Origin: Nannocystis radixulma
Lineage (GTDB): Bacteria; Myxococcota_A; Polyangia; Nannocystales; Nannocystaceae
Direction of reading: 5' to 3'
DNA: 64,000 nucleotides
NCBI RefSeq assembly: GCF_028369095.1
Contig: NZ_JAQNDN010000024.1
Coordinates: 629,253 to 693,252 of the forward strand
Under the pieces are notes generated by a model that worked only from the letters and a program-made list of their open reading frames with translations, searched no databases and was not told the origin of the DNA. The position numbers and the translations under genes were made by a program. Of the stretch, positions 1 to 64,000 are shown piece by piece. How positions within the stretch are numbered: the first letter of the stretch is position 1; every line of letters starts with the position of its first letter.

Positions 1-675
1 CTGGTGCGTTGCGCGTTCCTCGAGTGCGAGCTCTCCGGCGCGGATCTGCGGTCGTGCCGACTCGACTCGGTGACGCTGCTGGCGACCGATCTGCGGGCGA
101 CGCTGATCGAGGACGCGGAGTTCGAGCGCTGCACGCTGATCAAGGCCACGCTGGCCGGCATGCGCCTCGCCGGTATGCGCTTCCCGTTCACGCAATTCAC
201 CGACGCGGCGCTCGAGGGCTGCGACCTGAGCGGCGCCGATCTGCGCAACTGCAACTTCAAGGGCGCGAAGCTGGCGAAGCTCAAGGCGGGACGGGCGCGG
301 CTGACGAACGCGCTGTTCGTCGAGGCCGACCTGCGCGGCGCCGATCTGCAGGGAGCCGAGCTCACGCAGGCGATCTTCGTCGACGCCCAGCTCGAGCGGA
401 CCCAATGCGCCGGGGCGACGATGTATCAGTGCATCTTGCACCGGGCGAATTGCCGCGAGGCGACGTTCCGCGGGGCCGACCTGGTCTACGCCGACTTCTC
501 GCAGGCGATCGTCGCCGGCGCCGATTTCACCGGCGCGTCGATGTTCCGCGCCAACCTCCACGCCGTCGCGGACGAGGGGGCGAAGATCCCGAACCGCGCC
601 GTCACCCTCGGGACCGACCCCGAGCTGGCCGCCGCCCAGGGCTGGCGCCCGACCATGCCCCCTCCCAAGGAGTAG
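1..675 (+). CDS. pentapeptide-repeat protein (5'-partial, continues upstream of window)
   Basis: Open in frame from nt 1. Tandem pentapeptide A(D/N)LxxA(D/N)L pattern throughout (ADLRSCRLDSVTLLATDLRATLIEDAEF...GADLRNCNFKGAKL...). Stop TAG 673-675. GC3-rich codons. Confidence 0.8.
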   Translation: MVRCAFLECELSGADLRSCRLDSVTLLATDLRATLIEDAEFERCTLIKATLAGMRLAGMRFPFTQFTDAALEGCDLSGADLRNCNFKGAKLAKLKAGRARLTNALFVEADLRGADLQGAELTQAIFVDAQLERTQCAGATMYQCILHRANCREATFRGADLVYADFSQAIVAGADFTGASMFRANLHAVADEGAKIPNRAVTLGTDPELAAAQGWRPTMPPPKE

Positions 676-678
676 CGA

Positions 679-1335
679 ATGCAAGTCCACGATCTCCAGC
701 GTCTCCGTGTCCCCGCGACCGCGCCCGCGCATCAGGGCAGCGCGATCGTCCGCGAGCTGCGCGAGCAGTCGATTGTGCTGAGCGAGGAGCCGGGCGGCGA
801 GCCGTGGAGCGCACGACGGGCGGCCAGTTGCCTGCTCGCGCCGGAGCTTGGCGATCGCGTGTGGTTCGTGGTCGAGGCCGGCGTGCCGGGACAGCAGCGC
901 TGCTTCGTGACGGCGGTGCTCGAGCGCGAGAGCGACGCGGCGGCCCGCCTCGGCGTCGCGGGGGCGCCGGAGCTGCGGGTGGAGGCGGCCCGACTGACGC
1001 TCCGCGCCGACGCGCAGCTCGAGCTGCAGGCCGACGAGCTGCGCGCGCGCGGCCGGCTCGCGCGGGTGGTGCTCGACGAGTGCTCGTCGGTGCTGCGCAC
1101 GCTGTTCACCCACGCGAGCAAGGTGACGGTGGTCGGCAAGGTGGTCGAGACGCTCGCCGACCGGATCAGCCAGCACAGCAAGATCTCGCAGCGCACCGTC
1201 GAGCAGATCGATCAGGTCAAGGCCGGCACCATCGATTACCGCGCGACGTGCAGCGCCCAGATCGGGGCCGAGCACGCGCTCGTCACCGGCGCCGAGCTGG
1301 TCAAGATCGACGGCGGCCAGATCCACCTCGGCTAG
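679..1335 (+). CDS. DUF3540-like protein of a T6SS VgrG-associated accessory cassette
   Basis: ATG 679 with AAGGAG 7 nt upstream, 3-nt gap after the pentapeptide gene. Protein-like 218 aa. Gene order pentapeptide -> this -> DUF4150 PAAR-like matches known T6SS auxiliary modules; family assignment is from context, not from a recognised motif. Confidence 0.6.
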   Translation: MQVHDLQRLRVPATAPAHQGSAIVRELREQSIVLSEEPGGEPWSARRAASCLLAPELGDRVWFVVEAGVPGQQRCFVTAVLERESDAAARLGVAGAPELRVEAARLTLRADAQLELQADELRARGRLARVVLDECSSVLRTLFTHASKVTVVGKVVETLADRISQHSKISQRTVEQIDQVKAGTIDYRATCSAQIGAEHALVTGAELVKIDGGQIHLG

Positions 1336-1351
1336 AACGACAGGAGCCATC

Positions 1352-1747
1352 ATGTTCGCCAATACACAGATGATGGGCGTCGACACCGGCTTCCCCGATG
1401 TCTGCCTGACACCCTCGCCGGCCGGGCCGGTGCCGGTCCCGTACCCGAACATCACCGCCGGGCCGATGGGTGTACCCGCCGTCTACAACGTGCTGTTCAT
1501 GTGCGCCCCGGCGCACAACATGGCCACGACGATCCCGATGACTAATGGCGACAACGCGGGCCTCGCCACGGGCGTCGCCTCGGGTACGGTGATGGGCCCG
1601 TCGCGTCACTTGACCGGCGCCTTCACGTGCCTCGTCGGCGGCCTGCCGGTGACGCGCGTGACCAGCATGGCGCTGCAGAACTCGACCAACTGCCCGGGCG
1701 TGCGCGTGGTGCCGAGCCAGGTCAAGGTGCTGGTGCTGGCGCCCTGA
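1352..1747 (+). CDS. PAAR-like protein, DUF4150 family (T6SS spike-tip protein, no C-terminal toxin extension)
   Basis: Signature FPDVCLTPSPAGPVPVPYPNI near the N-terminus is the DUF4150 hallmark. 131 aa. 16 nt downstream of the previous gene. Confidence 0.85.
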   Translation: MFANTQMMGVDTGFPDVCLTPSPAGPVPVPYPNITAGPMGVPAVYNVLFMCAPAHNMATTIPMTNGDNAGLATGVASGTVMGPSRHLTGAFTCLVGGLPVTRVTSMALQNSTNCPGVRVVPSQVKVLVLAP

Positions 1748-1809
1748 ACTGCACGAAGCAGGACGCGTGCGCGGCCCGGAGCGCGGAGTTTGTGCGATAC
1801 TCGCCGGCG

Positions 1810-2277
1810 ATGACCGGCACGTCCACGAACCCCGGGCTCGCGCTCCTCTTCATCCCCGGGACGCTCTTCTGGGTCCTGGTGCTGGCGGGGATCTTCACCA
1901 AGAACACGTTCATGATCGGCGGGGCGGTGGTGCTGTTCGTCGTCACCGCCGTGGGCGCGATCACGATCAAGGCGCGCGCGAGCTCGGCCCGCAACGCCGA
2001 GCGCCTGCGCGTGTGGCAGGGCGGGACGCCGGGGCGCGCCCGCATCGTCACGATCGGCACGAAGGGCGGCGGCATCAATGGTCACCCCAACATCGACTTC
2101 GACCTCGAGGTGACGCTGCCGGGGCAGGAGCCCTATCGCGTGCAGGTCACCAGCCTGGTGTCGAAGCTGGCGATCCCGCGGGTCCAGCCCGACACCCAGA
2201 TCGACGTGCGCGTCGATCCGGCCAACAAGCTGAATGTCCTCATCGACGCCGCGCTGACGCCGTACGGCTACGAATGA
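1810..2277 (+). CDS. small membrane protein with 2 predicted TM helices, function unknown
   Basis: Track ORF 1627..2277; the first ATG (1810) sits in front of the hydrophobic stretch GLALLFIPGTLFWVLVLAGIF...GGAVVLFVVTAVGAI. Upstream in-frame part is low-complexity. Confidence 0.5.
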   Translation: MTGTSTNPGLALLFIPGTLFWVLVLAGIFTKNTFMIGGAVVLFVVTAVGAITIKARASSARNAERLRVWQGGTPGRARIVTIGTKGGGINGHPNIDFDLEVTLPGQEPYRVQVTSLVSKLAIPRVQPDTQIDVRVDPANKLNVLIDAALTPYGYE

Positions 2278-5200
2278 GCAATGCCGCGATCGTGACACTC
2301 TGAGCAGTCCTCGCCGAGCCAGGCGCGTGCGAGCTCGAGGGTGCCCGCATTCTCGGCGACCCGTTCGAGGAAGCGGCGGCGCGCGATGGGGTCGGTGATC
2401 TTCGCGGCGTTGGCGAGCAGGCGGTCACGCGCGGCGCGGATGACGTCGCGGGCCGCGTCGTGGTCCCCGGCGGCGTGGAGCGCTCGCGCGTGGACGAGGC
2501 GAGCGTGGGCGCCCTTGAGGCCGAAGCTGCCGAGCGACTCGAACTGCGCGACCGCGGCGCGGGCCGTCACCGCGGCCGCGGCCGCGCGACCCTGGGCGAG
2601 CTCGATGGCCGCCAGGATCGCCGTCGCCGACGCGCGCTCGATCGGGGCTGCCCGCAGCTGTTCGATGGCAGCCCGGACCTCGCGCGTCGCGTCGTCGAGC
2701 GCACCCAGGCGCAGGTGGACATCGGCGAGAGCGAGCCGTACCCGCCCCTGATCCATCGTGAGTCCGGGGCCCTGCCAGAACTCGACCATGCGAGCGGCCT
2801 CCTGCCGCGCCTCCTCCAGCGCGCCGCGGTTCGCCAGCACGCAGACGAAGAAGTAGTTCTGCATCGAGGTCGTGCTCCCGAGCTCCACCCCCTCGCGCAT
2901 GAGCTCACGGAGCTCGTGCTCGGCCTCGGCGAATGCGCCGAGCAGCAGGTAGTTCACGCCGACGAACAGCTGCGCGATCGCGGCGTGGCGGCGATGGCTC
3001 GCCTCGAGGAAGCTCCGCCGCGACGCCTGGGACCACTGTAGCCCCGCCCACGGGTCCTCGTTCGCCATGGCCTCGCGGTGTACGTGCGACAGCTCCATCA
3101 CGCCGCGGGCGAAGGGGTCGCGGCCGGCGACGGGCTCGACGATCGCGTGCACGCGCCGGAGACAGACCTCGGCGCGCTGGAACTGGCCGCCGATGTCGAG
3201 GATGAACATGCCCGTGGCGAGCGCCCAGGCGACCATCGCGGTCGCCTCGGGCGCCGGCGTCACGGCGCGCACGAGGTCGAGGGTGCGATCGAACTCGTCG
3301 AAGGCCTCGACCCGCACGCCCTCCCAGAGGAGCGCCCAGATCGCGCGGGCCCACGGCGCGGTGCCCGGCGCGGCCCACTGGACCGCCTCCCTCGCGTACG
3401 AGGCCGCGGTGTCGAGTTCGCTGCGCCATCCGTGCGCCTCGCACAGGACGATGAGCAGCGCGACTCGCCCGTCGTTCGGCACGTCGCACTTCAAGCCCTG
3501 GTGCGCGTAGGTCACCGCGGAGGTGGTGTCGTTGCCGCGCAGCGCGTGCTCGGCCGCGCCGATGTAGTAACTCCCGGCGCGCACTGGATCGCCGCCGCGC
3601 TCGAAGTGCTCCGCGAGCGCGATCGGGTTGTTCTCGCCGGACTCTGCGAGCCATGCTCCGGCGAGGCGGTGGCCGAGCGCGCGATCGGCCCCGGTGAGCA
3701 TCGCGTACGCGCCCTCGCGCAGCAGCGCGTGGCGGAACGCGAACTCCTGCTCCGCCGGGAATCGGCTGTCGGCGCGACGGACCAGCACTTCGGCCCGGAC
3801 CAGGTCGGCGATGTGCGCCGCTGCGTCCGCCGCCTGCGACACGCCGCCGAGCAGCGCAGCCACGCCGCCGAGCCAGAACACCTCGCCGAACACGCTCGCC
3901 GCCCGCAGGACCCGCCGCACGTCCGGATGCAGCCCGGTGAGGCGCGCCTGGACCATGGCGAGCACCGTCTGGGGCAGCGCCTCGCCGCGACGCTCGGCCA
4001 CCGCCCGGATCAGCTCCTCGAGGTAGAACGCGTTGCCCTCGGCCTGCACCACCAGACGCTCGACGGTCGCCGTGCTCACGGCGGCGCCGAGCACCTGGCG
4101 GATCAGCCGCTCGCTCGCCCGCTGGGGCAGCCCCTTGAGGCGCAGGTGCTGGACGTCGCGTCCTTCCCACAGCTTCGGGAACAGCGTGTGAACTTCGGGG
4201 CGTGCCAGCGCCAGCACCATGAGGGGCCGCTGGGCGAGGGATCGCAGCGCGGCGTCGATGAATTGCACGGTCGGCAGGTCGCCCCAGTGCAGGTCTTCGA
4301 GGACCAGCAGCACCGGATGCGCCGCGGTCTCCGCCAGCACGAATTCCTCCCAGGCGCGCCGCATCTGCTCGGACATCAGCTGCACGTCTTGCCGGGCGGC
4401 GCGCAGCGGGGCGCTCTCCTCGTCCGGAAGGCGGAGCTGGATGATCTCGCCGAGGAACTCGGTGACGCGGCGGCGCTCGCCGGCAGATACGGACCTGGCG
4501 ACGCGCTCGTGGAGCTTGTCCTGGCGGACCGCGAGCGGCTCGCCGTCACGCATGCGGCAGGCGTCGCGCAGCAGCTGACCGAGCAGGTCGAAGGCCGAAC
4601 CGGCGCGCAACGAGTCGCCGCGGCAGCACCAGATCTCGAGCGGCTCACCGCGCTCGCGCAGCGCCCGGACGACCTCGTGCGCGAGGCGGGACTTGCCGAG
4701 CCCCGCCGGCGCCGTGACCAGCACCGCGTGGGCGACCGAGTCGTCGACGCACTGGCTGAAGATGCCCTCGAGCGTGGCCAGCTCCCGCTCGCGACCCACG
4801 CACGAGGTCGCCTTGCCGAGCAGGGTCCGCGTCCCTTCGGCGAGCTCGGCCTCGGCCACGAGCTCGAGCCCGAGGGGGCCCTCGCGGACGTCGAACCTGG
4901 CGTCGAGCAGTCCGGCGGTGACATCGTCGAGCGCGATCGGCAGCGGAGCCTCGTACGGCCCCGGGCGTGCCGCGAGCATGCGCACGGCGCGATCGATCGC
5001 GTCGCCGACGGGCAGCGGGCCCGCGACCTCGCCCTGACCGGTGGCGATGGCCACGGGCCGCCCGGGCGACAGGGTCTGCATGGCGAGCGCGCAGCGGGCC
5101 GCGAGCACCGCCTGGTCGGTAGCGATCTGTCCGCCGACGATCGTCGTCACGATCGAGCCGTCGGCGAGCCGCTCGAAGTGGCCACCGCGGATAGCGACCG

Positions 5201-6176
5201 CGCCGCGCAGCTCCTCCGTGGTCGGCTCCGCGAGCTCGTCGCCGGGGAGCTGCGTGGTTGCGACGTCGATCCCGTGCTCGCCGCCCATCAGCACCACCGA
5301 GAGCACCTGCCGCTCGCCGTCCGTCAACGACATCGGGCGCTCGCGCGGGGGCTCGGGCAGCCCGCCCAGCGCCGAGAGTGCGGCCGCCACCTCGGCGCCG
5401 TCGCGCGGTCGCTCCTCCGGTCGCTTCGCCAGCATCTGCGCGAGCAGCTGCTCGAGGCTGCGCGGCACCTCGGGTCGGAGTTGCCGGAGCCGCGGCACCT
5501 CGGCGAACAGCACCTTCGCCAGCACCGCCATCAGATGATCGCCGGTGAACGCCGGCGAGCCGGCGAGACACTCGAACAATACGCAGCCGAGCGAGAATAC
5601 GTCGACCCGCGGTGTGACGTCCTGTTCGCCGCGCGCCTGCTCCGGGGCCATGTACCCCGGCGTCCCCAGGACCGCGCCTGCCTGCGTCAGATGCGTCCTG
5701 GCGTCGAAGCGGGCGATCCCGAAGTCGAGCACCTTGGCGCGCTCGACCTGTCGGCCGACCAGGAATAGGTTGCTCGGCTTGAGGTCGCGGTGGATCACGC
5801 CGCGAGCGTGGGCTGCTCCGAGCGCATCCGCGGTGCGTGCCCCGAGCGTGATACATTCGATGACCGATAAGGGCGAGCGTTCGAGCCGGTGGGCGAGGTC
5901 TTCGCCCTCGAGCCATTCCATCACCAGATACGGCTCTCCCGAGGGCACGAGCCCGCGCGCGACATAGCGAACGATCGCGGGGTGACGCAGCTCCGCCAGC
6001 ACCTCGGCTTCGCGCTCGAAGCGAGCGCGCTCGGCCCCGCGTCGCTGGGCGAGCATCTTCACCGCGACGGCATCACCGGTCGCGCGATCCGCCGCGCGGT
6101 AGACCTCGGCCATGCCTCCGGTGCCGGCGTGGTATTCGAGGATGAAGCGATCACCGACGACTTCACCTGGTTTCAT
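2268..6176 (-). CDS. Ser/Thr protein kinase fused to AAA-type NTPase and TPR-like C-terminal region
   Basis: Start taken at [11 protein letters not shown]. Hanks kinase motifs [30 protein letters not shown]; Walker [11 protein letters not shown]; long helical repeat C-terminus. Typical myxobacterial architecture. Confidence 0.85.
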
Positions 6177-6335
6177 CTCCGGGCATCTTACAAGCCGGCC
6201 GTGCGCACCGTCCACGCCTGACGGTGCCCTGGCCAATGAACCTCGTTATTCGCGCGCCGCGATCGATTCGCCGGACGGCTCGCTGGGGGCGTGCGTCCCC
6301 GGTGGAGCGGAATGCGGCCGGACGACTGGCACGCG

Positions 6336-8024
6336 TTACTGCATGAGCGGGCTGCGGTCGCAGGGCAGGCTGCCGCCCGAGCGGTAGAGCATGTCCTGAT
6401 AGACGATGGTGTTGTCGATCGGGAAGGCGCTGACGGCCTCGGCCACGGTCTCGCCGTCGCGGACGACGCGGAAGCTCGGCGTGCCCTCGACCAGGGGGAC
6501 GCGGAACGACTGGATCCCGGCTTCCGCCTCGGTGGTCTGGACCTCGCCGCCGACCTCGATCTCGAGGGTCGCGGGGGCCGTCAGGAACGCGAGCAGCTCG
6601 ATCTCGTCGAGTGGTTCGCCGCCGTTGACCGCCTCGTAGACCGACTCCTGCTGCGACAGATCGGGCATGGCCGTGGTCGCCTGCAGGCGGTGTGAATAAT
6701 AGAGGGCGTCGCGGACGATCGGCGGCTGCTGGCCGGTCTTGAACCAGGTGACGTAATAGGCGGTCAGGTCGAACAGGGCCCATTGCGTGCCGCTCGACGG
6801 CGAGACCTCGGAGGCCTCGGAGTAGTCGTTCCAGGTGATGAGCTGGACCCATTCGGCGTCGCCTTCGACGGCGGCGTCCCACAGCAGGCGCATCGTCTGC
6901 GTGTTGCCGGCCTCGCTGAAGATGAGGTCCTTCGGCCGCGAGTCCTGCGGGCGCACCGGCGACATCCACTTCACGCCGAGCGCGTGGGCCTGTTCGGCGT
7001 TGCTGGCGTAGCCGGTCGCGCCGGAGACGGTGGCGGGGCCCCACGACGAGGTGCCGGCGAGCGGCACCTCGGCCTGGAAGCTCATGGTCGCGGTGCTCCA
7101 CGGCGACACGAACACCGGCCACAGCACGGCGTCGATGCCCTCGGCGGCGAGGGCGTCGATCGTCGACGCCCACCACGCGGGGCTGCGCTTGTCGGCGGCG
7201 AACGGGGCGAGCAGCAGCTCACCGCCCTCGGCGCGGAACACCGCGGGGTGTCCGGCGACCTCGGCGATCGAGTCGACGAAGGCGACCTGGGCCTCCATGT
7301 CGCTGCCCTCGTAGGTCGAGGTCATGTCGGGCATCAGGACGATGCGGAAGTCGGGGTCGGCGTTGCTGCTGGCGTCGAGAAGCTTGAGCAGGCGGTCCCA
7401 GTGGGTGCCGCTGGTGCTGAGGATGTCGTAGGTGAAGCCGTCGAGCCCGAGCGCGACGGCGCGGCGCACCTCCTGCTCGAAGTTGGCCAGCTCGTAGTCG
7501 ACGTCCTGCGGCCGCGGCGGCTGCGGGAGCGGGCGCTCCTTGATGAAGCCGCCGCAGTAGGCGAACTTGCCGTTCTCGCCCTCGGGCCGCAGGTAGTTCT
7601 TGGCGTAGTAGTCCTCGGCGGGCTCCTTGTTGTCGAGGGACAGCGGGTAGGGCGAGAAGTAATGCGCGAACACCTTTTTCGGCGAGTCGCGCAGCTCGCT
7701 CAGCGGCGGGGCGTCGAACGGCCAGCACGGGGTGCTGTCGACGGGATCGCCGGTGGTCTCGCCGGTGCTCGCGTCCGTGGTCGCGGTACCGTCGGTGGAC
7801 GTCGCGGTCGCGGTGGTGGTGGGCGGCTCGGCCGTGGTCGCGGCGGAGGACGTGGTGGTCGGCGTCGCCGTGTCCGAGTCGGTGGTGGCCGAGTCGGTGG
7901 TGGCCGAGTCGGTGGTGCTCGCGGTCCCGGCGGTCGACATGCTGCCGGCGCTGCCGTCGCCGCACGCCGCGACGAGCGAGACGGTGAGCAGGAGGTCGCA
8001 CAATGGGACGTTCGGCGCGCGCAT
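6336..8024 (-). CDS. secreted lipoprotein with Thr/Ser-rich linker; possible glycoside hydrolase (GH71-like?) domain
   Basis: Lipobox LVAACG after a basic N-terminus, long T/S-rich linker, about 450-aa globular domain. The hydrolase family is a guess from composition only. Confidence 0.55.
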   Translation of the reverse strand: MRAPNVPLCDLLLTVSLVAACGDGSAGSMSTAGTASTTDSATTDSATTDSDTATPTTTSSAATTAEPPTTTATATSTDGTATTDASTGETTGDPVDSTPCWPFDAPPLSELRDSPKKVFAHYFSPYPLSLDNKEPAEDYYAKNYLRPEGENGKFAYCGGFIKERPLPQPPRPQDVDYELANFEQEVRRAVALGLDGFTYDILSTSGTHWDRLLKLLDASSNADPDFRIVLMPDMTSTYEGSDMEAQVAFVDSIAEVAGHPAVFRAEGGELLLAPFAADKRSPAWWASTIDALAAEGIDAVLWPVFVSPWSTATMSFQAEVPLAGTSSWGPATVSGATGYASNAEQAHALGVKWMSPVRPQDSRPKDLIFSEAGNTQTMRLLWDAAVEGDAEWVQLITWNDYSEASEVSPSSGTQWALFDLTAYYVTWFKTGQQPPIVRDALYYSHRLQATTAMPDLSQQESVYEAVNGGEPLDEIELLAFLTAPATLEIEVGGEVQTTEAEAGIQSFRVPLVEGTPSFRVVRDGETVAEAVSAFPIDNTIVYQDMLYRSGGSLPCDRSPLMQ

Positions 8025-8182
8025 GGTGGACGGCAGGAGAACGAACTGTGCCCACCGTTGTCAAGGCGCGCGGGTGCGCCGAATCTCGCTCGTACGGCCG
8101 GGAGTCGAGCGCAGTGAGGTGCGCCGTGGTGGCCGGGCCCCGCCGCGCGCCGTTCACGAATGACGGCAGGAGCGCGCTGCCG

Positions 8183-8719
8183 TCATTCGCAGTCGCTCCA
8201 GACGAGGTGCGTGTGGCCCTCCGCCTCGCTCGACTCGATCTCGATCTGGCCGCCCGCGTCGATGATGGCGAAATCGGTCGGGGTTATCGTCAGCGTGTGC
8301 GTGTGATCGGCGGCGCCCGTGAACTCGTAGGTGCGCTCCACGCAGGCGTCGGCGTCGAAGGCGGGGATCACGAGCTCGTGCGGGGGCTCGTGGTTGTCCT
8401 TGATGATGATGTTGAGCGAGTCCTTGGCCGCACACCAGCCGCCGCCGCACGAGACCACGCCGGTGCTGGTGGTGCCGTGGTCGGTGGTGGCATTCGTGGT
8501 CGGCTCGGCGGTCGTACTCGCGCCTTCGCTCGTGGAGGTCGAGGTCGCGGGGTCGCCGGTCGAGGTGTCGCCCTCGGTGTCGGTGAGACCGGTCGAATTG
8601 GTGCCGGCGGTGCTGCCGGTCGAGGGGTCGGTGTCGCTGGCGGTGTCGCCGTTGCCGGGCTTGCAGGCGAGCAGGGCGGCCAGGGCGAGCGAGAGGCGTG
8701 CAGGTGTAATGTTAGGCAT
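8183..8719 (-). CDS. small lipoprotein (His-rich C-terminus), function unknown
   Basis: Internal ATG at 8719 gives MPNITPARLSLALAALLACKPG with a lipobox; T/S-rich linker; HTHTLT...EGHTHLV motifs. The upstream part of the track ORF is low-complexity. Confidence 0.55.
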   Translation of the reverse strand: MPNITPARLSLALAALLACKPGNGDTASDTDPSTGSTAGTNSTGLTDTEGDTSTGDPATSTSTSEGASTTAEPTTNATTDHGTTSTGVVSCGGGWCAAKDSLNIIIKDNHEPPHELVIPAFDADACVERTYEFTGAADHTHTLTITPTDFAIIDAGGQIEIESSEAEGHTHLVWSDCE

Positions 8720-8876
8720 GCGGACGAGCGTAGCGCGTCGCCGTGGCAGGCGGGAGCCGCTCGCTGCATCGCGCGACCGCTCGGGAGTGATGGGGGTGTT
8801 CGTGCTCGCGTGAACATTTCGGCCGCGGGACCACTGCGGACCGAACGGTCCGGTGAGCGAGAGCGCGGGCGCGCGC

Positions 8877-9869
8877 TCAGAAGTGATAGTCGAGCTGGTA
8901 CGGCACGCAGGCGAGGTTCTGCGGGGTGTCGACGCGGATCCAGATCTTGGCGCTGTCGTCGAGTCCGTCGCAGTTGAGCTTGGGGGCCACACTGCTGGCG
9001 CTGCAGCAGCCTTTCTGGCCCAGCGGGGCGATGTCGTCGGTGGCGCTGCCGCAATTGATGCTGGTGCCGCCGCTGTTGCACTGCAGGTAGACGCAGACCC
9101 GCCCGCCGCCGCCGTTCTGGGTGACGAGGCTGCGCACGGGGTCGACGTAGTTGAGGAAAGCGTCGTCGCCGGCGAAGGTGAACCAGTCGACGTCGTTGGC
9201 GCCCTTGATCGTGCCGCAGGCGAACGAGCCGTCGCCGTCGTTGTCGCTGATCGTGCCGAGGTTGAGGGCGGTCTCCTGATTGTCGTGCGGCTCGGCGCCG
9301 TAATCCTCGCAGGCGTCGGTGACCTGCTTGCACGGGCGGCAGGCGGCGTCGGTGTGGCAGAACTGGCTCAGGCCGGGACCGCAGGCGGTGTGCATCGGCC
9401 TGGGGGTGTTGAGCGGCGTGGCGCCCTCGCAGGTGTCGTCGGTGCAATCGTTGGTGTCGTCGGGGACGTCGGAGGCGTCGAGCATGGTGACGATGTCGCC
9501 GCCGTCGCACACGTAGCGCTGGCAGTCGCCGGGCACCTGCGGCGGCGGATCGTCGGCCAGCTCGCTCTGCAGGCCGCCCTTGCCGTCGCACACGTCCTGT
9601 CGACAATCACCATGGGTGCCGGGCCAGACTGTCCCCGCGGGCAGGTCGGCGACGCCGCAGGCGCCGTCGGTGCAGGTGATCTGCCGGCAGGGGCCGGGGA
9701 TCGGGCAATTGTTGGGACACTGATCGGCGCCGGTGGTCGGAATGTCGTCGGTGGTGCCGCCGCTGGTGCTGCCGGTCGAGGTCGTGGGATCGGTGGGATC
9801 GTCGTGGAACAGACAGGCGCCCGCGAGCGCCGTGGTGAAGATGCTGATCGCCGCCGTCGTGCCTCGCAT
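8877..9869 (-). CDS. Cys-rich secreted lipoprotein
   Basis: MRGTTAAISIFTTALAGAC signal with lipobox; more than 30 Cys in CxxC/CxDGxC-like patterns; T/S linker. Confidence 0.6.
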   Translation of the reverse strand: MRGTTAAISIFTTALAGACLFHDDPTDPTTSTGSTSGGTTDDIPTTGADQCPNNCPIPGPCRQITCTDGACGVADLPAGTVWPGTHGDCRQDVCDGKGGLQSELADDPPPQVPGDCQRYVCDGGDIVTMLDASDVPDDTNDCTDDTCEGATPLNTPRPMHTACGPGLSQFCHTDAACRPCKQVTDACEDYGAEPHDNQETALNLGTISDNDGDGSFACGTIKGANDVDWFTFAGDDAFLNYVDPVRSLVTQNGGGGRVCVYLQCNSGGTSINCGSATDDIAPLGQKGCCSASSVAPKLNCDGLDDSAKIWIRVDTPQNLACVPYQLDYHF

Positions 9870-9891
9870 CGCCCACACCTCCGATCCGAGG

Positions 9892-11796
9892 ATGCCCGGG
9901 GGGCACGGGCCGCGCGAGGACCTCGTCGGGGGGCCGCCGAGGGCGTGGCCGCGCGGGGCGCTGCTGCGCCGGCTCGACGTGGTAGGGTCGGCCGTGCCGT
10001 CGTTCCGCCGCGCGCTGTGCCTGCTGCTCGCGGGGGCGGGCGCGAAGCTGGTGCTGGTGGCCCTGCGCGCGCTCGACGGGGCGGCCGCGGGCCTGGCGAC
10101 GCCGTGGGCCGTGCCGGCGCTGCTCTACCAGGAGGTGTGGGTGGCCCTGGGCGCGCTGGCGCTCGACTTCGGGCTCACCCGCGCGGGGGCGCGACGGGCC
10201 GGGTGGGCGATCTACGCGGTGGCGGCGCTGTACATGTCGGCCAACGTGCCGATCGCGCGGCAGTTCGGGACGCCGCTGACGTGGGCGTTCGTCGAGGCGA
10301 CCGGAGGGGCGCTGGGGGACTCGATCGCGGCATACGTGACGCCCGGCAACGTGGCGGCGGTGCTGGTGACGCTGGCGTGGGCGGCGGCGCTGCCATGGTT
10401 CGTGCGTCGGCCGCCGCGGCGGGTGGGGGCGCTGGCGATCGCGGCGGCGCTGGCGATCGCGCTCGGGCCGGCGGGGGTGCGCCGCTGCGAGACGCTGGGG
10501 CTGCACCGCAACGCGATCGCGGCGCTGGTGACGACGCGACTGGCACGAATGACCGAAAGGTCAGGTTCTCAAGGACAGGTGGCGACGGTGCCGGCGGAGG
10601 GCCCGGCGATCGACCTGACGCACCTGGCAGGCGCGGCGCGCGGGCGCGACGTGATCTGGGTGGTGCTGGAATCGACGGGGGCGCGCTACCTGACGCTCCA
10701 CGGGGCGGAGGTCGAGGCGACGCCGCGGCTGACGAAACTGGCGCGCGGCGGGGTGGTGTTCGAATCGGCGTACACGAGCTACCCCGAGAGCATCAAGAGC
10801 CTGTACGCATTGCTGTGCGGGCGCGCGCCGGCGCCGGACACCGCGGCGGCCGACTACGCGGCCGGCAAGGCGCCGTGCGAGCCGCTGCCGCAGCTGCTGC
10901 AGGAGCATGGCTACCGCACGGGGCTGTTCCACTCGGGCCGGTTCGTGTACCTCGGGATGCGCAACATGATCGCGGAGCGCGGCCTGACGGCGCTGCACGA
11001 CGCGCAGACGATCGGGGGCGAGCACGCGGTCAGCTTCGGCACCGACGACGCGGCGACGGCGGCGCGCTTGCTGCAGTGGATCGACGAATCGCCGCAGCAG
11101 CCGTTCTTCGCGCTGTACATGCCGATCGCGGGCCATCACCCGTACCGCAGCCCGGGCGCAGGGACGCGGCCGTTCGCGGCCGAGACGGACCTCGAGCATT
11201 ACCGCAACGACCTGTTCGCCGGCGACGAGGCGCTCGGGCGCCTGATCGACGGACTGGCGGCCCGCGGGCGGCTGGACGATGTGCTGTGGGTGATCCAGGG
11301 CGACCACGGCGAGGCGTTTCAGCAACACCCGGGCAACTTCGCCCATTCGCTGTTCGTGTACGAGGAGAACGTGCACGTGCCGCTGGTGATCGTGCCGCCG
11401 CGAGCGTTCGCCTCTCCGGTCCGCGCGCCGCAGGTGGCGGGGGCGATCGACGTGGCGCCGACGATCGCGGCGCTGCTCGACGTGCCGGCTCCCGCGTCGT
11501 GGACCGGACGCTCGCTGCTGACGTCGGCGCCGGGAGTGGCCCGGTTCTTCAGCGACTACAACAGCGTGCTCCTGGGGCTGCGGACGGGCCGCTGGAAGTG
11601 CATCGTCGAGCCGGAGCGCGGGCAGGTGCGCGTGTTCGACGTGGTCGACGATCCGGGCGAGACGAGGGACGTGGCTGCCGTGCGGGCGGAGTGGGCGCGG
11701 GCGTGCGAGAGCGATCTGCTCGACTGGGCGGTGCGCTCGCGGGCCGCGGTGCTCGAGGGGCAACGACGGAGCGCGGCCGAAGACGCGGGGCCGTGA
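9892..11796 (+). CDS. membrane-anchored sulfatase-family protein (LTA-synthase / phosphotransferase-like)
   Basis: Multi-TM N-terminus followed by VIWVVLESTGARY, HHPY and GDHGE motifs typical of the alkaline-phosphatase/sulfatase fold. Start is ATG 9892; an alternative in-frame GTG is at about 9979. Confidence 0.7.
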   Translation: MPGGHGPREDLVGGPPRAWPRGALLRRLDVVGSAVPSFRRALCLLLAGAGAKLVLVALRALDGAAAGLATPWAVPALLYQEVWVALGALALDFGLTRAGARRAGWAIYAVAALYMSANVPIARQFGTPLTWAFVEATGGALGDSIAAYVTPGNVAAVLVTLAWAAALPWFVRRPPRRVGALAIAAALAIALGPAGVRRCETLGLHRNAIAALVTTRLARMTERSGSQGQVATVPAEGPAIDLTHLAGAARGRDVIWVVLESTGARYLTLHGAEVEATPRLTKLARGGVVFESAYTSYPESIKSLYALLCGRAPAPDTAAADYAAGKAPCEPLPQLLQEHGYRTGLFHSGRFVYLGMRNMIAERGLTALHDAQTIGGEHAVSFGTDDAATAARLLQWIDESPQQPFFALYMPIAGHHPYRSPGAGTRPFAAETDLEHYRNDLFAGDEALGRLIDGLAARGRLDDVLWVIQGDHGEAFQQHPGNFAHSLFVYEENVHVPLVIVPPRAFASPVRAPQVAGAIDVAPTIAALLDVPAPASWTGRSLLTSAPGVARFFSDYNSVLLGLRTGRWKCIVEPERGQVRVFDVVDDPGETRDVAAVRAEWARACESDLLDWAVRSRAAVLEGQRRSAAEDAGP

Positions 11797-12012
11797 CGAT
11801 CGTCGAGGGGCGGACGGGGCGGCGAACAGGCGCTCGCCGATCCGTCGTCCCCAAATCGTCCGACCGCACGGCCTGGGGGCGTCGATTCGTTCGGGCAGCG
11901 CGGCATGGGCGACTCCGGCGACAGCGCCGTGCCGTTGCTGTTCGCCCTGCCCTGATTCGTCGTCCGGCCGATCGTTCTGTCGTCCGGTAGGTCGACTCCG
12001 CTCAACCGGGGC

Positions 12013-14085
12013 TCAGCTCCGCTTCTTCAACCGGTGAAACACCGGGCCCTCGACGTGGGCCAGCACCTCGTCGCCGCACATGAACAGCTCCGCCACGCAG
12101 TCGGCGGTGATGCCGAAGTCGGCGCGCGTCAGCAGCGTCGGCTTGCCCCCGGACAGCGGCACCTGCGCGCCGATGAACTCGGTCTTGTTGCGCCCGAGGG
12201 TGCCGTTGAACGTCACCAACAACGAGCGGTTCGGGCCCGGCATCGGCTGCACGCCGAGGCTCAACTTCTTCTTCTCGGTGACGTCGACGACGCTCTTCCG
12301 GCCGTCGCGCGAATAGAAGACGAGCTTCCCCGCGGGCAGCGGGCATACCACGCGGCCGTCGATCGTGGGGAAGGTCCACGACGGGTTGACCGCGGTCATG
12401 TCGAACAGCTTCGTCGCGCGCGCCTGGGCGTCGACGTGCCATGCCGCGTCGCGGAAGGTGATGAAGCTGAAGCCATCGCTCAGGTTGTGCGCGCCGGTGC
12501 CGCCCGTGGCGTCGATGGCGTGGAGCCCGGTGACCTCCTTCCACGCGCCGCCCTGCCAGATGAGCGGCGCCACCTGACCGTCCAGGTCGAACAGCATCGG
12601 CGCTTCGCCGAGGAACCCGACGACGTCGGCGTAGCGGGGCGTGGGCAGGTGCTCGCCGCGCTCGGAGAAGTCGCGCGTGAGCCACAGGCCGTCGCGGTGC
12701 TCCAGCGCGAACATTCCGCTCGGAGAGCGCGCCGCACCGAACACCACCATGCGCGACGACGTGCGCGGAGGCCAGGACGTCAGGTCGACGAAGGTCGACA
12801 CATCGTCGACGTACGAGCTGTAGATGATGCCGCCCGGCACCACGCGGGTACTCACCGGCTCGTTCTCGAAGGGAATGACGAGCGCGTCGTCGGTGACCTG
12901 CGGCGCGGGCGTCTTCGGCACCACCCAATCGGTCCCCGGCGCCGGCAGCTTCGGCTTCGGCGGCGGTTCCACCTTCGGCGCCTCTCGCGGCAGCTGCGTG
13001 GTGTCCCACACCGCGACGACGCCCTTCGTGAGCCGCTCGAGCACGAAGCGTCCACCCGATGCGACATGCGCCGAGCGCCAGCTCGCCAGGCGTGAGAGCT
13101 CGACGTTCTCCTGCACGGGCGTGTCGTCGTCGCCCGCGTAGAACGAGCCGGAGCCGACGACGAAGCCGGTGGTGGTGAACGCTTCCACGCCGCCGACGCT
13201 GCGCATGTCGGCGAACAGCTTCGTCAGCGCGCGTTCTCCGGTCGCGATGGAGAAGGCCTCGATCGAGCGCCGGCCCGAGCCCGCGAAGTAGATGGAGAGG
13301 CCGGCCACGTGCTCGCCGTTGATGGCGAGGTCGTGTACGCCGCGCCCTGCGCCGAAGGAGCACCGCCGTACCTCCGTGCCGTCCTTCGCGTCCCACACGA
13401 TGAGCTCGCCCGCATCCTGCGCGCAGGTGGCGAGGTAGCGGCCGTCGTCGCCCAGCGCGCAGTGCTGTACGTTCTCGAGCGTGACGATGACGTTGCCGTC
13501 GAGGTCGAACAGCGTGGCGAGGTCACGGTGGCCCCGCAGCAGCACGCGGTCTCCGCCCACGCGCAGGCGCCCGGTGCAGCCTTCGGCCTTTGCGAACACG
13601 CGCAGCCCCGATGCGTCGAGCTTCCAGACCTCGGTCGATGCGCAGGCGATGAGCGCCGCGTCGCGCGAGAGGGCCACGACGTCGGACACGATGTCCTGCG
13701 GAATGCCGAGCGCGCGGAGGTCGTGCGTGGCGAGCAGCTCGCCGCTGCGCGCATAGACCTTCGCGGTCGGCACGAGGCCGCGATTCTCGACGTCCCACAC
13801 GGTCTCGCCGTCGGGCGACACGCTGCTCGCGCCGTTCTCGTCCGATGCGAGGAACTGCGCCACGAGCCCCTCCTGGGCCCCGTCGAGCACGTAACCGCCC
13901 CGGAGCTTCTTGATCAGCTCTGCGACGTACTTCTCTTCAGCCTCGTGCGGCCGCTCGAAGGTCTCTTCCTTGGTCGCCGGCTTCGTCGTCGTCCCGCTGA
14001 TGATGGTGAGGCGCCCGCCGTCGAGCTCGGCCTTCCAGATCCGGGGCGTCTTGCCGGGGAGAATCAGCGCACGCGTCGTCGTCAT
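12013..14085 (-). CDS. WGR-domain protein with C-terminal beta-propeller-like region
   Basis: N-terminus RIWKAELDGGRLTIISG...KEETFERPHEAEEKYVAELIKKLRGGYV fits the WGR domain consensus. About 600 aa of beta-rich repeats downstream. Confidence 0.65.
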   Translation of the reverse strand: MTTTRALILPGKTPRIWKAELDGGRLTIISGTTTKPATKEETFERPHEAEEKYVAELIKKLRGGYVLDGAQEGLVAQFLASDENGASSVSPDGETVWDVENRGLVPTAKVYARSGELLATHDLRALGIPQDIVSDVVALSRDAALIACASTEVWKLDASGLRVFAKAEGCTGRLRVGGDRVLLRGHRDLATLFDLDGNVIVTLENVQHCALGDDGRYLATCAQDAGELIVWDAKDGTEVRRCSFGAGRGVHDLAINGEHVAGLSIYFAGSGRRSIEAFSIATGERALTKLFADMRSVGGVEAFTTTGFVVGSGSFYAGDDDTPVQENVELSRLASWRSAHVASGGRFVLERLTKGVVAVWDTTQLPREAPKVEPPPKPKLPAPGTDWVVPKTPAPQVTDDALVIPFENEPVSTRVVPGGIIYSSYVDDVSTFVDLTSWPPRTSSRMVVFGAARSPSGMFALEHRDGLWLTRDFSERGEHLPTPRYADVVGFLGEAPMLFDLDGQVAPLIWQGGAWKEVTGLHAIDATGGTGAHNLSDGFSFITFRDAAWHVDAQARATKLFDMTAVNPSWTFPTIDGRVVCPLPAGKLVFYSRDGRKSVVDVTEKKKLSLGVQPMPGPNRSLLVTFNGTLGRNKTEFIGAQVPLSGGKPTLLTRADFGITADCVAELFMCGDEVLAHVEGPVFHRLKKRS

Positions 14086-14869
14086 ATCGTGTCAGCTCGC
14101 CTTGGAGGGTAGGAGATCGACGGCCTCGGCAAAGGAGAGACCGTGGGTGAAGGGTCGCACGGCCCCGGGCCCGCTAGCGAAACTCCATCCATGACGAATC
14201 ACACCTGAGTGGGTAAGGGACGGACCGAGCAGCTCGCTGCATGCCAGTCTCTCCCGCCACACCTCCGTGCCCCGCAGCGCCCTGAAAGGCGCATGGGGGC
14301 AGCCGCGGCTCGCCACAGTCGAGCGAGACCGTCGACCTGGTCGCCGCGCTCCAGGTCGCTGCGTGCTCCGCTGGTGTTTTGAACGAGTGTCCTCGCGGTG
14401 TTCGCAGGCTCCACCGTCGGGCTGCCGATCGCGGGGGAGCGCGACGATGAGGGCGTGACGACGATCGGCGTCACGACGACGGGCGCTGCGCCGATGACGC
14501 GAGCGCGATCGACACGAGCGGCGCCTCCCCGAGCCGTCGACCGTCCCGTGCTCCGAGTGCTTCCCGCTCGAGCGGTTGCCGGACGAACTGCGTGCCCAGG
14601 CGGAGGAACTGCTGCTGCAGCGGCAGATCGCCGAGCTGTGGGCCGAGGTCGAACGGCTGACCGCGCAGCTCGCGGGGGCTGCGGCGCGAGCGGCCGCGGA
14701 GGCAGCTCTTGCGCAGGTTGTGAGCCGTGCTGAGGAGGCGCCATTCCAGCTGTACATTCTCGTACCGCGTGCCGCCTCGATCGGACCGAAGACCGGCTCG
14801 CCTACGGCGCGGGCGGTGTGGTGCCTCGCGCTCCTTCGCTGTGCTCGATCCGAATGTTGGTAGCTGTCT

Positions 14870-16222
14870 TCAAGGACAGGGCCGACGCAGCGGCAGCCAG
14901 GTGCCGGGCAGGCCGTCGCCGGCGAGCAGGACGCCGGCGTGGCCGGGGCGGGCGAGGAGGTGGACGTCGTAGCCGCGGGCGAAATCGCCGTCCTCGCCGT
15001 CGTGCGGGAGGGCGACCGCGGGCTCGGTCTTCCATTCGCCGGGGGCAGGACGGGCGTACTGTCGCCGGCCCGCGAATTGCCAGACGTCGTGGTACTCGCG
15101 GACGCCGTCGGCATCCTCGGGGCCGTGGCGCAGGCCGGCGGAGGCGGCGAAGTCGACGAGGAGGACGCCGTCGCCGACGGCGAGGAAGCGCTGGCGGTCG
15201 TGCTCGAACTTCGGCAGCAACTCGGGGGCGCCGGGGCGCAGGTCCGGGCCGATCGTGACGAAGGCGCGCCGACCGTCGGCGGCGGTGACGACGAGGCCGT
15301 GGCGGTCGGGGAGGGCGAGGTGAGCGAGCTCGGCGCAGTCGGGGTCGGCGGTGGGGAAGGAGTCCTGACGGAGCTTGCCGGCCTCGAGGTCGTAGGCGGC
15401 GAGGCCGATCGTCTTGCGCTCCGACCAGGCGATCCGCCACTCCTGGCCTTCGAGCCAGGTGACGGCGCCGTTGCAGTCCCAGCGGCCGAGATCGCCGAGG
15501 CGGACGGCACCGCCGTCGCCGAGCTCGACGAGGGTGCGCGACTTCCGATCCCCGTTGGGGGTGGCGACGCCAAGGCAGCGGCCGGCGTCGCAGTGGGCGG
15601 CCCACACGGTCATGCCGGCGCGTGGACCGAGGCGGTTGCCGGTGGCGACGTCGAGGAGGAAGGTGTCGCCCTCGTGGCGCTCGCCGCCGGGGCGCCGCGC
15701 CTCGCGGTAGAGGGAGACGAGGGCGCGGGCGCCGTCGCTGGCGACGCCCTTGGGGTACTCGCCGGGGACGAGGCCGGGGACGGCGACGGGGTCGGCGACG
15801 ACGGGGGCGTCGCGGTCGCGCAGGTCGACGGCCGCCCAGGTGGGCTCGTCGGTGAAGAACAGGCGCAGGCCGCTGTCCCGCTCGACGGCGATGTCCTCGG
15901 TCCAGTCGGGGAGGCGGGTCCGCGCGAGCGCACCGGCAGGGTCGAGGTGGAGGAGGACGGGGACGTCGCCCTCGCGCGCGACCAGCCAGCGCTTGCCGGC
16001 GACGTCGCCGAGGTCGACGACCGCGGCGAGGCGGAGCTCCTCGGCGGTCGGCTGGTCGATCGGACAGGTGGCGGAAACGGCCGGCGCGGGCGGCGAAGCG
16101 TCGGGAGGCGCGGCGGCGGTCGGATCGGCGGGAGGCGAGTCGACGCGCGCGCCGCAGCCGAGCAGCGCGGCGAGGAGGAGCCGCGAGGACCGGGCGACGA
16201 GCGGCGAGGACATGAGGCGCAT
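14870..16222 (-). CDS. secreted lipoprotein, function unknown
   Basis: MRLMSSPLVARSSRLLLAALLGCG lipobox signal. 450 aa, protein-like composition. Opposite-strand ORFs here are low-complexity. Confidence 0.6.
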   Translation of the reverse strand: MRLMSSPLVARSSRLLLAALLGCGARVDSPPADPTAAAPPDASPPAPAVSATCPIDQPTAEELRLAAVVDLGDVAGKRWLVAREGDVPVLLHLDPAGALARTRLPDWTEDIAVERDSGLRLFFTDEPTWAAVDLRDRDAPVVADPVAVPGLVPGEYPKGVASDGARALVSLYREARRPGGERHEGDTFLLDVATGNRLGPRAGMTVWAAHCDAGRCLGVATPNGDRKSRTLVELGDGGAVRLGDLGRWDCNGAVTWLEGQEWRIAWSERKTIGLAAYDLEAGKLRQDSFPTADPDCAELAHLALPDRHGLVVTAADGRRAFVTIGPDLRPGAPELLPKFEHDRQRFLAVGDGVLLVDFAASAGLRHGPEDADGVREYHDVWQFAGRRQYARPAPGEWKTEPAVALPHDGEDGDFARGYDVHLLARPGHAGVLLAGDGLPGTWLPLRRPCP

Positions 16223-16406
16223 GGTAGCGAGTGCCGGGCGAGGACGCGACGGTCAGGTCGAGGAAGCGGCGTTCCGAGCGGCCCCTCCGCGCTCAACGAC
16301 CACCCTGTGAGCTCCGGCCATCGCACCCGCGCGAGGTCGGCCCAGCCCGTCGCGGCCCGCATCGGCGAGGACGACCCCGCCCGGCCCTTGGCGAGCGTCT
16401 GTCGCT

Positions 16407-16766
16407 CTATGGCCCCCAATCTTCAATGGCGTCCACCAACGCATCCTCGAGTCTGGAAATCGTGGCCTCTGTGAGATGCATGAGCACAAGATCTCCCGGG
16501 GGCTGCTCGGATGTCACCTTGAAACTGATGATGGTCTCCCGTCGAACCAGGAACACGGCGGCATCGCTGAACAAGCGCCCCACATTCAACTGCAGATAGT
16601 CTCCGTTCCGATCTCTCAGGAGATTGAGCATCTCGCGCAGCCCGCCCGCGGGAAGGGCACGCCACTGAATGGTGAGGTTTTCCGCGACCAGGGCGACCGA
16701 GCGCAAACCATCTTCGCAGTCATCGATCAAGAGATCCAGGAAATGATACTCGGCGCTCTCACTCAT
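16407..16766 (-). CDS. small acidic cytoplasmic protein (119 aa), possible immunity-type protein
   Basis: Internal ATG 16766 gives MSESAEYHFLDLLIDDCEDG... Local GC drops to roughly 55%. Immediately downstream of a SUKH gene on the same strand. Confidence 0.5.
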   Translation of the reverse strand: MSESAEYHFLDLLIDDCEDGLRSVALVAENLTIQWRALPAGGLREMLNLLRDRNGDYLQLNVGRLFSDAAVFLVRRETIISFKVTSEQPPGDLVLMHLTEATISRLEDALVDAIEDWGP

Positions 16767-16804
16767 TTGTTTGTCCTGATTCGTCCTGGGTGACGCAGGA
16801 GGGC

Positions 16805-17377
16805 TCATGCCGGGCGATCGCAGTACTCGTCCCACGAGTCCTCGATCTGCGTCGCCGCGTTCGCCGTCGCGGCCGCGAGCGAGGCAAAGACCACGGCGGA
16901 CTCCGGGCCCCAGTCGAGCTCCTCGATGTACTCGTGGCTGTAGTCGGCGACCTTCATGTCGCCGGAGGCATCGGCGGTATCGACGAGAAAGACGAATCCC
17001 TCGCCGGCGTCGAGGCCGAACTGAAAGAAGATCGCGTTGGCCAGCTGCTTGCGCACGCGTTCGAGCGACTCGGGCTCCTCGAACATGTCGGGATCGAGGG
17101 ACCGGCGCAGCTCTTTCGTCCACTTCACGATCTCTCGCGGGAGCAGCACGGTGAAGTCCAGGTTCTCCGCGCGCTTCGGATCGGCGCCGGGAGGCAGCCG
17201 AGGCAGGACCGCGGGCGCTCCCAACGTCGTGACGAGCTCGACGTACGAAGGCGGCAGCCGCACCTTGAGCTGAGTTTCCGCCTTCTCGATGTCTGCACGC
17301 GTCACGGGCCGGTACCGCACGCGAGCGCCTTTTGCTTCGAGCCTCCGCCAGATGTCGATCGCCGATTCGCGACTCAT
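16805..17377 (-). CDS. SMI1/KNR4 (SUKH-1) family protein, candidate polymorphic-toxin immunity protein
   Basis: LPPSYVELVTTLGAPAVLP matches the SMI1/KNR4 core motif. 190 aa. Confidence 0.65.
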   Translation of the reverse strand: MSRESAIDIWRRLEAKGARVRYRPVTRADIEKAETQLKVRLPPSYVELVTTLGAPAVLPRLPPGADPKRAENLDFTVLLPREIVKWTKELRRSLDPDMFEEPESLERVRKQLANAIFFQFGLDAGEGFVFLVDTADASGDMKVADYSHEYIEELDWGPESAVVFASLAAATANAATQIEDSWDEYCDRPA

Positions 17378-17460
17378 GGAGCGCGAGGCTACGCGAAACT
17401 CACCGACGAGGCGACGAGCAGGACGTGCTCATCGCCACCGACGACGGCGAACTCCTGCCG

Positions 17461-18435
17461 CTATTGGCGGGTGTGGGCGATGCCGCGGAGGTCGGCGGTG
17501 ACGGGCGGGGTGACGGCGGTCCAGGTGAGGCTGTCGGGGCTGTAGGCGATGTTGCCGCCCGCACCGACGGCGACGTGGCGCTGGCCGTCACTGGCGACGT
17601 CGAGCAGGGTGGTCATGAACGGAGAGGCGCGCACGAGCCAGGTGATGGCGTCGCTCGAGCCGAGGATCTGGCCGCCGCCGCCGACGGCGACCCAGCCGCC
17701 CGGGCCGTAGGTGAGGCCGCGCGGGTCGGCGGCGAGGTTGAACAGCGGGGTGTAATTCCAGGTCAGGCCGTCGCCCGAATAGGCGCTCTTGCTCGGGCCG
17801 ATCATGGCGAAGTTCGGCGCGCCGTGGCCGATGGCGCTGTAGCGATCGCCGGTGGGGCTGCCGTCGATGCGCTGGACCCAGCCGACGCCGTCCTGCCAGT
17901 TGAAGGCGCCGAAGTTCATGGCCTCGGCCTGGTAATTGCCGATGGCGACCAGGGTGACGCCGTCGCCGGTGAGGTCGACGAGCATGTGCTTGGGCATCGG
18001 CAGGTCGGGCCGGGTCCAGGTGATGCCGTCCTCCGATTCGAGGGTCTCGGCGCCGACGCTGTAGTCGCCGCCGACGGCGACGAAGCGGGTGCCGTGGTAG
18101 CGCACGGCGTAGAGGTCGCGGGTCGACGGGCTCGAGGAGGCGTTCCACTCGACGCCGTCCTCGGAGTGGAGGATCTTGCCGGCCTGGCCGACGGCGACGT
18201 ACATCTCGGCGCCGTAGGCGACGTCGTTGAGCGCGACGGTGACGCCCGAGGTGGAGATGGTCCAGTCGGCGCCGTTCTCCGAGCGCACGATGCTGCCGCC
18301 GTCGCCCACGGCGATGAACAGCTCGCTGGGCGGCTCGCCCGCGGTGCCGCCGTCGCTGTCGGTGCCGCCCGCCGGCGGGAAGAAGATGCAGCCGGTGACG
18401 GAAAGGGCGAACGACGCGACGACGACGCGGAACAT
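17461..18435 (-). CDS. BNR/Asp-box repeat beta-propeller lipoprotein (Ycf48-like)
   Basis: Signal with lipobox SVTGC. Repeated SxDxGxTW motifs (SEDGVEWN, SEDGITWT, SGDGLTWN, SPDSLTWT). Confidence 0.7.
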   Translation of the reverse strand: MFRVVVASFALSVTGCIFFPPAGGTDSDGGTAGEPPSELFIAVGDGGSIVRSENGADWTISTSGVTVALNDVAYGAEMYVAVGQAGKILHSEDGVEWNASSSPSTRDLYAVRYHGTRFVAVGGDYSVGAETLESEDGITWTRPDLPMPKHMLVDLTGDGVTLVAIGNYQAEAMNFGAFNWQDGVGWVQRIDGSPTGDRYSAIGHGAPNFAMIGPSKSAYSGDGLTWNYTPLFNLAADPRGLTYGPGGWVAVGGGGQILGSSDAITWLVRASPFMTTLLDVASDGQRHVAVGAGGNIAYSPDSLTWTAVTPPVTADLRGIAHTRQ

Positions 18436-18613
18436 GGCCCGGGAAAGCTAGCCGCGCGGCCAACGAGTGTCGAGGCGCGGGTCGGCGCGGCGCCGTCTCG
18501 GGCGGCGTCCGAGGGTGATGACGCAGCGCAGCGATCGCGGCCGGCGATTCACGAACGCGTGCGGGGGTGGACCGCCCGGAGCCGCGCGAGGCCGTCGCGG
18601 TCGCTCGCGGACC

Positions 18614-19195
18614 TCAGCTGGTGGCCTGCGGGAGGCGGCGGGGGCGGCGGTAGGGGGTGTTTTCCAGCGGGTTGTCGCCGACCAGCGAGGGCCCGAGGAG
18701 GTGCTCCATGAGGTTGAGCAGCTCGAGGCGCTCCTCGTCGGTGCCGCGGGCGCGGGCGAGGTCGTAGAAGAAGGCCGGGACGGTGAGCGCCATGAACATG
18801 GCGACGAGGCCCAGCTTGGCGCCGGTGATGCCGGTGAGGCCGAGCCAGGCCAGGCTGGTGGCCCACATGATCCAAAAGCTGGCCTGGCGGGCGAACGGGC
18901 CGCGGGTGAAGCGGACCTGGACGGCTGTCCCTTGGGGCATGGGCACGAGCTCGGCCTCGAGGGTCATGCGCCGCATGATGGCCGGCCCGGTGTCGACGAC
19001 GCCGGCGGTCTGGTTTTGACAGACGCGGAACTTGCGCGGGCCGAGCTCGGCGAGGAACTTGCGCCGGGTGCGGCTGCGGGCCGGAAAACCCTCGACGACC
19101 TGGACGTCGGCGTCGCCGCGGAGCCGTGCGAGGACCTCGCCGGGCGCGAGGTCGACGCGGTAGGTGAGCGCTTCAGGCAGGGCGCGCAGGGGCAC
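18614..19195 (-). CDS. hypothetical protein with C-terminal TM helices
   Basis: 193-aa ORF with GTG start; protein-like; hydrophobic stretch WIMWATSLAWLGLTGITGAKLGLVAMFMALTV. Confidence 0.45.
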   Translation of the reverse strand: MPLRALPEALTYRVDLAPGEVLARLRGDADVQVVEGFPARSRTRRKFLAELGPRKFRVCQNQTAGVVDTGPAIMRRMTLEAELVPMPQGTAVQVRFTRGPFARQASFWIMWATSLAWLGLTGITGAKLGLVAMFMALTVPAFFYDLARARGTDEERLELLNLMEHLLGPSLVGDNPLENTPYRRPRRLPQATS

Positions 19196-19430
19196 GTGCG
19201 CGAGAGTATTGGCGATTTCTTGGGCGCTCGCCAGCGGCTCGGCGCCGGAGGCGAGGACGGGTGCGCCGGAAAACCGTGAGTTGTGCGCTCGCCGACGGAT
19301 CGGCGGCGAACGTCCGCGCGAGGCCGTGAGCCGCGCAACGGTGAGGTGCGCCTGCGGACTGGAGGTCCTGCGGCGGATGCTCGCGCGGGGACCTGGACTG
19401 CGGGGCCCGCGAGCGGATGCGCCTGCTGGC

Positions 19431-20657
19431 TCAGGGGCGCGCGACGCGGGCGTTGCGGCGCGCGCCGGCGGCGGCAGCGGCCGGCGCGCGCTTCCACGGC
19501 CACCACGAGCGGCGCGGCGGCTCGGCGGTGCGCGCGAGGCGATCCGTCCGCGACGGGCGCTCGGGCGCGGGGGCGCGGTTGCGCTGATCGCTGATCCGCC
19601 ACGGGCGCGGGCGGCGGGAGATCGAGAGGAGGATCCCGGTGGCGCCCATGCTGACGAGCAGCGACGAGCCGCCGTACGACAGGAACGGGAGGGTGATGCC
19701 CTTGGCGGGGATCACATCGAGGACGACGGAGATGTTGATCAGGGCCTGGAAGCCGAACAGGGCCGAGAGGGCGACGGCGAGGTAGGTGCCGAAGCGGTCC
19801 GGGGCGCCGCGGGCGGCCACGAGGCCGCGCCACACCAGCAGGCAGAACAGGCCGATGACGGTCCACACGCCGACGAGGCCGAGCTCCTCGGCGATGCTGG
19901 CGAGGATGAAGTCGGTGTGGTTCTCGGGCAAAAACCCGAGCTTCTGCCGGCCGGCGCCGAGGCCGAGGCCCCACGTGCCGCCCGAGCCGACGGCGATCAG
20001 CGACTGCTGGATCTGGTACGACTGCTCGCCCGAGAGGAAGTCGAGCAGGCGGCCCTTCCGGAAGCCGACGCCGACGATCTGCGACCAGGCGAGCGGCGCG
20101 GCCAGCATCATGGCGGCGACCACGTAGGTGATCCGCGTGCCGGCGACGAACAGCGCGGTGAGGGTCACGGCGCCGAGGAGGATCGTGGTGCCGAGGTCCT
20201 TCTCGAGCAGGACCAGCAGCATGGTGATCGAGGCGATGAGGAGCGGCGGGAGGAAGCCGGCCTTGAAGCGGCGCACGCGCTCGCCCTGGCGGGCCAGGAC
20301 GGACGAGAGGAACATCGCCAGGAACACCTTGGCGAGCTCGCTCGGCTGGATGTTGATGCCGGGGGCGCGGATCCACCGACGCGCGCCGTTGACCTCGTCG
20401 CCGACGGCGAGCACGAGGAGGAGGCCGAGCAGGCCGATGCCCATCAGGTGGGGGGCGAAGCGGCGGAACAGCCGGTAGTCGAGCCGCGAGGTGAGGACCA
20501 TGACGGCGGTGCCGAGCGCGAACAGCACGCTCTGGCGGCCGAGGAAGTACTCCCAGTCGTGGTAGCGCACCCGCGCGGTGTAGACGCTGGCGCTGTAGAC
20601 CATGACGAGGCCGAGGCAGGCCAGCGACATGGCGGCGAAGAACAACCACGGGTCCAT
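19431..20657 (-). CDS. SEDS-family glycosyltransferase (FtsW/RodA/SpoVE)
   Basis: Start taken at MDPWLFFAAMSLACLGLVMVYSAS, the typical SEDS N-terminus. Ten hydrophobic segments. Not in a dcw context, so probably a paralogue. Confidence 0.8.
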   Translation of the reverse strand: MDPWLFFAAMSLACLGLVMVYSASVYTARVRYHDWEYFLGRQSVLFALGTAVMVLTSRLDYRLFRRFAPHLMGIGLLGLLLVLAVGDEVNGARRWIRAPGINIQPSELAKVFLAMFLSSVLARQGERVRRFKAGFLPPLLIASITMLLVLLEKDLGTTILLGAVTLTALFVAGTRITYVVAAMMLAAPLAWSQIVGVGFRKGRLLDFLSGEQSYQIQQSLIAVGSGGTWGLGLGAGRQKLGFLPENHTDFILASIAEELGLVGVWTVIGLFCLLVWRGLVAARGAPDRFGTYLAVALSALFGFQALINISVVLDVIPAKGITLPFLSYGGSSLLVSMGATGILLSISRRPRPWRISDQRNRAPAPERPSRTDRLARTAEPPRRSWWPWKRAPAAAAAGARRNARVARP

Positions 20658-20978
20658 GGCCCGCCGCTCGTCGCCCTGGTCCCCCACGGGCGACGGCGAG
20701 CCCTCTGCGGGCTCGGCGATCGGGTCGCCGTCGCAGTCGGGGGCGGCTGCCTCGCTCGGGGTCACGCCCAGGGGCTCGCACATGTGCGCGCGCGAGGCGA
20801 GTTTTCGGCGCAAACCGAGGGGGTGCGCAGGCGCGCAGCGCCAGGTTGACAGACCGGCGTGTCAACTTGACCTCCGGCCGTGCCCAAATGGCGCCAGGGC
20901 GGCCGCGCGGAGGCGTTTTGACGATTTCGGCGGGGCCTTGCGCGAAGCCGGGGGGTCGCGTCATCCTCACGGACGTCC

Positions 20979-22136
20979 ATGCAGCTCCCGCGTCGTCCGC
21001 TCCACGGCCTGTGCGTCGTGCTCGCAGCCTCGCTGATCGCACCCCCCGTGGTGGCCAAGCCGGCGAAGACCAAGGAAGCGGCGCCGGTCGGCACCGCGAG
21101 CACGAGCAGGCCGATCGACTCCGACATGCCGGAGGCCGGCGACGAGGCGATCCCCGACGCCCCACTCGAGGAGGGCCAGGTCGCGCCCGGGTCCCGCGCC
21201 ACCAGCGGCGCTGGGCCGCAGAAGGGTTCGGGCATCACGATGTCGCGCAAGCCGAACGTCGGCAGCGACACCCTGGCCCTGCAGTTCGACGTCGAGGCGT
21301 CGGCCCGCTTCGACGAGGGCAACTACCGCGAGGCGGCCCGCCTGTGGGTCAAGGCGCTCGAGGCCCTGTCCGAGAACGAGTCGAACCACACGGTCCGCTC
21401 GGCGATGCTGCTCAACGCGGTCACCGCCTACGAGCAGCTGTACGTCGAGACCGGCGAGGTCGAGATGCTCAAGCGCGGGCAGCTCATCATCGGTGACTAC
21501 TTGCGCGCCTGCAAGAAGCGCTACGGCACCGGCTGCGACCGCTTCCCCGAGACCGCCGACGCCCGCAAGCGGCTCGAAGAATTGATGAAGCGGATCGACG
21601 AGGCGCAGCCGAAGATCAAGAAGATCGCGCCCGAGATCGACACGGCGCCGGGCGGGCGGCCGTTCAACCGCATGGTCAAGCAGCCGGCGGCGCCACCGTG
21701 GATCGGGGCCGCGTTCGCCGTCGGCACGGTGATGGCCGCGGGCGGCGTGGCGCTGGCCTACTGGGCTCGCACCAGCCCGCGCTTCGACCCGGTCGACGAG
21801 ACGCTCGCCGAGCGCGGCCGCGTCCGCTTCCGCGAGGAGGGCGACGGGACCGACACGGGCGGGGACACGGGTACCGATACCGGGGACACGGGCGGGGACA
21901 CGGGCGGGGACTCGGCCGGAGTGCTGACGCAGGTCGAGCTGCGGCCCGAGGTCAAGGGCGACCTGGTCACCGTCGCCGGTGTGTTCGTCGCCATCGCCGG
22001 CGTGGGCCTCATCGTCCTGGCCTCGGTCAAGCTGTCCAAGCACCGCCGGCTCAACCGCGAGCGCGCGTCGGAGCTGTCGCTGTTCCCGACGCTCAACCGC
22101 GGCGGCGGCGGCATCGGCCTGAGCGGCCGGTTCTAG
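20979..22136 (+). CDS. secreted/membrane-anchored protein, function unknown
   Basis: Signal peptide MQLPRRPLHGLCVVLAASLIAPPVVA; two TM segments flanking a GDTGTDTGDTGGDTGGDS repeat; GC3-rich. Confidence 0.55.
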   Translation: MQLPRRPLHGLCVVLAASLIAPPVVAKPAKTKEAAPVGTASTSRPIDSDMPEAGDEAIPDAPLEEGQVAPGSRATSGAGPQKGSGITMSRKPNVGSDTLALQFDVEASARFDEGNYREAARLWVKALEALSENESNHTVRSAMLLNAVTAYEQLYVETGEVEMLKRGQLIIGDYLRACKKRYGTGCDRFPETADARKRLEELMKRIDEAQPKIKKIAPEIDTAPGGRPFNRMVKQPAAPPWIGAAFAVGTVMAAGGVALAYWARTSPRFDPVDETLAERGRVRFREEGDGTDTGGDTGTDTGDTGGDTGGDSAGVLTQVELRPEVKGDLVTVAGVFVAIAGVGLIVLASVKLSKHRRLNRERASELSLFPTLNRGGGGIGLSGRF

Positions 22137-22239
22137 CGACCTGACCGATCGGCCAGGCGAACGTCGATGCCTCGCGGTCGCCGTGGCGAGTGACGGGCGT
22201 GGCTTCCCGCGCGGCTCGGCGGGTGCTACGGTCGCAGCG

Positions 22240-23085
22240 ATGGCACTGAAGACGATCAGCGAGAGCCGCTGCTTCGGCGGCGTACAGGGGACCTACAGCC
22301 ACGCGTCGACGGCGACGGGGACGGAGATGCGGCTGTCGGTGTTCGTGCCCGAGGAGGGCACGCGGCGCGCCCTGCCGGTCGTCGTCTACCTGTCGGGGCT
22401 GTCGTGCACCGAGGAGAACTTCACGGTCAAGGCCGGGGCCCAGCGCTACGCGGCCGAGCTGGGGCTCATCGTGGTGGCGCCCGACACCAGCCCGCGCGGG
22501 CCGAACGTCGCCGACGACCCGGCCTACGACCTCGGGCAGGGCGCGGGGTTCTACGTCGACGCGCTGCAGTCGCCGTGGGCGCCGCACTTTCGCATGTACT
22601 CGTACGTGGCCGAGGAGCTGCCGGCGCTGATCGCCACCAACTTCCCGCAGCGGCCCGGCGCGCTCGGGATCATGGGCCACTCGATGGGCGGCCACGGGGC
22701 GCTGGTGCTCGGGCTGCGCGAGCAGGCGCTGTTCGGTTCGGTGTCGGCGCTGGCCCCGATAGCGACGCCGTCGCAGGTGCCGTGGGGGATCAAGGCGTTC
22801 TCGGCGTACCTCGGGCCGGACGCGGCGCTGTGGCGCCCATACGACGCGACGGCGCTGATCGAGGACGGCCACCGCCGCGCCGACGTGCTGCGCATCGATC
22901 AGGGCGAGGCCGACAAGTTCCTCGGCGAGCAGCTCCGACCGGAGGTGTTCGCGGCGGCGTGCGAGCGGGCGGGCCAGCCGGTCGAGGTGCGCCGGCACCC
23001 GGGCTACGACCACGGGTACTTCTTCGTGGCGACGGTGATCGGCGACCACCTGCGCCACCACGCCGAGCTGCTGGCGCGCCGCTGA
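22240..23085 (+). CDS. frmB: S-formylglutathione hydrolase (esterase D family)
   Basis: MALKTISESRCFGGVQ...VFVPEEG N-terminus and GHSMGGHGAL nucleophile elbow are near-identical to the esterase D/FrmB family. 281 aa. Confidence 0.9.
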   Translation: MALKTISESRCFGGVQGTYSHASTATGTEMRLSVFVPEEGTRRALPVVVYLSGLSCTEENFTVKAGAQRYAAELGLIVVAPDTSPRGPNVADDPAYDLGQGAGFYVDALQSPWAPHFRMYSYVAEELPALIATNFPQRPGALGIMGHSMGGHGALVLGLREQALFGSVSALAPIATPSQVPWGIKAFSAYLGPDAALWRPYDATALIEDGHRRADVLRIDQGEADKFLGEQLRPEVFAAACERAGQPVEVRRHPGYDHGYFFVATVIGDHLRHHAELLARR

Positions 23086-23926
23086 GTCGGGCCGGACGAT
23101 GCCTGCGCGGCGGCGAGACGGGCGATCGGGTGGCGCCGGGCCGATGCTTCCCCCGGAGCCTCCGTTGCGCGCCGCCACACTTCAGCATCCGCCTTGCTCC
23201 CGGACTCGAGACCCTTTCCGGGATAGCTCGGATCGAGGCGGAGAAAATTGCAGAGCTTCATATAGACGTCGCTCGGGTTCCTGAACGATGTCGCGGCGGC
23301 GCGGGTCTCATGCAGCGGGAGCTCGTTCAAGACCTCGCTGAGCTGCAGTACTTCCGGGTGGGTCTTGGAGATCTTGTCCGGGCGGTGTCTGAAATACAGG
23401 TCGAGCGCGAGGATCAGCTCGTCACGGGTCCAAGGGGGAGAACGCGGCCTCTGGAACGCCTCCGGCAGCGCAGACTCGCCGCGGAGGTGTCCCTTCGCCT
23501 GCTCGACCGCGTAAGCGTAGAGGCACACCTTGTCGAGCAGCGCGGGCACATCTGCCGTCGTTCCGAGTTGCAGCGGCCACCGTGCTCCGCGTCCAATCCG
23601 CCGAGAGCATCATTGGCTCCGGGCGCGGTCTTTCGGATAGCCTCGACGAGGTCTCGTCGACTGACGGCGGCGCGGATGGTGACCCTACCAGACTGAAAAA
23701 ATCCGACGGCGCCGTCGATCTCTGTCGTGCATTCATCGCCGTTGAATTGGATGGACGCTCCGGCGCCATAGCGAACGGCCTCGTTTATGTGTATAGCCTT
23801 GCAGATTAGATCGTCTGGCGTGAAATTCTCGTAGAACCCGAACAATGTCTGCACATCGCCCTCGTGGGGCCGGAAGATCCAGCATTTTGTCGATTGATGG
23901 CTACCTCCGCGATATCCCAAGCGCAT
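23004..23926 (-). pseudogene. frameshifted/truncated gene remnant (HNH-nuclease-associated N-terminal-like fragment WTRDELILALDLYF...NPSDVYMKLCNFLRLDP)
   Basis: Two protein-like ORF pieces (23926->about 23580 and 23549->about 23150) in different frames overlap, each followed by Arg-rich junk. The 3' end runs 82 nt into the convergent frmB. Local GC is lower. Confidence 0.4.
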
Positions 23927-24483
23927 ATCGCTCGTCTCACGCTGCACTTCTCCGAGGCGGGTCCGCAGCGGACGTTCTGAGAGCGCTGCTGTTTTCGCGG
24001 AATCCGCGCGCCCGAGCTGCCGCGGGCGGCCAAGTGGCGCGTGCCAAGCCGTGTTGGCGCTCAGAAGCGGGCCTTGGCGACCCGCGCCCCGGCCGAGCCA
24101 CCGGGAGGCGCCCGAGCTGCCGACGCGCCTGGCGACCCCCGCGTGCAAGGTCGCCCCAAGCGCGACGTCAGCACGCCGAACTCGATCCGTCTGTTGACGT
24201 TGCCCCCTCGGGCGCCTCGTCGAGCAGCTCGCCGAGCAGCCGGTCGACCTGGTCCCCGCTGAGCGGCCGCAGCTCGAGCTCCGTCTACCGGGATCGATGC
24301 GACGGCGCCGACGCGAGCGTCCAGACTTCTTGTGCTCAGGTGTTTCCTGGCCAGCCAAGCGGTCTCCTAGCCTAGCCTGGTAGGCCGCTGACGGCGAAAT
24401 CCGGCTCCCCTGTAATAGCCTAGCCAGACTGTTCAACGATAATTTCATTGACTTCTCTCGATGCGTCGAATACTGACAATTCA

Positions 24484-25833
24484 ATGTCAGAAATTCGGTT
24501 GGCTCTCTCGTTGGTTATTCTCTCATCCTGCGCAGGTGACGATGGTGGTGCCGGCGGGCCCGCTCTCCAGCTTATGAGTGAACAAACGCTGGCCGCCGAG
24601 ATGGGGCCGATCGACGACACCCTACGCTCGATTGTCGAGTTGCGCACTGAATTCCGTGTCGCGCCTGAAGTCGAGTGGACCGAGGACGCGGAACAGGAAG
24701 CGTGGGAACTTCGGTACCGATTCGCGCGGGCGCTCCAGGGGGCCATGGGGGCCGAGGCGTTGCTGGCTCGCAGCGGCGATTCGCAGGTCGTCACGGTCGA
24801 ATATCTCGGTAAGGGGGTCATCGGCGACGGTCCGAATGGTGAGCCGCCGGGGCCGAGCGGCGACGAGCCCCCCGCTGTTCCGGAGTACATGAAGGATGGC
24901 GCTCGGTGGCTGGACGGCTTCTCTGTGGAGACGCAAAACGAATACCGGGTCCGCATTCCGAAGGATTTCAGCCGTGCGGTCGGCGAGCAGGCCGTCCTGG
25001 ATGGGATTCATCTCGGCAGCGGCGACATCGACGCCGAGGACGTGCCGCGCGGCTTTTCGGACGGAACGGACGATCGGCAATTTTTCGGTTTACTCAACAC
25101 CGCGCACACGAATTCCAACTACAAGAGGCTCGTATCGATCAATAGTAGTTCGAACGGCGGCTGCTCAGGAGCGCTCATCGGGCCGAAGCACACGGTGACC
25201 GCTGCGCATTGCGTGTGGAAGTGGACTGCAGAGAATGCCGGGACTTGGAGCGTCGGCACTCTGCGCGCCGGCCGAAACGGCACCGATTGGCATGCTGATG
25301 CCACTATTTCGAGTGATCAATGGTACTGGGTCCCGTCCCAATACCGTGCCTCGTTCTGGTATCCGGGGGCGGGCGTGTGGGACATCGGTGTGTTCGTCAC
25401 GCACAGCGGGAGGATGGGAGAGGACCCGGACATCAACGGGTGGTTCGGATGGTGGTGGACCTCGAGCAACACCAGCTTCGAGACCTATCTCAAGAATCTT
25501 CGCGGATATCCCGCCTGCGGCTTGTCTAACCCTCCCCAGAATTGCCAGCAAAACCATCTCTACGGCGACACGACCTCCTGCAGCGTGGGGGGTTACAGCA
25601 CCACCTACACGGATTCTGCGGGGGTCCCGTTGCGGTTCAAACACTCGTGTGACGCGAGCGCAGGAATGAGCGGCAGTGCGATCTACGAGTTCAACGGCGC
25701 GCAAAACGCGGTGTTTGTGATCGGCGTCCATACCGGGTACGACGGTACAGTCGGTGTGATCCCGTACTACGCGACCAGGATTACCCGCGACTACAGCGAC
25801 GACATCAGCTGGTTGAGAACCACCTACCCTTGA
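24484..25833 (+). CDS. secreted trypsin-fold (S1 family) serine protease, lipoprotein-type signal
   Basis: MSEIRLALSLVILSSCAG signal; TAAHC (His) and GMSGSAIY (Ser) catalytic motifs; AT-rich region immediately upstream. Confidence 0.8.
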   Translation: MSEIRLALSLVILSSCAGDDGGAGGPALQLMSEQTLAAEMGPIDDTLRSIVELRTEFRVAPEVEWTEDAEQEAWELRYRFARALQGAMGAEALLARSGDSQVVTVEYLGKGVIGDGPNGEPPGPSGDEPPAVPEYMKDGARWLDGFSVETQNEYRVRIPKDFSRAVGEQAVLDGIHLGSGDIDAEDVPRGFSDGTDDRQFFGLLNTAHTNSNYKRLVSINSSSNGGCSGALIGPKHTVTAAHCVWKWTAENAGTWSVGTLRAGRNGTDWHADATISSDQWYWVPSQYRASFWYPGAGVWDIGVFVTHSGRMGEDPDINGWFGWWWTSSNTSFETYLKNLRGYPACGLSNPPQNCQQNHLYGDTTSCSVGGYSTTYTDSAGVPLRFKHSCDASAGMSGSAIYEFNGAQNAVFVIGVHTGYDGTVGVIPYYATRITRDYSDDISWLRTTYP

Positions 25834-26993
25834 TGCCCGCTCTGCTCTACCCCGCGCACCCCTGTACGGGCGTCGCTCTCCGGGTTGTGGCCCTCGCCAC
25901 GGCCCGGGGCGTGTTCGTCTCTCTCTTGCTTGCCTGCGGTAATGACACGTCGGGAGAGACTTCGGCGATGAGCACGACTTCGATCGGCGCGTCCGAGTCC
26001 GGAGCCGGCACGACCGACGACCCCACCAGCGGCGGGCCGGGCGTGCAGGTCGTGGTCCCTGACGCGGTGTCGCTCTGTGCAAACTCCCATATCTCTACGA
26101 CTGTACCCGAGGCGTTCGCGCTCAACGCTCGGCTCGAGATCCCTGCCGGGAAGTCCGGCCTCGGACCCCGGGTAGAATGGCCTGTGGACGAAGACGGGAT
26201 GCCGCAAGGCCCTCCGCCGTCTGGCGAAGATATCGAGTTGAACGCAACCATCCAATTCCCGAACACGGACGCAGGGATGCACGCGTTCGGCGGAGGAAAC
26301 TGGGCGGCCATTCAGGACCGCGACGTTTGGGGAGGTGACGCACCCGGGCTCGTCTGGATGTCGCCCGCGAAATTCCCGACGAGCGAGAGTGCGCCACTCC
26401 GGGCGGCTTTTTTGCGCGTCGGGCTCGCTGGCGTCCCGGACGCGCAAGAGTCGTTGTATCTGCGGCCTCCATCCACGCCGGAGGAGGCGCATGGCTTCAA
26501 CGTCATCGTCGGCTGCGACAACTCGGCGGTGGACGCGTGCTCGATCGGTACCGTGCCGCAGCCTCAGGGGATCGGCATCGAGCTTGTTCCGTGCGATTTT
26601 GGGGAGTTGCCGGTCCGTCGATGGACGGTGGAGACCGCGAGGGGCACCTTCAGATTCGAGATCCAGAACCTCGAGCGTCTGTTTAGTTTCCATCAAGGAC
26701 TGGCGCTCCTGCTCCGCGTCGAGGGAGAACTCGACGGCCAGCCATTCGTGCAAGACGACGTGATGTCGTTGACCATGGCTCGGGGCAGTTTCAGTCCTAC
26801 TGGGCTGGGCGACAGCCTCGGCGTGTTGTTCCGGGAACCCCTCGCCGGCACGTGCGGCGTCCTCGTCGAGAACCTCGACTTCGAGCCGCAGAGTCCCTTG
26901 GACCCGCTCGGTCGGATCGCCTACGAAATCACCTGTGAGCGCGAGCGAGGTGCGGCGTTCGAGGTCTACGGCTACGCCGAAGACTGGCTCTGA
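25830..26993 (+). CDS. lipoprotein co-transcribed with the S1 protease (candidate inhibitor/partner)
   Basis: ATG overlaps the protease stop codon (ATGA coupling). Lipobox LLLACGND; 387 aa protein-like. Confidence 0.65.
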   Translation: MMPALLYPAHPCTGVALRVVALATARGVFVSLLLACGNDTSGETSAMSTTSIGASESGAGTTDDPTSGGPGVQVVVPDAVSLCANSHISTTVPEAFALNARLEIPAGKSGLGPRVEWPVDEDGMPQGPPPSGEDIELNATIQFPNTDAGMHAFGGGNWAAIQDRDVWGGDAPGLVWMSPAKFPTSESAPLRAAFLRVGLAGVPDAQESLYLRPPSTPEEAHGFNVIVGCDNSAVDACSIGTVPQPQGIGIELVPCDFGELPVRRWTVETARGTFRFEIQNLERLFSFHQGLALLLRVEGELDGQPFVQDDVMSLTMARGSFSPTGLGDSLGVLFREPLAGTCGVLVENLDFEPQSPLDPLGRIAYEITCERERGAAFEVYGYAEDWL

Positions 26994-27100
26994 CAGCAAT
27001 GTGCGCCGATGATCGCCGTGTAGCGTAAGTCCTTTGCCACCAAGACCGACCCAGCCAGGGCGTCCCTCGAAGCTCTTGCGCAGGCGACTGACACCCCGCG

Positions 27101-27487
27101 TCACGCGCCTGGAGAACCGCCTGCGCGAGAGCACCGGACCGCACGAGTCGAGCGTGTCGTGCCTGACCGGGAGACGAAGAGGGCTGAGGCGCTCGCGGCA
27201 GCGGCATCGAACAATTGACGTGCGTCGCTCCGACGCGAGATCCCGCGGCTCAAGCCGTCGATCGTCTCGGCCCGCTGCGGGGGGTGGGCGGTGAGCATGT
27301 TGAGGATGGGATCGAGCTGCTGGAGGCGCTCGATCAGCGCCTTGATCCCTGCTTCGTTGTTCGGCGATGCCCACGCCTGGTGAGCTCGCTTCGTCGGTTG
27401 CGAGGGCTGGCTCGGGTCGACGGCCTTGACGGCGACGTCCAGCCAGTCGTTTCCGACGTCGATTCCGACGAAGTACACGCTCTTCAT
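27101..27487 (-). mobile_element. IS110-family transposase N-terminal fragment (truncated, inactive)
   Basis: MKSVYFVGIDVGNDWLDVAV...NNEAGIKALIERLQQLDPI matches the IS110 N-terminal module and then degenerates. No intact transposase ORF. Confidence 0.55.
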
Positions 27488-27951
27488 GTGTCGTTCTTCC
27501 CTTCCGTGGCTGTGCTGCTCGTTGCTTCGCTTGACCTACCGCCCACCCTTGCAGGATTCGAGCTGACTGACGCTCTTGCAGTTGTTCGGGCTCTTGAGGT
27601 CAAACTCGGACGACGGGGCCTCGTCTCACGCGCGGGCTCGGCGCCCCAGGGACCCACGGCCTCTCGATGTCCTCCAGGAAGCGCGGGCCGAGTCCGCGTC
27701 GACATCCAGAAAATCAAGATCGAACTCCGGGGGACCACACTCGCTAACGGGCTCGAAGCCCCAGGGACCCTCGGCCTCCCCGAAGTTCTGGAGGCTTCGC
27801 CCTGTCGGGCTCACCTCGGCGGGGAACATACAAGGGACCCGCGCCGCCGCTCCGTGCCCGCCGTCACCGGCTCTCCACAGCCCCGCGTCTTCGGTCGCGC
27901 GCTTGTCTCAGGCGCGCGCGCGCGAGGCTCACCCGCGCCAACGTCAGGCTG

Positions 27952-28815
27952 CTAGATCGGGCAGCCGGGCTCGCCCATGTCGCAGCAGAGGCACGCCGAG
28001 GTGCCCATGTCTTCGCCGCAGAAGCCGTGGTCGTAGAGGGTCATCATGTCGTCGCCGACCTCGGTGCACTGGACGAAGCAGTCGAACTCGGCCAGCTTGC
28101 CGTAGATGCAGGTGTTGAGGTTGGTCTGGTCGGCGCAGCTGGGGGCGTCGGCGTTGTCGCACGGGGTGCCGGGGCCGTCGCCGCACACGAACTCGACGTT
28201 CTTGCCGTCGTCGACGCAGCCGTAGGCGAAGTCGTAGCCGTCGAAGTTGCAGCTGTCCTTGGCGAGGTTGGGCTCGAGCACCCACTCGGTGCCCTCGCAG
28301 CGGTAGACCTCGCTGCCCTCGGGGCCGCAGGCTTCGGTCATCGTGCACCAGAACTGGCCGTTGCTGCAGGCGTCGGGCGGCGGCTGGGCGCCCATGCACT
28401 CGGGGCCGCCGGTGGTGGTGCTCTCACCCTCGGTGGTCTCGGCGGTGGTGCTCGCGGTGACCTCGGTCGTGCTGGTGCTCGAGGTCTCCGGGAGGCTGGT
28501 GGCCTCGGTCTCGGTGGTCGGCTCGGTGGTGGTCGGCGTGGTCGTCGAGGTCGGCTCGACGGTCGTGGTGCCGACGCTCGGCGAGGAGGTGGTCTCGTCG
28601 ATCGGACAGCACGACAGGTCGTTGGGGTCGTCGGTGCAGTACTCGAAGCCTTCGTCGCAGTAGCAGGTCTCGCCGTCGAGGTAGGAGTTCGGGTCGTCGC
28701 ACACGAACTCGCTGCTGGTGTCGGATTCGCTGGTGGTTTCGCCGCCCGTGATGATGCAGCCGGGCACGAGCGCCAGAGCGACGAAGAGCGCGATTTTGCG
28801 AGGTAAGCGAGCCAT
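27952..28815 (-). CDS. Cys-rich secreted lipoprotein with Thr-rich linker
   Basis: MARLPRKIALFVALALVPGC lipobox; ETT/TST linker; many CxxC / CxDG motifs. Confidence 0.6.
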   Translation of the reverse strand: MARLPRKIALFVALALVPGCIITGGETTSESDTSSEFVCDDPNSYLDGETCYCDEGFEYCTDDPNDLSCCPIDETTSSPSVGTTTVEPTSTTTPTTTEPTTETEATSLPETSSTSTTEVTASTTAETTEGESTTTGGPECMGAQPPPDACSNGQFWCTMTEACGPEGSEVYRCEGTEWVLEPNLAKDSCNFDGYDFAYGCVDDGKNVEFVCGDGPGTPCDNADAPSCADQTNLNTCIYGKLAEFDCFVQCTEVGDDMMTLYDHGFCGEDMGTSACLCCDMGEPGCPI

Positions 28816-28846
28816 GGCGAAAAAATGACACAACCCGCCGCGCGCG

Positions 28847-30043
28847 TCAGGGCAATTTATCGCCCACGTCGCACAGGAAGCGGAAGCTGTAGCCGCCGGG
28901 CTGCGGCAGGGCCTTGTAGCTCTTCACGCTGCCGTCCTGGTTCCACTGGTAGAGCATCGAGCAGCCCGAGCAGGCGCCGATGATGTCGGGCTCGCCGCTG
29001 CCCACGGCCGCGTCGCTGACCCACCAGGTCTGCTCGTCGCCGGCCTGCCACTCGGGGCAGGCCTCCGCGTTGAGCGGCTGATCGACGCAGCTCTCGCCCG
29101 GCGTGGCCGGATAGATCCCCAGGATCTGCAGGTAGTCGGCGCCGCTCCCCGTCATGCCGCCCCCGACCGGCGGGAGGTTGTCGGCGACAGCGAACTGATG
29201 GGCGGCGACGGTATGCGCCGGGCTGCGCGGGACGAACAGCCGCATGCCGAAGTCGGCGCAGGTGGTCTCGGCGCTGCTGGCCGACGGCGCGTTCGGGTTC
29301 ATGCCGGAGACGTCGACCTTGAGGAAGGTGTAGCCGCCGCCGTCGACCTCGGCCTCGAGCGCGCACCACACGTCGAGCGGATCCATGATGCCCTCGCGGC
29401 GGATCGTGAAGACGCCGCTGACGGCCGCCGGATCGGCCGTCTGCCAGTCGAGGCAGCTGCGGGCGAACTTGCAGGTCGGCAGGCAGTCGGGGCCGTCGTC
29501 GCAGTCCTCGAACTCGGCGTCGAGCTGGCCGTCGCCGCAGGCCGGGGCGAGGGCGCTGCAGTCCTCGGCGCAGCCGCCGTAGCTGCCGTCGTTGACGCCG
29601 TCGTCGCAGGCCTCGTCCGACTTGACCAGGCCGTCGCCGCACACGCCCGGGAGACAGGCGGTGGTGCAGGCGCCGTCGTCGGCGTTGTCAGAGCCCTCGT
29701 CGCACTGCTCGGCGGCGGGGTTGACGAGGCCGTCGCCGCACACGGCGTTGCGACAGGCGGTGGTGCAGTCGCCGTCGTCAGCGTTGGCCGGGCCGAGGTC
29801 GCACTCCTCGTCGGCGTCGACGAGACCGTCGCCGCACATCGCCTCGGCGCCGGTGGTGACGGGCGGGCCGCCGGTCGGATCGTCGGTGGTCGAATCGCTG
29901 GGGACGCCGGTGGTGGTGTCGGTGCCGGGGGTGCCGGGACCGGTCGTGGTCGAGGCGCTCTCGGTGTTGGCGTTGGGGTCGATGCAAGCCTGCAGGGCGA
30001 GGGCCGCAGACAGCGAGAGCGAGAGGCGCGACGCGATGTGCAT
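28847..30043 (-). CDS. lipoprotein with 4 myxobacterial Cys-rich repeats (CGDGxV...EECDxG) and C-terminal globular domain
   Basis: Start at MHIASRLSLSLSAALALQAC. Four tandem CGDGLV(D/N/K)..E(E/Q/A)CD units, diagnostic of the Myxococcales cysteine-rich repeat. Confidence 0.65.
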   Translation of the reverse strand: MHIASRLSLSLSAALALQACIDPNANTESASTTTGPGTPGTDTTTGVPSDSTTDDPTGGPPVTTGAEAMCGDGLVDADEECDLGPANADDGDCTTACRNAVCGDGLVNPAAEQCDEGSDNADDGACTTACLPGVCGDGLVKSDEACDDGVNDGSYGGCAEDCSALAPACGDGQLDAEFEDCDDGPDCLPTCKFARSCLDWQTADPAAVSGVFTIRREGIMDPLDVWCALEAEVDGGGYTFLKVDVSGMNPNAPSASSAETTCADFGMRLFVPRSPAHTVAAHQFAVADNLPPVGGGMTGSGADYLQILGIYPATPGESCVDQPLNAEACPEWQAGDEQTWWVSDAAVGSGEPDIIGACSGCSMLYQWNQDGSVKSYKALPQPGGYSFRFLCDVGDKLP

Positions 30044-30179
30044 GTGCAGGGACCGATTTGTCCACGATTCGCCCGGCGCCGCAAGGGTCGTGCGACGCCG
30101 AAGACGGCGATCGGCGAGGCCGGCGCGGCCGCCCGTGCGCAGGCCGGTACGCGCACAGGGTGTGCGCGTGGACCTGAAG

Positions 30180-33100
30180 TCAGCGGGTCTTGACCTCGAA
30201 GCCGAGGCCGCGCCGGGCCGCGACGTAGGCCGGGCTGACGGCGAACACCAGCAGGTCGCGGAGGTCGCCGTCGTGGGCGGCGCGGGCCTTGAGGGCGGCG
30301 CTGCGTTCACCTGGCTCTTGGGGCAGGCCGAGGATGTCGAGGGCGGCGCCGAGGTTGCGCGACAGGCACAGGCCGACGCGATCGCCGGAGCGCTGGACCC
30401 ACGCGCGCCAGTCGCGGCTGTCGAAGCCCTCCTGCTCGCGCTCCTTGAATTGGGTGCTGAGCTGGCGCGCGAGCCGGATCGGCAGCTTGCGCGCGAGGGT
30501 CTGGCCGAGCCGCGCGGCCAGGTCGGCCTCGTCGCGGCCCCGCACGCGCCGGGTGTGGCGCGGATGGAAGGCCTGCAGCGCGGCCGCGAGGACGCCGGCG
30601 AAGATCGGCCTCGGCAGGCCGGCGACCAGGATCGCGGCCGGACGGGTGAAGAACAGCGCGCGGCCGAGGGCGAAGCGCAGGCGCGGGGCGGTGGTCTCGG
30701 CGCGCGCCGCGGGGCCGACGAGGATCACCGGCGAATGCACGGCGGAGACGTTGACCCAGCCGCCGTCGACCTTGCCGTCGGGGATCAGCGCGATGTCGGC
30801 GAGGCGCACGCCCTGGGCCGGGAGCTGGGTCCCGAGCTCGGTCCAGACCTTCCACAGCAGGGTGTCCTTGTCGGTCTCGGCCTCGATCCAGGCGGCCTCG
30901 CTGAACTGCGGGCGCGGCAGCTCCTCCGCCAGCAGCTCGGCGGCGCCCTCCCACAGGGCGGTCATGGCCGGGACGACGCCGGCGTCGGCCGGGGCCGCGT
31001 CGAGCACGGTCGCCGGATCGAGCTTGCCGCTGCGCACCGACACCAGCTCGTTGCTCGACAGGAAGGCGCCGGCCTCGGCGTGGCCGGGGCTGACGATCCG
31101 CAGCAGCTGGTGGATCGCGTGGGCGCGGTCGCGCTCGCCGGTCTCGGCGCAGTGGCGGGCGAGGGCGGCCAGGCTGGCCTCGTCGAGCGGGTCGAGGTGC
31201 AGCAGGGCGTCGGAGTTGCTGCGCACCTGCGGGCCCTGGATCTTGGCGTCGGCGTAGAGCCGGGCCAGCTGGCGCCGCGGGACCAGCCCGAGGCCGGCCG
31301 GGTCGAGCTCGGCGGCCCGCTCGAGCAGGCGTATGGCCTGGGCGGGGCGGCTGTCCGCAGGGTCAGCCGGCGGGTCGGCCTGGAGGACCAGGTCGGACAG
31401 CCAGACCAGGAGGCGCTGGCGATCGCGGGCCTCGCGGAGGTCGCCAGGCGGCTGCTGCAGGGCCTCGCGGCCGAGGAAGGCGCGCACGGCCGGCTCGATC
31501 TCGTCGTCCTTCCCGGCGGCGCGTAGCGCGTCCACGAGGGCATGGATCGGGCCGGCGGCGTCGGGCAGCAGCAGGGCGGCGGCGCGGGCGTAGCCGAGGG
31601 CGCGCGCGGGGTCGCCGGGTTCGCCGCGCTGGAGGGCGATCCGCACGCCCTCGAGCAGGAAGGCGGCGCGCTTGGCCTCGCGCAGGTCGGGGTGGTGGAG
31701 CAGGCGGTCGAGGCAGCCGAGGGCGATGGCGGCGTTGCGCGGGACGGCGGTCCAGAAGGCGGCCTCGAGCTGGCGGCGCTCGACGACCGGGTGCGGGATG
31801 TCCTGGATCAGCGCCAGGCCGGCCTGCACGGCCTCGAAGGCGGCCGCGAGGATCTTCTGCGCCGAGCTGCTGGCCACCGTCTCCTCGCCGGCCTCGGCGG
31901 CGGCGCCGGCCGCCTCGTGGAACAGCATGCCGGCGCCGAGCAGGGCCCGGCCGCGCGCCTCGGGGTCGGATTCGAGTTCGGCGAGGGCGAGGGTGTGCTC
32001 GGCCGCATCGACCAGTCTGCCCGACTCTTGGGCCAGCTGAGCCAGGGCGGCGCGAGCCTTGCGGTGGCGCGGGGCCAGCTCGAGCGCGCGGGCGTAGCGG
32101 GCGGCGAGCCGCTCGGCGGGGGCGTTCTGCTTGGCGTCGCACTCGGCGGCGAGGATCAGCAGGTCGGCGACCACGGGGGCGCGCTCGGCCGGGATCGGCG
32201 TGCCGGCGGCCAGGCGCTGCTCGACGGGCTCGAGCGCGGCGACGGCGTCGCGGTGGCGGCCGGCGGCGGCGCGGTTGTGGGCCATGGCGGCGCGGATCTC
32301 GAGGTCGTCGGGGACGTGGCGCAGGGCCATCGACAGCCGGCGGTAGGCCTCGTTGGCGCGATCTGTCCGTTCGAACAGGTGCGCGAGCAGCAGGAGGCCC
32401 TCGACCAGGCGCGGCTGATCGCGGGTGAGGCCGAACGCCTCGACCGCGGCCTCGAGCGCGGCCTCGGCCTCGGCGTGCAGGCCGGCCTCGATCAGCGCGG
32501 AGCCGAGGGCCAGGCGCGCGGGCGCGTGGTCGGGGTCGACGGCGAGGGCGGCCTCGAAGCGGCGGCGGGCGCGGGCGAATTCCTGGCCGCCGCGCAGCAG
32601 GGCGCGGCCGCTCTCGGTGAGGATCCGGGCGCGGATCTCGGGGTCGTCGATCTGGGCCAGCTGGGCGTCGAGCAGGGCGTCGGCGCCGTCGAGGTCGCCG
32701 GCGGCCAGGCGCAGGCCGACCAGACCCTCGATCGCCTGCGACAGCCGGCGGCTGCGCTGCGGGGCGCCGGGGGCCAGCTCGGCCAGCACGCGGGTGAACA
32801 GCTGGGCGGCCAGCTCGGGCTCGCGCAGGCGGTCGCGGGCGATCGCGGCGGCCTCGAGGATGCCGTCGGGCTCGCCGACGGCGGCGAGGCTGACGGCGAG
32901 CACGCGGTCGTCGCCGAGGGCGCGGGCGAGGGCGACGCGGCGCTGCTGCAGGCCGAGGGCGGCCTCCGGCGGGGCGGCGGCGAGCGCCTCGTCGAGGGTC
33001 TCGAGCGCGCCGCGCGGGTCGCCTGCCTCTTCGGCCAGGGCGGTCGCCAGCGCCTCGGCGACGCGCAAGCGGCGGGCCGCCAGCGCCGGCGAGACCGGCT

Positions 33101-36100
33101 CGGGGATGTCGAACGGCAGCGGCTCGTCCTCGACCGGCTCGAGGCGCACCTCCATGTCGCTCATGATCTCGGCCAGGCGGCGGCGCAGCATCTCGATGCC
33201 GTCGTCGAGCCGGCCGCCCTTGCGGTAGAGGCGGGACAGGCCGAGCACGACGTCGTCGTTCTCGGGGGCCTCGGCGGCGAGGGTCTCGAGGGTCTCGAGC
33301 GCGGCGATCTCGTCGCCCTGGCCCTCTTGCAGGGCGCGGGCTTTGACGACGAGCAGGGCGATCCGGGCGTCGCGGTCGCCGGGGGCGACCTGGGCCAGGC
33401 GGCGGTCGAGGACCGGCAGCAGCTTGGCGTACTGCTCGCTGCGCAGGTAGAGGTTCTGCAGGCGGGCCAGCGCGTCGGGGTCGCCGGGGTTGTGGACCAG
33501 CACTTCGGACCAGGTGGCGATCGCGGCGTCGATCTGGCCGAGGCGCTCCTCGGTGAGGAGGGCGGCGCGGGCCAGGCAGCGCACGCGCGCGTCGGGGTTG
33601 GGCACGACCTCGGCGGCCCAGCGCAGGGCCTCGACCGCGCGGACCCACAGGCCCTCGCGCTGGAGGATCTCGATCAGCTCGGCGTGGACGTCGGCGGTCT
33701 CGGGGGTCTCCTTGACCAGCGCGTCGAGGCGGCGGATGGCCTCGAGCGAGCGGTCGGCGCGGTAGGCGAGGTCGCGCGCGAGCTGGAGGACGCGGGGGAT
33801 CCGCTCCTCGAGCGTGAGGCAGTCGGCCTCGGCGTCGTAGAGGCGCGCCGACGCCTCGGCGGCCTCGCGCTCGCGGCCGGTCTTGGCGTGCAGCGCGGCC
33901 AGGCTGCGCAGCGCCGGCAGGTGCTTCGCCGACACCGCGAGCACGCCGCGGTACTGCTCCTCGGCGCGCTCGGGCTGACCTGTCTGTTCGTACAGGTCGG
34001 CGAGGCGCAGGTGATAGGCGACGATGTGCTCGGGCAAAGTGAGGTCGCCGAGCAGGCGCGAGAGCGCGGCGATCAGGCGCTCGGGGTCACCTGCCTTTTC
34101 GGACAGGTCGACGAGGCCGGCGAGCGCGGTCTGGTCGTCGGGCACGAGCGCGAGGGCCTCCTCGAGGCGCTCGATCGCGGCCTCGGGCATGCCGGCGCCC
34201 TCGTCCCACAGGCGGGCGAGCAGGCGCTGGAGGCCGGCCCGCTCGGACTTGCTGGCGGGGACCACCGAGGCGTAGGCGTGGGCCAGCTCGTGCCAGGCGG
34301 AGCTGGCCGAGGGGCGGGCCGGCAGGACCGGGGCGTCGAGCTCGGGCAGCGGCGGCAGGCCGGCGGTGACGGCGTCGATCAGCTCGCGGCTGGCGACCGG
34401 AGGCGGCGGCGGCAAGCTGGCCGCAGGGACAGGTTCGGGCGCGGCCGGCGGGCGCGAGGGCGGCGGCGGGGCGGCCGGGCGGCGCGTCGGCGGCGGGGCC
34501 TTGGCGACCGGCTTGCCGCCGGGCGGGCGCGGCGGGGCCGTCTTGAGCGGCTTGGCGGCCGGGCGCGGCAGCGACGGCTTGGCCGAGGTGGGCCGCGGGA
34601 CGTCGTCGTCGAGCTCGAGCATCTCGTCGAGGTCGAGCACGCCCGAGGTCTCGCCGCCCGGGCGCTTGGGCGCCGGGCCGACCAGGCTGTCCTCGATCGG
34701 CTCGAGGTCGGCGAGGTCGAACACGCCGCTGTCCTGGCGCGCCAATCCGGCCGCGCGCACGCTGACCGAGACGGAGGCCTCGACCGGCTCGAGCTCGGCG
34801 ATGTCGACGATGTCGGTCTCGCCGCGGGCCGGTCGCGAGGGCCGGATCTTGGTGGTGGTGGCCACCGAGGCCTCGATCGGCTCGAGCTCGGCGATGTCGA
34901 CGATGTTGGTGTGCGTGTCGGAGGCGACGCCCTTGCCCGGGCGGGCGACGACCTCGGCGCCGCCGCGGCGGAAATCGCCGAGCGGCTCGAGCTCGGACAG
35001 GAGGATCTCGGTGGTCGGGCGCGAGACCTCCTCGATGTCGTCGAGCTCGACGACGCTCGACTCTTCCTTGCTCCGCACCTTCTTGGCGACGCGCGGGGCG
35101 AGGGTGTCGGGGTCGAGGCCGAGCTTGCGCCACTGGTCGCGGTCGGCCAGCTCGGGCGGGGCGATCTGCGGCCACAGCAGCGGGTCGCGCGCCGGCTGCG
35201 GGGTGAGGTAGGTGCCGGTCAGGCCGGCGAGGTGCCACATCTTGGCGTGGGTCGGGCCGAGCTCGCCCTTCTCCGGCGGCAGGTCGCCGTGCAACTTCCA
35301 CGCGGCGATCCGGGCCCGCAGGGCGTACTCGGGCCGGCCGAGGCAGTTCTCGTAGAGCTCGGCGATCTGGGTCAGGAGCTTGCCCTGCTGGGCCTTGCCT
35401 GTCCCGAAGTGCAGCTCGGCGGCGGGCGCGAGCAGGAGGAGGTGCCACAGGTTGTCGCGCTCGGCCAGGCGGTCGAGCTCGAAGCGGGCCTCCTCGCTGC
35501 CGGGGTGGAGCGAGAGGGCGCGCAGCCACTCGGCGATGGCACCGGCGGTGTCGCCGAGGCCGGCGCGCAGCTCGGCGCGCCGTTTGAGCAGTTGCAGCTT
35601 GAGCGCGGGGTCGACGGTCTGGCCGATGATCTGCTGGGTGACGGACAGCAGGGTCAGGGCGCCGGTCGGCGGGGTGTCGGGGCTGCGGTTCTCGTCGACC
35701 TTGGCGGCCATCGCCTCGATCGCGGGCATCAACGCGGCGCCGTCGCGGTCGTAGGCGACGCCGAGTCGGAGCGTGCGCAGGGCGGCCAGCGGATCCTGGC
35801 GCTTCTCGTAGTCGATGCGGGCCGAGTCCTTGAGCTGATTGAGGCCGCCGCGCTCGCTCCGCTGCAGCTTGGCGAGCGCGAGGCCGCGGTGGTGATCGGC
35901 GAGCTCGGGCCACAATTGATGGCGCTGGGCCAGCTCGGTCATCAGGCCGGCGGCCTCCTCGGCGAGCGACGGATCGGCGGGCCGCAGGTCGTTCTCGGCC
36001 CGGCGCAACCACTGGAAGGCGCGCCTGGGATCGTCGAGGTGGCGCTCGTAGATCTTGGCGATCGCGGTGCAGGGGTCGAAGCGGCCGAGGCCGGTCTTGG

Positions 36101-39100
36101 CGCGGGCGAGCCGGGCCTCCTGCAGGTCGATCAGCGCCTGCCACATCTTGTGCGCCTCGGCGAGGGCCTCGATCTGGCGCCCGAGATCCTCGTCGTCGGG
36201 GCGCAGCTTGTAGGCGCGCTGCAGGTAGCCGATCGAGCGCGCGGGGTCGCCGAGGCGCTCGCGGGCGATCTCGGCGGCGGACATCAGGAGGGCGATGGTG
36301 CCGAAGTCGCCGTAGTTGGGGGTCTTCTCCTGGAAGGCGAGCTCCTGCTCGCTGACCTCGAGCATCTGCGGCCACAGGCCGTGGGCCTGGGCCAGGCCCT
36401 CGAGGCGGTCGAGCACGGGGCCGGCGTCGAGGCCGGCGCGCAGGGCCACGAAGTAGGCCTTGCGCGCCCACGCGAACGCGAGGTCGGCGTCGCCGATCTT
36501 CTTCTCGGCGGTGGCCGAGGCGCCGAGGCAGAGGTCGATCTGGCCGCGGCTCTCGGCCCGGCCGCTCATCTCGGTGAAGCGCTCGCCGTAGACGACGAGC
36601 AGGTCCTTGTACATGCCGTGGCGCTCGGCGAACCCTTCGATCTTGGTCTTGAGGTCGCGGCTGCCGGGGGCGATGCCGAGAGCCCGCCCGAGCAGCGCGA
36701 GCGCCCGCTTGGCGTGGCCGAGCCCGTACTCGCACACCTCCGCCATCTGCTCGAGAGTGACGACCTGCTGGGCGGCGTCGGTGAGGCTCTCGAGCCGCTT
36801 GGCGAGGGTGTCGAGGGTGGCCTGGTGGTCCCCGGCCATGGTCTGCAGCTCGCCGAGGACCTTGAGGCCCTCGCTGTCGTCGGGCTCCTCGCGCATGAAC
36901 CGCTGGAACGCGGCGATGGCCTTCTGCGGCTGGTTGAGGTTGACGACGTAGTTGCGGGCGATCAGCGAGAACAGCTCGCGCCGCTCGTCGGTCTCGAGCG
37001 CGGACAGCAGCAGCACCTCGGCCTGGCGGATCAGGCGGTCGTACTGGCCGGCGCGCTCGTACAGCTCGAGCAGCTTGAGGGCGACGTCGCGGTGGCCGAC
37101 GGCGGAGGTCGAGGCGAGCTGCTCGAGCACGCGGATGGCGGCCGCCGGGTTGTCGAGGCGGTCGGCCAGGATCTCGGCGCGCTCCCAGCCGATGCCGAGC
37201 GCCTCCTCGTCGCTGTCGGCCATCTCCTGCAGGGTGCCGAGCGAGGCGGCGAGGCCGTGCCAGCTGCCGAGGTTGCGGTAGAGGCGGGTCAGCGCCTCGG
37301 TGGCGCCGCGGTGGTCGCGGTGGATCCGCAGCGCGCGCTCGAAGGCCGAGCAGGCCAGGTCGGCGTCGCCGAGCGAGGCCTCGGCGACGTGGCCCAGGCG
37401 CATGAGGTAGTCGAGCTGGCGGATCGCGGGGGTGCGCGCCGAGCTGGCGGCCTTGCCGAGCAGGTTGGCCAGCTCCTCGCGGTTGCCGAGCGCCTCGTAG
37501 GCGGCGATCAGCTTGTCGGTGACCTCGAGGTTGTGCGGATCGGCGGCCTGCAGCTGCGTCCACGCCTGGGCCGAGCGCTGCGGATCTTGCAGCTTGCGGT
37601 CGGCGACGTCGGCCATGCGCCGGATGATGCGGGTGCGCTGGGCCGGTTCGCCGACCAGCTGCAGCTCGCGCGAGAGGGCCTCGTACTCGCCGCCGGCGTC
37701 GCCGAGCTCGGACGACAGGCCCTGCATGCGGTGGACGGCGTCGAGGTCGGACGGGCTGTAGCCGAGGATCTGCTCGCAGGCCCACAGCGCCTCGCGCGGG
37801 CTGTGCAGCTCGTGCTGCCACAGCTCGGCCATGCGCCGCAGCAGGACCACCCGCTGCGAGATGCTGCGGGTGACGTCGTGCTGGCGCCGCAGCAGGTCGA
37901 TGACCTGGTCGTAGGCACCTGTCCGTTCGTACATCTCCGCGAGCGCCCGCAGGGCACCCTCGTGGCCGGGCGCCAGCGCCAGCATCTCCTGCAGCAGGAC
38001 GATGGTGCGCTGCGGGTCGGTCATGCGCTCGCGGTGGGCCTGCGACAGCCGGCGCAGCACCTCGAAGCGGCGCTGCGGATCGACGGTGCGCTGCAGCTCG
38101 GACTCGAGGGTGGCGAGGTTGGCGTCGAGCATGCGCGCGCGCTTGTCGATGCGGGCGATCTGGTCGCGCGGGCGCCAGTCGTTGGGGTAGGCCAGCGCGA
38201 GCCGGTTCCACGCGTCGAGGGCGCCGGCGAGGTCGCCGAGGCGGCGCTCGTAGATCTCGGCCAGCTCGACGAAGTGCTCGGCGAACTCGCTGCGCGCGAG
38301 CGGGCTGTCAGGGCCGCCGCCCATCTGCAGCGCCTGGTCGACCTGGTAGAGGATGAGGCCGGCGAGGTGCGACCAGTTGTTCTTGCGCCGCCAGTGCTCC
38401 TTGTAGCCCTCGAACGCCTCGTGGTTGAAGGGCTCGCGCTCGAGCACGCGGTAGAAGGCGACGGCGGCCCGCTCCTCGTCGCCGAGGTCCTCGCGGGCGA
38501 CGCGGGCGGCCCACAACAGCTTGTCGGTCGGCAAGCTGCTCGGGTCCTGCTCCGACCAGCGCTCGTACAGGCCGACGAGGGCGTGGTTGTCGCCGAGCTC
38601 GACGAGCAGGGCCTCGAGCCGCAGCCAGGCGTCGCCGCCGGGTCGCTCGAGCCGCGAGGCCTGCTCGTAGCAGGCGCGCGCCTCCTCGCGGCGGGCGAGG
38701 CGGGTCTCGAGCAGCTCGCCGCGCGACAGCCACAGGCCGTAGCTGTCGGCCTCGGTGACGTAGCCGATCCAGGCGCCGTAGAGGTCGTCGAGCTCCATCC
38801 ACTTCTCCTGCGCCATCAACAGCTCGGCCAGCGCGTTGCCGGCCTCGTGGTGATCGGGGCGCAGGCTCATGGCCCGACGCAGGAGGTTGTAGGCGATCTT
38901 GTCGTCGCCCTGGCTGCGCGCGAGCTTGGCTGCCCGAAAGAACACGTCGGCGGCCTTCTGCAGGCCCTCGTCGCTGGCCTTGCCGCTGCCGAGGTAGAGG
39001 GCGCCGAACGCCCGCAAGGCGGCCACGTCGTCAGGGTTGGCCTTGAGCGCGGCTTGCAGGTGGAGCGCGGCCGAGGGGATGTTCTCGAGCTGCTCGGCCT

Positions 39101-39845
39101 CGATCCGCGCGAGCCGCAGGTGCAGCGCGGCGAACCGCTCGCGCTCGCGGACAGTGTCGGTGCGCGCGAGCTCGGCGTTGATCAGATCGATGACCCGCAG
39201 CCAGGCGCCGGCCTGAAGGTGCAGCCGGATCAGCTGCTCGGCGGCGTCGCGCTCGCCATGGTTGATGTCGAGCGCGGCCCTGTAGCAAGCGATCGCCTCG
39301 TCGACCTGACAGCGCTGCTCGTCGACCTTGCCGAGCTCGACCAGGGCGGCCGGCACAGCCCCACGATCGTTCCGACGCAAGTGATCGAGGCGGAACTTGA
39401 GGAGGGTGGCGAGCTCGTCCAGCGCGCCGATCTCCTGGTAGACCTTGCGCAGCAGCTCGAAGGCGCGATGATTGTGCGGCTCGGCCTGCAGCGCCCGCAC
39501 GAGGGCGTAGGCGGCCTGCGGCTTGTCCTTGACCCGGTCGTACCAGAGCTCGTACGCCTGCACGCACAGCTCGCCGACCTTCGGCGGACCAGTGATCGCA
39601 GCGGCGTGCACGACGAGCAAGGTGGCGAGCCCGCTCCAGTTCTCGGCCTCGCGGAAGGCCCGGCGCAGACGCAAGAATGCGTCGTCGCTCGGCTTGGCTC
39701 GAAACGCGGCCAGCTCCGGCGGCTCTCCAGGAGCCACAGGCGGCAACGGGCAAGGCAGATCGTGAGGCGAGGGCTGGCGCTTGGGCGCGACGGCAGTTTC
39801 AGGCATGGGGCGTGGTGCCGCGAGCGGGGCCGCCCAAGGTACCAC
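30180..39845 (-). CDS. giant TPR-repeat protein (3,221 aa) with internal Pro-rich linker
   Basis: Continuous 9.7-kb ORF with helical TPR-like repeats throughout. Central PPRPPGGKPVAKAPPPTRRPAAPPPPSRPP linker is preceded by a three-fold IVDIAELEP(I/V)EASV repeat. The antisense 2,803-aa ORF is compositional junk. Confidence 0.8.
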   Translation of the reverse strand: MVPWAAPLAAPRPMPETAVAPKRQPSPHDLPCPLPPVAPGEPPELAAFRAKPSDDAFLRLRRAFREAENWSGLATLLVVHAAAITGPPKVGELCVQAYELWYDRVKDKPQAAYALVRALQAEPHNHRAFELLRKVYQEIGALDELATLLKFRLDHLRRNDRGAVPAALVELGKVDEQRCQVDEAIACYRAALDINHGERDAAEQLIRLHLQAGAWLRVIDLINAELARTDTVRERERFAALHLRLARIEAEQLENIPSAALHLQAALKANPDDVAALRAFGALYLGSGKASDEGLQKAADVFFRAAKLARSQGDDKIAYNLLRRAMSLRPDHHEAGNALAELLMAQEKWMELDDLYGAWIGYVTEADSYGLWLSRGELLETRLARREEARACYEQASRLERPGGDAWLRLEALLVELGDNHALVGLYERWSEQDPSSLPTDKLLWAARVAREDLGDEERAAVAFYRVLEREPFNHEAFEGYKEHWRRKNNWSHLAGLILYQVDQALQMGGGPDSPLARSEFAEHFVELAEIYERRLGDLAGALDAWNRLALAYPNDWRPRDQIARIDKRARMLDANLATLESELQRTVDPQRRFEVLRRLSQAHRERMTDPQRTIVLLQEMLALAPGHEGALRALAEMYERTGAYDQVIDLLRRQHDVTRSISQRVVLLRRMAELWQHELHSPREALWACEQILGYSPSDLDAVHRMQGLSSELGDAGGEYEALSRELQLVGEPAQRTRIIRRMADVADRKLQDPQRSAQAWTQLQAADPHNLEVTDKLIAAYEALGNREELANLLGKAASSARTPAIRQLDYLMRLGHVAEASLGDADLACSAFERALRIHRDHRGATEALTRLYRNLGSWHGLAASLGTLQEMADSDEEALGIGWERAEILADRLDNPAAAIRVLEQLASTSAVGHRDVALKLLELYERAGQYDRLIRQAEVLLLSALETDERRELFSLIARNYVVNLNQPQKAIAAFQRFMREEPDDSEGLKVLGELQTMAGDHQATLDTLAKRLESLTDAAQQVVTLEQMAEVCEYGLGHAKRALALLGRALGIAPGSRDLKTKIEGFAERHGMYKDLLVVYGERFTEMSGRAESRGQIDLCLGASATAEKKIGDADLAFAWARKAYFVALRAGLDAGPVLDRLEGLAQAHGLWPQMLEVSEQELAFQEKTPNYGDFGTIALLMSAAEIARERLGDPARSIGYLQRAYKLRPDDEDLGRQIEALAEAHKMWQALIDLQEARLARAKTGLGRFDPCTAIAKIYERHLDDPRRAFQWLRRAENDLRPADPSLAEEAAGLMTELAQRHQLWPELADHHRGLALAKLQRSERGGLNQLKDSARIDYEKRQDPLAALRTLRLGVAYDRDGAALMPAIEAMAAKVDENRSPDTPPTGALTLLSVTQQIIGQTVDPALKLQLLKRRAELRAGLGDTAGAIAEWLRALSLHPGSEEARFELDRLAERDNLWHLLLLAPAAELHFGTGKAQQGKLLTQIAELYENCLGRPEYALRARIAAWKLHGDLPPEKGELGPTHAKMWHLAGLTGTYLTPQPARDPLLWPQIAPPELADRDQWRKLGLDPDTLAPRVAKKVRSKEESSVVELDDIEEVSRPTTEILLSELEPLGDFRRGGAEVVARPGKGVASDTHTNIVDIAELEPIEASVATTTKIRPSRPARGETDIVDIAELEPVEASVSVSVRAAGLARQDSGVFDLADLEPIEDSLVGPAPKRPGGETSGVLDLDEMLELDDDVPRPTSAKPSLPRPAAKPLKTAPPRPPGGKPVAKAPPPTRRPAAPPPPSRPPAAPEPVPAASLPPPPPVASRELIDAVTAGLPPLPELDAPVLPARPSASSAWHELAHAYASVVPASKSERAGLQRLLARLWDEGAGMPEAAIERLEEALALVPDDQTALAGLVDLSEKAGDPERLIAALSRLLGDLTLPEHIVAYHLRLADLYEQTGQPERAEEQYRGVLAVSAKHLPALRSLAALHAKTGREREAAEASARLYDAEADCLTLEERIPRVLQLARDLAYRADRSLEAIRRLDALVKETPETADVHAELIEILQREGLWVRAVEALRWAAEVVPNPDARVRCLARAALLTEERLGQIDAAIATWSEVLVHNPGDPDALARLQNLYLRSEQYAKLLPVLDRRLAQVAPGDRDARIALLVVKARALQEGQGDEIAALETLETLAAEAPENDDVVLGLSRLYRKGGRLDDGIEMLRRRLAEIMSDMEVRLEPVEDEPLPFDIPEPVSPALAARRLRVAEALATALAEEAGDPRGALETLDEALAAAPPEAALGLQQRRVALARALGDDRVLAVSLAAVGEPDGILEAAAIARDRLREPELAAQLFTRVLAELAPGAPQRSRRLSQAIEGLVGLRLAAGDLDGADALLDAQLAQIDDPEIRARILTESGRALLRGGQEFARARRRFEAALAVDPDHAPARLALGSALIEAGLHAEAEAALEAAVEAFGLTRDQPRLVEGLLLLAHLFERTDRANEAYRRLSMALRHVPDDLEIRAAMAHNRAAAGRHRDAVAALEPVEQRLAAGTPIPAERAPVVADLLILAAECDAKQNAPAERLAARYARALELAPRHRKARAALAQLAQESGRLVDAAEHTLALAELESDPEARGRALLGAGMLFHEAAGAAAEAGEETVASSSAQKILAAAFEAVQAGLALIQDIPHPVVERRQLEAAFWTAVPRNAAIALGCLDRLLHHPDLREAKRAAFLLEGVRIALQRGEPGDPARALGYARAAALLLPDAAGPIHALVDALRAAGKDDEIEPAVRAFLGREALQQPPGDLREARDRQRLLVWLSDLVLQADPPADPADSRPAQAIRLLERAAELDPAGLGLVPRRQLARLYADAKIQGPQVRSNSDALLHLDPLDEASLAALARHCAETGERDRAHAIHQLLRIVSPGHAEAGAFLSSNELVSVRSGKLDPATVLDAAPADAGVVPAMTALWEGAAELLAEELPRPQFSEAAWIEAETDKDTLLWKVWTELGTQLPAQGVRLADIALIPDGKVDGGWVNVSAVHSPVILVGPAARAETTAPRLRFALGRALFFTRPAAILVAGLPRPIFAGVLAAALQAFHPRHTRRVRGRDEADLAARLGQTLARKLPIRLARQLSTQFKEREQEGFDSRDWRAWVQRSGDRVGLCLSRNLGAALDILGLPQEPGERSAALKARAAHDGDLRDLLVFAVSPAYVAARRGLGFEVKTR

Positions 39846-40397
39846 GGCCGCTCACGCGTGTGGGTGCTCAGGCGGACAGGTGACCGTGGGCGAGATCGCG
39901 CGGGCTTTCGGGGCGGGACTGGAGTGGGGGTGAATGGCCCCAGTGAGAGTTGACTGCTCACGGCCACAGGGCAGGTTGATTGCATGGGAGAAGCGATTGA
40001 AGTGGTGCGAGTCCAAGTTTTGGAGACGGGGACGATTGTATCGGAATTCAGCGGGTTTAATGGGGCTCACGATTTCAATTTCAGAACGGGCATGTCTGGG
40101 TGCAGGATGAGTATAAGTACAGCTATCATTACGCTCACAGGCCTACGGCGATAATCGTGGATGGCCCAAGGGATATTGTCATTGCGGGCGGATGGCATGA
40201 GCGAACGGGTTCGTGTACGTCGAGCGTAATGCATCCACCGGAGCACTCCTTCGCCGGTCTCGCTATGGCGAAGCGCGTTCGCCGGCTCCTCCGCTGCGTC
40301 GGCGGGGACCGCGGCGCGGCGCGGCGATCGTCGTGTGGAGCAAGGCTGTCGGAGGTTTGCGCTGCGTTGACGCGCCGGCTGGTCCTGCGATAGAGGC

Positions 40398-41963
40398 TTG
40401 CGCGTGCGCCTGCTTGTTCGTCCGTTGCTCCACGCCTCGCTCGTCGTCGCAGCCTGTGCCCGAGCCTCTGCGCCGCCGCCGTCGCCGCCAGCAACTGCGG
40501 CGTCCGGGACGCCACTGCCGGGGCCGCTGCCGCCGCACGCGAACGCCGAGCAGCTCGGTACCTGGATAGATGCCTACGTCTCGGCGTTCGGCGCGCGCTG
40601 GGGGGAGGCGTACGCGGCCCAGGGCTACCTGGTCATCGCCGAGGACGGGAAGATCCTGTTCGAGAAGGCCTATGGCGAGGCCGATCGCGCACGAGGTCGG
40701 GTCGCCGGGCTCGACACGCGCTTTCGCATCGGCTCGCTCACCAAGCAATTCACGAGCGCGGCGATCCTGCAATTGGCGGAGCAGGGCCGGCTCCGCCTCG
40801 ACGACCCGATCCGCAAGTACCTGCCCGACTATCCGGCGGCGGGCGACGCGATCACGATCCACCACCTGCTCACGCACACCTCGGGGATCCCGAATTACAC
40901 CGACGACGAGGCGCTCATGCAGCGCCGCGAGCGCCCGATGACGCAGGCGGAGCTGATCGCGTCGTTCAAGGACAAACCGCTCGAGTTCGAGCCGGGGTCG
41001 GAGTTCGAGTACTCGAACTCCGGGTACTTCCTCCTCGGCGTGATCATCGAGCGGGTCTCGGGCGAGCGCTACGAGGACTATCTCCAGGCGAACGTCCTCC
41101 GCCCGGCAGGGATGACGCGCACGAGCACGGTCGACGCGCCCGACGCGGACGATACCGCGATCGGCTACGTGGCCAGCCCGGACGAGACGCTCACGCGTGC
41201 CCAGCCGATCGACATGTCCATCCCGTTCGCGGCCGGGGCGCTCCGCTCCACGGCGCGCGATCTGCTGGCGTGGGATCGGGCGCTCGCGGGCGACACGATC
41301 CTCGACGAGACCTGGAAAGAGCGGATGTTCACCCCTTTCAAGGACGGCTACGCCTACGGCTGGTTCGTCGGTGACGAACAGGGCAAGCGGGTGGTCTCGC
41401 ACGCGGCCGGGATCGACGGCTTCACCGGATACATCGCGCGCGTACCCGAGGCGGGGCTCGTGGTCATCGCGCTCTCCAACAACGAGGATTTCCCCGCCGC
41501 CAGGATCGGCCGACCGGCGCTGTCGATGGTGCTGTCCGGTGAGCCCATTCCGCCGGTGGAGGAGCGCTCGGTGCTCGCGCTCGACGAAGCCGTGACGAAC
41601 GGCCTGATCGGCGAGTACGTGCTCGCTCCGGAGAGCCGCAAGGAGCTCGAGGCCGCGATCCCGGCGGCGAACCTGCAGGCGATCGCGTCTGTCGCGTTCA
41701 GCACGGAGGGTGGGCGCCTGTTCTTCAAGGCTGCCGGTCAGGAGCGCCGCGAGCTGTTCCAGGGCGAAGGCGGCGTGCTGTTCACGAAGACGTCGGGCGT
41801 CGAGATCACCGCCGATCCGGGGGACCGCCCGAACGCGCCCGCGAAGGGCGTCACGGTGGCCCAGGGCGAGCTCCGGATCCGGTACGCACGCGGGTCGGTC
41901 GGGGCGAAGAAGAGCGCCGCTCCCAAGCGGCGCGGCGACAGGCGAGCTCCGGCGCGAGGCTGA
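40398..41963 (+). CDS. serine hydrolase of the beta-lactamase/transpeptidase superfamily (class C-like), lipoprotein
   Basis: Signal LLHASLVVAACA; SLTKQF (SxxK) and YSNSGY (YxN) motifs. Confidence 0.85.
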   Translation: MRVRLLVRPLLHASLVVAACARASAPPPSPPATAASGTPLPGPLPPHANAEQLGTWIDAYVSAFGARWGEAYAAQGYLVIAEDGKILFEKAYGEADRARGRVAGLDTRFRIGSLTKQFTSAAILQLAEQGRLRLDDPIRKYLPDYPAAGDAITIHHLLTHTSGIPNYTDDEALMQRRERPMTQAELIASFKDKPLEFEPGSEFEYSNSGYFLLGVIIERVSGERYEDYLQANVLRPAGMTRTSTVDAPDADDTAIGYVASPDETLTRAQPIDMSIPFAAGALRSTARDLLAWDRALAGDTILDETWKERMFTPFKDGYAYGWFVGDEQGKRVVSHAAGIDGFTGYIARVPEAGLVVIALSNNEDFPAARIGRPALSMVLSGEPIPPVEERSVLALDEAVTNGLIGEYVLAPESRKELEAAIPAANLQAIASVAFSTEGGRLFFKAAGQERRELFQGEGGVLFTKTSGVEITADPGDRPNAPAKGVTVAQGELRIRYARGSVGAKKSAAPKRRGDRRAPARG

Positions 41964-42020
41964 CGGCGGGGCGCAGCGCATCGGTGAATGTCGACACCCG
42001 GCCGTCACGAGCCCATCGCT

Positions 42021-43169
42021 TCAGAAGCGGCCGGTGAGGTTGAAGAGGGCGCCGCGCGGGCTCGGGCGCAGGCCGAACGACAGGCGCTTGCCGAGGTCGC
42101 TGCGGTGGAGGGTGGGCACGAGGACGCCGATCGAGGTGCCGGCGATCGAGCCGGCGATCACGTCGGTCCAGAAGTGCTTGCCGGCCTCGACGCGGAGGAT
42201 CGCGGTGGTGGCGGCGATGCCGATCGCGGCCAGCCACACCGGCACGGCGGCGCGTGCTCGCGAGTGACGCAGGGTGAAGATGGTGGCCCAGGCCGTCATC
42301 ATGGCGAAGGCGGTGGAGGCGTGACCTGAATAAAAGGACAGGCGCGCCTCCTCGTCGTGGATGTCGCCGAGCGAGTTGTCCTCGTCGTAGCTGTAGGGGC
42401 GCGGGCGGCGGACGGCGTACTTGACGAGGTTGGTGAGGCCGACGTTGACGGCGAGGACCTCGAACAGGACCACGACGTCGCGGGCCCAGCCGCCTGCGGC
42501 CCGGCGATAGGAGCCGGGGGCGCGCCGGCCGGTGACGAGGGCGTCGGCGAGGTCGGCGACCAGCGGGGCGGCGATGGTGGTGTAGAGCAGGGCGTCGGAG
42601 GCGTGGGCGGCTGCCAGGTTGTCGTTGCCGAGGACGCGGCGATCGAGGCCGTTGATCCGCGAACGATCGCAGGCGGCGCAGCCGGCCCAGCTCGAGTCCT
42701 TCGCGGCCAGGTCGCTGCCGAGCCACAGGACGAGGCCGAGGCCGATGACGGGGACGTCGATCGCGGGCCGGATCCGCATGAGGTGCGGCGGGAGAGCGGG
42801 CGGGGCGGGCTCGGATGGTGCGAAGGACATGTCCTCGGGGGCATGTCCCGAGGGCGGGGCGGGTTGTTGCGGGGAGGCTCCGGGCGGGCGCTCTGCGGGC
42901 GGCGCGTCGGAGTGGTGCGAGATGTCCTCGGGGACATGTCCTGAGGGCGACCCGGACGCGGTCGCGGCGCCTGGTTCGATCGGCATGTCCTGGGGAGCAT
43001 GTCCCGAGGGACCGGCCGGGGGCGCCCAGGCGCCGAGCGGCGCCGGAGCAGGCGACGCGGAGGCGTCAGGCGCGAGCGAGAGCGCGACGCGGCCGGGGAC
43101 GAGTGGATGCGCGGCGACGGGCGGGGCGACGAGGGCGACGAGCAGGGCGGAGAGCAGACGGCGCGACAT
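42021..43169 (-). CDS. PAP2-family phosphatase with repetitive N-terminal region
   Basis: Start at MSRRLLSALLVALVAPPVAA. PAP2 motifs KYAVRRPRP, SFYSGH, RVEAGKHFWTD. N-terminus carries a three-fold PSGHxPED repeat. Confidence 0.8.
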   Translation of the reverse strand: MSRRLLSALLVALVAPPVAAHPLVPGRVALSLAPDASASPAPAPLGAWAPPAGPSGHAPQDMPIEPGAATASGSPSGHVPEDISHHSDAPPAERPPGASPQQPAPPSGHAPEDMSFAPSEPAPPALPPHLMRIRPAIDVPVIGLGLVLWLGSDLAAKDSSWAGCAACDRSRINGLDRRVLGNDNLAAAHASDALLYTTIAAPLVADLADALVTGRRAPGSYRRAAGGWARDVVVLFEVLAVNVGLTNLVKYAVRRPRPYSYDEDNSLGDIHDEEARLSFYSGHASTAFAMMTAWATIFTLRHSRARAAVPVWLAAIGIAATTAILRVEAGKHFWTDVIAGSIAGTSIGVLVPTLHRSDLGKRLSFGLRPSPRGALFNLTGRF

Positions 43170-43493
43170 CCGGGTGCGGCGAGTATGCCCGGTCGCAGCG
43201 AGGCGCGGGGCGGCGGAAACAGGGCGCGAGAGGCCGCGAGCGGGGCGTTCGATCAACCTGGCGACGGCTCGTCGCCGGGGACGGGCCGATGGACGTCCGC
43301 GTCGCGCTCTGCAGGGTGGCTGAGATCGCCGCCTCTCGACCGATTCTTCCTCGTCGCACTCACCCCGTCGAGGTCGCGGCGTCGGAGGCGTCCGCGCTCG
43401 GCAATTCGCTGCATCGTGGTGCCCTGATCGTTCAGGGTGCTCCGCGTCCGGATGGCGCGCTCGCGCGCGACGGGATACCTTGGCGCCATCGAC

Positions 43494-44828
43494 ATGCAGA
43501 CCGAGATCTACGAGGAACTCGAGGCGCGCGGGGTGACGTTGGCGAGGGCCGCGGCGAGCGGCGACCTCGAGGCCGAGGGAAAGCTGGTCGAGACGCTCGG
43601 CGAGCTGACGCGGGCGCCGTACCACAACGAAGGCTGGCCGCGCTCGGGGAGCGTGGCGTACGCGGTGTTCGACGCGTTCCTGCAGGTCGACGACGGCGAC
43701 CGCGAGGCGCTGCGGCGGCTGGTGGGGCCGTTCGTGGAGGCGCTCATGGCCCACCCGGACCACCTCGGCGTGCCGTATCGGTTCGAGCCGGCGGAGATGC
43801 TGGGGCCGTCGGCGATCCCGCTGCTGGCGCGGCTGTTGGCGCGCGGGCTGGCGGCGACGTCGCGCGCGGCGATCGAGGGGCTGGACTACGTGAACCCGCT
43901 GAACGACGCGGGCTTCAGGCTGGCGACCGACGCGCTGGTGGGGCTGTTCACGTACGAGGAGGAGGCGGTCGAGGCGGTGGCGACGGCCGTGGCGGCGCTC
44001 GAGTGGAACGACGAGCGGCTGTGGCTGTTGTTCCGCGTGCTGGCCGCGCACGCGGTGACGGGGGTGGCCGCGCTGGGCGAGGTGGCGCGGGTGGTGCTGG
44101 TGCGGCTGGCGACGGCGACGACGGGCATCACCGGTCCGGGCGCCGACAAGCTGCGCGGGCTGCTGCTGCGGGCGAAGATCATCCCGAAGGCGCTGGCGCC
44201 GGGCGTGAAGCCGGCGACGCTGCCGCGCAAGTTGCCGCTGACGGTGGCGGAGGCGCTGGCGCTGGGCGAGACGTGGGGGCTGTCGCCGGCCGAGGTGCAG
44301 GCGGGCCGGCCGGCGAAGGCGAAGGAGCTGGATGTCCTTGCGGACAGGTTGGGCCGACGCCTGCCGAAGGAGCTGACGCTCTTGCTCGGCACGCACGCGT
44401 CGCTCGGGGCCCGCGACATCGGTCCGCCGGCGCGCATGCGGCAGCTGCTCCGCGAGATGGCGGAGACGATCGAGGACGACGAGGAGGAGGCCGACGACGA
44501 GGTGCCGAGCGGGCGCGGGCAGTACGACGTGCGCGGCTTCGATCCGCTGAAGAAGGCCATCCCGCTCGGCAGCGATCCGTCCGGCGACCTGTACTTTCTG
44601 GCGACCGGGGCGAAGTCGGGGGCCGAGACGGCGCCGGTGATCCGCTACCGCCACGACCAGGCGCTGGTGGCCACGATCGTGGCCGACTCGCTCGGCGAGT
44701 TCGTGGCGCTGATCCTTGCCCGCGTGTACGCGCGCCGCGAGGGGCTGGGGCCGGAGCTCGACAAGCTCGATTCGCGCCGGCGGACGATCACGTCGGGCTA
44801 CAAGAAGCCGAAGCCGCCGCGCGAGTGA
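43494..44828 (+). CDS. hypothetical protein with C-terminal SMI1/KNR4 (SUKH)-like domain
   Basis: C-terminus KKAIPLGSDPSGDLYFLATG...IRYRHDQALVATIVADSLGEFV fits the SUKH pattern. ATG 43494 chosen; earlier in-frame starts exist at 43437 and 43452. Confidence 0.55.
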   Translation: MQTEIYEELEARGVTLARAAASGDLEAEGKLVETLGELTRAPYHNEGWPRSGSVAYAVFDAFLQVDDGDREALRRLVGPFVEALMAHPDHLGVPYRFEPAEMLGPSAIPLLARLLARGLAATSRAAIEGLDYVNPLNDAGFRLATDALVGLFTYEEEAVEAVATAVAALEWNDERLWLLFRVLAAHAVTGVAALGEVARVVLVRLATATTGITGPGADKLRGLLLRAKIIPKALAPGVKPATLPRKLPLTVAEALALGETWGLSPAEVQAGRPAKAKELDVLADRLGRRLPKELTLLLGTHASLGARDIGPPARMRQLLREMAETIEDDEEEADDEVPSGRGQYDVRGFDPLKKAIPLGSDPSGDLYFLATGAKSGAETAPVIRYRHDQALVATIVADSLGEFVALILARVYARREGLGPELDKLDSRRRTITSGYKKPKPPRE

Positions 44829-44846
44829 GCGGCGCTCTGCCGGCCT

Positions 44847-45458
44847 CTACATCGATTGCCAGGTCCCGCCGCCCACCTGGTACTCGGTGATCCATGTCAG
44901 CGGAATGGGGGTGAGGAACGCCATCTCGCCGTTCCGCGGGGCGCTCTCGCTCTCGCGCTGGCTCTCCTTGTAGAGGGCGATGAGCGAGGCGCCGTCGATG
45001 GTGCTCGTGTCCGTGATCAGGTACGCGTCGACGCGGCTCTGCCCGAGCTCCGCGACGCTGTTGACCGTCTGGACCTCCGGGGAGAGCCCTGAGCGCTGGG
45101 CCTTCCGCTGGTACAGGGGGAAGTCGAGCTCGATCTTGTACTTCGTGTCGGCGGTGCGGCCGCCGGTGACCTCGCTCGTGGCCGTCGAGACCTGAATCGT
45201 CGTACTGCTGACGACGTTGCGGATGAGCTCGTACAGGGTGGTGATGCCGATCAGCCGACCGTTCGAATCGGCCAGCAATCGGTTGACCTCCGTCGCTCCC
45301 CGCGGGATCGCCACCGGCTGCTGAAAATTGATGGCGACGCGGCGGATCAGATCCTGGCTCTCTCCCAGCGAGAGCTCGACCCATGCCCGGAAACCCGGTT
45401 TTTTGGGGTCCTTGATCTTGTCCTTGGGGCGGCTGTCGGCGCGATACAGTGTGAACAT
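44847..45458 (-). CDS. hypothetical protein (203 aa), lower-GC island gene
   Basis: ATG 45458 preceded by GGAG; Lys-rich N-terminus KDKIKDPKKPGF, S/T-rich middle. The upstream in-frame part of the track ORF is junk. Confidence 0.55.
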   Translation of the reverse strand: MFTLYRADSRPKDKIKDPKKPGFRAWVELSLGESQDLIRRVAINFQQPVAIPRGATEVNRLLADSNGRLIGITTLYELIRNVVSSTTIQVSTATSEVTGGRTADTKYKIELDFPLYQRKAQRSGLSPEVQTVNSVAELGQSRVDAYLITDTSTIDGASLIALYKESQRESESAPRNGEMAFLTPIPLTWITEYQVGGGTWQSM

Positions 45459-46046
45459 GCGGCTCCTGTGTCCCCGGGCGCGCGGGCGACTGTCGGCGAC
45501 GCGGCGCGCCGGCGTAATCGGTAGTGTCGTCGGCGCCAGACCGCGCCGATGTTCGCAGCGAACGTACTTGTCCGCCGTGTATTCGTCAAGCACGAACCAT
45601 CCATTCGCGGCGAGTGGAAATCGCCTGACTGTGTGGCACGGAAGCGCGCTGCGATCATTCGATCGAGTGGGCGCGCCCGCGGCTCTGGGCGGGCGCCCGG
45701 CGAATGGCAATGTCCTCATGGCCTCGCTCGATTCGATCTCGCCCGGCGCAGCTCCGAGCGGGGCTGAGACGTCGTCAGAGGGAGAATCGTAGTTGCGGCA
45801 GCGGCGGTTCGCGGGCCGGCGGGCCGCGTGTGCCCGCCGGCGATCGGGCGAAACGGCCGCGAGGCTGGAACGGTGATGTTTGCCGCCTGTGTTCCGGAGG
45901 AACGGTGTAATCGCGGGAGTGATCGCAGGGCTCGGCGTGCCGCTCCTATAGGTGGTTCCGACGCCGCCCGGCGCCTGCGCGAGCGTGTGTGACGCTTCAT
46001 TCAAATGAGCGGAGTTGCTCCGCGACAATGGGCGTTTTAAGCATGA

Positions 46047-46730
<684 letters not shown>

Positions 46731-46827
46731 TCGCGGCGCTCTCCGTCGCGTTCACGGCGGCCGCCCGGGCCGCCTGGATTTCCATTGGCCACACGACGAC
46801 AAACGACAATAAGGAAGGAGTGCGAAC

Positions 46828-47514
46828 ATGGCTGAACCACAACTCGTATCCATGGCAGAGCAGTTCACGGGGTTGCCGATGAGCGATCTCATCGGCGCCC
46901 CACTGCTGGCGGCGGCCGAGGCCAACAACATGATGGCCGTCACGCAGACGCGGTTTTTGCTCGACACGGCGTTCTCCATCAAAGCGGATGAGACGACGAA
47001 GGCCGAGACCTACTCGCCGATCATCATCGACATGAAGCTGACGCGGGGCGTGCTGATCCCGGCCGACCCGACCAAGCCGGACAGCAAGGCCACCATCGAC
47101 CAGGTGACGACGATCTTCTCGCTGCCGCTGCTGACGATCCTCCCGCTCAACTCGCTGGCGGTCGACAACGTCGACATCACCTTCGACATGGAGGTGAAGT
47201 CGAGCTACAGCGAGAGCACCAGCGAGGCGACCGAGGAGAAGATGGCGGCGGCCTCGACCTTCTCGGCCAAGGTCGGCTTCGGCATCTTCTCGGCCTCGGT
47301 CACCGGCAGCGTGTCGTACGACAGCGCGCATTCGACCAACCACGACACCCACTACGAGAAGAGCAACTCGGCGAAGTACGGCGTGCGGGTCCACGCCGGG
47401 CAGCTGCCGCTGCCGCAGGGCGTGACGACGATCATCCAGGCGTTCACGAACTCGATCACGCCGATCACCATGCCGACCGAACCGCCGGCGAAAACGACGA
47501 ATTCCGGCGGGTGA
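46828..47514 (+). CDS. uncharacterised protein, paralogue B of tandem pair, with Ser/Thr-rich amphipathic beta-hairpin-like segment
   Basis: AAGGAAGGAG Shine-Dalgarno 8 nt before the ATG; segment KVGFGIFSASVTGSVSYDSAHST has alternating polarity; lower GC than surroundings. Confidence 0.7.
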   Translation: MAEPQLVSMAEQFTGLPMSDLIGAPLLAAAEANNMMAVTQTRFLLDTAFSIKADETTKAETYSPIIIDMKLTRGVLIPADPTKPDSKATIDQVTTIFSLPLLTILPLNSLAVDNVDITFDMEVKSSYSESTSEATEEKMAAASTFSAKVGFGIFSASVTGSVSYDSAHSTNHDTHYEKSNSAKYGVRVHAGQLPLPQGVTTIIQAFTNSITPITMPTEPPAKTTNSGG

Positions 47515-47616
47515 GCCGGCCCGGTCCGCGCGCGACGCCGCGGTGTGCGGCGCGCGCGGACCGTTCACGCATGAATACACCGTGCGCGAATCTCCACAGT
47601 TTCATGAGGCAACGAT

Positions 47617-47820
47617 ATGAGCGGCCAGATCCCCTGTCCTGATTGCGGTGGCATCATCGTCTTCGACGCCCACGCGCTCCTGCGCGGCGAGACGTTCGCC
47701 TGCGCCGGCTGCGGCGCGTCGCTCGGCCTGGCCCGCGAGAGCGTGGCGACCGTGGCGAACGCGATGGCCAAGCTCGACGCGCTGCGCAAGCAGGGCGACG
47801 GCCGGCGCGCGCCGGGCTGA
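47617..47820 (+). CDS. small zinc-ribbon protein (CPDCG...CAGCG)
   Basis: 67 aa; two CxxC pairs 29 residues apart; GAGG upstream of the ATG; stop codon lies inside a GC hairpin. Confidence 0.55.
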   Translation: MSGQIPCPDCGGIIVFDAHALLRGETFACAGCGASLGLARESVATVANAMAKLDALRKQGDGRRAPG

Positions 47821-47829
47821 GCGCGCGCC
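47804..47829 (+). terminator. GC hairpin (9-bp perfect stem GGCGCGCGC / GCGCGCGCC, 8-nt loop) spanning the stop codon of the Zn-ribbon gene
   Basis: Perfect stem seen directly. No U-tract follows, so intrinsic terminator function is uncertain. Confidence 0.3.
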
Positions 47830-47900
47830 GACGGCCTGTCCTCGGGGTCGGCGGCCCCGCGGAGTGCTGCGGCGGGACGGTGTGCCCCTCGCGCCCGGCC

Positions 47901-48094
47901 ATGGCCGTCGGGCGCGGGAATGATGAGACCATGACGCGCGGGCGCTGAAGCAGCGGGGCGCGGCTCATGGCCGTCGGGCGCGGGAATGATGAGACCATGA
48001 TGCGCGGGCGCCGAGGCAGCGGGGCGCGGCTCATGGCCGGCGATCGCGGAAATGATGAGACCATGACGCGCGGGCGCTGAAGCAGCGGGCGCGT
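47901..48094. repeat. intergenic tandem direct repeat, 66-bp unit x about 3
   Basis: Units start at 47901, 47967, 48033 (CATGGCCGTCGGGCGCGGGAATGATGAGACCATGACGCGCGGGCGCTGAAGCAGCGGGGCGCGGCT); a few substitutions per unit. Lies between two convergent genes. Confidence 0.75.
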
Positions 48095-48307
48095 CGCGGC
48101 GTGAGCGTGACGAGGCGAGGGCCCGTGACGCGCGACCGGGTGGCGCGGTGTGCCGTTCCCAAGATCCAGACCTGCGACGGTGCGCTCGATAGGATGAGCT
48201 TGCACGTGCGGCCTGCACCCGGCACTCGCGCCTTGCTGCTGGCGGCGGGCGAGATTAGACCCCGCCAGGCCAAACCCGGTCACGTTCGGGCCGGACCTCG
48301 CAGGCGG

Positions 48308-48952
48308 TCACACGTCCTTCACGTCGAGCTGCAGGCAGGTCGAGGTGTCGATGAACACGACCTCCTCGAGGGCGACGGGCTCCAACTCGGGGCGGTCGAT
48401 GTCGATGGGCTCGAAGTCGGGGCGGTCGATGGGCTCGAAGTCGGGGCGGTCGATGGGCTCGAAGTCCGGGCGGTCGATGGGCTCGAAGTCCGGGCGGTCG
48501 ATGGGCTCGAAGTTCGGGCGGTCGAAGTCCGGGAAGTCGATGCCGGGGCGGTCGTCGTTGCCGAAGCCGTGCCAGCCGGGCCAGCGGGGCGTGAGCTCGC
48601 TGGGCGCGCAGAACAGCGCGCCGCCGTCCTCACACTGGCTGCGGCAGGTCGCCGCGCGGTCCTCGAGCTCGCCGGCGCACTGGGCCAGGCAGACCGGGCC
48701 GGTCAGCGTGTCGCAGTCGTACGAGCGGTCGTCGCCGTTGGTGCCGACGAAGATCTGGGTCTGGACACACGCATCGAGGGCCGTGGCGGTGCCCAGGTCG
48801 ATGCCCTGTTCCGGGTTCTTGCCGATCGGCTCCCACTGGCCGGGGCCGTTCATCGGCTCCAGCTCGGCCGTGAGGGGACGCGCCATCGTCGGGTTGGCCA
48901 CGAGCGACGCGGCGACCAGGGCGGGGCAAACGATGAGGATATTACGCAACAT
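48308..48952 (-). CDS. secreted Cys-rich protein with 5x PIDRPDFE tandem repeats
   Basis: Signal MLRNILIVCPALVAASLVANPTMA; Cys-rich domain; 24-bp in-frame repeats at about 48384-48540. Confidence 0.65.
   Translation of the reverse strand: MLRNILIVCPALVAASLVANPTMARPLTAELEPMNGPGQWEPIGKNPEQGIDLGTATALDACVQTQIFVGTNGDDRSYDCDTLTGPVCLAQCAGELEDRAATCRSQCEDGGALFCAPSELTPRWPGWHGFGNDDRPGIDFPDFDRPNFEPIDRPDFEPIDRPDFEPIDRPDFEPIDRPDFEPIDIDRPELEPVALEEVVFIDTSTCLQLDVKDV
48384..48540. repeat. in-frame 24-bp tandem repeat (x5) encoding PIDRPDFE
   Basis: GGGCTCGAAGTCGGGGCGGTCGAT repeated head-to-tail inside CDS 48308..48952. Confidence 0.8.
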
Positions 48953-49873
48953 GGGGAGTACCTTTCTTCTCTTCCAGCTTCTCTCGGTGGCGGCGTGGGA
49001 TGATTCCCTCCGTCGCGCTGTGTAGGACTATTCGGCCCATTCAGCGCGTGGCAACGTCGATTTGTGGCGTATCGCATACTCGGCCGCGCCCCGAATTCGC
49101 GTAAAAGCCGGCGAGCCCCGGCGCATCTCGGGGAATTCGCGGGTTCTTCTCGATCGGGCAGAAACCCGGCGGCGGCGCCGTCTGCGGCGGTTTTGCGGCG
49201 CTCGTGAGCAAATGTCGCCGTCGTCCGCCGCGCTCATACATTGTTCATAGCCCTGCGACCCGGACGAGGCAATATCGAGGCCACGCGTCGATTCGATAAA
49301 CGTACTATGATCATTGATGAAGCGGCGCGGTCGCAGCGGCTTGCGGAGGGCTCCGCGCACTTTTTGGTGCAGGGCGGTCGGGGAACGCCTCTGATTATAT
49401 ACAATGTGCTATTTCCCCTTACAAGTCGCGGACGCTGCGACATTGATGATTCGCCGCCGCGCCGTCGGCAGCGCCGGGGACCACGCCGATGCGTCGATCG
49501 GCGCGTCGTTCGACGCGCCGATCGATCCGTCGGCGCAGAGGCGTCGCGCGCGGCCGACGAGCGCCGCGGGGTGGCGTCGCGCCGGCGCACGCGGGCCGGC
49601 GGGGCATGACTCGCGGTCGCGACGCGTGGTGCGAGCAGCACCTGTCGCGGTGCGCCGGCAGCTCGCCCCACGCGCCTTGCTCGCGTCGAGCCGCCGCCGC
49701 TGCGGATCGCTGCCCGCGAGACGAGGTGCGTGTCGTCGAGGAGAAGAGCCGCGCGGCGAAGTACGGCGGGAGGTCCACGCCGGGCAGCTCTCGTGCCGCA
49801 GCTGGGACGACGATCGTCAGGGGGTCACGCACTCGATCACGCCGGGCGCCACGCCGACCGCCGCCGCGCGACT

Positions 49874-49998
49874 GGGCGGGGCCGTCCGGCGATGGGTCCT
49901 CGCCGGGAAGGTCGGACATGCGCGGTCACAAATGGACGAAGTTCGGGATTGTGGATCGTCGCGGCGGGGCGGGGCCGTCCGGCGATGGGTCCTCGCCG
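49874..49998. repeat. 33-bp direct repeat pair (GGGCGGGGCCGTCCGGCGATGGGTCCTCGCCGG) spaced 92 bp
   Basis: Identical copies at 49874-49906 and 49966-49998, each followed by an operator-like inverted repeat. Confidence 0.6.
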
Positions 49999-50054
49999 GC
50001 GGAACCGGGCGCGGCCGCTGGCTGCACGCACCCGGCCCGCTGGGCAGTCGGCGC

Positions 50055-50080
50055 TTGCACAAAGTTCTGGATTTGTGCAA
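50055..50080. promoter_or_regulatory. perfect inverted repeat TTGCACAAA-N8-TTTGTGCAA, putative TetR operator
   Basis: 9-bp arms, 8-bp spacer, 10 nt upstream of the TetR start. A degenerate copy (CACAAAT-N14-ATTGTG) lies at about 49926-49953. Confidence 0.6.
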
Positions 50081-50089
50081 GGCTCGGGC

Positions 50090-50815
50090 GTGCTCGTGAA
50101 TTCGGGGCGAGGCAACGGCGAGACGCGCGAGGCCATCCTCGACGCCACCGATCGGCTGCTGACGACCCGGGGCTTCCGCGGCGTGACGATGGACGACATC
50201 GCCGCCGAGGCGGGGGTCAGCCGGCGGACGATCTACATGTACTTCCCGAGCAAGGAAGAGGTGGGGTTGTCGTCGATCGACCGGGTGGTGGCGCAGACGT
50301 ACGCGCGCCTGGTCGAGCTCGCGAGCGGGACGGGCGACGTCGCGGCGGTGCTGCACCGGGTGCTGGTCGAGCGGGTGCTGCGGCGCTTCGACAGCGTCAG
50401 CGCCTACCACACGAGCCTGGACGAGCTGTTCGAGGCGGTGCGCCCGGCGTACATGGCCCGCCGGACGATCCACATGGAGCGCGAGGTGGCGTTGGTGGCC
50501 AAGGTGCTGGCGGCCGGCCGCGCGGGCGGGCGGTTCGCGCTCGACGACGCGGTGGCGACGGCGTCGACGCTGGTGAAGGCGACCAATGCGTTCCTGCCCT
50601 ACAGCCTGAGCGTGCACGAGCTCGGGCAACGGGCGCACGTCGAGGTCGAGGTCCGGCGCATGGCCGACTTGCTGCTCAGGAGCCTGGTGGTGCCGGGGTC
50701 GGAGCTGCGAGCCAAGGGGGCGGCGGCGGCGAAGAAGCAGGCGAAGGCGCAAACAGGAGCGCGTGCCCGGCCGGGTGAGGCAGGGGCGACGCGGAGAAAG
50801 AAACTGAAGCCGTGA
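50090..50815 (+). CDS. TetR-family transcriptional regulator
   Basis: GTG about 50090; HTH region TREAILDATDRLLTTRGFRGVTMDDIAAEAGVSRRTIYMYFPSKEEV; perfect operator-like palindrome 10 nt upstream. Confidence 0.8.
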   Translation: MLVNSGRGNGETREAILDATDRLLTTRGFRGVTMDDIAAEAGVSRRTIYMYFPSKEEVGLSSIDRVVAQTYARLVELASGTGDVAAVLHRVLVERVLRRFDSVSAYHTSLDELFEAVRPAYMARRTIHMEREVALVAKVLAAGRAGGRFALDDAVATASTLVKATNAFLPYSLSVHELGQRAHVEVEVRRMADLLLRSLVVPGSELRAKGAAAAKKQAKAQTGARARPGEAGATRRKKLKP

Positions 50816-50909
50816 CGGGGCGGTCGGAGTGAGCCGGGATTTCGCCGCAGCGAGCAGAGACAGGAATGACAGGACAGGGCCCGCGCCGGGGTCCCACGAT
50901 TCGGAGACG

Positions 50910-52052
50910 ATGGTGATGCGATTGTACAGGAGCCTGATCGGTTGGCTGACGATATCCACTCTCTACGCTTTCGGTTGCGCGCCGGTCGCGGCCGCCCGGC
51001 CGGCCGCAGCGGCGCCCGCCGAGGCCAGCGAACCGAAGCGAGCCGTGCCGCCGCCGCGGCCGCCGAAGGGGCCGGACGGGCCGATCACGGCGGCCGAGCG
51101 CGAGCAGGCGATCGAGGCGCTGGCCCGCGAGTTGACGGACAAGTACGTGTTCCCGAAGAAGGCGACCGAAGTGGCGCGCGCGCTCCGGGCCCGCAAGAAG
51201 CGCGGCGAATACAATGGCATCACCACGGGCCATGCGCTGGCGACGGCGCTGACCGCTCATATCAACGAGGTGCTGTTCGACGCCCACTTCCACGTGCGGT
51301 TCAGCAAGGAGACGCTGCCGCCGCAGCGGCAGCCCGGGCCGCCGTCGGCCGAGGATCTGGCGCGCTACGAGGAGTTCGCCAACCAGGTGAACGGCGGGTT
51401 CGAGCGGGTCGAGCGGCTGGCGGGCAACCTCGGCTACGTCGAGGTGCGGTCGTTCGAGTTCCCGGGGCGCGGCTTCACGGCGGCGAGCGCTGCGATGGAC
51501 TTCCTGGCGGAGACCGACGGGCTCATCATCGACCTGCGCCGCAACGGCGGCGGAGCGCCCGAGGTGGTGGCGTACCTCTGCAGCTACTTCTTCGACGAGC
51601 CGGTGCACCTCAACGACCTGTACTTCCGGCCAGATGACGCGACGCGCCAGTTCTGGACGGCGCCGGTGCCGGGCAAGGCGTACGTCGGCCGCGAGATCTA
51701 CGTGCTCACCAGCAAGAACACCGGGTCGGCGGCGGAGGAGTTCGCCTACAACCTGCAGAACCTCAAGCGCGCGACCATCGTCGGCGAGGTGACGTGGGGC
51801 GGGGCCAACCCCGGCGACATGGTCCGCCTCGGCGACCACTTCGCGGCGTTCGTGCCGACGGGACGCGCGATCAACCCGATCTCGAAGACGAACTGGGAGG
51901 GCGTCGGCGTGAAGCCCGACGTCGCGGTGCCGGCCGACGACGCGCTGCGCGTGGCGCAGGTCAAGCTGCTCGAGAAGCAGGTGGCGAAGGCGACGGACCC
52001 GCAGGCGAAGGAGATGCTCGAGGCGCGGCTGCGCGAGCTGCAGGCGAAGTGA
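50910..52052 (+). CDS. S41-family peptidase (tail-specific protease-like), secreted
   Basis: Signal MVMRLYRSLIGWLTISTLYAFGCAP; motifs LIIDLRRNGGG and TSKNTGSAAEEFA of the S41/IRBP-like fold. Confidence 0.75.
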   Translation: MVMRLYRSLIGWLTISTLYAFGCAPVAAARPAAAAPAEASEPKRAVPPPRPPKGPDGPITAAEREQAIEALARELTDKYVFPKKATEVARALRARKKRGEYNGITTGHALATALTAHINEVLFDAHFHVRFSKETLPPQRQPGPPSAEDLARYEEFANQVNGGFERVERLAGNLGYVEVRSFEFPGRGFTAASAAMDFLAETDGLIIDLRRNGGGAPEVVAYLCSYFFDEPVHLNDLYFRPDDATRQFWTAPVPGKAYVGREIYVLTSKNTGSAAEEFAYNLQNLKRATIVGEVTWGGANPGDMVRLGDHFAAFVPTGRAINPISKTNWEGVGVKPDVAVPADDALRVAQVKLLEKQVAKATDPQAKEMLEARLRELQAK

Positions 52053-52214
52053 GGGCGCATGTTCGGCATGCCGCGTGCCGCCCCGTCAGGAGCGACACGC
52101 CGTGAATGACGCGTCCCACCAACCGGCAGCGAAACGCGGCTCCGGCAGGTCTTCCCCGACGACCATGAAGTCGGCGCGGTCTACCCGCACGAGGACGAGG
52201 CGGTCGGTGATGCT

Positions 52215-52931
52215 TCAGAAGGTGCAGATGCCGACCACGACGCCGACCTGCGGCACCGGGGCGCCCTCGCGGTGGGCGAAGTCGTAGCCGAGGCGGACCA
52301 TTCCGGCGACGATGCCGCGGCGGCGCGAGCCGAAGCGGAGGCCGACCCGGCCCTCGGCCTCGATCATGGGCGAGAAGAAGCGGACCGCGAAGCCGCCGCC
52401 GACGCTGGCGAAGCCGCGGCCGCGCGCGCCGAAGCTCGTGAGGCCGGTGACGTGATAGCGGTGGGTGAGGAGGCCGGAGAGGTAGCGCTCGGCGAGCCCG
52501 GTCGACACGGTGAACTGGAAGCCCAGCGCCCACGGGCTGCGCTTCAGCCGGGCGCCGAAGAAGAACGGCAGGTTCGCGGAGGGGAAGTAGTGGAGCCCGA
52601 GCGTCGGTCCCGGCAGGAACGCGAACACGAACCGCGACTTGTTCGCCGGGGCCGGCGCAGGAGGGTAGGCTGGCGGAGCAGACATGTCCTGATGGACATA
52701 CGCGGGCCCAGGCGCGGGCTGCGGGGCTGCCGAGGGGTCGGCGGTCCCGTCGATCGGGGCCGTCGCGGGGGCCGCGGGCGCGGCCGTCGCTGCAGGCGCA
52801 GGGGCGGGCGCGTCGGGAGCGGCTGCCGGAGCGGGCGCGGCGGGCGGCGGGACGGCGACGCCGGCCGGGGTCGGAGCCTGACCGAAAAGACTTGTCGCAA
52901 GAGACATGTGTAAAAGAACATGGGAAATCAT
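52215..52931 (-). CDS. putative outer-membrane beta-barrel protein with Pro/Ala-rich N-terminal region
   Basis: Internal ATG at 52931; signal-like MISHVLLHMSLATSLFGQA; C-terminal beta-strand pattern ending in Phe. The upstream part of the track ORF is junk. Confidence 0.5.
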   Translation of the reverse strand: MISHVLLHMSLATSLFGQAPTPAGVAVPPPAAPAPAAAPDAPAPAPAATAAPAAPATAPIDGTADPSAAPQPAPGPAYVHQDMSAPPAYPPAPAPANKSRFVFAFLPGPTLGLHYFPSANLPFFFGARLKRSPWALGFQFTVSTGLAERYLSGLLTHRYHVTGLTSFGARGRGFASVGGGFAVRFFSPMIEAEGRVGLRFGSRRRGIVAGMVRLGYDFAHREGAPVPQVGVVVGICTF

Positions 52932-53845
52932 GACGCACCTCCGGCGGCGCGACGGCGGCGGCGGCCGAGCGTGCCGATCCACAGCAGCGGGGCGAACAGC
53001 CACAGCGCCAGCGGCGACGCGTGGCCGGTCACGGCGCAGGGCGTGTAGATGAGCTCGCGGTCGTAGTCGCCGCGGTCGAAGCGGCGCGTCTCGCCGCGGG
53101 TGCCGTCGGCGGCGACAGGCGTGAGCTCGAGGCCTCCCTTGGTCGGCGGCATCTCGATCGCGCTCGACCAATTGCTGTCGGGCTCGCGGACGGCGAACAC
53201 CTGGCCGTCGTCGTAGAGCACCTCGACGTAGCCGCCCTCGAGCAGCCACGGCTGCTCGAGGTCGAGCCGCAGGTCGAGGTAGCTGCCGCTCTCGCAGCAG
53301 CCCTCGTCGCCGCGCTTGAACTCGAGCCCGATGTCGTCCAGCGAGCCCGGCGCCGCGGCCGGCGCGGGGTCGAGGCGCGAGCGCACGAACGTGTACTGGC
53401 CCTGCTCGTCGTTGGGCGCGGGGCCGTTGGCGTCGCACACGAGCACGTAGGAGCGCTCGGGGAGGAGCGGGCGCTCGGGCACGTAGCGGACGAGCGCGTC
53501 AGGGAAATTGTCGCCGCCGACGTACGAGGGCTCGACGTTGCAGTGCTCCGCGCCGTCGACCTCGACCGCGACCGGGATGACGTCGTCGCCGCGCTCCAGC
53601 CGGCACTCCGAGGGGGGGGCAAAGTCGTACGCGCAGCCGCGCAGCTCCCAGAACTGGGCGTCGAGCGGGAACTCGGCGGTCGAGTCGTGCAGCGAGCCGG
53701 GCATCGACCACTCGTCCTCCCACGGCGGACCGTCGCACGAGAGCGCCGCCGCGGGCCGCTCCGGCAGGACGAACAGCGCCGCGCAGGCCAGCCCGGCCAG
53801 GACTCGCGCGCGCGTCGTCGAAGAGATGTTTGTTGTGCTGTACAT
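52928..53845 (-). CDS. secreted protein with MYXO-CTERM sorting tail
   Basis: Signal MYSTTNISSTTRARVLAGLACAALFV; C-terminus CAVTGHASPLALWLFAPLLWIGTLGRRRRR fits the MYXO-CTERM pattern (Cys, hydrophobic span, Arg cluster). 4-nt overlap with the next gene. Confidence 0.6.
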   Translation of the reverse strand: MYSTTNISSTTRARVLAGLACAALFVLPERPAAALSCDGPPWEDEWSMPGSLHDSTAEFPLDAQFWELRGCAYDFAPPSECRLERGDDVIPVAVEVDGAEHCNVEPSYVGGDNFPDALVRYVPERPLLPERSYVLVCDANGPAPNDEQGQYTFVRSRLDPAPAAAPGSLDDIGLEFKRGDEGCCESGSYLDLRLDLEQPWLLEGGYVEVLYDDGQVFAVREPDSNWSSAIEMPPTKGGLELTPVAADGTRGETRRFDRGDYDRELIYTPCAVTGHASPLALWLFAPLLWIGTLGRRRRRAAGGAS

Positions 53846-54134
53846 GATGGGCGTCACCGTGCGGACCTGGAGTCGCCGCAGGCGACCGAAAAATTGCGGG
53901 AGCCGAAAATTGCCGCTCGCGCGGGCCTGGACGAGGTTTGGCGGGTCGGGCTGGTTGAAATCGCGCGCGGGCGTCGCGACCTGGGCGGGTCGGGCGGAGT
54001 CGTGCCCCGCGCCCCTCTGAACATGGCTATTCAGACATGTTCATGAGAACATGGCGAAATAGACATCCAAGGTGCCGACGGTGCCGCGGACGATCGTCAG
54101 CTCGACCGGCGTGGCCGCGCGGCGAGGGGTTCGC

Positions 54135-54731
54135 TCATGCGAAGAGCAGGGCCATCATGTGGTCGTCGACGAGCGCGCCGTCGTCGCGGAGGACGAACGC
54201 GCGGCGGGTGCCCTCGAGTCGGAAGCCGAGCGCGTGGTACAGGGCGAGGGCGCGGTGGTTGTCGGCGCGGGTGTAGAGCTCGACGCGGAGGACGCGGCCG
54301 CCGTCGCGGTCGCGGTGGTCGCGGGCCCAGGCGAGGAGATGGGTGAGCAGCGCGCGCCCGAGGCCGCGGCTCTGAGCGCTCGGATGGACGCCCATGCCGA
54401 GGACGGCGACGTGGTGGAGCATGCGGAACGGCAGGCGCACCAGCGACGCTTCGCCCAGCAATTCGCCGTCGTCCTGTTCGGCGACGAGGGCGAAGGCGGC
54501 CCCGGAACTGGCGCGCTTCTCGGCGTACGCGGCGAGGTCGGGCGGGAGCTCGTCGGGGTACTTCACGACGCCGTCGCGGGCGCGCACGATGGCCTGCTCG
54601 AGCGCGTACAGGCCGGCGTCGTCGCCCTCCGCGGCGGCCCGGAGGGTGCAGCGACGACCGTCGGAGAGATGCACGGTGACGGGCGCGAAGGACATGGAGG
54701 ACATGGAGGCGTGGTCGAGCGAGGCTGTCAA
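54135..54731 (-). CDS. GNAT-family N-acetyltransferase (last gene of the putative RiPP-like operon)
   Basis: Motifs HHVAVLGMGVHPSAQSRGLGRALL and YHALGF. A TTG start overlaps the upstream stop; alternative ATGs lie 9 and 11 codons downstream. Confidence 0.7.
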   Translation of the reverse strand: MTASLDHASMSSMSFAPVTVHLSDGRRCTLRAAAEGDDAGLYALEQAIVRARDGVVKYPDELPPDLAAYAEKRASSGAAFALVAEQDDGELLGEASLVRLPFRMLHHVAVLGMGVHPSAQSRGLGRALLTHLLAWARDHRDRDGGRVLRVELYTRADNHRALALYHALGFRLEGTRRAFVLRDDGALVDDHMMALLFA

Positions 54732-55852
54732 GGGCGGGCGATCGGGCGCAGCGAGGCGGCGCTCAGGGCGAGGTGCGGAGCGCCCTGGCTGACGGGCAGG
54801 TTGTTCTGACCGTCCTTGTTGCAGCCGAGCGCGGAGTCGAAGAAGGTGAGGTCGTCGGCGATGCCGGCGAGCCGGGCGAGCGTGGCGAGCTTGTCACCCA
54901 CGAGGTCGAAGCGGCGCAGCACCTCGCCGGTCGGTCGGCCGTCGCGGATCCGCACGCCGTACGCGGGGCGGAGGACGAACTCGCGGCCGACCGAGCCGCC
55001 GCCGATCACGCCGCGGCAATAGATGGCGTCGGCCTGGTCCGCGAGCAGAGCCGCCGGCGACTGCCCGCCGGGCTCGACGTAGGTCACGGCCATGCGCGGG
55101 ATGGCGGGCGCGTCGTCGACCCGCCGACCGTGACCCGAGCTGTCGACGCCGAGCTGCCGGGCGCTGGCGCGGCTGTGCAGCAGGCCGCACCAGACGCCGT
55201 CCCGCACGAGCGGGATGGCGTGCGCCGGGACGCCCTCGTCGTCGACGTCATAGCCGCCGACGCGACCCGGGAGGCGCGGATCGTCGACCACGTGGAGCGG
55301 CAGCTCGGTCCAGCGATGCCCGAGCTGGATCCCCGCCGGGGCCATGTACGCGGCGTAGTTGTCGGCCTCGGAGCTGTGGCCGATGCACTCGTGCACCAGC
55401 GTGGACGCGAGCCATGGATCGAGGACCACGGGGCAGCGCGTGACCTCGGCGAGCGGGACGCCGTCGACGGCGGCGCGCACCTCGCCAGCGATCACGTCGC
55501 CCGCGAGCGTGGCGTGGAGCTGGCGAGCCAGCGCGTCGGTGCCGGCCTCGGGGACGCAGGTGTGCCAGACGACGGGGATCCGCGAGCGCGGCCCGGCGAC
55601 GACGAGCCGGATCACGAGAGCGGTGTGCGCGACGCATGCGTCGCCGCGGAGCCGTGCGCGCGACTCGAGCGAGAGCTCGTGGGCGACGACCTCCGGGCCG
55701 AGCGTGGCGGCGAGCGCGACCTGCAGCGCCTCGGCAGCAGCGGCGAGCTCGGACCAGGCGAGCAGCCCGGGGTGCTCGCACGTCGCTCCGAACCACCGCG
55801 GCGCGGCGCCGGCGGTCAGCAGGACGCTGCGGTGGAGACGGACGTCGCTCAT
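54728..55852 (-). CDS. TldD/PmbA-family metallopeptidase
   Basis: Start at MSDVRLHRSVLL (ATGA overlap with the upstream gene). Motif VLDPWLASTLVHECIGHSSEADNY typical of the TldD/PmbA C-terminal domain. Confidence 0.7.
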   Translation of the reverse strand: MSDVRLHRSVLLTAGAAPRWFGATCEHPGLLAWSELAAAAEALQVALAATLGPEVVAHELSLESRARLRGDACVAHTALVIRLVVAGPRSRIPVVWHTCVPEAGTDALARQLHATLAGDVIAGEVRAAVDGVPLAEVTRCPVVLDPWLASTLVHECIGHSSEADNYAAYMAPAGIQLGHRWTELPLHVVDDPRLPGRVGGYDVDDEGVPAHAIPLVRDGVWCGLLHSRASARQLGVDSSGHGRRVDDAPAIPRMAVTYVEPGGQSPAALLADQADAIYCRGVIGGGSVGREFVLRPAYGVRIRDGRPTGEVLRRFDLVGDKLATLARLAGIADDLTFFDSALGCNKDGQNNLPVSQGAPHLALSAASLRPIARP

Positions 55853-57978
55853 GTCGCGAGGGCCCGTTCGACGCCGGCGAGCAGGGCCTCTCCGGCGGGC
55901 GTGAGGCGGGCGTGCTGCCGCAGGGTGGACATCGCGGCGGCGACCCGGTCCTCGATCTTTCGCAGATAGCGGTCCATCGGCGCCTCGGCGAGCGCGGGGA
56001 CGCCGGCCGCGAGCATGCGGCGGGTGATCTGAATGTCGTGGAGGAACGAGTACACGCCGTGGACGAGCGCCGTCAGCGGCCGCGGGATGGCGACGAAGGG
56101 CGAGGGGTGGAGCTCGTCGTCGGGGTTGGTGACGACCGGGTAGACGTCGAGCAGCGTGCTGAGCTTGTTGTGCGCGGCCTCGTGGACGAGCGTCTGCGCG
56201 GTCATGTAGTCCGGACGAGCGCTGGCGGTGACGAGGCCGCGAAAGCCGGCGACGCTGGCGTTGTGCGGGCGCAGGCCGTGCGAGCGTACGGGCAGCAGGA
56301 GAGCGACGCTGTCCTCGAGCTCGGCGCGAGCGGCGGGCCAGTGGTGCGCGACGTGCTGCAGGCCCTGGGTCATCGCTACTCGCCACGCCGCCAGCGCGGC
56401 GTCGTCGATGTCGAGGAACAGCGGGCTGACGCGGCCCTCGACGTCCTCGCGCGCCGGGAAGAACTCGGTGTACCAGCGGCTGGTCCGCAGCAGGAGCACG
56501 CGGGAGCCGGGCGCCGTCGCCAGCGGTACGACCTCCCAGCCGTCGCCCCTGGCCGGTTCACGCAGCGCTGCGCGAGGGATCGCCAGCGCCTCGCCAAGGC
56601 GGAGCTCGTCGCCCGCGGCCACGGCGGTGACGACTTCGGGCAGCGGCTCGCGGGTCCGCAGCGCGCATGCCAGCGACAGCAGGTGCAGCTCGGTCGCATC
56701 CGTGGGGGCGAGCAAGACGGGCTCGCCCGCGGGGAGCGCGTCGTGGACGAACAACGCCGGCAGCAGCGCGACGCCGAGGTGACGCACGAGCAGCTCGAGC
56801 TGCGGCGGGAAGGCGAACTCGAGCGCCTCGGCCATGCGCCAGATCCAGGAGGTGAGCTCGGGCCGGAGCAGGAGGTCGCGCAGGACGTCGGGGGCGAGCC
56901 GCTGCACGCCGGCGACCAAGGTGGCCAGCGAACGCCGGTGGGCCTCGTCGTGCAGCTTCGCGTGGGCGCGGCCGCAGAGGACGAGCAGGCGCTTGAGGTA
57001 CGGGCGCCAGGTGTAGTCGCGTAGCAACCGGTGGGCCGCGCCGTCGGGCTCGGGGAGCGCGAGCCGGCTCGGGTCGAGCGGCGGCAGCGGGGCCTGCAGC
57101 AGCGTCCGCACGCGGGCCATGTCGATCGGCAGCGCGTCCGCGGACGAGGCATCGCGCGGCGGAGTGATGCCGGCGGCCTGCCGCAAGCGGGCGACCCGCG
57201 CCTGCCACCACCGCCGCGCCAGCGTGCGCGCGACCTCGGGGTCGCGCAGGGCCTCGCCGAGGTCGGACAGGACCTGGGCGAGCACGTCCGGCAGCGCCGC
57301 CTCGGCGGCCGCGAGATCGACGGGGACCGCGGGCAGCGGCGACCAGAACCGCTCGTCCTCCGAGAGCAGGGCCGCGAGCGTCGGCACGATCTCGCCGTGC
57401 GCCGACTCGGCGTCGACGAGCAGCGAGACGCTCGTCGACGGGCCGCGCGACAGCCCCCAGTGCGGCCAGAAGATCGGGATGTACAGCAGATCGCCCGGCT
57501 CGAGCGTGTACTCGATCGCGCCCGCAGGCATGGGCACCGGGCCGAGCTCCGGGTGCTTCAACATGCGCAGGCGCTGCTGATCGCGCGGGATGATGTCGGG
57601 CGGGTGAAGTCGCCACAGCTTGGCGCCGGACTGCTGGAGGATGAAGTTGTCGCTGTAATCGTAGTGGCTGCCGATGCTGTGCCCGTCCCGCATCGTCGAG
57701 CCGTCGAAGCCGACGCTTGCGCTGCCGAACAGGGACACGAGCCGCTGGGCGAGCGCCCGCAGCCGCGGCACCACGGCGTCGATGCGCTGGGCGAACACGA
57801 CGTCGTCGCCCGAGCGCTTGACGCGGTCGGGGTCGAGCCGGGACAGCCGCGCGATGGCGTCGTCGAGCTCGTCCTCCGTGACGCCGGGCGTGAGCAGGCG
57901 CGAGGCGCCGCCGCGGATGAACAGCGGGCGGCGGCGCCAGTGCGTGGCGAAGAATTCGTCGGGCAGCCAGGTGCTCAC
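55849..57978 (-). CDS. fusion protein: JmjC/cupin-4 oxygenase domain + C-terminal HExxH-motif domain
   Basis: GTG start overlapping the upstream stop (GTGA). N-terminus GHSIGSHYDYSDNFILQQSGAKLWRL ... LEPGDLLYIPIFWPHWG (HxD...H 2-oxoglutarate/Fe cupin). C-terminus LVHEAAHNKLSTLLD (HExxH). Confidence 0.7.
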   Translation of the reverse strand: MSTWLPDEFFATHWRRRPLFIRGGASRLLTPGVTEDELDDAIARLSRLDPDRVKRSGDDVVFAQRIDAVVPRLRALAQRLVSLFGSASVGFDGSTMRDGHSIGSHYDYSDNFILQQSGAKLWRLHPPDIIPRDQQRLRMLKHPELGPVPMPAGAIEYTLEPGDLLYIPIFWPHWGLSRGPSTSVSLLVDAESAHGEIVPTLAALLSEDERFWSPLPAVPVDLAAAEAALPDVLAQVLSDLGEALRDPEVARTLARRWWQARVARLRQAAGITPPRDASSADALPIDMARVRTLLQAPLPPLDPSRLALPEPDGAAHRLLRDYTWRPYLKRLLVLCGRAHAKLHDEAHRRSLATLVAGVQRLAPDVLRDLLLRPELTSWIWRMAEALEFAFPPQLELLVRHLGVALLPALFVHDALPAGEPVLLAPTDATELHLLSLACALRTREPLPEVVTAVAAGDELRLGEALAIPRAALREPARGDGWEVVPLATAPGSRVLLLRTSRWYTEFFPAREDVEGRVSPLFLDIDDAALAAWRVAMTQGLQHVAHHWPAARAELEDSVALLLPVRSHGLRPHNASVAGFRGLVTASARPDYMTAQTLVHEAAHNKLSTLLDVYPVVTNPDDELHPSPFVAIPRPLTALVHGVYSFLHDIQITRRMLAAGVPALAEAPMDRYLRKIEDRVAAAMSTLRQHARLTPAGEALLAGVERALAT

Positions 57979-59213
57979 AGTCCTGCGTCCTTTCGTGTCG
58001 CCTGCAATCGCTCGAGCCGCGCGCGGACCTCGTCGAGCTCGCGGGCGCGGCCGAGGCGGGCCGCGGCGATGCTGGCGAGCTGGTACGGCTCGGCCCGCAG
58101 CGGGATCCGCTCGAGGCAGCGCAGCGCGGCGGCCAGGCCGGCCGCGAAGTCGCCGCGCCGGCACTCGGCGAGGGCGCGCAGGGAGAGGCTGTGGGCCTGC
58201 ATGGTGTCGATGAGGTCGCCCTCGGCGCGAGCGAACCACTCGGCCGCCGCGCCCGGCTCGCGCCGCGCGAGGTGGCGAAGGCCGAGCTCGTAGGCCGGCC
58301 AGGTTGCGCGGTCGCCGAGCCTGCGCGCCTCGGCGTGGGCCTCCGCGGCCTCGCCCAGCCGATCGGCGCGGGCGCACAACACGGCGCACAGGGCCATCCC
58401 GGGCCCGCCCAGGGGGTCCAGCTCGCTGGCGGTGAGCTCGGCGAGCTCGGCGTGCGACGCCGGCGCTGCGCGAGCGACGACGGCGAGGCTGCGCGCGGCC
58501 TGCTGCGGCCGCGGGGTCGAGGGGGCGAACGCGAAGCCCATCGCCGCGGCCAGCCGGGCGCCGAGCGGCCGCAGGTGCTCGGGCATGAAGCCGCTGGCGA
58601 TCGAATGGGTCATCGCCGGCGGGTCGTCGAGCAGGCCGGCGGCGGCCAGCTCGGCGGCGACGTCGGCTGGCTCATGGGTCAGGTCGGGACTGCCGTCGTA
58701 AAAGAAGTCGAGGTCGACGTCGAGCCGGGCGCCGCGCAACCCGAGCCGCGACAACCTGCGCAGCGTGGTCGCCTCGACCCGCAACCCGCCGACGCGCGCG
58801 CGGGCGGCGACGTCGTCGGCGACGAAGCTGCCGAGCACCTCGTGCCCGTGGCCGGGCAGCAGCGACAGGGCCGACCACAGCACCTCCGCGAGCTGGGCCG
58901 CGCTCCGCGGCCGCGGCTCCGGCAGGACCCACACCACGCGCTCGATCAGCCCGAGGTCGGCGGCGGCGTAGAGGAAGCTGTCGAGGCCGTAGGCGAACCG
59001 GTCGTCGTCGCGGAACGGGAGATCGCGGTGGAGCCGGTCGAGACCGCCGCCGTGGGCGCCGTCGCGGACGCGCGCGAGCTGGTCGGCGGCGATCCGCTTG
59101 AGGTCGAGGTGATGATCGAGGACGACCACGCACTCGCGCGACCAGCCCTGGCGATGCCAGTGCGCGAGCACCTCGCCGTGCTCCTCGAAGGCGCGGACCA
59201 GTCCCCGCGTCAC
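57975..59213 (-). CDS. hypothetical protein with helical C-terminal half (operon member)
   Basis: 412 aa; N-terminus AHWHRQGWSRECVVVLDHHLD; 4-nt overlaps at both ends indicate coupling. Confidence 0.55.
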   Translation of the reverse strand: MTRGLVRAFEEHGEVLAHWHRQGWSRECVVVLDHHLDLKRIAADQLARVRDGAHGGGLDRLHRDLPFRDDDRFAYGLDSFLYAAADLGLIERVVWVLPEPRPRSAAQLAEVLWSALSLLPGHGHEVLGSFVADDVAARARVGGLRVEATTLRRLSRLGLRGARLDVDLDFFYDGSPDLTHEPADVAAELAAAGLLDDPPAMTHSIASGFMPEHLRPLGARLAAAMGFAFAPSTPRPQQAARSLAVVARAAPASHAELAELTASELDPLGGPGMALCAVLCARADRLGEAAEAHAEARRLGDRATWPAYELGLRHLARREPGAAAEWFARAEGDLIDTMQAHSLSLRALAECRRGDFAAGLAAALRCLERIPLRAEPYQLASIAAARLGRARELDEVRARLERLQATRKDAGL

Positions 59214-60010
59214 GCGATCACCCCCAGACGCGCGAGGCCCTCGCCGAGCGCCGCGAGGCTTTCGACAGTGACCATCATGCCCTGTCCCGCGAGCGCGGCG
59301 ACCAGGACGTCGGGCCGCATCCGCCCGTGTTCCAGCAGCGCCGCGCTGACCGGCGTGGCGGGGCCGCGGACGAAGCGCGCGGGCGTGGCGGCGTAGAGGA
59401 ACAGCGCCGCGCCGGACGGATCCGGAGCGACCGGGCCCTTCGTCAAGGTGCGGACGAACTCGAGCGGATAGCGCTGCACCGCGTAGTGGGCGACGCCGTT
59501 GTCGCGGATCAGCGCGGTGCGCACGGCGAAGCTCGGGTCCCGGTTGAGCACGAGGATCGAGAGGAGCCCGGTGAGGAACTCGTGGGTCAGCAGATCGACG
59601 GCGTGCGGTCCGGCGGCCCGCAGCGCGTCGTCACCGCGCAGGAACTCGAAGAACGCCTCCTCGACCGAGATCCCGCGCGGGCCGTACGGCACCTGCCGGC
59701 TGTCGGCGTACTGCGGCGAGGCGACGAAGCGCTCGACCAGCGCGGCCGCGCCGTGACCGGCGCGCTCCAGCTGCGCGAACAGATCGGGGAAGGTGCTGCG
59801 CAGGCCGCCGTCGTACTCGACGTTGCCGCGCAACAGGTCGCGCCCGATCGCACCGCTGATGGCGACCAGCTCGTCCGGATCGATGGTGCGCAGGTGGGCC
59901 TGCGCCTCGGGCTCGAGCCCGAGGGATTCGAGGCGGCCGGCGAGGAACTGGTCGCGCGCGCGGCGATCGTGGAGCAGCCGGTAGAGCGCGGTCTGTAACG
60001 TCTCAGGCAT
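59210..60010 (-). CDS. DUF2063-like partner protein of the MNIO (MbnC/TglI-type)
   Basis: 266 aa directly downstream of, and overlapping by 8 nt, the DUF692 gene, the canonical position of MNIO partner subunits. Assigned mainly from synteny and size. Confidence 0.5.
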   Translation of the reverse strand: MPETLQTALYRLLHDRRARDQFLAGRLESLGLEPEAQAHLRTIDPDELVAISGAIGRDLLRGNVEYDGGLRSTFPDLFAQLERAGHGAAALVERFVASPQYADSRQVPYGPRGISVEEAFFEFLRGDDALRAAGPHAVDLLTHEFLTGLLSILVLNRDPSFAVRTALIRDNGVAHYAVQRYPLEFVRTLTKGPVAPDPSGAALFLYAATPARFVRGPATPVSAALLEHGRMRPDVLVAALAGQGMMVTVESLAALGEGLARLGVIA

Positions 60011-60962
60011 GCGCCTCCTCGCCGAGCCAGGCGGCGGCCATGGCCGCGAGCCGCTCGAAGTTGGCGACCGACTTGGGCACCAGCTCGCCGTCCTCGAAGT
60101 AGCGCGGATCTTCGTAGGTGATCGCGCGGAGGTGAGGGCAGCGGGGCAGCAGCCAGGCGAGCAGCTCGAGCTGCTCGTCGAGCAGGACGCCGTGGTGAAG
60201 GTCGCGGAACTTGCCGCCGGAGATCTGGCAGCCGGACAGGTGAATCTCGTGACAGGCGAGCAGCGGCAGGCGCTCGAGCGCCTCGAAGCGGCGCGGGCCC
60301 ACGCGGCCCTGCGACCACTGGTAGCTGAGGAGGTGGCCGACGTCGAGCGTGACCGGTGAGCCCGTCTCGTCGGCGACGACGCGGAAGAACTCGAAGGCGT
60401 CCATCGCCCCGATGGTGATCGTCGCGCCCTCGGTGAAGCCGGGGAACTCGACGCACACCGGCGCGGCCAGGCGCGACTGCCAGCCGCGGACGTTGCGGAT
60501 GCACGCGGCCAGCCCCTCGTCGGTCAAGAACGGCGGCAACGGGTACGGCAGCGATTTGCCGGCGATCGACCACAGCCCGAGGTCCTCGACGATCCACGCG
60601 AAGCCGTAGCGCTCGACGAGCGCGTTGGTGAACGCGGCCACCGCGTCGAACTCGATCGGATCGAGGGTCGCCATGTTGAGCAGGGTGTGGTGCAGCGCGC
60701 GGTGACCGATCCGCGGCGCCGCGGCGAACAGGGCGTCGTAGGCGGCGAAGTAGTCGCCGGCGCGCAGGCGGTTGCGATTGCCCGGCTGGAACGCGAACAC
60801 GAGGTAATTGAAGCGCTCCTGGTAGCGCGCCAGGAAGTTGGCGACCCGTGGGGTGACGGTGTCGCCGCGCTCGGGATCACGGGTGAAGCCGATCCGCTCG
60901 CCCCACGGCAGATCCATCCCGACCCCGAGGCCGAGCCGCGGCGTCGTCGGTCGTCGCGTCAT
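60003..60962 (-). CDS. DUF692-family multinuclear non-heme iron oxidative enzyme (MNIO, MbnB/TglH-like)
   Basis: Start at MTRRPTTPRLGLGVGMDLPWG (ATGA overlap with the rSAM stop). Motifs LGLGVG, LDVGHLLSY, LLACHEIHLSGCQ resemble the DUF692 TIM-barrel family. Confidence 0.65.
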   Translation of the reverse strand: MTRRPTTPRLGLGVGMDLPWGERIGFTRDPERGDTVTPRVANFLARYQERFNYLVFAFQPGNRNRLRAGDYFAAYDALFAAAPRIGHRALHHTLLNMATLDPIEFDAVAAFTNALVERYGFAWIVEDLGLWSIAGKSLPYPLPPFLTDEGLAACIRNVRGWQSRLAAPVCVEFPGFTEGATITIGAMDAFEFFRVVADETGSPVTLDVGHLLSYQWSQGRVGPRRFEALERLPLLACHEIHLSGCQISGGKFRDLHHGVLLDEQLELLAWLLPRCPHLRAITYEDPRYFEDGELVPKSVANFERLAAMAAAWLGEEAHA

Positions 60963-62914
60963 GCGGACCTCCGGGCCCGCACCGGCGTGCCCGCGCCGGT
61001 CGCGAGCAGTCGCGTGAGCACGTGGGCGGCCTCGTCGCCGTCGGCCCGCAGCAGCTCGCCGTCGTGCTGGATGGCGGGCGGCAAGCGATAGATCGTCTGC
61101 CACAGCAAGTTGGCGAGGAACGACGCGGCCGCGCCGTCACGCCAGGTGGCGCGCACGACCCGGACCCACGGGTGCAACTGGAGCGCGTACACGGGCTCCG
61201 CGGGCGCCGGCGGCCCGCGACGCTCGGGCGGGACGTCGTCGTTCTTGTGGGGGTGGACGTTGTGATGGATGGCGAGGAAGCGCCGCTGCATCGCCTCGAA
61301 GGGCGGGGCGCCGCGCGCCTCGAAGCGGAGGCCGACGCGACCGAGGCCGTAGCTGAGCAATTCGTTGCCCTGCCAGCGCTCGCGGTCGGGGATGACGACG
61401 CCGAATTCCTCGGGGCGCTGGGCGAGCGGGGTGCCGGGCTCGCAGGTGAGCATCTGCATGACGTCGATGGCGATCTTGCCGGCGTTGGCGGCGAGGAACG
61501 CCTCGGAGGCGGCGACCTCCTCGGCGGTCTCGTCGAGGATCCCGCCCATCACCGACAGCCGCAGCTCGATGCCGACGGCGTGCAGGTTGTCGACGATCGG
61601 CTGGTAGTCGGCGGCGTCGACGCCCTTGTCCAGCCGATCGAGGAGGCGCTGCGAATTGGTTTCGTAGCCGACCGCCATCTGGACGCAGCCGAGGGCGCGC
61701 AGCTCACGGCAGACCTCGAGGTCGCGGAGCAGGCGCTCGAAGCGGCAGCGGACGCTGAACTCGATGGCGACGCCGCGGCGACGGAGCAGGCGCATGGCCC
61801 GACGCACGACTGGCAAGTTTGTCATCTCGTCGACGAAGTTGATGCGGCGGACGCCGTACGTGCGGACCAGGTGCTCGCATTCGTCGGCGATCTGGCGCGG
61901 CGACTTCTGCTGATAGCCGACGCGGCGCGAGCGGGCGCCGTACGAACAAAAGGCGCAGCGGCCCCAGAAGCAGCCGATGCCGGTGACGAGCGGGAGCTGG
62001 ACCGCGTCCATGACGTAGCGCTGCCACGGCAGATCGGAGAAGTCGGGCGGGGGCAACGCGGCGATCGGCGGCGGCGGATCGTCCCGCGACGGCGCGCGGC
62101 GGTCGAGCCACACCACGGAGGGCACGTCGCTCCACGCGGCGGCGCCCGCGGCTGCGCGCGCGAGCGCGGCGAGGGTCGCCTCGCCGGCGCCGGTCGCCAG
62201 CGCGTCGACGACCCCGGCGATCGCCGGGACGCGGGAGAGTGCGTCGTGACGCAGCATGATCTGCGGGCCCCCGAGCACGATGACGGCGTCGGGGCAGCGC
62301 GCGCGGATCCGCCGCGCCAACCACAGCGCCGGCCCGATCTGGCTGTAGAACGCGACCGAGATGCCGACGATCGCCGGGGTCGACGGCGCGAGCGCGTCGT
62401 CCAGCAGCGCCGCGAGGGCGCGCGCGGCGAGGTCGTCCGCGTCCGGCTCGTCGCCGGCGGTGAACCGGGCGGCGAGCTGGGACAACGAGGTCGACGAGAA
62501 CTTCAGCGCCGATCGCTCGAGCAGCAGATCGATCGCCTGGCCGGCGAGTCGCAGCGCCGACCGACTGTCGATCGCCGCCGCGGCCTTGTCGAACACGCGG
62601 GCGCGCAGCGAGTCGCAGATCGACAGCAGGTAGCGCGCCATCGCCGAGCGATACGCCCGCGCGAGCGGCTGCGGGTCCGCCTCGGCGGCGAGCTCCGGCC
62701 CGAGGTAGGCGCGCAGCGCCGCAGGCGCGAGCAGGGCGTGGCACAGCTCGATGTTGAGGTCGCGCGGTCGCACCGCGACGCCCTCGCGCCGCAGGTACGC
62801 GGTCAGGGCCGGCAGGCTGAGGTACGGGAACAGCCGCGCCTCGGTGGCCGGGGGGAACAGCAAGAGCACGTCGGGCGGGCTGACACTCGCGCGCATGTCG
62901 ATGGTGGGTGGCAT
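60959..62914 (-). CDS. B12-binding-domain radical SAM enzyme
   Basis: Start at MPPTIDMRASV. Rossmann-like B12 region IVGISVAFYSQIGPALWLARRIRARCPDAVIVLGGPQI. Radical SAM cluster motif CFWGRCAFCSY. Confidence 0.85.
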   Translation of the reverse strand: MPPTIDMRASVSPPDVLLLFPPATEARLFPYLSLPALTAYLRREGVAVRPRDLNIELCHALLAPAALRAYLGPELAAEADPQPLARAYRSAMARYLLSICDSLRARVFDKAAAAIDSRSALRLAGQAIDLLLERSALKFSSTSLSQLAARFTAGDEPDADDLAARALAALLDDALAPSTPAIVGISVAFYSQIGPALWLARRIRARCPDAVIVLGGPQIMLRHDALSRVPAIAGVVDALATGAGEATLAALARAAAGAAAWSDVPSVVWLDRRAPSRDDPPPPIAALPPPDFSDLPWQRYVMDAVQLPLVTGIGCFWGRCAFCSYGARSRRVGYQQKSPRQIADECEHLVRTYGVRRINFVDEMTNLPVVRRAMRLLRRRGVAIEFSVRCRFERLLRDLEVCRELRALGCVQMAVGYETNSQRLLDRLDKGVDAADYQPIVDNLHAVGIELRLSVMGGILDETAEEVAASEAFLAANAGKIAIDVMQMLTCEPGTPLAQRPEEFGVVIPDRERWQGNELLSYGLGRVGLRFEARGAPPFEAMQRRFLAIHHNVHPHKNDDVPPERRGPPAPAEPVYALQLHPWVRVVRATWRDGAAASFLANLLWQTIYRLPPAIQHDGELLRADGDEAAHVLTRLLATGAGTPVRARRSA

Positions 62915-62982
62915 GTCGGGTGGGGGCGACCGGCGGGCCCGACGCCGTGCAATGCACAGCGCGCGCCCGCCGGTCCGGCCGC

Positions 62983-63294
62983 TCACTTGGTGAACAGCTT
63001 CGAGTGGGCGATGACGTGACGGGAGACCTGCTCGATCGGGTTGCTCTCCCCCGCCTCGTCGAGGATCCGCTGCTGCGCGGTCTTCTCGTCGATGCCTTGC
63101 TGCTTGGCCAGGAGCACCGAGGCCTCCTTGAGGACGGCGAAGGTCCGCTCGTCGAGCTCGTTCAGCGGCTGCACGACGGCGAAGCGGAACGCGTGGAAGG
63201 CGTTGCCGACCTTCAGCTCGTTCGATTCGATCACGTCGAGCTGCTCGAGCTCCGCCAGCTGATTTCCATCCTGCATGCTTGATTCGTATGCCAT
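62983..63294 (-). CDS. small acidic protein (103 aa), first gene of operon; candidate precursor or recognition partner
   Basis: AGGAGGA 5 nt upstream of the ATG; GC3-rich codons; no Cys; 68 nt upstream of the rSAM gene. Confidence 0.6.
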   Translation of the reverse strand: MAYESSMQDGNQLAELEQLDVIESNELKVGNAFHAFRFAVVQPLNELDERTFAVLKEASVLLAKQQGIDEKTAQQRILDEAGESNPIEQVSRHVIAHSKLFTK

Positions 63295-63540
63295 AGATCC
63301 TCCAATTCGCCTGCGACGCGCGGGCGTTCACCTGTCGCACCTATTCACGACAGCGCGGGGAAGCTAGCACGGCATATGGGCCCCCTCAAGACCCACGACC
63401 GCGCGCACGGGCGGGAGACGGCGATGATTCGCTGGTGCCTGTCGACCACGCATTGCGCTGCGCAGTGTATGGTTTCCGAGCGATGCTCGCCGTGGCGATT
63501 GCGAGCATTCGTCGACGGCCGGCGATTCGAGCGAGATGCA

Positions 63541-64000
63541 TCATTGCGCGGTGAGGGCGCGAAGCCGGCGCGGCCTCTGGCGCGGCCGCGCGAGCGTGGC
63601 GTGCAGGCCGGAGCCTTCGCCCCCAATCGGGGTCGACTGCACCGAGGCGCCGGCGCGCCTCGGTGCTCCCGCGGCAGCGAACGGCCCGCGCCCCGTTCTC
63701 TCACCGACCGGGAGCGAGGTCCGGGGTGCGAACTCCTCGATGCGAATGTTTCCGTCGAGCTTTTCCCATGGGTCGACCCGCACGGTCGGGATGAACCACC
63801 CGTTGCAGAACTCGAAGTCGAGGTCCTGGCAGAGCTCGCCTTCGAGCGTGAATCGCATGAGGAGCGACGTGCAGTATTCGGACAGGCAATCGTGTACGTC
63901 GTGTCGCCGCTCGGAGCGGCCCTCGAACAGGAGATCGGGGCGCCCGTCGAGGTCGAGATCGGGGTCAGCACATCGGCGATGTCGACGAAGCGCGGCGTGT
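63541..64000 (-). CDS. 3' end of a gene continuing beyond the window (function unknown)
   Basis: Frame is open to nt 64000; protein-like segment ...DLLFEGRSERRHDVHDCLSEYCTSLLMRFTLEGELCQDLDFEFCNGWFIPTVRVDPWEKLDG...; the last 60 codons are low-complexity. Confidence 0.3.
   Translation of the reverse strand, partial: HAALRRHRRCADPDLDLDGRPDLLFEGRSERRHDVHDCLSEYCTSLLMRFTLEGELCQDLDFEFCNGWFIPTVRVDPWEKLDGNIRIEEFAPRTSLPVGERTGRGPFAAAGAPRRAGASVQSTPIGGEGSGLHATLARPRQRPRRLRALTAQ

Follow-up and report, generated by a model that had tools for sequence, protein, structure and literature searches.

A probable Class III Tvp spike-assembly cassette of Nannocystis radixulma and a candidate immunity protein encoded behind its PAAR gene

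Introduction

A PAAR-like spike tip protein with no toxin attached raises the question of where the activity of its type VI secretion system (T6SS) spike resides, and of what role is played by the small membrane protein encoded directly behind it. Such a gene pair lies at the start of the 64,000-nt stretch of N. radixulma DNA analysed here (the window). The initial annotation read positions 1 to 2277 as the tail of a T6SS VgrG-associated cassette and proposed that the membrane protein might itself be an effector or an immunity component.

Gene sets of this kind were named and dissected experimentally as Class III Tvp modules, comprising TvpAB, TvpB, TvpC (DUF3540) and a small Paar1 (Monlezun et al., EMBO J 2026, PMC13373197), and their distribution includes Myxococcota (PMC13373197). 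The identical gene order is DUF2169 "synteny type C" (PMC11883445), and an earlier Burkholderia naming of the same set is tagAB-tagB-tagC-tagD (PMC13584744). These descriptions date from 2025-2026 (PMC13373197, PMC11883445, PMC13584744). The Class III cassette itself is thus already described and ordinary, and the present locus adds only one myxobacterial example. The new part is the two-TM protein, which bears on what makes Class III spikes toxic and on how cells withstand them.

Results

Gene organization of the cassette tail

The gene order pentapeptide, DUF3540, DUF4150 and two-TM protein given in the initial annotation was found intact on the + strand, with intergenic gaps of 3, 16 and 62 nt, and the convergent kinase gene was also present. 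The features are as follows.

1..675, + strand: 3' part of tvpB, stand-alone pentapeptide-repeat protein; last 224 codons and stop, ORF open at the 5' end of the window; Pfam Pentapeptide, E=2.3e-34
679..1335, + strand: tvpC, DUF3540 protein, 218 aa; PF12059, E=5.7e-41
1352..1747, + strand: paar, DUF4150/PIPY PAAR-like spike tip, 131 aa; PF13665 Tox-PAAR-like (formerly DUF4150), E=3.3e-37
1810..2277, + strand: ORF for a two-TM protein with a C-terminal DUF3592-like beta domain, 155 aa; cassette-associated, candidate immunity protein
2268..6236, − strand: Ser/Thr kinase with AAA_16; convergent, overlapping the two-TM gene by 10 nt

The tvpB fragment, directly upstream of tvpC, also matched Pentapeptide_4 and Pentapeptide_3 of Pfam. 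It aligned at 97% DNA identity with positions 8650-9324 of a relative's locus (L001), the 3' part of a 369-aa gene at 8215-9324, and full-length TvpB is 369 aa in relatives. A scan of positions 1-2600 of the window for promoters and terminators found none.

The DUF3540 and DUF4150 assignments held firmly, as both Pfam models matched far beyond chance. TvpC, which is listed by NCBI as a DUF3540 protein of N. radixulma, scored 141 bits against PF12059 (cutoff 27.9) over profile positions 16-199 of 199. In an AF2 monomer model of TvpC, residues ~15-90 formed an OB-like barrel (pLDDT>90); the remainder, including the C-terminal half, was poorly modelled. Foldseek searches with this model matched OB folds; the AFP and R2-pyocin spike proteins (6rbk_C, 4s37_M) were matched only at non-significant E values of 0.04-0.07. 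No sequence similarity between TvpC and the Nannocystis VgrG was found by BLASTP. By analogy with the Serratia TvpC (PMC13373197), TvpC may mimic part of VgrG and serve as a template for the PAAR cap.

The PF13665 match spans residues 10-116 of the 131-aa PAAR protein and therefore leaves no room for a toxin domain, which bears out the earlier statement that this protein has no C-terminal effector. The DUF4150 signature FPDVCLTPSPAGPVPVPYPNI corresponds to residues 14-34; within it, residues 28-31 read PVPY, a form of the P(I/V)P(Y/F) "PIPY" motif. The window PAAR carries no toxin because Class III PAARs carry none; a toxin-less PAAR is normal in this class and needs no special explanation. 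None of TvpC, PAAR and the two-TM protein had a match in NCBIfam or PADLOC.

Upstream genes in related loci

The window DNA aligned with that of relatives at 97% identity right from base 1. In three Nannocystis relatives the same genes, at 97% DNA identity, follow vgrG and a gene for a DUF2169-pentapeptide fusion. Three orthologous loci, those of Nannocystis sp. SCPEA4, of N. pusilla and of a metagenomic relative, contained the expected VgrG/DUF2169 module directly upstream, in the order VgrG (742 aa), DUF2169+pentapeptide protein (907 aa) and pentapeptide protein (369 aa). VgrG is 742-752 aa in L001, L002 and L007 and is cut by the contig end in L013; the DUF2169+pentapeptide protein is 907-909 aa in all four of these loci. 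The relatives' VgrG extends ~170 aa past the Gp5 trimer domain. From the relatives' DNA we infer that vgrG and tvpAB lie upstream of window base 1 in N. radixulma.

Alignment with PAAR retrieved 80 genome loci and one metagenome locus at 75-92% identity. Nearly all of them hold Class III cassette genes, and the order VgrG-TvpAB-TvpB-TvpC-PAAR was found in nearly all of the 80 genome loci. Positions 1-2277 probably form the 3' terminal part of an orphan vgrG island encoding a Class III Tvp spike-assembly module, with functional roles assigned by analogy.

Class III modules in Serratia form a pre-complex that then undergoes VgrG exchange (PMC13373197), and the steps proposed for Nannocystis are drawn by analogy with this S. 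marcescens system. TvpC, as a trimeric OB-fold and beta-prism mimic of the VgrG tip, would bind the small DUF4150 PAAR protein. TvpAB, the DUF2169-pentapeptide fusion whose gene would lie just upstream of the window, and TvpB would wrap and shield the TvpC-PAAR tip as a pre-complex. The cognate long VgrG would then replace TvpC to give a secretion-competent VgrG-PAAR spike.

Comparison with known systems

The Class III locus of S. marcescens Db10 encodes VgrG1, Vai1, SMDB11_2246, TvpAB, TvpB, TvpC and Paar1 (Monlezun, Earl & Coulthurst, EMBO J 2026, PMC13373197). It shares with the Nannocystis cassette a DUF2169-pentapeptide fusion, a stand-alone pentapeptide protein, a DUF3540 protein and a small toxin-less DUF4150 PAAR in identical order, as well as a VgrG that is long past the Gp5 trimer domain. 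A small membrane-anchored beta-rich protein belongs to both cassettes. In Serratia this is the VgrG1-associated immunity protein Vai1, a DUF3192 protein with one TM and a beta-rich domain, whose gene sits immediately downstream of vgrG, between vgrG and tvpAB (PMC13373197). The toxic, membrane-depolarising activity there accompanies the VgrG-PAAR spike itself, with no distinct effector protein found (PMC13373197). However, the Nannocystis protein has two TM helices and its gene follows paar. It is DUF3592-like with a predicted cytoplasmic domain, whereas the Vai1 domain is predicted to be periplasmic (PMC13373197), a difference that speaks against the immunity analogy. SMDB11_2246 has no counterpart in Nannocystis, and the Nannocystis cassette is an orphan island in another phylum, whereas that of Serratia lies within the main T6SS cluster.

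Burkholderia T6SS-5 has the same four families in synteny type C, namely tagAB, tagB, tagC (DUF3540) and tagD (DUF4150 PAAR-like) (PMC13584744, PMC11883445). These genes, in contrast, lie inside the T6SS-5 core cluster, which is eukaryote-targeting, and no DUF3592-like gene is reported there (PMC13584744). Class I of Agrobacterium (VgrG2, Tap2/DUF2169, Tde2) and the Class II Tvp locus of Pseudomonas aeruginosa (PA0095 VgrG1b, PA0096 DUF6484, PA0097 DUF2169, PA0098, PA0099 Tse7) also place a DUF2169 chaperone and a DUF4150 PAAR domain beside vgrG, and Class II shares a small OB-fold VgrG mimic (PMC13373197, PMC11883445). In both classes, however, a nuclease toxin is joined to the PAAR domain and an immunity gene lies alongside, and pentapeptide proteins and DUF3540 are absent.

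Sequence and fold of the two-TM protein

The protein encoded after paar is 155 aa in length, one residue shorter than first annotated. It has hydrophobic helices at ~residues 10-28 and 35-53 followed by the beta domain, and in the AF2 model (pLDDT 83) two TM helices precede a beta domain of five strands at residues 73-145. As 4-6 K/R residues cluster after TM2 versus 0-1 in the loop, the positive-inside rule predicts a cytoplasmic beta domain. By this model the protein is probably located in the inner membrane with its beta domain facing the cytoplasm.

The two-TM protein had no Pfam or NCBIfam match of its own, and structure searches with it matched no protein of known function. Membership of DUF3192, the Vai1 family, was rejected since no match was obtained even at relaxed cut-offs, either for the protein and its homologues (E<=10) or for ten proteins from the vgrG-tvpAB junction (E<=1). 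Pfam DUF3592 (PF12158) resembles it in build, with a TM helix or helices and a small barrel anchored in the membrane, and distant homologues of the two-TM protein, as well as the junction proteins, match this model. Against PF12158 (gathering cutoff 25.3 bits) its homologue P0021 scored 15.7 bits, the junction proteins 15-26 bits with one at 26.4, and tandem-domain relatives 29-33, whereas the window protein itself gave no reportable match. Judged by these scores, its relation to DUF3592 is one of superfamily level only. The only related note in the literature concerns Streptococcus suis, whose T7SS LXG-toxin loci encode a DUF3592 TM protein.

Distribution of the family among Class III cassettes

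We surveyed 60 Class III cassettes with a resolved vgrG-tvpAB junction. A homologous small one-TM protein was encoded between vgrG and tvpAB, the slot of Serratia vai1, in 21 of them, and a member of the family followed paar in 5; no cassette had both. About half of the cassettes (32/60) had no such gene. Every one of the 20 junction gaps of 375-590 bp was filled by the family of the two-TM protein, and the 21st case (L047) was a weak match in a 1344-bp gap. The beta domains of the two-TM protein and of the slot one-TM protein are homologous (hhalign 99.6%). An HMM built only from slot proteins matched the two-TM protein with E=9.8e-19, its sole match in the window. Cassettes with a family member came from Myxococcota, Desulfobacterota, Thermodesulfovibrionia, Bacteriovoracaceae and Beta/Gammaproteobacteria, from MAGs as well as isolates.

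In the Nannocystis genomes, and likewise in three metagenomic lineages (about 54% and 72% identity), the two-TM gene follows paar and keeps this place while the downstream genes differ (GH71, HTH_8, GAF/STAS). It encodes the fastest-diverging protein of the cassette, with 54% identity versus 86-89% for PAAR and 66-68% for TvpC. VgrG proteins of slot-positive cassettes are 35-51% identical to the Nannocystis VgrG versus mostly 24-34% in slot-negative ones. Tandem or duplicated copies of the family occur in L081 and L017 and orphan copies occur elsewhere, a pattern known for immunity genes. Arrangement in tandem is characteristic of immunity genes rather than of toxins. With 3537 cluster representatives the wider family is large, its members are mostly not T6SS-linked, and homologues of <=50% identity sit in unrelated contexts. 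This scatter, and the cassettes that do without the gene, count against an immunity role.

We consider that the two-TM gene after paar is, in all likelihood, part of the Class III module, and that the family has been recruited repeatedly, usually right after vgrG. The 131-aa protein encoded after vgrG on Enterobacter plasmid pIMI-6, taken as an enterobacterial proxy for Serratia Vai1, matched neither Pfam nor the family HMMs. Its truncated 71-aa neighbour on the same plasmid matched a family HMM weakly (E=0.002).

Discussion

Possible roles of the two-TM protein

The reading that we favour, tentatively and at somewhat less than even chances, is that the two-TM protein is a candidate immunity protein against the spike-borne activity, a functional analogue of Vai1 that stands outside DUF3192. 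This reading gains support because homologues occupy the vai1 immunity slot in 21 other cassettes. The immunity part of the earlier proposal for the membrane protein is thereby strengthened, and the effector part is unlikely. A broader claim, put forward a little more cautiously still, is that DUF3592-like membrane proteins may form a second, widespread Class III VgrG-PAAR immunity family, unrelated in sequence to Vai1, in the vai1 slot or after paar in ~40% of cassettes from at least four phyla. The family shares the build of Vai1, a membrane anchor with a small beta domain, and many Class III cassettes of distant phyla carry it at the same position. If this is true, many lineages would use the toxin-less Class III spike itself as their weapon, and the DUF3592-like superfamily, most of which is orphan, would gain its first function. 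The candidate immunity genes of this family, each paired with particular VgrG subclades, also offer an independent and testable handle on Class III toxicity and resistance.

A less probable role is that of a producer-side accessory factor, an inner-membrane tether whose OB-like domain would act in the cytoplasm at the docking site of baseplate and membrane complex, for instance by aiding the long Class III spike or the TvpAB/TvpB cap to engage or be released. The predicted topology does place the beta domain on the cytoplasmic face, the site of T6SS assembly, and the gene lies within an operon of assembly factors and tracks one VgrG subclade, as the VgrG identities of slot-positive and slot-negative cassettes indicate. 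The long beta-prism also poses a fit problem at the membrane complex in Serratia (PMC13373197). However, half of the Class III cassettes work without the gene, including the Serratia and Burkholderia systems as described (PMC13373197, PMC13584744). Copies in tandem or far from T6SS genes would be unusual for a structural accessory, and the two-TM protein diverges much faster than the Tvp proteins.

It is improbable that the two-TM gene encodes an unrelated membrane protein, lies beside the cassette by coincidence and has no part in type VI secretion. The size of the DUF3592-like superfamily and its spread outside T6SS loci would allow this, as would the unrelated contexts of the more distant homologues and the 62-nt spacer of its own before the gene. 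However, the same family occupies one of two exact, mutually exclusive positions in 26 of the 60 cassettes across distant taxa, so that chance adjacency is insufficient as an explanation, and the gene travels with the cassette while both flanks change.

We regard as quite doubtful the view that the cassette as a whole no longer functions and that this orphan vgrG island is a remnant in a genome with a degenerate T6SS or none. Orphan vgrG islands that rely on a distant core cluster are common. All reading frames of the cassette are intact and tightly packed. PAAR is 100% identical in three Nannocystis species-level genomes despite 3% DNA divergence, which indicates purifying selection. On the other side, tblastn with Pantoea TssJ/K/L/M/TagF as queries found no match in the 64-kb window or beside any myxobacterial cassette; core genes were found beside one betaproteobacterial cassette only. 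T6SS genes are degenerate or absent in some myxobacteria (PMC10196010). For a working T6SS in N. radixulma the only ground is the general statement that Nannocystales carry T6SS genes (PMC10196010).

That the two-TM protein is the cargo effector, a small membrane-inserting toxin on the VgrG-PAAR spike, is very unlikely: it is small and hydrophobic, and the Serratia activity targets the membrane with no separate effector identified (PMC13373197), but the cassette ends at this gene against the convergent gene with no adjacent immunity candidate, free-standing copies occur in genomes without adjacent T6SS genes, tandem arrays are present, no Eag/DUF4123-type chaperone for TM helices was found in the window or the relatives' loci, and Vai1, which takes the corresponding position in Serratia, proved to be an immunity protein (PMC13373197).

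The convergent kinase gene

The kinase gene that follows does not belong to the cassette; the 4.06-kb segment that carries it is missing from relatives. A role of its product as a T6SS regulator of the TagE/PpkA type was rejected on the grounds that the indel is absent from relatives and that myxobacterial STK-AAA-TPR kinases, of which the protein is one, form a huge family.

Gene content of the cassette tail

The cassette tail at window 1-2277 comprises four genes on the + strand, which are followed by a kinase gene on the other strand:

open at the window start, ends at 675, + strand: 3' part of tvpB, a pentapeptide-repeat frame (pentapeptide repeats, E=2.3e-34)
679..1335, + strand: tvpC, DUF3540, 218 aa (PF12059, E=5.7e-41)
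1352..1747, + strand: paar, PAAR-like, 131 aa (PF13665 Tox-PAAR-like, former DUF4150, E=3.3e-37, residues 10-116 of 131)
1810..2277, + strand: two-TM protein gene, 155 aa, complete frame
2268..6236, - strand: kinase gene, 1322 aa, opposite strand to the cassette genes

The four + strand genes are separated by 3, 16 and 62 nt, and a scan of 1-2600 revealed no terminator-like site. The gene order proposed in the initial annotation was confirmed by reading frames and domain matches, the 155-aa gene included, and both the DUF3540 and the DUF4150 model matched in HMM searches. The two-TM protein is present, its length being 155 aa and not the 156 aa first reported. PF13665 spans nearly the whole PAAR-like protein, which bears out the earlier remark that it lacks a toxin domain. 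The signature by which it had been recognized lies at residues 14-34 and contains PVPY, one form of the P(I/V)P(Y/F) motif by which 'PIPY' domains are defined (PMC11883445). N. radixulma accessions MDC0674498 to MDC0674500, which adjoin one another on an 829,612-bp contig, correspond to the DUF3540, DUF4150 and 155-aa proteins.

The PAAR protein is identical in Nannocystis sp. SCPEA4 (locus L001) and N. pusilla (L002), where VgrG (742 aa) is followed in turn by DUF2169+pentapeptide (907 aa), pentapeptide (369 aa), DUF3540 (218 aa), PAAR (131 aa) and the 155-aa protein. L001 8650-10918 aligned with window 1-2277 at 97.2% identity from base 1. Given this alignment and the order in both relatives, the same vgrG, DUF2169 and pentapeptide genes are expected upstream in N. 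radixulma.

The kinase is not part of the cassette. The segment carrying only this gene (2278-6333, 4,056 bp) is missing from N. sp. SCPEA4, N. pusilla and one metagenomic contig, in which the 155-aa gene and a convergent GH71 gene lie 3 nt apart. Visual inspection of the junction sequences revealed no repeats. The kinase, whose stop overlaps the 155-aa gene by 10 nt, matches an N. radixulma protein at 100% identity, contains Ser/Thr kinase, AAA_16 and TPR-like regions and belongs to a very large group of myxobacterial STK-AAA_16-TPR kinases.

Identity and distribution of the cassette

The initial annotation was correct in both its observation and its interpretation of the cassette, which is an already described and annotated system. 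It has been named DUF2169 'synteny type C' (Sachar et al., JBC 2025; PMC11883445) and the Class III Tvp system (Monlezun, Earl and Coulthurst, EMBO J 2026; PMC13373197), with tagAB, tagB, tagC (DUF3540) and tagD (DUF4150) as counterparts in Burkholderia T6SS-5 (PMC13584744). A PAAR protein without a toxin domain is the norm for Class III, and the lack of such a domain here is therefore normal. [quoted passage not shown] The predicted structure of the window TvpC showed a confident OB-like barrel (residues ~15-90) and a poorly modelled C-terminal half, as expected for a monomer model of a trimeric prism; Foldseek returned spike proteins among its matches, with non-significant E-values only.

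A genome scan with an alignment of PAAR proteins yielded 80 loci, the majority in Myxococcota (Enhygromyxa, Plesiocystis, Paraliomyxa, Sorangium, Polyangium, Byssovorax, Minicystis, Hyalangium) and the remainder in Desulfobacterota, Thermodesulfovibrionia, Bacteriovoracaceae and Beta/Gammaproteobacteria. When the Nannocystis proteins were mapped onto them, nearly all carried VgrG-TvpAB-TvpB-TvpC-PAAR. A rotated order, TvpC-PAAR-VgrG-(slot protein)-TvpAB-TvpB, was seen in Enhygromyxa and related loci (L018, L019, L023, L037). In Sorangium/Polyangium loci (L034, L036, L086, L095 and others), vgrG and tvpAB were separated by 2.4-3.7 kb of other DNA, and paar was often followed by a gene for a ~550-aa protein whose N-terminal part carries a hydrophobic segment; both may represent cargo genes. 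A tblastn screen revealed no T6SS core gene within the window or adjoining myxobacterial cassettes, so that the cassette is an orphan vgrG island. Nannocystales are reported to carry T6SS genes (PMC10196010).

A DUF3592-like membrane protein in Class III cassettes

The 155-aa protein had no match in Pfam or NCBIfam. Its AF2 model (pLDDT 83) shows two TM helices, the second prolonged by a basic helix, and then a five-strand beta domain (residues 73-145). NCBI labels the product of window 1810..2277 hypothetical; its UniRef name, 'DUF58 domain-containing protein', looks like a mis-annotation, with no DUF58 match at a cut-off relaxed to E<=10. Only 22 close homologues were found. Those at L007, L013 and L100, with about 54% and 72% identity, again lie directly after paar. 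The downstream neighbour is GH71 in Nannocystis, an HTH_8 gene at L007 and a GAF/STAS gene at L013; since the place after paar is kept while these differ, the gene travels with the cassette. Homologues at <=50% identity occur in unrelated gene contexts. An exhaustive profile search placed the beta domain in a superfamily of 3537 cluster representatives, many with tandem beta-domain copies, which match Pfam DUF3592.

When the family HMM was run against the 80 loci, a small protein with one TM helix and the beta domain was found in many exactly between vgrG and tvpAB (the slot). Among 60 cassettes with a resolved vgrG-tvpAB junction, a homologue occupied the slot in 21 and followed paar directly in 5 (three Nannocystis-type lineages and L082), and none had both. 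VgrG abutted tvpAB with no homologue in 32/60, and 7 had other inserts at the junction. An HMM built from 19 slot proteins alone retrieved the 155-aa protein (E=9.8e-19) as its sole match in the 64-kb window. The match was reciprocal and located in the beta domain (hhalign probability 99.6%, residues 64-150). Slot proteins scored weakly against DUF3592 and never matched DUF3192. Slot-positive cassettes came from Nannocystaceae, Thermodesulfovibrionia, Smithella, Desulfomonilia, Bacteriovoracaceae, Aquabacterium, Caldimonas and a gammaproteobacterial MAG; their VgrGs were the closest to that of Nannocystis (35-51% identity), slot-negative cassettes having mostly 24-34%. The modest new element is a DUF3592-like membrane protein recurrently tied to Class III cassettes in swapping positions.

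Possible role of the 155-aa protein

Serratia has a VgrG1-dependent, membrane-depolarising activity for which no separate effector was found, and its vgrG1 is immediately followed by the gene for the immunity protein Vai1 (DUF3192, one TM helix and a beta-rich domain) (PMC13373197). By analogy, our tentative first choice is that the 155-aa protein confers immunity against a spike-borne activity. In Serratia this slot holds vai1, and like Vai1 the 155-aa protein combines a membrane anchor with a small beta domain. It is also the fastest-diverging cassette protein (54% identity versus 86-89% for PAAR), and duplicated and orphan copies of the family exist. L081 5325-6846 holds three tandem copies in a cassette seemingly without TvpAB, and in L017 a copy flanks vgrG on either side (1537-1965 and 4395-4838), a pattern that resembles immunity-gene arrays. 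However, the protein falls outside the sequence family of Vai1, such a gene is missing from about half of the cassettes, and the superfamily is mostly unconnected with T6SS. Moreover, its beta domain is predicted from charge distribution to be cytoplasmic (4-6 K/R after TM2, 0-1 in the loop), whereas that of Vai1 is predicted to be periplasmic. The main rival, a rather unlikely one, would make it a producer-side accessory acting where the membrane complex faces the cytoplasm. That the gene is a passenger is less probable still, given the positional statistics across cassettes, and an effector role is very improbable. For Class III immunity, the DUF3592-like protein offers a candidate that can be put to the test. 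The family has a second link to toxin delivery through a DUF3592 TM protein in T7SS LXG-toxin loci of Streptococcus suis (PMC12482557).

On Enterobacter cloacae plasmid pIMI-6 (L097), a Class III cassette adjoins tssH. After vgrG lie a 131-aa one-TM protein with no Pfam match (4368-4763) and, beside it, a truncated 71-aa ORF (4908-5123) weakly matching the slot-protein HMM (E=0.002); Enterobacterales therefore also keep small membrane proteins in the slot after vgrG. Elsewhere in the window, a 3221-aa ORF (30180..39845, - strand), overlapped by a 2803-aa + strand ORF with no Pfam match, consists largely of TPR repeats (TPR_19, E=3e-34, and others).

What the first reader, a model, noticed from the sequence alone, without database searches (positions are those of the whole stretch)
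54135..63294. Previously undescribed RiPP-like operon: B12-radical SAM + DUF692 MNIO + partner + JmjC/HExxH fusion + TldD/PmbA + GNAT
Nine ORFs on the minus strand are chained by 4-8-nt start/stop overlaps (ATGA, GTGA), i.e. obligatorily co-translated. The gene set is (i) a 103-aa acidic ORF with a perfect Shine-Dalgarno, (ii) a B12-binding radical SAM enzyme (CxxxCxxC), (iii) a DUF692-type multinuclear non-heme iron oxidase, (iv) a DUF2063-like partner in the canonical position, (v) a 412-aa unknown, (vi) a 709-aa fusion of a JmjC-type 2-oxoglutarate/Fe cupin with a C-terminal HExxH domain, (vii) a TldD/PmbA peptidase, (viii) a GNAT. Each enzyme class is individually known from peptide natural-product maturation: MNIOs in methanobactin and TglHI-type pathways, B12-rSAMs as C-methyltransferases, HExxH/cupin enzymes as peptide hydroxylases, TldD/PmbA as leader peptidase. 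I know of no characterised cluster that combines an MNIO pair, a B12-rSAM and a cupin-HExxH fusion.
Basis: partly seen in the sequence, partly recalled or inferred. Interest (0 to 1): 0.88.

Follow-up and report, generated by a model that had tools for sequence, protein, structure and literature searches.

The report
Biphenomycin-type antibiotic gene cluster in Nannocystis
This operon is a myxobacterial copy of the biphenomycin peptide-antibiotic pathway that was worked out in 2025, so it is not a new class, but it has two unusual features: a long extra tail on the precursor peptide and an acetyltransferase where the export pump normally sits.

Summary
It is not a previously undescribed system. 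The 103-aa ORF carries FHAFRF at residues 33-38, the defining precursor motif of the biphenomycin-type (pbs/bpm/bip) RiPP pathway characterised in 2025 (PMC12257519, PMC12707348). Every gene has a counterpart there:
- MNIO plus partner: Phe ortho-hydroxylation.
- The "412-aa unknown": the TPR peptide arginase (Arg to Orn).
- B12-radical SAM: biaryl C-C cross-linker, not a methyltransferase.
- The 709-aa protein: a fusion of the JmjC Orn hydroxylase (BipG) and the aKG-HExxH beta-hydroxylase (BipH).
- TldD-type protease (BipI).

Orthologous clusters occur in Bacillus clarus, Streptomyces, Thermoactinomycetaceae and Sorangium. The window is from a Nannocystis strain.

What remains unusual:
- A 65-aa helical follower after the FRF core. 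It has no homologue outside its own cluster among 1.84 billion representative proteins.
- A GNAT where related clusters carry an MFS exporter.
- A distant metagenomic contig (55% GC) again pairs a long-follower precursor with a homologous GNAT.
- I did not find the G-H fusion mentioned in the papers I read.

Verdict: a new variant of a known kind, of modest interest as a genome-mining lead.

The parts
62983..63294 (-). Precursor gene (BipA/PbsA-type), 103 aa. Leader is about residues 1-35, FHAFRF is residues 33-38 with the FRF core at 36-38, and the follower is residues 39-103.
   Evidence: This is the only FHAFRF in the 64-kb window. The leader and core align with precursors from B. clarus, Streptomyces and Sorangium. 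GGAGG lies 4 nt before the ATG. The sequence is 100% identical to a Nannocystis hypothetical protein, P0121.
63181..63198 (-). Codons for FHAFRF, the defining motif. FRF is the predicted core that becomes oTyr-(OH)Orn-(OH)oTyr.
   Evidence: The role of the motif is taken from PMC12257519.
62986..63180 (-). 65-aa C-terminal follower domain. It is predicted to be helical and is unusual for this family.
   Evidence: Its only hit among 1.84e9 representative proteins is its own cluster. It is 51% identical to the follower of P0123 from a 55%-GC metagenomic contig. AF2 predicts helices at 49-66, 70-83 and 86-101, with pLDDT about 80 for residues 50-80. The fold search found no significant match.
62920..62986 (-). 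RNA hairpin between the precursor stop and the rSAM start. I infer that it acts as a transcript stabiliser or partial attenuator.
   Evidence: The fold energy is -53.6 kcal/mol with z = -3.79, and 0 of 200 shuffles fold as well. On my reading of the sequence, not folded, an inverted repeat also follows the Sorangium precursor stop. There is no T-run, so its function is an inference.
60959..62914 (-). B12-dependent radical SAM enzyme (BipD/PbsB orthologue), predicted to form the biaryl C-C cross-link.
   Evidence: PF04055 2e-12, with PF02310 at 6e-4, below its cutoff. It is 43-48% identical over its full length to the rSAMs of the Bacillota clusters and 63% to the Sorangium one. The CFWGRCAFC triad is conserved.
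60003..60962 (-). MNIO (BipE/PbsC orthologue), predicted Phe ortho-hydroxylase.
   Evidence: PF05114 3e-13. It is 56-60% identical to the MNIOs of the B. clarus, Streptomyces and Thermoactinomycetaceae clusters and 76-77% to Sorangium and L013.
59210..60010 (-). MNIO partner protein (BipF/PbsD type, non-DUF2063).
   Evidence: It has no Pfam or NCBIfam hit. It is 33-45% identical to the gene in the same position in the orthologous clusters. PbsC-type clusters are reported to use PME-type 2 partners (PMC12452194).
57975..59213 (-). TPR-containing peptide arginase (BipC/PbsE orthologue), predicted to convert Arg to Orn.
   Evidence: It is 33% identical (E 8e-73) to the B. clarus 414-aa TPR protein, 44-45% to the Thermoactinomycetaceae proteins and 64% to the Sorangium one. 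D[RH]HLDLK and DxDLD[FYW] motifs are conserved. There is no PDB sequence hit.
55849..57978 (-). Fusion of a JmjC hydroxylase (BipG-like, about residues 1-290) with an aKG-HExxH beta-hydroxylase (BipH-like, about residues 320-709).
   Evidence: JmjC_2 at residues 95-192. TIGR04267 at residues 538-702, 83.6 bits against a cutoff of 40. The N-terminus is 34% identical to the stand-alone Streptomyces JmjC, and stand-alone HExxH proteins align to residues 276/321-708. HxD...H and HEAAH motifs are present. Full-length fused homologues occur in Sorangium, Thermoactinomyces and Salinithrix.
54728..55852 (-). Single-subunit TldD-type metalloprotease (BipI/PbsP orthologue).
   Evidence: PF19289 3e-37. 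The HECIGHSSEADNY motif is conserved. It is 36-45% identical to the orthologues.
54135..54704 (-). GNAT N-acetyltransferase, in the position that an MFS exporter holds in related clusters. The start could instead be the TTG at 54731.
   Evidence: PF00583 6e-17. It lies inside the 9.5-kb block shared by three Nannocystis genomes whose flanks differ. A 52%-identical GNAT sits next to the other long-follower precursor in L017. Sorangium, L013 and L015 have an MFS there instead.

Best explanation
This is a biphenomycin-type RiPP biosynthetic operon in a Nannocystis genome.

Predicted pathway, by homology to the characterised pbs/bip enzymes:
1. The 103-aa precursor is bound through its acidic leader (ELEQLDVIESNELKVGNAFHA).
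2. The MNIO and its partner ortho-hydroxylate both Phe residues of the FRF core.
3. The TPR arginase converts the central Arg to Orn.
4. The B12-radical SAM enzyme joins the two ortho-tyrosines by a biaryl C-C bond.
5. The JmjC half of the 709-aa fusion gamma-hydroxylates Orn, and its HExxH half beta-hydroxylates the C-terminal ortho-Tyr.
6. The TldD-type protease removes the leader and possibly the follower.

The expected product has a biphenomycin-A-type macrocycle.

What is shown here: gene content, motifs, orthology and synteny.

What is inferred: the chemistry, which is taken from the published orthologues, and three further points.
- The GNAT acetylates a free amine of the product, either as tailoring or as self-protection that replaces the missing MFS pump.
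- The hairpin after the precursor gene tunes precursor-to-enzyme transcript levels.
- The 65-aa follower is cleaved off or serves an accessory role.
For: - FHAFRF occurs once in the window, at residues 33-38 of the first ORF of the operon. It is the motif by which the family was defined (PMC12257519).
- All seven enzyme types of the bip/bpm clusters (Table S8) are present and confirmed by profile or homology.
- The same genes sit together in B. clarus, which the JACS paper names as having an orthologous BGC. They also sit together in Streptomyces, Thermoactinomyces daqus, Salinithrix, a Thermoactinomycetaceae MAG and Sorangium So ce693. The order rSAM-MNIO-partner-arginase is shared with the Bacillota and Sorangium clusters; Streptomyces places the arginase first.
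- The 9.5-kb block at window 54126-63680 is shared at 95.5-97.4% nucleotide identity by two other Nannocystis genomes whose flanks differ.
- The enzyme genes show a dN/dS-like ratio of 0.15-0.46 against N. pusilla.
- BpmG (288 aa) plus BpmH (351 aa) roughly add up to the fusion length.
Against: - I did not align against the experimentally characterised protein sequences themselves (PbsB-E, Sg/Ps Bip). I aligned only against their orthologues in clusters of the same architecture.
- No MFS or other exporter was found in the operon or in the ORFs I scanned on its downstream side.
- A 65-aa follower is unprecedented in the family descriptions I read. PbsP showed no C-terminal proteolysis, so the mature product is uncertain.
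- Expression and product are untested.
- The GNAT role is pure inference, because its closest profile and PDB matches are generic.
Confidence: 0.9

Rival explanations
1. Same enzymology, but a different kind of end product. The follower is a functional domain rather than disposable sequence. The mature molecule would then be a roughly 68-residue polypeptide (or a large fragment) with an N-terminal biaryl macrocycle, or the follower would serve as a docking or immunity module. The co-inherited GNAT would act on this follower-bearing species.
For: - The follower is conserved between Nannocystis and a 55%-GC metagenomic organism: 25 of the 65 follower positions are invariant across the three aligned sequences, and 51% of the whole precursor is identical.
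- It is predicted to be helical with moderate confidence.
- Both long-follower lineages carry homologous GNATs (52% identical) despite different gene order. Eight short-follower loci lack such a GNAT.
- PbsP removed only the leader in vitro.
Against: - Only two independent lineages show the pairing, so the association could be shared ancestry.
- BipI enzymes cut both N- and C-terminally and tolerate unrelated followers (PMC12707348).
- Within Nannocystis the follower evolves faster than the enzymes: dN/dS about 0.7 from 13 changes, against 0.15-0.46.
- The follower has no recognisable fold or family.
Confidence: 0.17
2. One reading: a new RiPP class whose chemistry cannot be inferred from known pathways, with the MNIO acting as in methanobactin/TglHI and the B12-rSAM as a C-methyltransferase.
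For: The NCBIfam equivalog models for characterised MNIO and rSAM systems (ApyH, BufB, HvfB, ApyD, rSAM_ocin_1) all score far below their cutoffs.
Against: - The precursor has no Cys and carries FHAFRF.
- The full enzyme set, and the rSAM-MNIO-partner-arginase gene order, match the biphenomycin clusters.
- The low NCBIfam scores show only that no listed NCBIfam model reached its cutoff on this subfamily.
Confidence: 0.03
3. The cluster is a decaying or silent remnant that makes no product. The long 'follower' would then be a read-through artefact of a lost stop codon.
For: - The follower is less constrained than the enzymes within Nannocystis.
- No exporter was found.
- No promoter-like site was detected, although the scan is sigma-70-specific.
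Against: - All eight ORFs are intact in three Nannocystis genomes, and the enzyme dN/dS is 0.15-0.46.
- Catalytic motifs are conserved.
- A homologous follower of similar length exists in a distant organism, which a recent read-through would not explain.
Confidence: 0.04

Closest known systems
Biphenomycin clusters bip (Streptomyces griseorubiginosus) and bpm (S. filipinensis NRRL 3217), from Strunk et al. 2025 (PMC12707348) and Padhi et al. 2025 (PMC12257519)
   Same: The precursor has an acidic leader and FHAFRF. The clusters share the MNIO plus non-DUF2063 partner, TPR arginase, B12-rSAM, JmjC hydroxylase, aKG-HExxH beta-hydroxylase and single TldD-type protease. The presence of the HExxH enzyme predicts the biphenomycin-A-type (beta-hydroxylated) macrocycle.
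   Different: - Here the JmjC and HExxH enzymes are one 709-aa polypeptide.
- The gene order is A-D-E-F-C-GH-I rather than A-B-C-D-E-F-G-H-I.
- There is no MFS gene (bipB); a GNAT is present instead.
- The precursor is 103 aa with a 65-aa follower, not 41 aa with a 2-residue follower.
- The host is a myxobacterium.
pbs cluster of the Bacillota strain BE23 and the orthologous Bacillus clarus cluster (PMC12257519)
   Same: The gene order rSAM-MNIO-partner-arginase is the same, and the leader is very similar (ELxVGNAFHAFRF). MNIO identity to the B. clarus orthologue is 56%, and rSAM identity is 43%.
   Different: The pbs and B. clarus clusters have no HExxH enzyme, and their small cupin is a separate gene. 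They have several short precursors or a single 42-aa precursor, and they carry an MFS.
Aminopyruvatide (apy) cluster of Burkholderia thailandensis (PMC10635010; gene names partly from my own knowledge)
   Same: It also combines an MNIO, its partner and a B12-rSAM on a ribosomal peptide, and it gives the best NCBIfam hit for the MNIO (ApyH) and one of the top three for the rSAM (ApyD).
   Different: The scores are far below the equivalog cutoffs (48 against 400, and 76 against 750). The apy cluster uses a P450 for cross-linking and acts on a C-terminal Asp, and it has no FRF motif, arginase, JmjC or HExxH.
PflC/PosC aKG-HExxH enzymes (PMC12636437)
   Same: They belong to the same HExxH enzyme family as the C-terminal half of the 709-aa protein, and they occur in MNIO-containing RiPP clusters.
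   Different: PflC and PosC hydroxylate Gln runs and oxidatively cleave the backbone at a C-terminal ARMD motif. That motif is absent here, and the context matches BipH instead.

Membership tests
Biphenomycin-type (pbs/bip/bpm) RiPP cluster | Precursor peptide with an acidic leader and the conserved FHAFRF motif (FRF core) | tested here: met
   FHAFRF is at residues 33-38 of the first ORF and occurs nowhere else in the window. The leader aligns with the B. clarus, Streptomyces and Sorangium precursors.
Biphenomycin-type (pbs/bip/bpm) RiPP cluster | PF05114 MNIO of the PbsC/BipE group with an adjacent non-DUF2063 partner | tested here: met
   PF05114 3e-13. The MNIO is 56-60% identical to those in clusters with FHAFRF precursors. 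The partner is 33-45% identical to its positional equivalents and has no PF09836 hit. No direct alignment to PbsC or BipE themselves was made.
Biphenomycin-type (pbs/bip/bpm) RiPP cluster | B12-binding radical SAM enzyme (PbsB/BipD) next to the MNIO | tested here: met
   PF04055 and a sub-threshold PF02310 hit. It is 43-48% identical over about 640 aa to the Bacillota cluster rSAMs. The Cys triad is conserved.
Biphenomycin-type (pbs/bip/bpm) RiPP cluster | TPR-containing peptide arginase (PbsE/BipC), present when the core is FRF | tested here: met
   The 412-aa protein is 33-45% identical to the B. clarus and Thermoactinomycetaceae equivalents, with E down to 3e-109. In L019, where the core is FKF, no arginase homologue was found.
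Biphenomycin-type (pbs/bip/bpm) RiPP cluster | JmjC/cupin Orn hydroxylase (PbsQ/BipG) | tested here: met
   PF08007 1e-15 at residues 95-192. It is 34% identical to the Streptomyces stand-alone JmjC in the same cluster type.
Biphenomycin-type (pbs/bip/bpm) RiPP cluster | aKG-HExxH beta-hydroxylase (BipH/BpmH; biphenomycin-A branch only) | tested here: met
   TIGR04267 scores 83.6 bits against a cutoff of 40 at residues 538-702. The HEAAH motif is conserved.
Biphenomycin-type (pbs/bip/bpm) RiPP cluster | Single TldD-type HExxxH protease without a TldE partner | tested here: met
   PF19289 3e-37 and an HECIGH motif. There is only one such gene in the block.
Biphenomycin-type (pbs/bip/bpm) RiPP cluster | MFS exporter in the cluster (usual but accessory) | tested here: not met
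   There is no MFS in the operon or among the ORFs I scanned on its downstream side. The window ends 700 bp upstream of the precursor, so the upstream side is unknown for this strain.
Biphenomycin-type (pbs/bip/bpm) RiPP cluster | Product contains a biaryl-linked oTyr-Orn-oTyr macrocycle | not testable with these tools
   This needs expression and MS/NMR.
DUF2063-partnered, Cys-modifying MNIO systems (bufferin BufBC, HvfBC) | Cys-containing precursor and a DUF2063 (PF09836) partner | tested here: not met
   The precursor has no Cys. The partner has no PF09836 hit at E up to 0.1. BufB and HvfB models score 39 and 15 bits against cutoffs of 310 and 360.
Aminopyruvatide (apy) cluster | ApyH and ApyD equivalogs | tested here: not met
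   NF050151 scores 48 bits against 400, and NF050148 scores 76 bits against 750. The gene calls found no P450 in the 8-gene block.

The most novel reading that the evidence does not exclude
Long-follower precursors together with a dedicated GNAT define a distinct branch of the biphenomycin family. In this branch the conserved helical follower of about 65 aa is functional. It could be retained, giving a protein-sized product with an N-terminal biaryl macrocycle, or it could act as a docking or immunity module. N-acetylation would replace export by an MFS pump as the way the producer handles the compound.
Probability: 0.17. Interest if true: 0.55.

Novelty: new variant of a known kind. Interest (0 to 1): 0.3.

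Why it matters
Biphenomycins are potent antibiotics against Gram-positive bacteria, and their pathway was solved only in 2025. The published surveys stress Actinomycetota and Bacillota.

A myxobacterial version would extend the known architectural range of the family and offers concrete engineering handles. It has fused hydroxylases, an acetyltransferase in place of the exporter, and a long conserved follower. The fusion could be used as a single-gene route to the doubly hydroxylated biphenomycin-A core.

It could also yield an N-acetylated or C-terminally extended congener.

It does not open a new enzyme class or answer a long-standing question.

Tried and rejected
- **Exact-sequence look-ups.** Look-ups of the window's MNIO and partner found nothing. 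The strain itself is not in the collection. The source genus was identified through the precursor.
- **Follower as a degenerate second cassette.** I tested whether the follower derives from a second leader-core cassette, like the two-cassette precursors of Thermoactinomycetaceae. Smith-Waterman scores against shuffles were not significant (p = 0.22-0.93, with one comparison at 0.037). Rejected.
- **Follower homologues and fold.** A phmmer search over 1.84e9 representatives returned only its own cluster. Pfam gave only a sub-threshold ANTAR hit at E = 0.079. Foldseek against the PDB on a mean-pLDDT-61 model gave nothing better than E = 0.29 and TM 0.35, which is uninformative.
- **Riboswitch or known RNA.** A search of 53800-64000 found only two sub-threshold chance hits.
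- **Promoter and terminator scan.** The scan of 62800-64000 found nothing. It covers only sigma-70-type promoters.
- **GNAT specificity.** Only generic RimI-, PA1377- and YncA-like matches appeared.
- **PDB sequence search with the arginase.** No hits.
- **Homologue search with the 709-aa fusion.** The search was limited by the candidate cap and returned only 5 proteins, so I cannot say how common the fusion is.
- **Mentions in the literature.** The main texts and supplements of the two biphenomycin papers contain no hit for Nannocystis, Sorangium, Thermoactinomyces or acetyltransferase, and no mention of a G-H fusion.
Full report
**Observation.** The window has about 72% GC, so mechanical ORF lists are crowded. 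Using the frame, start-codon context and homology, I resolve eight co-directional minus-strand genes between 54135 and 63294:

| Gene | Coordinates | Length |
|---|---|---|
| Precursor ORF | 63294-62983 | 103 aa |
| Radical SAM | 62914-60959 | 651 aa |
| MNIO | 60962-60003 | 319 aa |
| Partner | 60010-59210 | 266 aa |
| 412-aa protein | 59213-57975 | 412 aa |
| 709-aa protein | 57978-55849 | 709 aa |
| TldD-type protease | 55852-54728 | 374 aa |
| GNAT | 54704-54135 | 189 aa |

The precursor/rSAM junction is better read as a 68-nt gap. Orthologue alignments start at residues 8-15 of the ATG-62914 form, and NCBI calls in sister genomes give 645 or 651 aa. The gap holds a strong hairpin of -53.6 kcal/mol with z = -3.8.

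**Profile checks.** Pfam and NCBIfam confirm:
- Radical_SAM, with a sub-threshold B12-binding hit.
- PF05114 (MbnB_TglH_ChrH).
- JmjC_2 at residues 95-192 of the 709-aa protein.
- PmbA_TldD_3rd.
- GNAT.

The partner has no DUF2063 hit. The 412-aa protein and the 103-aa ORF have no significant family.

**What it is.** A homologue search with the MNIO found 576 relatives, many 55-60% identical across Bacillota, Actinomycetota, Cyanobacteria and Myxococcota. Their neighbourhoods in Bacillus clarus and a Streptomyces hold the same gene set: a 41-42-aa ORF, an MFS, a roughly 415-aa protein, the rSAM, the MNIO, the partner, a small JmjC protein and a TldD-type protease.

A literature search led to two 2025 papers that solved this pathway:
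- Padhi et al., JACS (PMC12257519): the pbs cluster and the bpm cluster of S. filipinensis.
- Strunk et al., Angew. Chem. (PMC12707348): the bip clusters.

The family was defined by precursors with a conserved FHAFRF motif. The window's 103-aa ORF reads ...ELKVGNAFHAFRFAVV..., with FHAFRF at residues 33-38. It is the only such motif in the 64 kb, and its leader aligns closely with the B. clarus, Streptomyces and Sorangium precursors.

The published roles are:
- MNIO plus partner ortho-hydroxylate both Phe residues of FRF.
- The TPR arginase converts Arg to Orn.
- The B12-rSAM makes the biaryl C-C bond.
- The JmjC enzyme gamma-hydroxylates Orn.
- The aKG-HExxH enzyme (BipH/BpmH) beta-hydroxylates the C-terminal ortho-Tyr, which gives the biphenomycin A branch.
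- The single TldD-type protease trims the peptide.

tblastn of the window's proteins against the fetched loci shows full-length homology for every enzyme. This includes the '412-aa unknown', which is 33-45% identical to the arginase-position gene. The order rSAM-MNIO-partner-arginase is shared with the Bacillota clusters. Catalytic motifs are conserved. The partner's lack of DUF2063 agrees with the MNIO survey, which assigns PbsC-type clusters a different partner type (PMC12452194).

**Source and unit of inheritance.** The precursor is 100% identical to a Nannocystis hypothetical protein. Two Nannocystis assemblies carry the same eight genes. DNA identity to the window is 97.4% and 95.5% over window 54126-63680 and stops at both ends, and the three genomes have different flanks. 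The eight genes therefore form the conserved unit. The enzyme genes show dN/dS-like ratios of 0.15-0.46 against N. pusilla, so the cluster is maintained.

**What differs from the described clusters.**
1. *Fused hydroxylases.* The JmjC and HExxH hydroxylases are fused. Full-length fused homologues (641-720 aa) also occur in Sorangium So ce693, two metagenomic contigs, Thermoactinomyces, Salinithrix and a Thermoactinomycetaceae MAG. The fusion is therefore recurrent. I found no mention of it in the two papers or their supplements.
2. *GNAT in place of the MFS.* In Sorangium, L013 and L015 the gene after the protease is an MFS. In Nannocystis it is a GNAT, and I found no exporter in the operon or in the ORFs I scanned on its downstream side.
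3. *Long follower.* The precursor has 65 residues after FRF. Other precursors have 2-16, and two Thermoactinomycetaceae precursors instead carry a second leader-core cassette.

**The follower.**
- It has no homologue outside its own cluster in 1.84 billion representative proteins.
- It is predicted to be helical with moderate confidence.
- It has no significant fold match.
- It is not detectably derived from a second cassette.
- Within Nannocystis it changes faster than the enzymes: 9 non-synonymous against 4 synonymous differences, which is a small sample.
- One further long-follower precursor exists (P0123, 107 aa, 51% identical overall). It lies on a 1972-bp contig of 55% GC, between a TldD-type protease (57% identical to the window's) and a GNAT that is 52% identical to the window's.

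Long follower and GNAT therefore travel together in two distant lineages with different gene order. Eight short-follower loci lack such a GNAT. This is suggestive, but it rests on two lineages only.

**Mechanism and uncertainty.**
- *Inferred by orthology:* the core chemistry. I put 0.9 on membership of the biphenomycin family. The presence of the HExxH module predicts a biphenomycin-A-type doubly hydroxylated macrocycle.
- *Unresolved:* the fate of the follower. BipI enzymes cut on both sides of FRF and tolerate unrelated followers, whereas PbsP cut only N-terminally.
- *Inferred from position and co-occurrence only:* the role of the GNAT, whether N-acetylation of the freed N-terminus or the Orn amine as tailoring, or self-protection in place of export. 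Its sequence matches are generic.
- *Inferred:* the role of the hairpin after the precursor gene. An inverted repeat (my reading, not folded) also follows the Sorangium precursor stop. By analogy with other RiPP operons, which is my own knowledge, such hairpins adjust precursor-to-enzyme transcript ratios. There is no T-run.

**Verdict.** The claim of an undescribed combination is not, because this is the biphenomycin pathway. The residual novelty lies in the Nannocystis-type architecture: fused hydroxylases, a long orphan follower and a GNAT instead of an MFS. It is a worthwhile genome-mining lead but not a surprise to specialists. Interest 0.3.

Noticed in passing
L001 9480-11658 (Polyangium sp. 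6x1, GCA_029946515.1): An MNIO 58% identical to the window's Phe-hydroxylating-type MNIO sits with a partner homologue (33% identical). There is no rSAM, arginase, JmjC or TldD, and no FHAFRF peptide. The upstream gene is a 174-aa protein whose N-terminus looks lipoprotein-like to me, with two ...CYxxCK... motifs. This may be a different substrate for a close relative of the biphenomycin MNIO.
   Followed up: no
L006 about 14040-14220 and L008 about 11330-11510: The precursors of Thermoactinomyces daqus and a Thermoactinomycetaceae MAG carry two tandem leader-core cassettes in one ORF (...ELQVGNAFHAFRFSSAIEELDVVEANELKVGNAFHAFRFNA). One peptide could therefore yield two macrocycles.
   Followed up: partly
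L019 10001-16426 (metagenome contig Ga0182745_1001400): This variant precursor has FHAFKF, with Lys in place of Arg, in a cluster with the rSAM, the MNIO and a stand-alone HExxH enzyme. No arginase homologue was detected. That fits the idea that the arginase is needed only for Arg cores and predicts a Lys-containing analogue.
   Followed up: partly
L011 307-8177 (Nannocystis assembly GCA_026626685.1, upstream of the cluster): In this sister strain the upstream flank holds a 413-aa JmjC protein, a second small GNAT, an HlyD-like protein, a C39-peptidase ABC transporter and another ABC protein. The window's sequence diverges from this flank at about 63686, so I cannot tell whether the window's strain has them.
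   Followed up: no
window 52075-54125: This roughly 2-kb segment lies just downstream of the GNAT and holds two ORFs with no Pfam match (52928-53857 and 52215-52931, minus strand). It is present in the window and in L011 but absent in N. pusilla L012, where the S41 peptidase gene (window 50829-52052) directly abuts the cluster. It marks an indel at the cluster boundary.
   Followed up: partly
window 30180-39851 (minus strand): This is a single 3223-aa ORF with very high third-position GC, made largely of TPR repeats (TPR_19, TPR_14 and others).
   Followed up: no
window 46047-47514 (plus strand): Two adjacent DUF2589 proteins, with a SUKH-1 (SMI1/KNR4) domain protein at 43428-44828 and a beta-lactamase-family protein at 40371-41963. 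They appear unrelated to the cluster.
   Followed up: no
window 63560-64000 (minus strand): In my six-frame translation, an ORF runs off the window's end. It reads like the C-terminal end of a gene and contains a DLDLDGRPDLL-type repeat, so the gene upstream of the cluster is cut by the window edge. Between it and the precursor lie about 390 bp that are conserved among the three Nannocystis genomes and have no recognised promoter or RNA family.
   Followed up: partly

What the first reader, a model, noticed from the sequence alone, without database searches (positions are those of the whole stretch)
55849..57978. Unusual fusion of a JmjC-type cupin oxygenase with an HExxH-motif domain
The N-terminal half carries the HxD...H facial triad in a JmjC/cupin-4 context (GSHYDYSDNF ... 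IPIFWPHWG). The C-terminal half carries HEAAHNKL. HExxH-motif domains have been described as 2-oxoglutarate-dependent peptide hydroxylases in rSAM-associated clusters. Two putative oxygenase modules fused in one polypeptide inside a coupled operon suggests sequential oxidations of one substrate.
Basis: partly seen in the sequence, partly recalled or inferred. Interest (0 to 1): 0.6.

Follow-up and report, generated by a model that had tools for sequence, protein, structure and literature searches.

The report
Fused BipG–BipH biphenomycin double hydroxylase
This 709-residue gene joins two different iron/2-oxoglutarate peptide hydroxylases that are separate neighbouring genes (BipG and BipH) in the known biphenomycin antibiotic pathway, and it sits in a biphenomycin-type gene cluster of a Nannocystis-like myxobacterium, so it is a variant of a known system, not a new kind of enzyme.

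Summary
Window 55849..57978 (- strand) is one 709-aa ORF whose start overlaps the upstream stop and whose stop overlaps the next start.

- **N-terminal part (residues 1 to about 270):** a ROX/YcfD-type JmjC oxygenase with an intact H105-x-D107...H173 triad. Evidence is Pfam JmjC_2 at E 1.3e-15, and an AF2 model of pLDDT 87 whose Foldseek top hit is YcfD at 9e-14.
- **C-terminal part (residues about 283 to 709):** a full-length αKG-HExxH peptide β-hydroxylase. It scores 83.6 bits on TIGR04267 (cutoff 40). Its only significant PDB fold matches are ChlH and SjiH, with no zincin protease.
- **Operon:** FHAFRF precursor, B12-rSAM, MNIO, partner, arginase-like protein, this gene, TldD, GNAT. That is a biphenomycin-type RiPP cluster.
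- **Characterised Streptomyces clusters:** the JmjC Orn γ-hydroxylase (BipG/BpmG, 271/288 aa) and the αKG-HExxH hydroxylase (BipH/BpmH, 349/351 aa) are separate adjacent genes in the same order.
- **Recurrence:** at least 25 clusters (at 50% identity) keep both sites intact, across Myxococcota, Thermoactinomycetaceae, Cyanobacteria and Actinomycetes. At least 32 more keep the JmjC site but have a degenerate HExxH domain.

I found no paper describing the fusion.

The parts
55849..57978 (-). Whole gene: 709-aa JmjC + αKG-HExxH fusion (a BipG-BipH fusion)
   Evidence: Single ORF. GTGA start overlap and ATGA stop overlap. 97% identical to a 709-aa Nannocystis sp. SCPEA4 protein.
57169..57978 (-). 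N-terminal JmjC (ROX/YcfD-type) 2OG/Fe oxygenase domain, residues 1 to about 270. Triad codons: H105 = 57664..57666, D107 = 57658..57660, H173 = 57460..57462. K120 is at the position of the 2OG-binding Arg of YcfD.
   Evidence: Pfam JmjC_2 E 1.3e-15. Profile against PDB: YcfD 3.8e-21. AF2 pLDDT 87.4. Foldseek 4csw 9e-14. Triad invariant in 35 homologues.
57133..57183 (-). Variable, low-confidence linker (about residues 266-282) joining the two enzymes end to end
   Evidence: Gappy, non-conserved alignment columns. pLDDT below 50 for residues 258-280. Stand-alone JmjC proteins end, and stand-alone HExxH proteins begin, at these profile positions.
55852..57132 (-). C-terminal full-length αKG-HExxH peptide hydroxylase domain, residues about 283-709. 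The HExxH motif H599-E600-A-A-H603 is at 56170..56184.
   Evidence: TIGR04267 83.6 bits against cutoff 40. Profile against PDB: SjiH-type 22nu 2.9e-13 over 350 residues, ChlH 8s5f 5.5e-13. Foldseek 22ob 1.5e-8 and 8s5f 3.8e-8, nothing else significant.
62983..63294 (-). Precursor peptide (103 aa, or 97 aa from the second Met) with the NAFHAFRF core and a 65-aa follower
   Evidence: Sequence. The FHAFRF motif defines biphenomycin-type precursors. Identical in Nannocystis sp. SCPEA4. Homologous precursors found in 8 related loci: L001-L003, L005-L007, L009 and L011.
60959..62914 (-). B12-binding radical SAM enzyme (BipD/PbsB-like biaryl cross-linker). The start is either 62914 or 62896.
   Evidence: Radical_SAM E 2.3e-12 with a weak B12-binding hit. 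TIGR03975 E 3.6e-31. Syntenic in all related loci.
60003..60962 (-). MNIO (DUF692; BipE/PbsC-like Phe ortho-hydroxylase)
   Evidence: PF05114 E 3.4e-13. 50-60% identical to the syntenic gene in related loci.
59210..60010 (-). MNIO partner protein (BipF/PbsD-like)
   Evidence: No family hit. Assigned by conserved position and 30-45% identity across loci.
57975..59213 (-). 412-aa arginase-like protein with a helical-repeat C-terminus (BipC/PbsE-like, Arg to Orn)
   Evidence: Only a sub-threshold UPF0489 hit, E 0.066. Syntenic homologues at E 1e-27 to 1e-109. Function taken from the literature on BipC/PbsE.
54728..55852 (-). TldD-type metalloprotease (BipI/PbsP-like leader/follower trimming)
   Evidence: PmbA_TldD_3rd E 2.9e-37. 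ATGA overlap with the fusion stop.
54135..54731 (-). GNAT acetyltransferase at the end of the operon (role unknown; tailoring or self-protection)
   Evidence: Acetyltransf_1 E 6.3e-17. Present in Nannocystis SCPEA4 and replaced by an MFS gene in Sorangium.

Best explanation
The gene encodes a bifunctional tailoring enzyme of a biphenomycin-type RiPP pathway. It is an end-to-end fusion of the pathway's two Fe(II)/2-oxoglutarate hydroxylases.

The proposed pathway runs in four steps:
1. The MNIO plus its partner convert the two Phe of the FRF core to ortho-Tyr.
2. The arginase-like protein converts the central Arg to Orn, and the B12-rSAM enzyme makes the biaryl bond.
3. The N-terminal JmjC domain (BipG-like) hydroxylates the Orn side chain at Cγ. 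The C-terminal αKG-HExxH domain (BipH-like) hydroxylates Cβ of the C-terminal ortho-Tyr.
4. The TldD-type protease trims leader and follower.

Shown here:
- the domain identities, folds and intact metal-binding motifs;
- the cluster composition and the precursor motif;
- the fusion junction coinciding with the termini of stand-alone homologues;
- recurrence of the fusion.

Taken from the literature: the activities of BipG, MNIO, arginase, rSAM and TldD.

Inferred:
- the regiochemistry of both domains in this organism;
- BipH's β-hydroxylation. The literature itself infers this from presence or absence of the gene in biphenomycin A versus B producers.
- a possible substrate-docking role for the HExxH-type domain toward the JmjC domain.
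For: - **JmjC half.** Pfam E 1.3e-15. The closest solved relatives are the protein hydroxylases YcfD, YxbC, NO66 and MINA53. A confident model (pLDDT 87.4) has YcfD-like enzymes as top fold hits at 9e-14. H105, D107 and H173 are invariant and K120 nearly invariant.
- **HExxH half.** TIGR04267 is above its cutoff. Full-length homology to solved αKG-HExxH oxygenases. Those are the only significant fold matches. H599, E600 and H603 are invariant among 28 intact relatives.
- **Context.** The FHAFRF precursor, B12-rSAM, MNIO, partner, arginase-like protein and TldD lie in one overlapping operon. The same gene set occurs in 10 related loci.
- **Literature.** BipG/BpmG/PbsQ hydroxylate Orn of the FRF core. 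BipH/BpmH are assigned the β-OH of biphenomycin A. G and H are separate adjacent genes of 816 and 1050 bp.
- **Junction.** Stand-alone JmjC proteins cover profile positions about 1-270. Stand-alone HExxH proteins start at about 281-295.
- **Recurrence.** Twenty-five intact fusions are among the top 154 representatives, including Sorangium, Thermoactinomyces and Pleurocapsa.
Against: - No biochemical data exist for any fused enzyme.
- I found no reported activity data for BipH/BpmH itself, so the β-hydroxylation target is second-hand inference.
- I could not obtain the characterised BipG and BipH sequences, so there is no direct identity value or tree placing the window's halves as their orthologues. 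The link is by family, synteny and precursor motif.
- The arginase-like neighbour has no significant family hit.
- αKG-HExxH enzymes can do other chemistry, such as oxidative and hydrolytic backbone cleavage by PflC/PosC. This precursor also has an unusual 65-aa follower.
- Many relatives keep the domain but have lost HExxH, so part of the domain's role may be non-catalytic.
Confidence: 0.75

Rival explanations
1. The C-terminal HExxH-type domain is mainly a non-catalytic docking or scaffold module that presents the precursor to the JmjC domain. The enzyme would then perform only the Orn hydroxylation.
For: At least 32 representative clusters keep the JmjC triad and the N-terminal subdomain of the HExxH-type fold but have lost HExxH or the whole catalytic part. 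Examples are Salinithrix, a Thermoactinomycetaceae MAG and three Streptomyces loci. Two of the Streptomyces loci then carry an extra stand-alone intact HExxH gene.
Against: In the window, and in its relatives at 97%, 56%, 54% and 35% identity, H599, E600, H603 and other family-invariant residues (R580, S626, H640) are all retained. The stand-alone 271-aa BipG works in vitro without such a domain.
Confidence: 0.12
2. The HExxH domain acts as a peptide-bond-cleaving enzyme that removes the long follower (or the leader), either as a zincin-like hydrolase or by PflC-type oxidative α-hydroxylation. It would not be a β-hydroxylase.
For: HExxH is the zincin signature. [quoted passage not shown] The window precursor has Ala directly after FRF and a 65-aa follower that must be removed.
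Against: There is no significant fold or family match to any peptidase. A dedicated TldD-type protease is translationally coupled downstream, and its homologue BipI trims both ends. The residue after FRF is not conserved among lineages with intact fusions: R, S, N or A.
Confidence: 0.08
3. The two domains oxidise residues different from those in biphenomycin, for example Arg instead of Orn, the His of FHAFRF, or follower residues. This would give a product that differs from biphenomycin A.
For: The closest solved JmjC relatives hydroxylate Arg or His in proteins. ChlH hydroxylates His and Asp. Identity to Streptomyces-type enzymes is only about 35-39%.
Against: The arginase-like gene, the FRF core and the JmjC gene co-occur here as in the characterised clusters. 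The literature reports that clusters lacking the Arg also lack the arginase and the JmjC homologue.
Confidence: 0.1
4. The 'fusion' is an assembly or frameshift artefact that joins two adjacent genes.
For: The two genes are adjacent and in the same order in the characterised clusters.
Against: The same continuous ORF is present in independent assemblies from at least four phyla and in dozens of metagenomic contigs.
Confidence: 0.01

Closest known systems
BipG/BpmG (and PbsQ): JmjC/cupin Orn γ-hydroxylase of the biphenomycin pathway (PMC12707348, PMC12257519)
   Same: Same Pfam family. Same position in the same type of cluster (FHAFRF precursor, MNIO, B12-rSAM, arginase, TldD). Intact HxD...H triad. 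About 270-aa catalytic unit.
   Different: BipG/BpmG are stand-alone proteins of 271/288 aa. Here the domain is covalently followed by the next enzyme of the pathway.
BipH/BpmH: αKG-HExxH-type peptide β-hydroxylase assigned to the β-OH of biphenomycin A
   Same: Same NCBIfam family (TIGR04267). Same gene order, immediately after the JmjC enzyme and before TldD. Intact HExxH.
   Different: BipH/BpmH are stand-alone proteins of 349/351 aa. The window's domain is about 427 aa, like the 400-460-aa stand-alone relatives seen in other loci, and it is fused to the JmjC domain.
ChlH domain of ChlBH and SjiH (PDB 8s5f, 22ob/22nu): structurally characterised αKG-HExxH oxygenases fused to radical SAM cyclophane synthases
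   Same: Same fold (Foldseek E about 1e-8, TM about 0.6-0.66 normalised to the target) and same HExxH motif. They are also natural fusions of an HExxH oxygenase to another RiPP-modifying metalloenzyme.
   Different: The fusion partner there is an N-terminal radical SAM domain in triceptide clusters. Here it is a second 2OG oxygenase (JmjC) in an MNIO/B12-rSAM cluster. Sequence identity is only about 16-18%.
YcfD/RoxA, YxbC, NO66, MINA53: ROX-type JmjC protein hydroxylases
   Same: Closest solved relatives of the N-half by sequence (E 4e-21) and by fold (E 9e-14). Shared triad, and a basic residue at the 2OG-binding position.
   Different: Those enzymes act on ribosomal proteins and carry a C-terminal winged-helix domain. 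That domain is absent here, and the αKG-HExxH enzyme follows the helical region in its place.

Membership tests
JmjC / cupin-4 (ROX-type) Fe(II)/2OG oxygenases | Double-stranded β-helix (JmjC) fold | tested here: met
   Pfam JmjC_2 57.5 bits against cutoff 22. AF2 N-half pLDDT 87.4. Foldseek top hits YcfD, YxbC, NO66 and MINA53 at E 1e-13 to 1e-10.
JmjC / cupin-4 (ROX-type) Fe(II)/2OG oxygenases | HxD/E...H iron-binding facial triad | tested here: met
   H105, D107 and H173 are invariant in 35 fusion homologues and 33 stand-alone homologues. They align to the YcfD motif.
JmjC / cupin-4 (ROX-type) Fe(II)/2OG oxygenases | Basic residue binding the 2OG C5-carboxylate | tested here: met
   K120 (at least 90% conserved) aligns with the second Arg of GRRRW in YcfD. 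That this Arg binds 2OG is from my memory of the YcfD structures and was not checked here.
JmjC / cupin-4 (ROX-type) Fe(II)/2OG oxygenases | Fe(II)- and 2OG-dependent hydroxylation activity | not testable with these tools
   Needs enzyme assays.
αKG-HExxH peptide β-hydroxylases (TIGR04267 / IPR026337) | Match to the family model above the curated cutoff | tested here: met
   83.6 bits against cutoff 40, E 1.7e-23, residues 538-702.
αKG-HExxH peptide β-hydroxylases (TIGR04267 / IPR026337) | Intact HExxH motif | tested here: met
   H599-E-A-A-H603. Invariant in 28 intact relatives.
αKG-HExxH peptide β-hydroxylases (TIGR04267 / IPR026337) | ChlH-type fold distinct from zincin proteases | tested here: met
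   The C-half of the model has pLDDT about 75-95. The only Foldseek PDB hits at E<=1e-3 are SjiH 22ob (1.5e-8) and ChlH 8s5f (3.8e-8, TM 0.64-0.66 normalised to the target). A profile hit to 22nu spans about 350 residues.
αKG-HExxH peptide β-hydroxylases (TIGR04267 / IPR026337) | αKG/Fe-dependent β-hydroxylation of a peptide residue | not testable with these tools
   Needs reconstitution. I found no published data for BipH/BpmH either.
Biphenomycin-type RiPP cluster (bip/bpm/pbs) | Precursor with a conserved FHAFRF core | tested here: met
   NAFHAFRF lies in the ORF at 62983..63294. The motif definition is in PMC12257519.
Biphenomycin-type RiPP cluster (bip/bpm/pbs) | MNIO plus partner, B12-rSAM and TldD-type protease encoded together | tested here: met
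   The same set occurs in 10 related loci.
Biphenomycin-type RiPP cluster (bip/bpm/pbs) | Peptide arginase (BipC/PbsE) | tested here: inconclusive
   The 412-aa protein has only a UPF0489 hit at E 0.066 and no PDB relative. It is a conserved syntenic gene, but no comparison to the characterised sequences was possible.
Biphenomycin-type RiPP cluster (bip/bpm/pbs) | JmjC and HExxH hydroxylases as separate polypeptides (as in the characterised clusters) | tested here: not met
   A single 709-aa ORF here, against bipG at 816 bp plus bipH at 1050 bp. This is the point of difference, not a disqualifier for the cluster type.
Biphenomycin-type RiPP cluster (bip/bpm/pbs) | Product is a biaryl-linked oTyr-(OH)Orn-oTyr macrocycle | not testable with these tools
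   Needs isolation or heterologous expression.
Classical zincin metalloproteases | Zincin fold and peptidase family membership around HExxH | tested here: not met
   No peptidase family in Pfam or NCBIfam. No zincin among the significant fold hits.

The most novel reading that the evidence does not exclude
The HExxH-type domain may be an obligatory substrate-docking partner of BipG-like JmjC domains. That would explain why it is retained in dozens of lineages even after its catalytic motif has decayed. In lineages such as Nannocystis, where the motif is intact, the enzyme would hold the cross-linked peptide once and pass it between two distinct Fe/2OG sites. In addition, or alternatively, the Nannocystis HExxH domain could remove the unusual 65-residue follower oxidatively at the FRF|A junction, as PflC does, giving a C-terminally amidated biphenomycin analogue.
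Probability: 0.1. Interest if true: 0.6.

Novelty: new variant of a known kind. Interest (0 to 1): 0.35.

Why it matters
Biphenomycins are potent antibiotics against Gram-positive bacteria, and their pathway was only solved in 2025. The αKG-HExxH step (BipH) is still assigned without published activity data.

A natural single-polypeptide BipG-BipH enzyme matters in three ways:
- It adds independent genomic support that the two hydroxylases act on the same intermediate.
- It offers a compact two-step tailoring catalyst for engineering analogues.
- Its many catalytically decayed relatives point to a possible structural role of the HExxH-type domain that has not been discussed in the papers I could search.

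The finding also flags myxobacteria (Nannocystis, Sorangium) as likely producers of biphenomycin-like compounds with atypical precursors. It does not reveal a new enzyme class or mechanism.

Tried and rejected
- **Word-indexed homologue searches.** These returned only 5-6 proteins for both the single sequence and a 35-sequence alignment. The second search was effectively wasted. As a result, the deep alignment could not be used for structure prediction.
- **Full-length AF2 model.** With 6 sequences it gave an unusable N-half (pLDDT below 50). Modelling the N-half alone fixed this.
- **Naming stand-alone representatives.** I tried to identify candidates for BipG and BipH through cluster look-up. 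None carried names, so no direct identity to the characterised enzymes was obtained.
- **The αKG-HExxH structure paper.** The Nature Chemistry 2024 paper is not held, so the αKG-binding residues of ChlH could not be checked.
- **Zincin-protease reading.** Rejected on fold and family evidence.
- **Mis-assembly.** Rejected because the fusion recurs in independent genomes.
- **Single origin of the fusion.** A neighbour-joining tree of the JmjC domains intersperses fused, degenerate and stand-alone forms. It is too weakly resolved to count fusion or fission events, so I make no claim about a single origin.
Full report
**1. Observation**

The window is about 70-75% G+C. On the minus strand, 55849..57978 is one continuous ORF of 709 codons plus stop. 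Its GTG start sits in a GTGA overlap with the stop of the upstream gene. Its TGA stop sits in an ATGA overlap with the start of the next gene.

Two family matches support them:
- Pfam JmjC_2 matches residues 95-192 (E 1.3e-15, 57.5 bits, cutoff 22).

**2. The two halves**

*N-half.*
- A single-sequence search of PDB sequences finds the ribosomal-protein hydroxylases YcfD/RoxA and the Rhodothermus homologue, then NO66, MINA53 and FIH.
- A profile of the N-half plus 32 stand-alone relatives raises this to E 3.8e-21 for YcfD and 2.7e-20 for B. subtilis YxbC.
- Modelled alone, residues 1-280 give a confident AlphaFold2 model (pLDDT 87.4, pTM 0.82).
- The best Foldseek PDB matches of that model are YcfD-like arginyl hydroxylases (9e-14), YxbC, NO66, MINA53, JMJD5 and FIH.
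- H105, D107 and H173 are invariant, and K120 is at least 90% conserved. K120 aligns with the Arg of YcfD that, from memory, binds the 2OG C5-carboxylate.

*C-half.*
- A profile of residues 281-709 plus 27 stand-alone relatives matches two solved αKG-HExxH oxygenases. These are a 440-aa chain (22nu/22ob, SjiH) over about 350 residues (E 2.9e-13) and ChlH (8s5f, E 5.5e-13).
- In the full-length AF2 model the C-half is well predicted (pLDDT about 75-95) while the N-half is poor.
- Foldseek of this model against the PDB gives only five hits at E<=1e-3. All are SjiH or the ChlH HExxH domain (E 1.5e-8 to 6e-7, TM 0.60-0.66 normalised to the target). No zincin peptidase appears.

**3. Context**

The gene is the sixth of eight co-directional genes. 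Adjacent genes from the rSAM gene through TldD overlap by 4 or 8 nt. In order they are:
1. A 103-aa ORF containing NAFHAFRF (62983..63294).
2. A B12-binding radical SAM enzyme.
3. An MNIO (PF05114).
4. A 266-aa protein with no family hit.
5. A 412-aa protein with only a sub-threshold UPF0489 hit.
6. The fusion.
7. A TldD-type peptidase.
8. A GNAT.

Two 2025 papers define exactly this gene set as the biphenomycin pathway:
- The MNIO plus partner ortho-hydroxylate both Phe of the FRF core in an FHAFRF precursor.
- An arginase converts the central Arg to Orn.
- A JmjC/cupin enzyme (BipG, BpmG, PbsQ) hydroxylates the Orn. This was shown in vivo and in vitro.
- A B12-rSAM enzyme forms the biaryl bond.
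- A TldD-type protease trims both ends.
- An αKG-HExxH enzyme (BipH/BpmH) is assigned the β-hydroxyl of the C-terminal ortho-Tyr that distinguishes biphenomycin A from B.

In those Streptomyces clusters bipG (816 bp) and bipH (1050 bp) are separate, adjacent genes in that order, followed by the TldD gene. BpmG is 288 aa and BpmH 351 aa. I found no reported activity data for BipH/BpmH. The assignment rests on presence or absence of the gene in producers.

**4. Related sequences**

Close homologues are all full-length fusions:
- Nannocystis sp. SCPEA4, 97% identity, 709 aa. The window therefore most likely comes from a Nannocystis species.
- Sorangium sp. So ce693, 56%, 720 aa.
- An SRA-derived contig, 54%.
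- Thermoactinomyces sp., 35%, 718 aa.
- A 711-aa protein at 30% identity.

An exhaustive HMMER search of 1.84 billion representatives with the fusion profile gave 5855 hits at E<=1e-3 and 141 at E<=1e-30. I aligned the top 154 to the profile and read the six metal-binding positions. The classes were:

| Class | Number |
|---|---|
| Fusions with both motifs intact | 25 |
| Fusions with an intact JmjC triad but a degenerate or truncated HExxH-type domain | 32 |
| Stand-alone JmjC proteins (about 250-340 aa) | 51 |
| Stand-alone HExxH proteins (mostly about 350-460 aa, plus some shorter, probably fragmentary ones) | 36 |

This ranking favours two-domain hits, so the proportions are not population frequencies.

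One intact fusion is WP_019503202.1 of the cyanobacterium Pleurocapsa sp. PCC 7319. Others come from metagenomes and are annotated 'HEXXH motif-containing protein'.

Stand-alone JmjC proteins cover profile positions about 1-270, and stand-alone HExxH proteins begin at about 281-295. In the window the intervening residues, about 266-282, are variable and of low confidence. The fusion is therefore a simple end-to-end join of two complete enzymes in the same order as the separate genes.

**5. Related loci**

Eight genome loci were found with the profile, plus the Sorangium, SRA and Nannocystis contigs. I mapped them with the window's proteins by tblastn. Ten of the eleven are clusters of the same type: B12-rSAM, MNIO, partner, arginase-like protein, JmjC(-HExxH), and usually TldD. 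The eleventh, L008, matched only the JmjC domain. An FHAFRF-type precursor was found in eight of the ten. None was found in L004 or L010.

Motif read-out:
- Both sites are intact in the window, Nannocystis SCPEA4, Sorangium, the SRA contig, T. daqus and one copy in an Actinomycetes MAG.
- The JmjC triad is intact but HExxH is lost in Salinithrix (LIETARN), a Thermoactinomycetaceae MAG (VRKLART), a second copy in the Actinomycetes MAG, and three Streptomyces loci.
- In those three Streptomyces loci the long JmjC protein still matches the N-terminal two-thirds of the HExxH-domain profile (E about 1e-15), but the catalytic part is unrecognisable.
- Two of the three then encode an extra stand-alone intact HExxH enzyme after an MFS gene. 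The third has none.

A neighbour-joining tree of the JmjC domains intersperses the architectures. It is too weak to count evolutionary events.

**6. Mechanism**

The best-supported reading is a bifunctional BipG-BipH enzyme. The JmjC domain would hydroxylate the Orn made from the central Arg of FRF. The αKG-HExxH domain would hydroxylate Cβ of the C-terminal ortho-Tyr. Both act on the same tripeptide macrocycle before TldD trimming.

- Shown here: the folds, motifs, context, junction and recurrence.
- Borrowed from the literature: the chemistry of each step.
- Inferred: the regiochemistry in this organism.

The rivals are a mainly structural role of the C-domain, a cleavage role, different target residues, and an artefact. 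They are weighed in the rival section. The structural-role idea is the only one with real support. Even so, in this gene all catalytic residues are retained across 35-97% identity.

**7. Novelty**

Full-text searches for HExxH with JmjC, and for biphenomycin, returned only papers that treat the two enzymes as separate proteins. The αKG-HExxH survey mentions fusions to radical SAM domains, and it places BpmH in its own network cluster.

Databases already annotate these proteins, but by one domain or the other. This is a new variant of a known kind: a natural fusion of two known consecutive tailoring oxygenases in a known RiPP class. Interest is moderate to low.

Three points go beyond the literature I could search:
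- the breadth of the fused architecture;
- the frequent decay of the HExxH site with retention of the domain;
- the atypical Nannocystis precursor with a 65-aa follower.

Noticed in passing
window 62983..63294 (-): The precursor carries a 65-residue, apparently helical follower after the FHAFRF core. It is 103 aa in total, or 97 aa from the second Met. The sequence is identical in Nannocystis sp. SCPEA4, whereas precursors in other lineages are 45-71 aa in total. The only family signal is a sub-threshold ANTAR hit (E 0.079). The role of the follower is unknown.
   Followed up: partly
L001:14023-14223 (Thermoactinomyces daqus): The precursor contains two tandem copies of a leader-like segment plus the GNAFHAFRF core in one 66-aa ORF. 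This suggests that two macrocycles are made from one peptide.
   Followed up: no
L005:6016-8559, L006, L007:9506-12112 (Streptomyces spp.); L002, L003; L004:9764-11989: Long BipG-like proteins keep the JmjC triad and the N-terminal subdomain of the HExxH-type fold but have lost the HExxH catalytic part. L005 and L006 add a separate intact HExxH gene after an MFS gene, and L007 has none. This suggests a retained non-catalytic role for the domain.
   Followed up: partly
window 54135..54731 (-) versus L009:13314-14720: The Nannocystis operon ends with a GNAT acetyltransferase where the Sorangium operon has an MFS transporter. The GNAT has a weak resemblance to the cyclophane-RiPP N-acetyltransferase HaaN (E 1.1e-4, far below its cutoff). 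It could act in product N-acetylation or self-protection.
   Followed up: no
L004 (Actinomycetes MAG RYN_140), 109-1380, 7933-9969, 9764-11989: One cluster encodes three members of the family: a stand-alone HExxH enzyme, an intact JmjC-HExxH fusion, and a second long JmjC protein with a decayed HExxH site.
   Followed up: no
window 24001..28000: G+C drops to 0.63-0.66 against 0.70-0.77 in the rest of the window. This could be a foreign or otherwise atypical segment. It appears unrelated to the finding.
   Followed up: no
L011:1-2879 (Nannocystis sp. SCPEA4): Upstream of the precursor in the close relative lie a C39-peptidase-domain ABC transporter and a second ABC protein. The equivalent region lies beyond the end of the window, so export or leader-cleavage genes of the cluster may be missing from view.
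   Followed up: no
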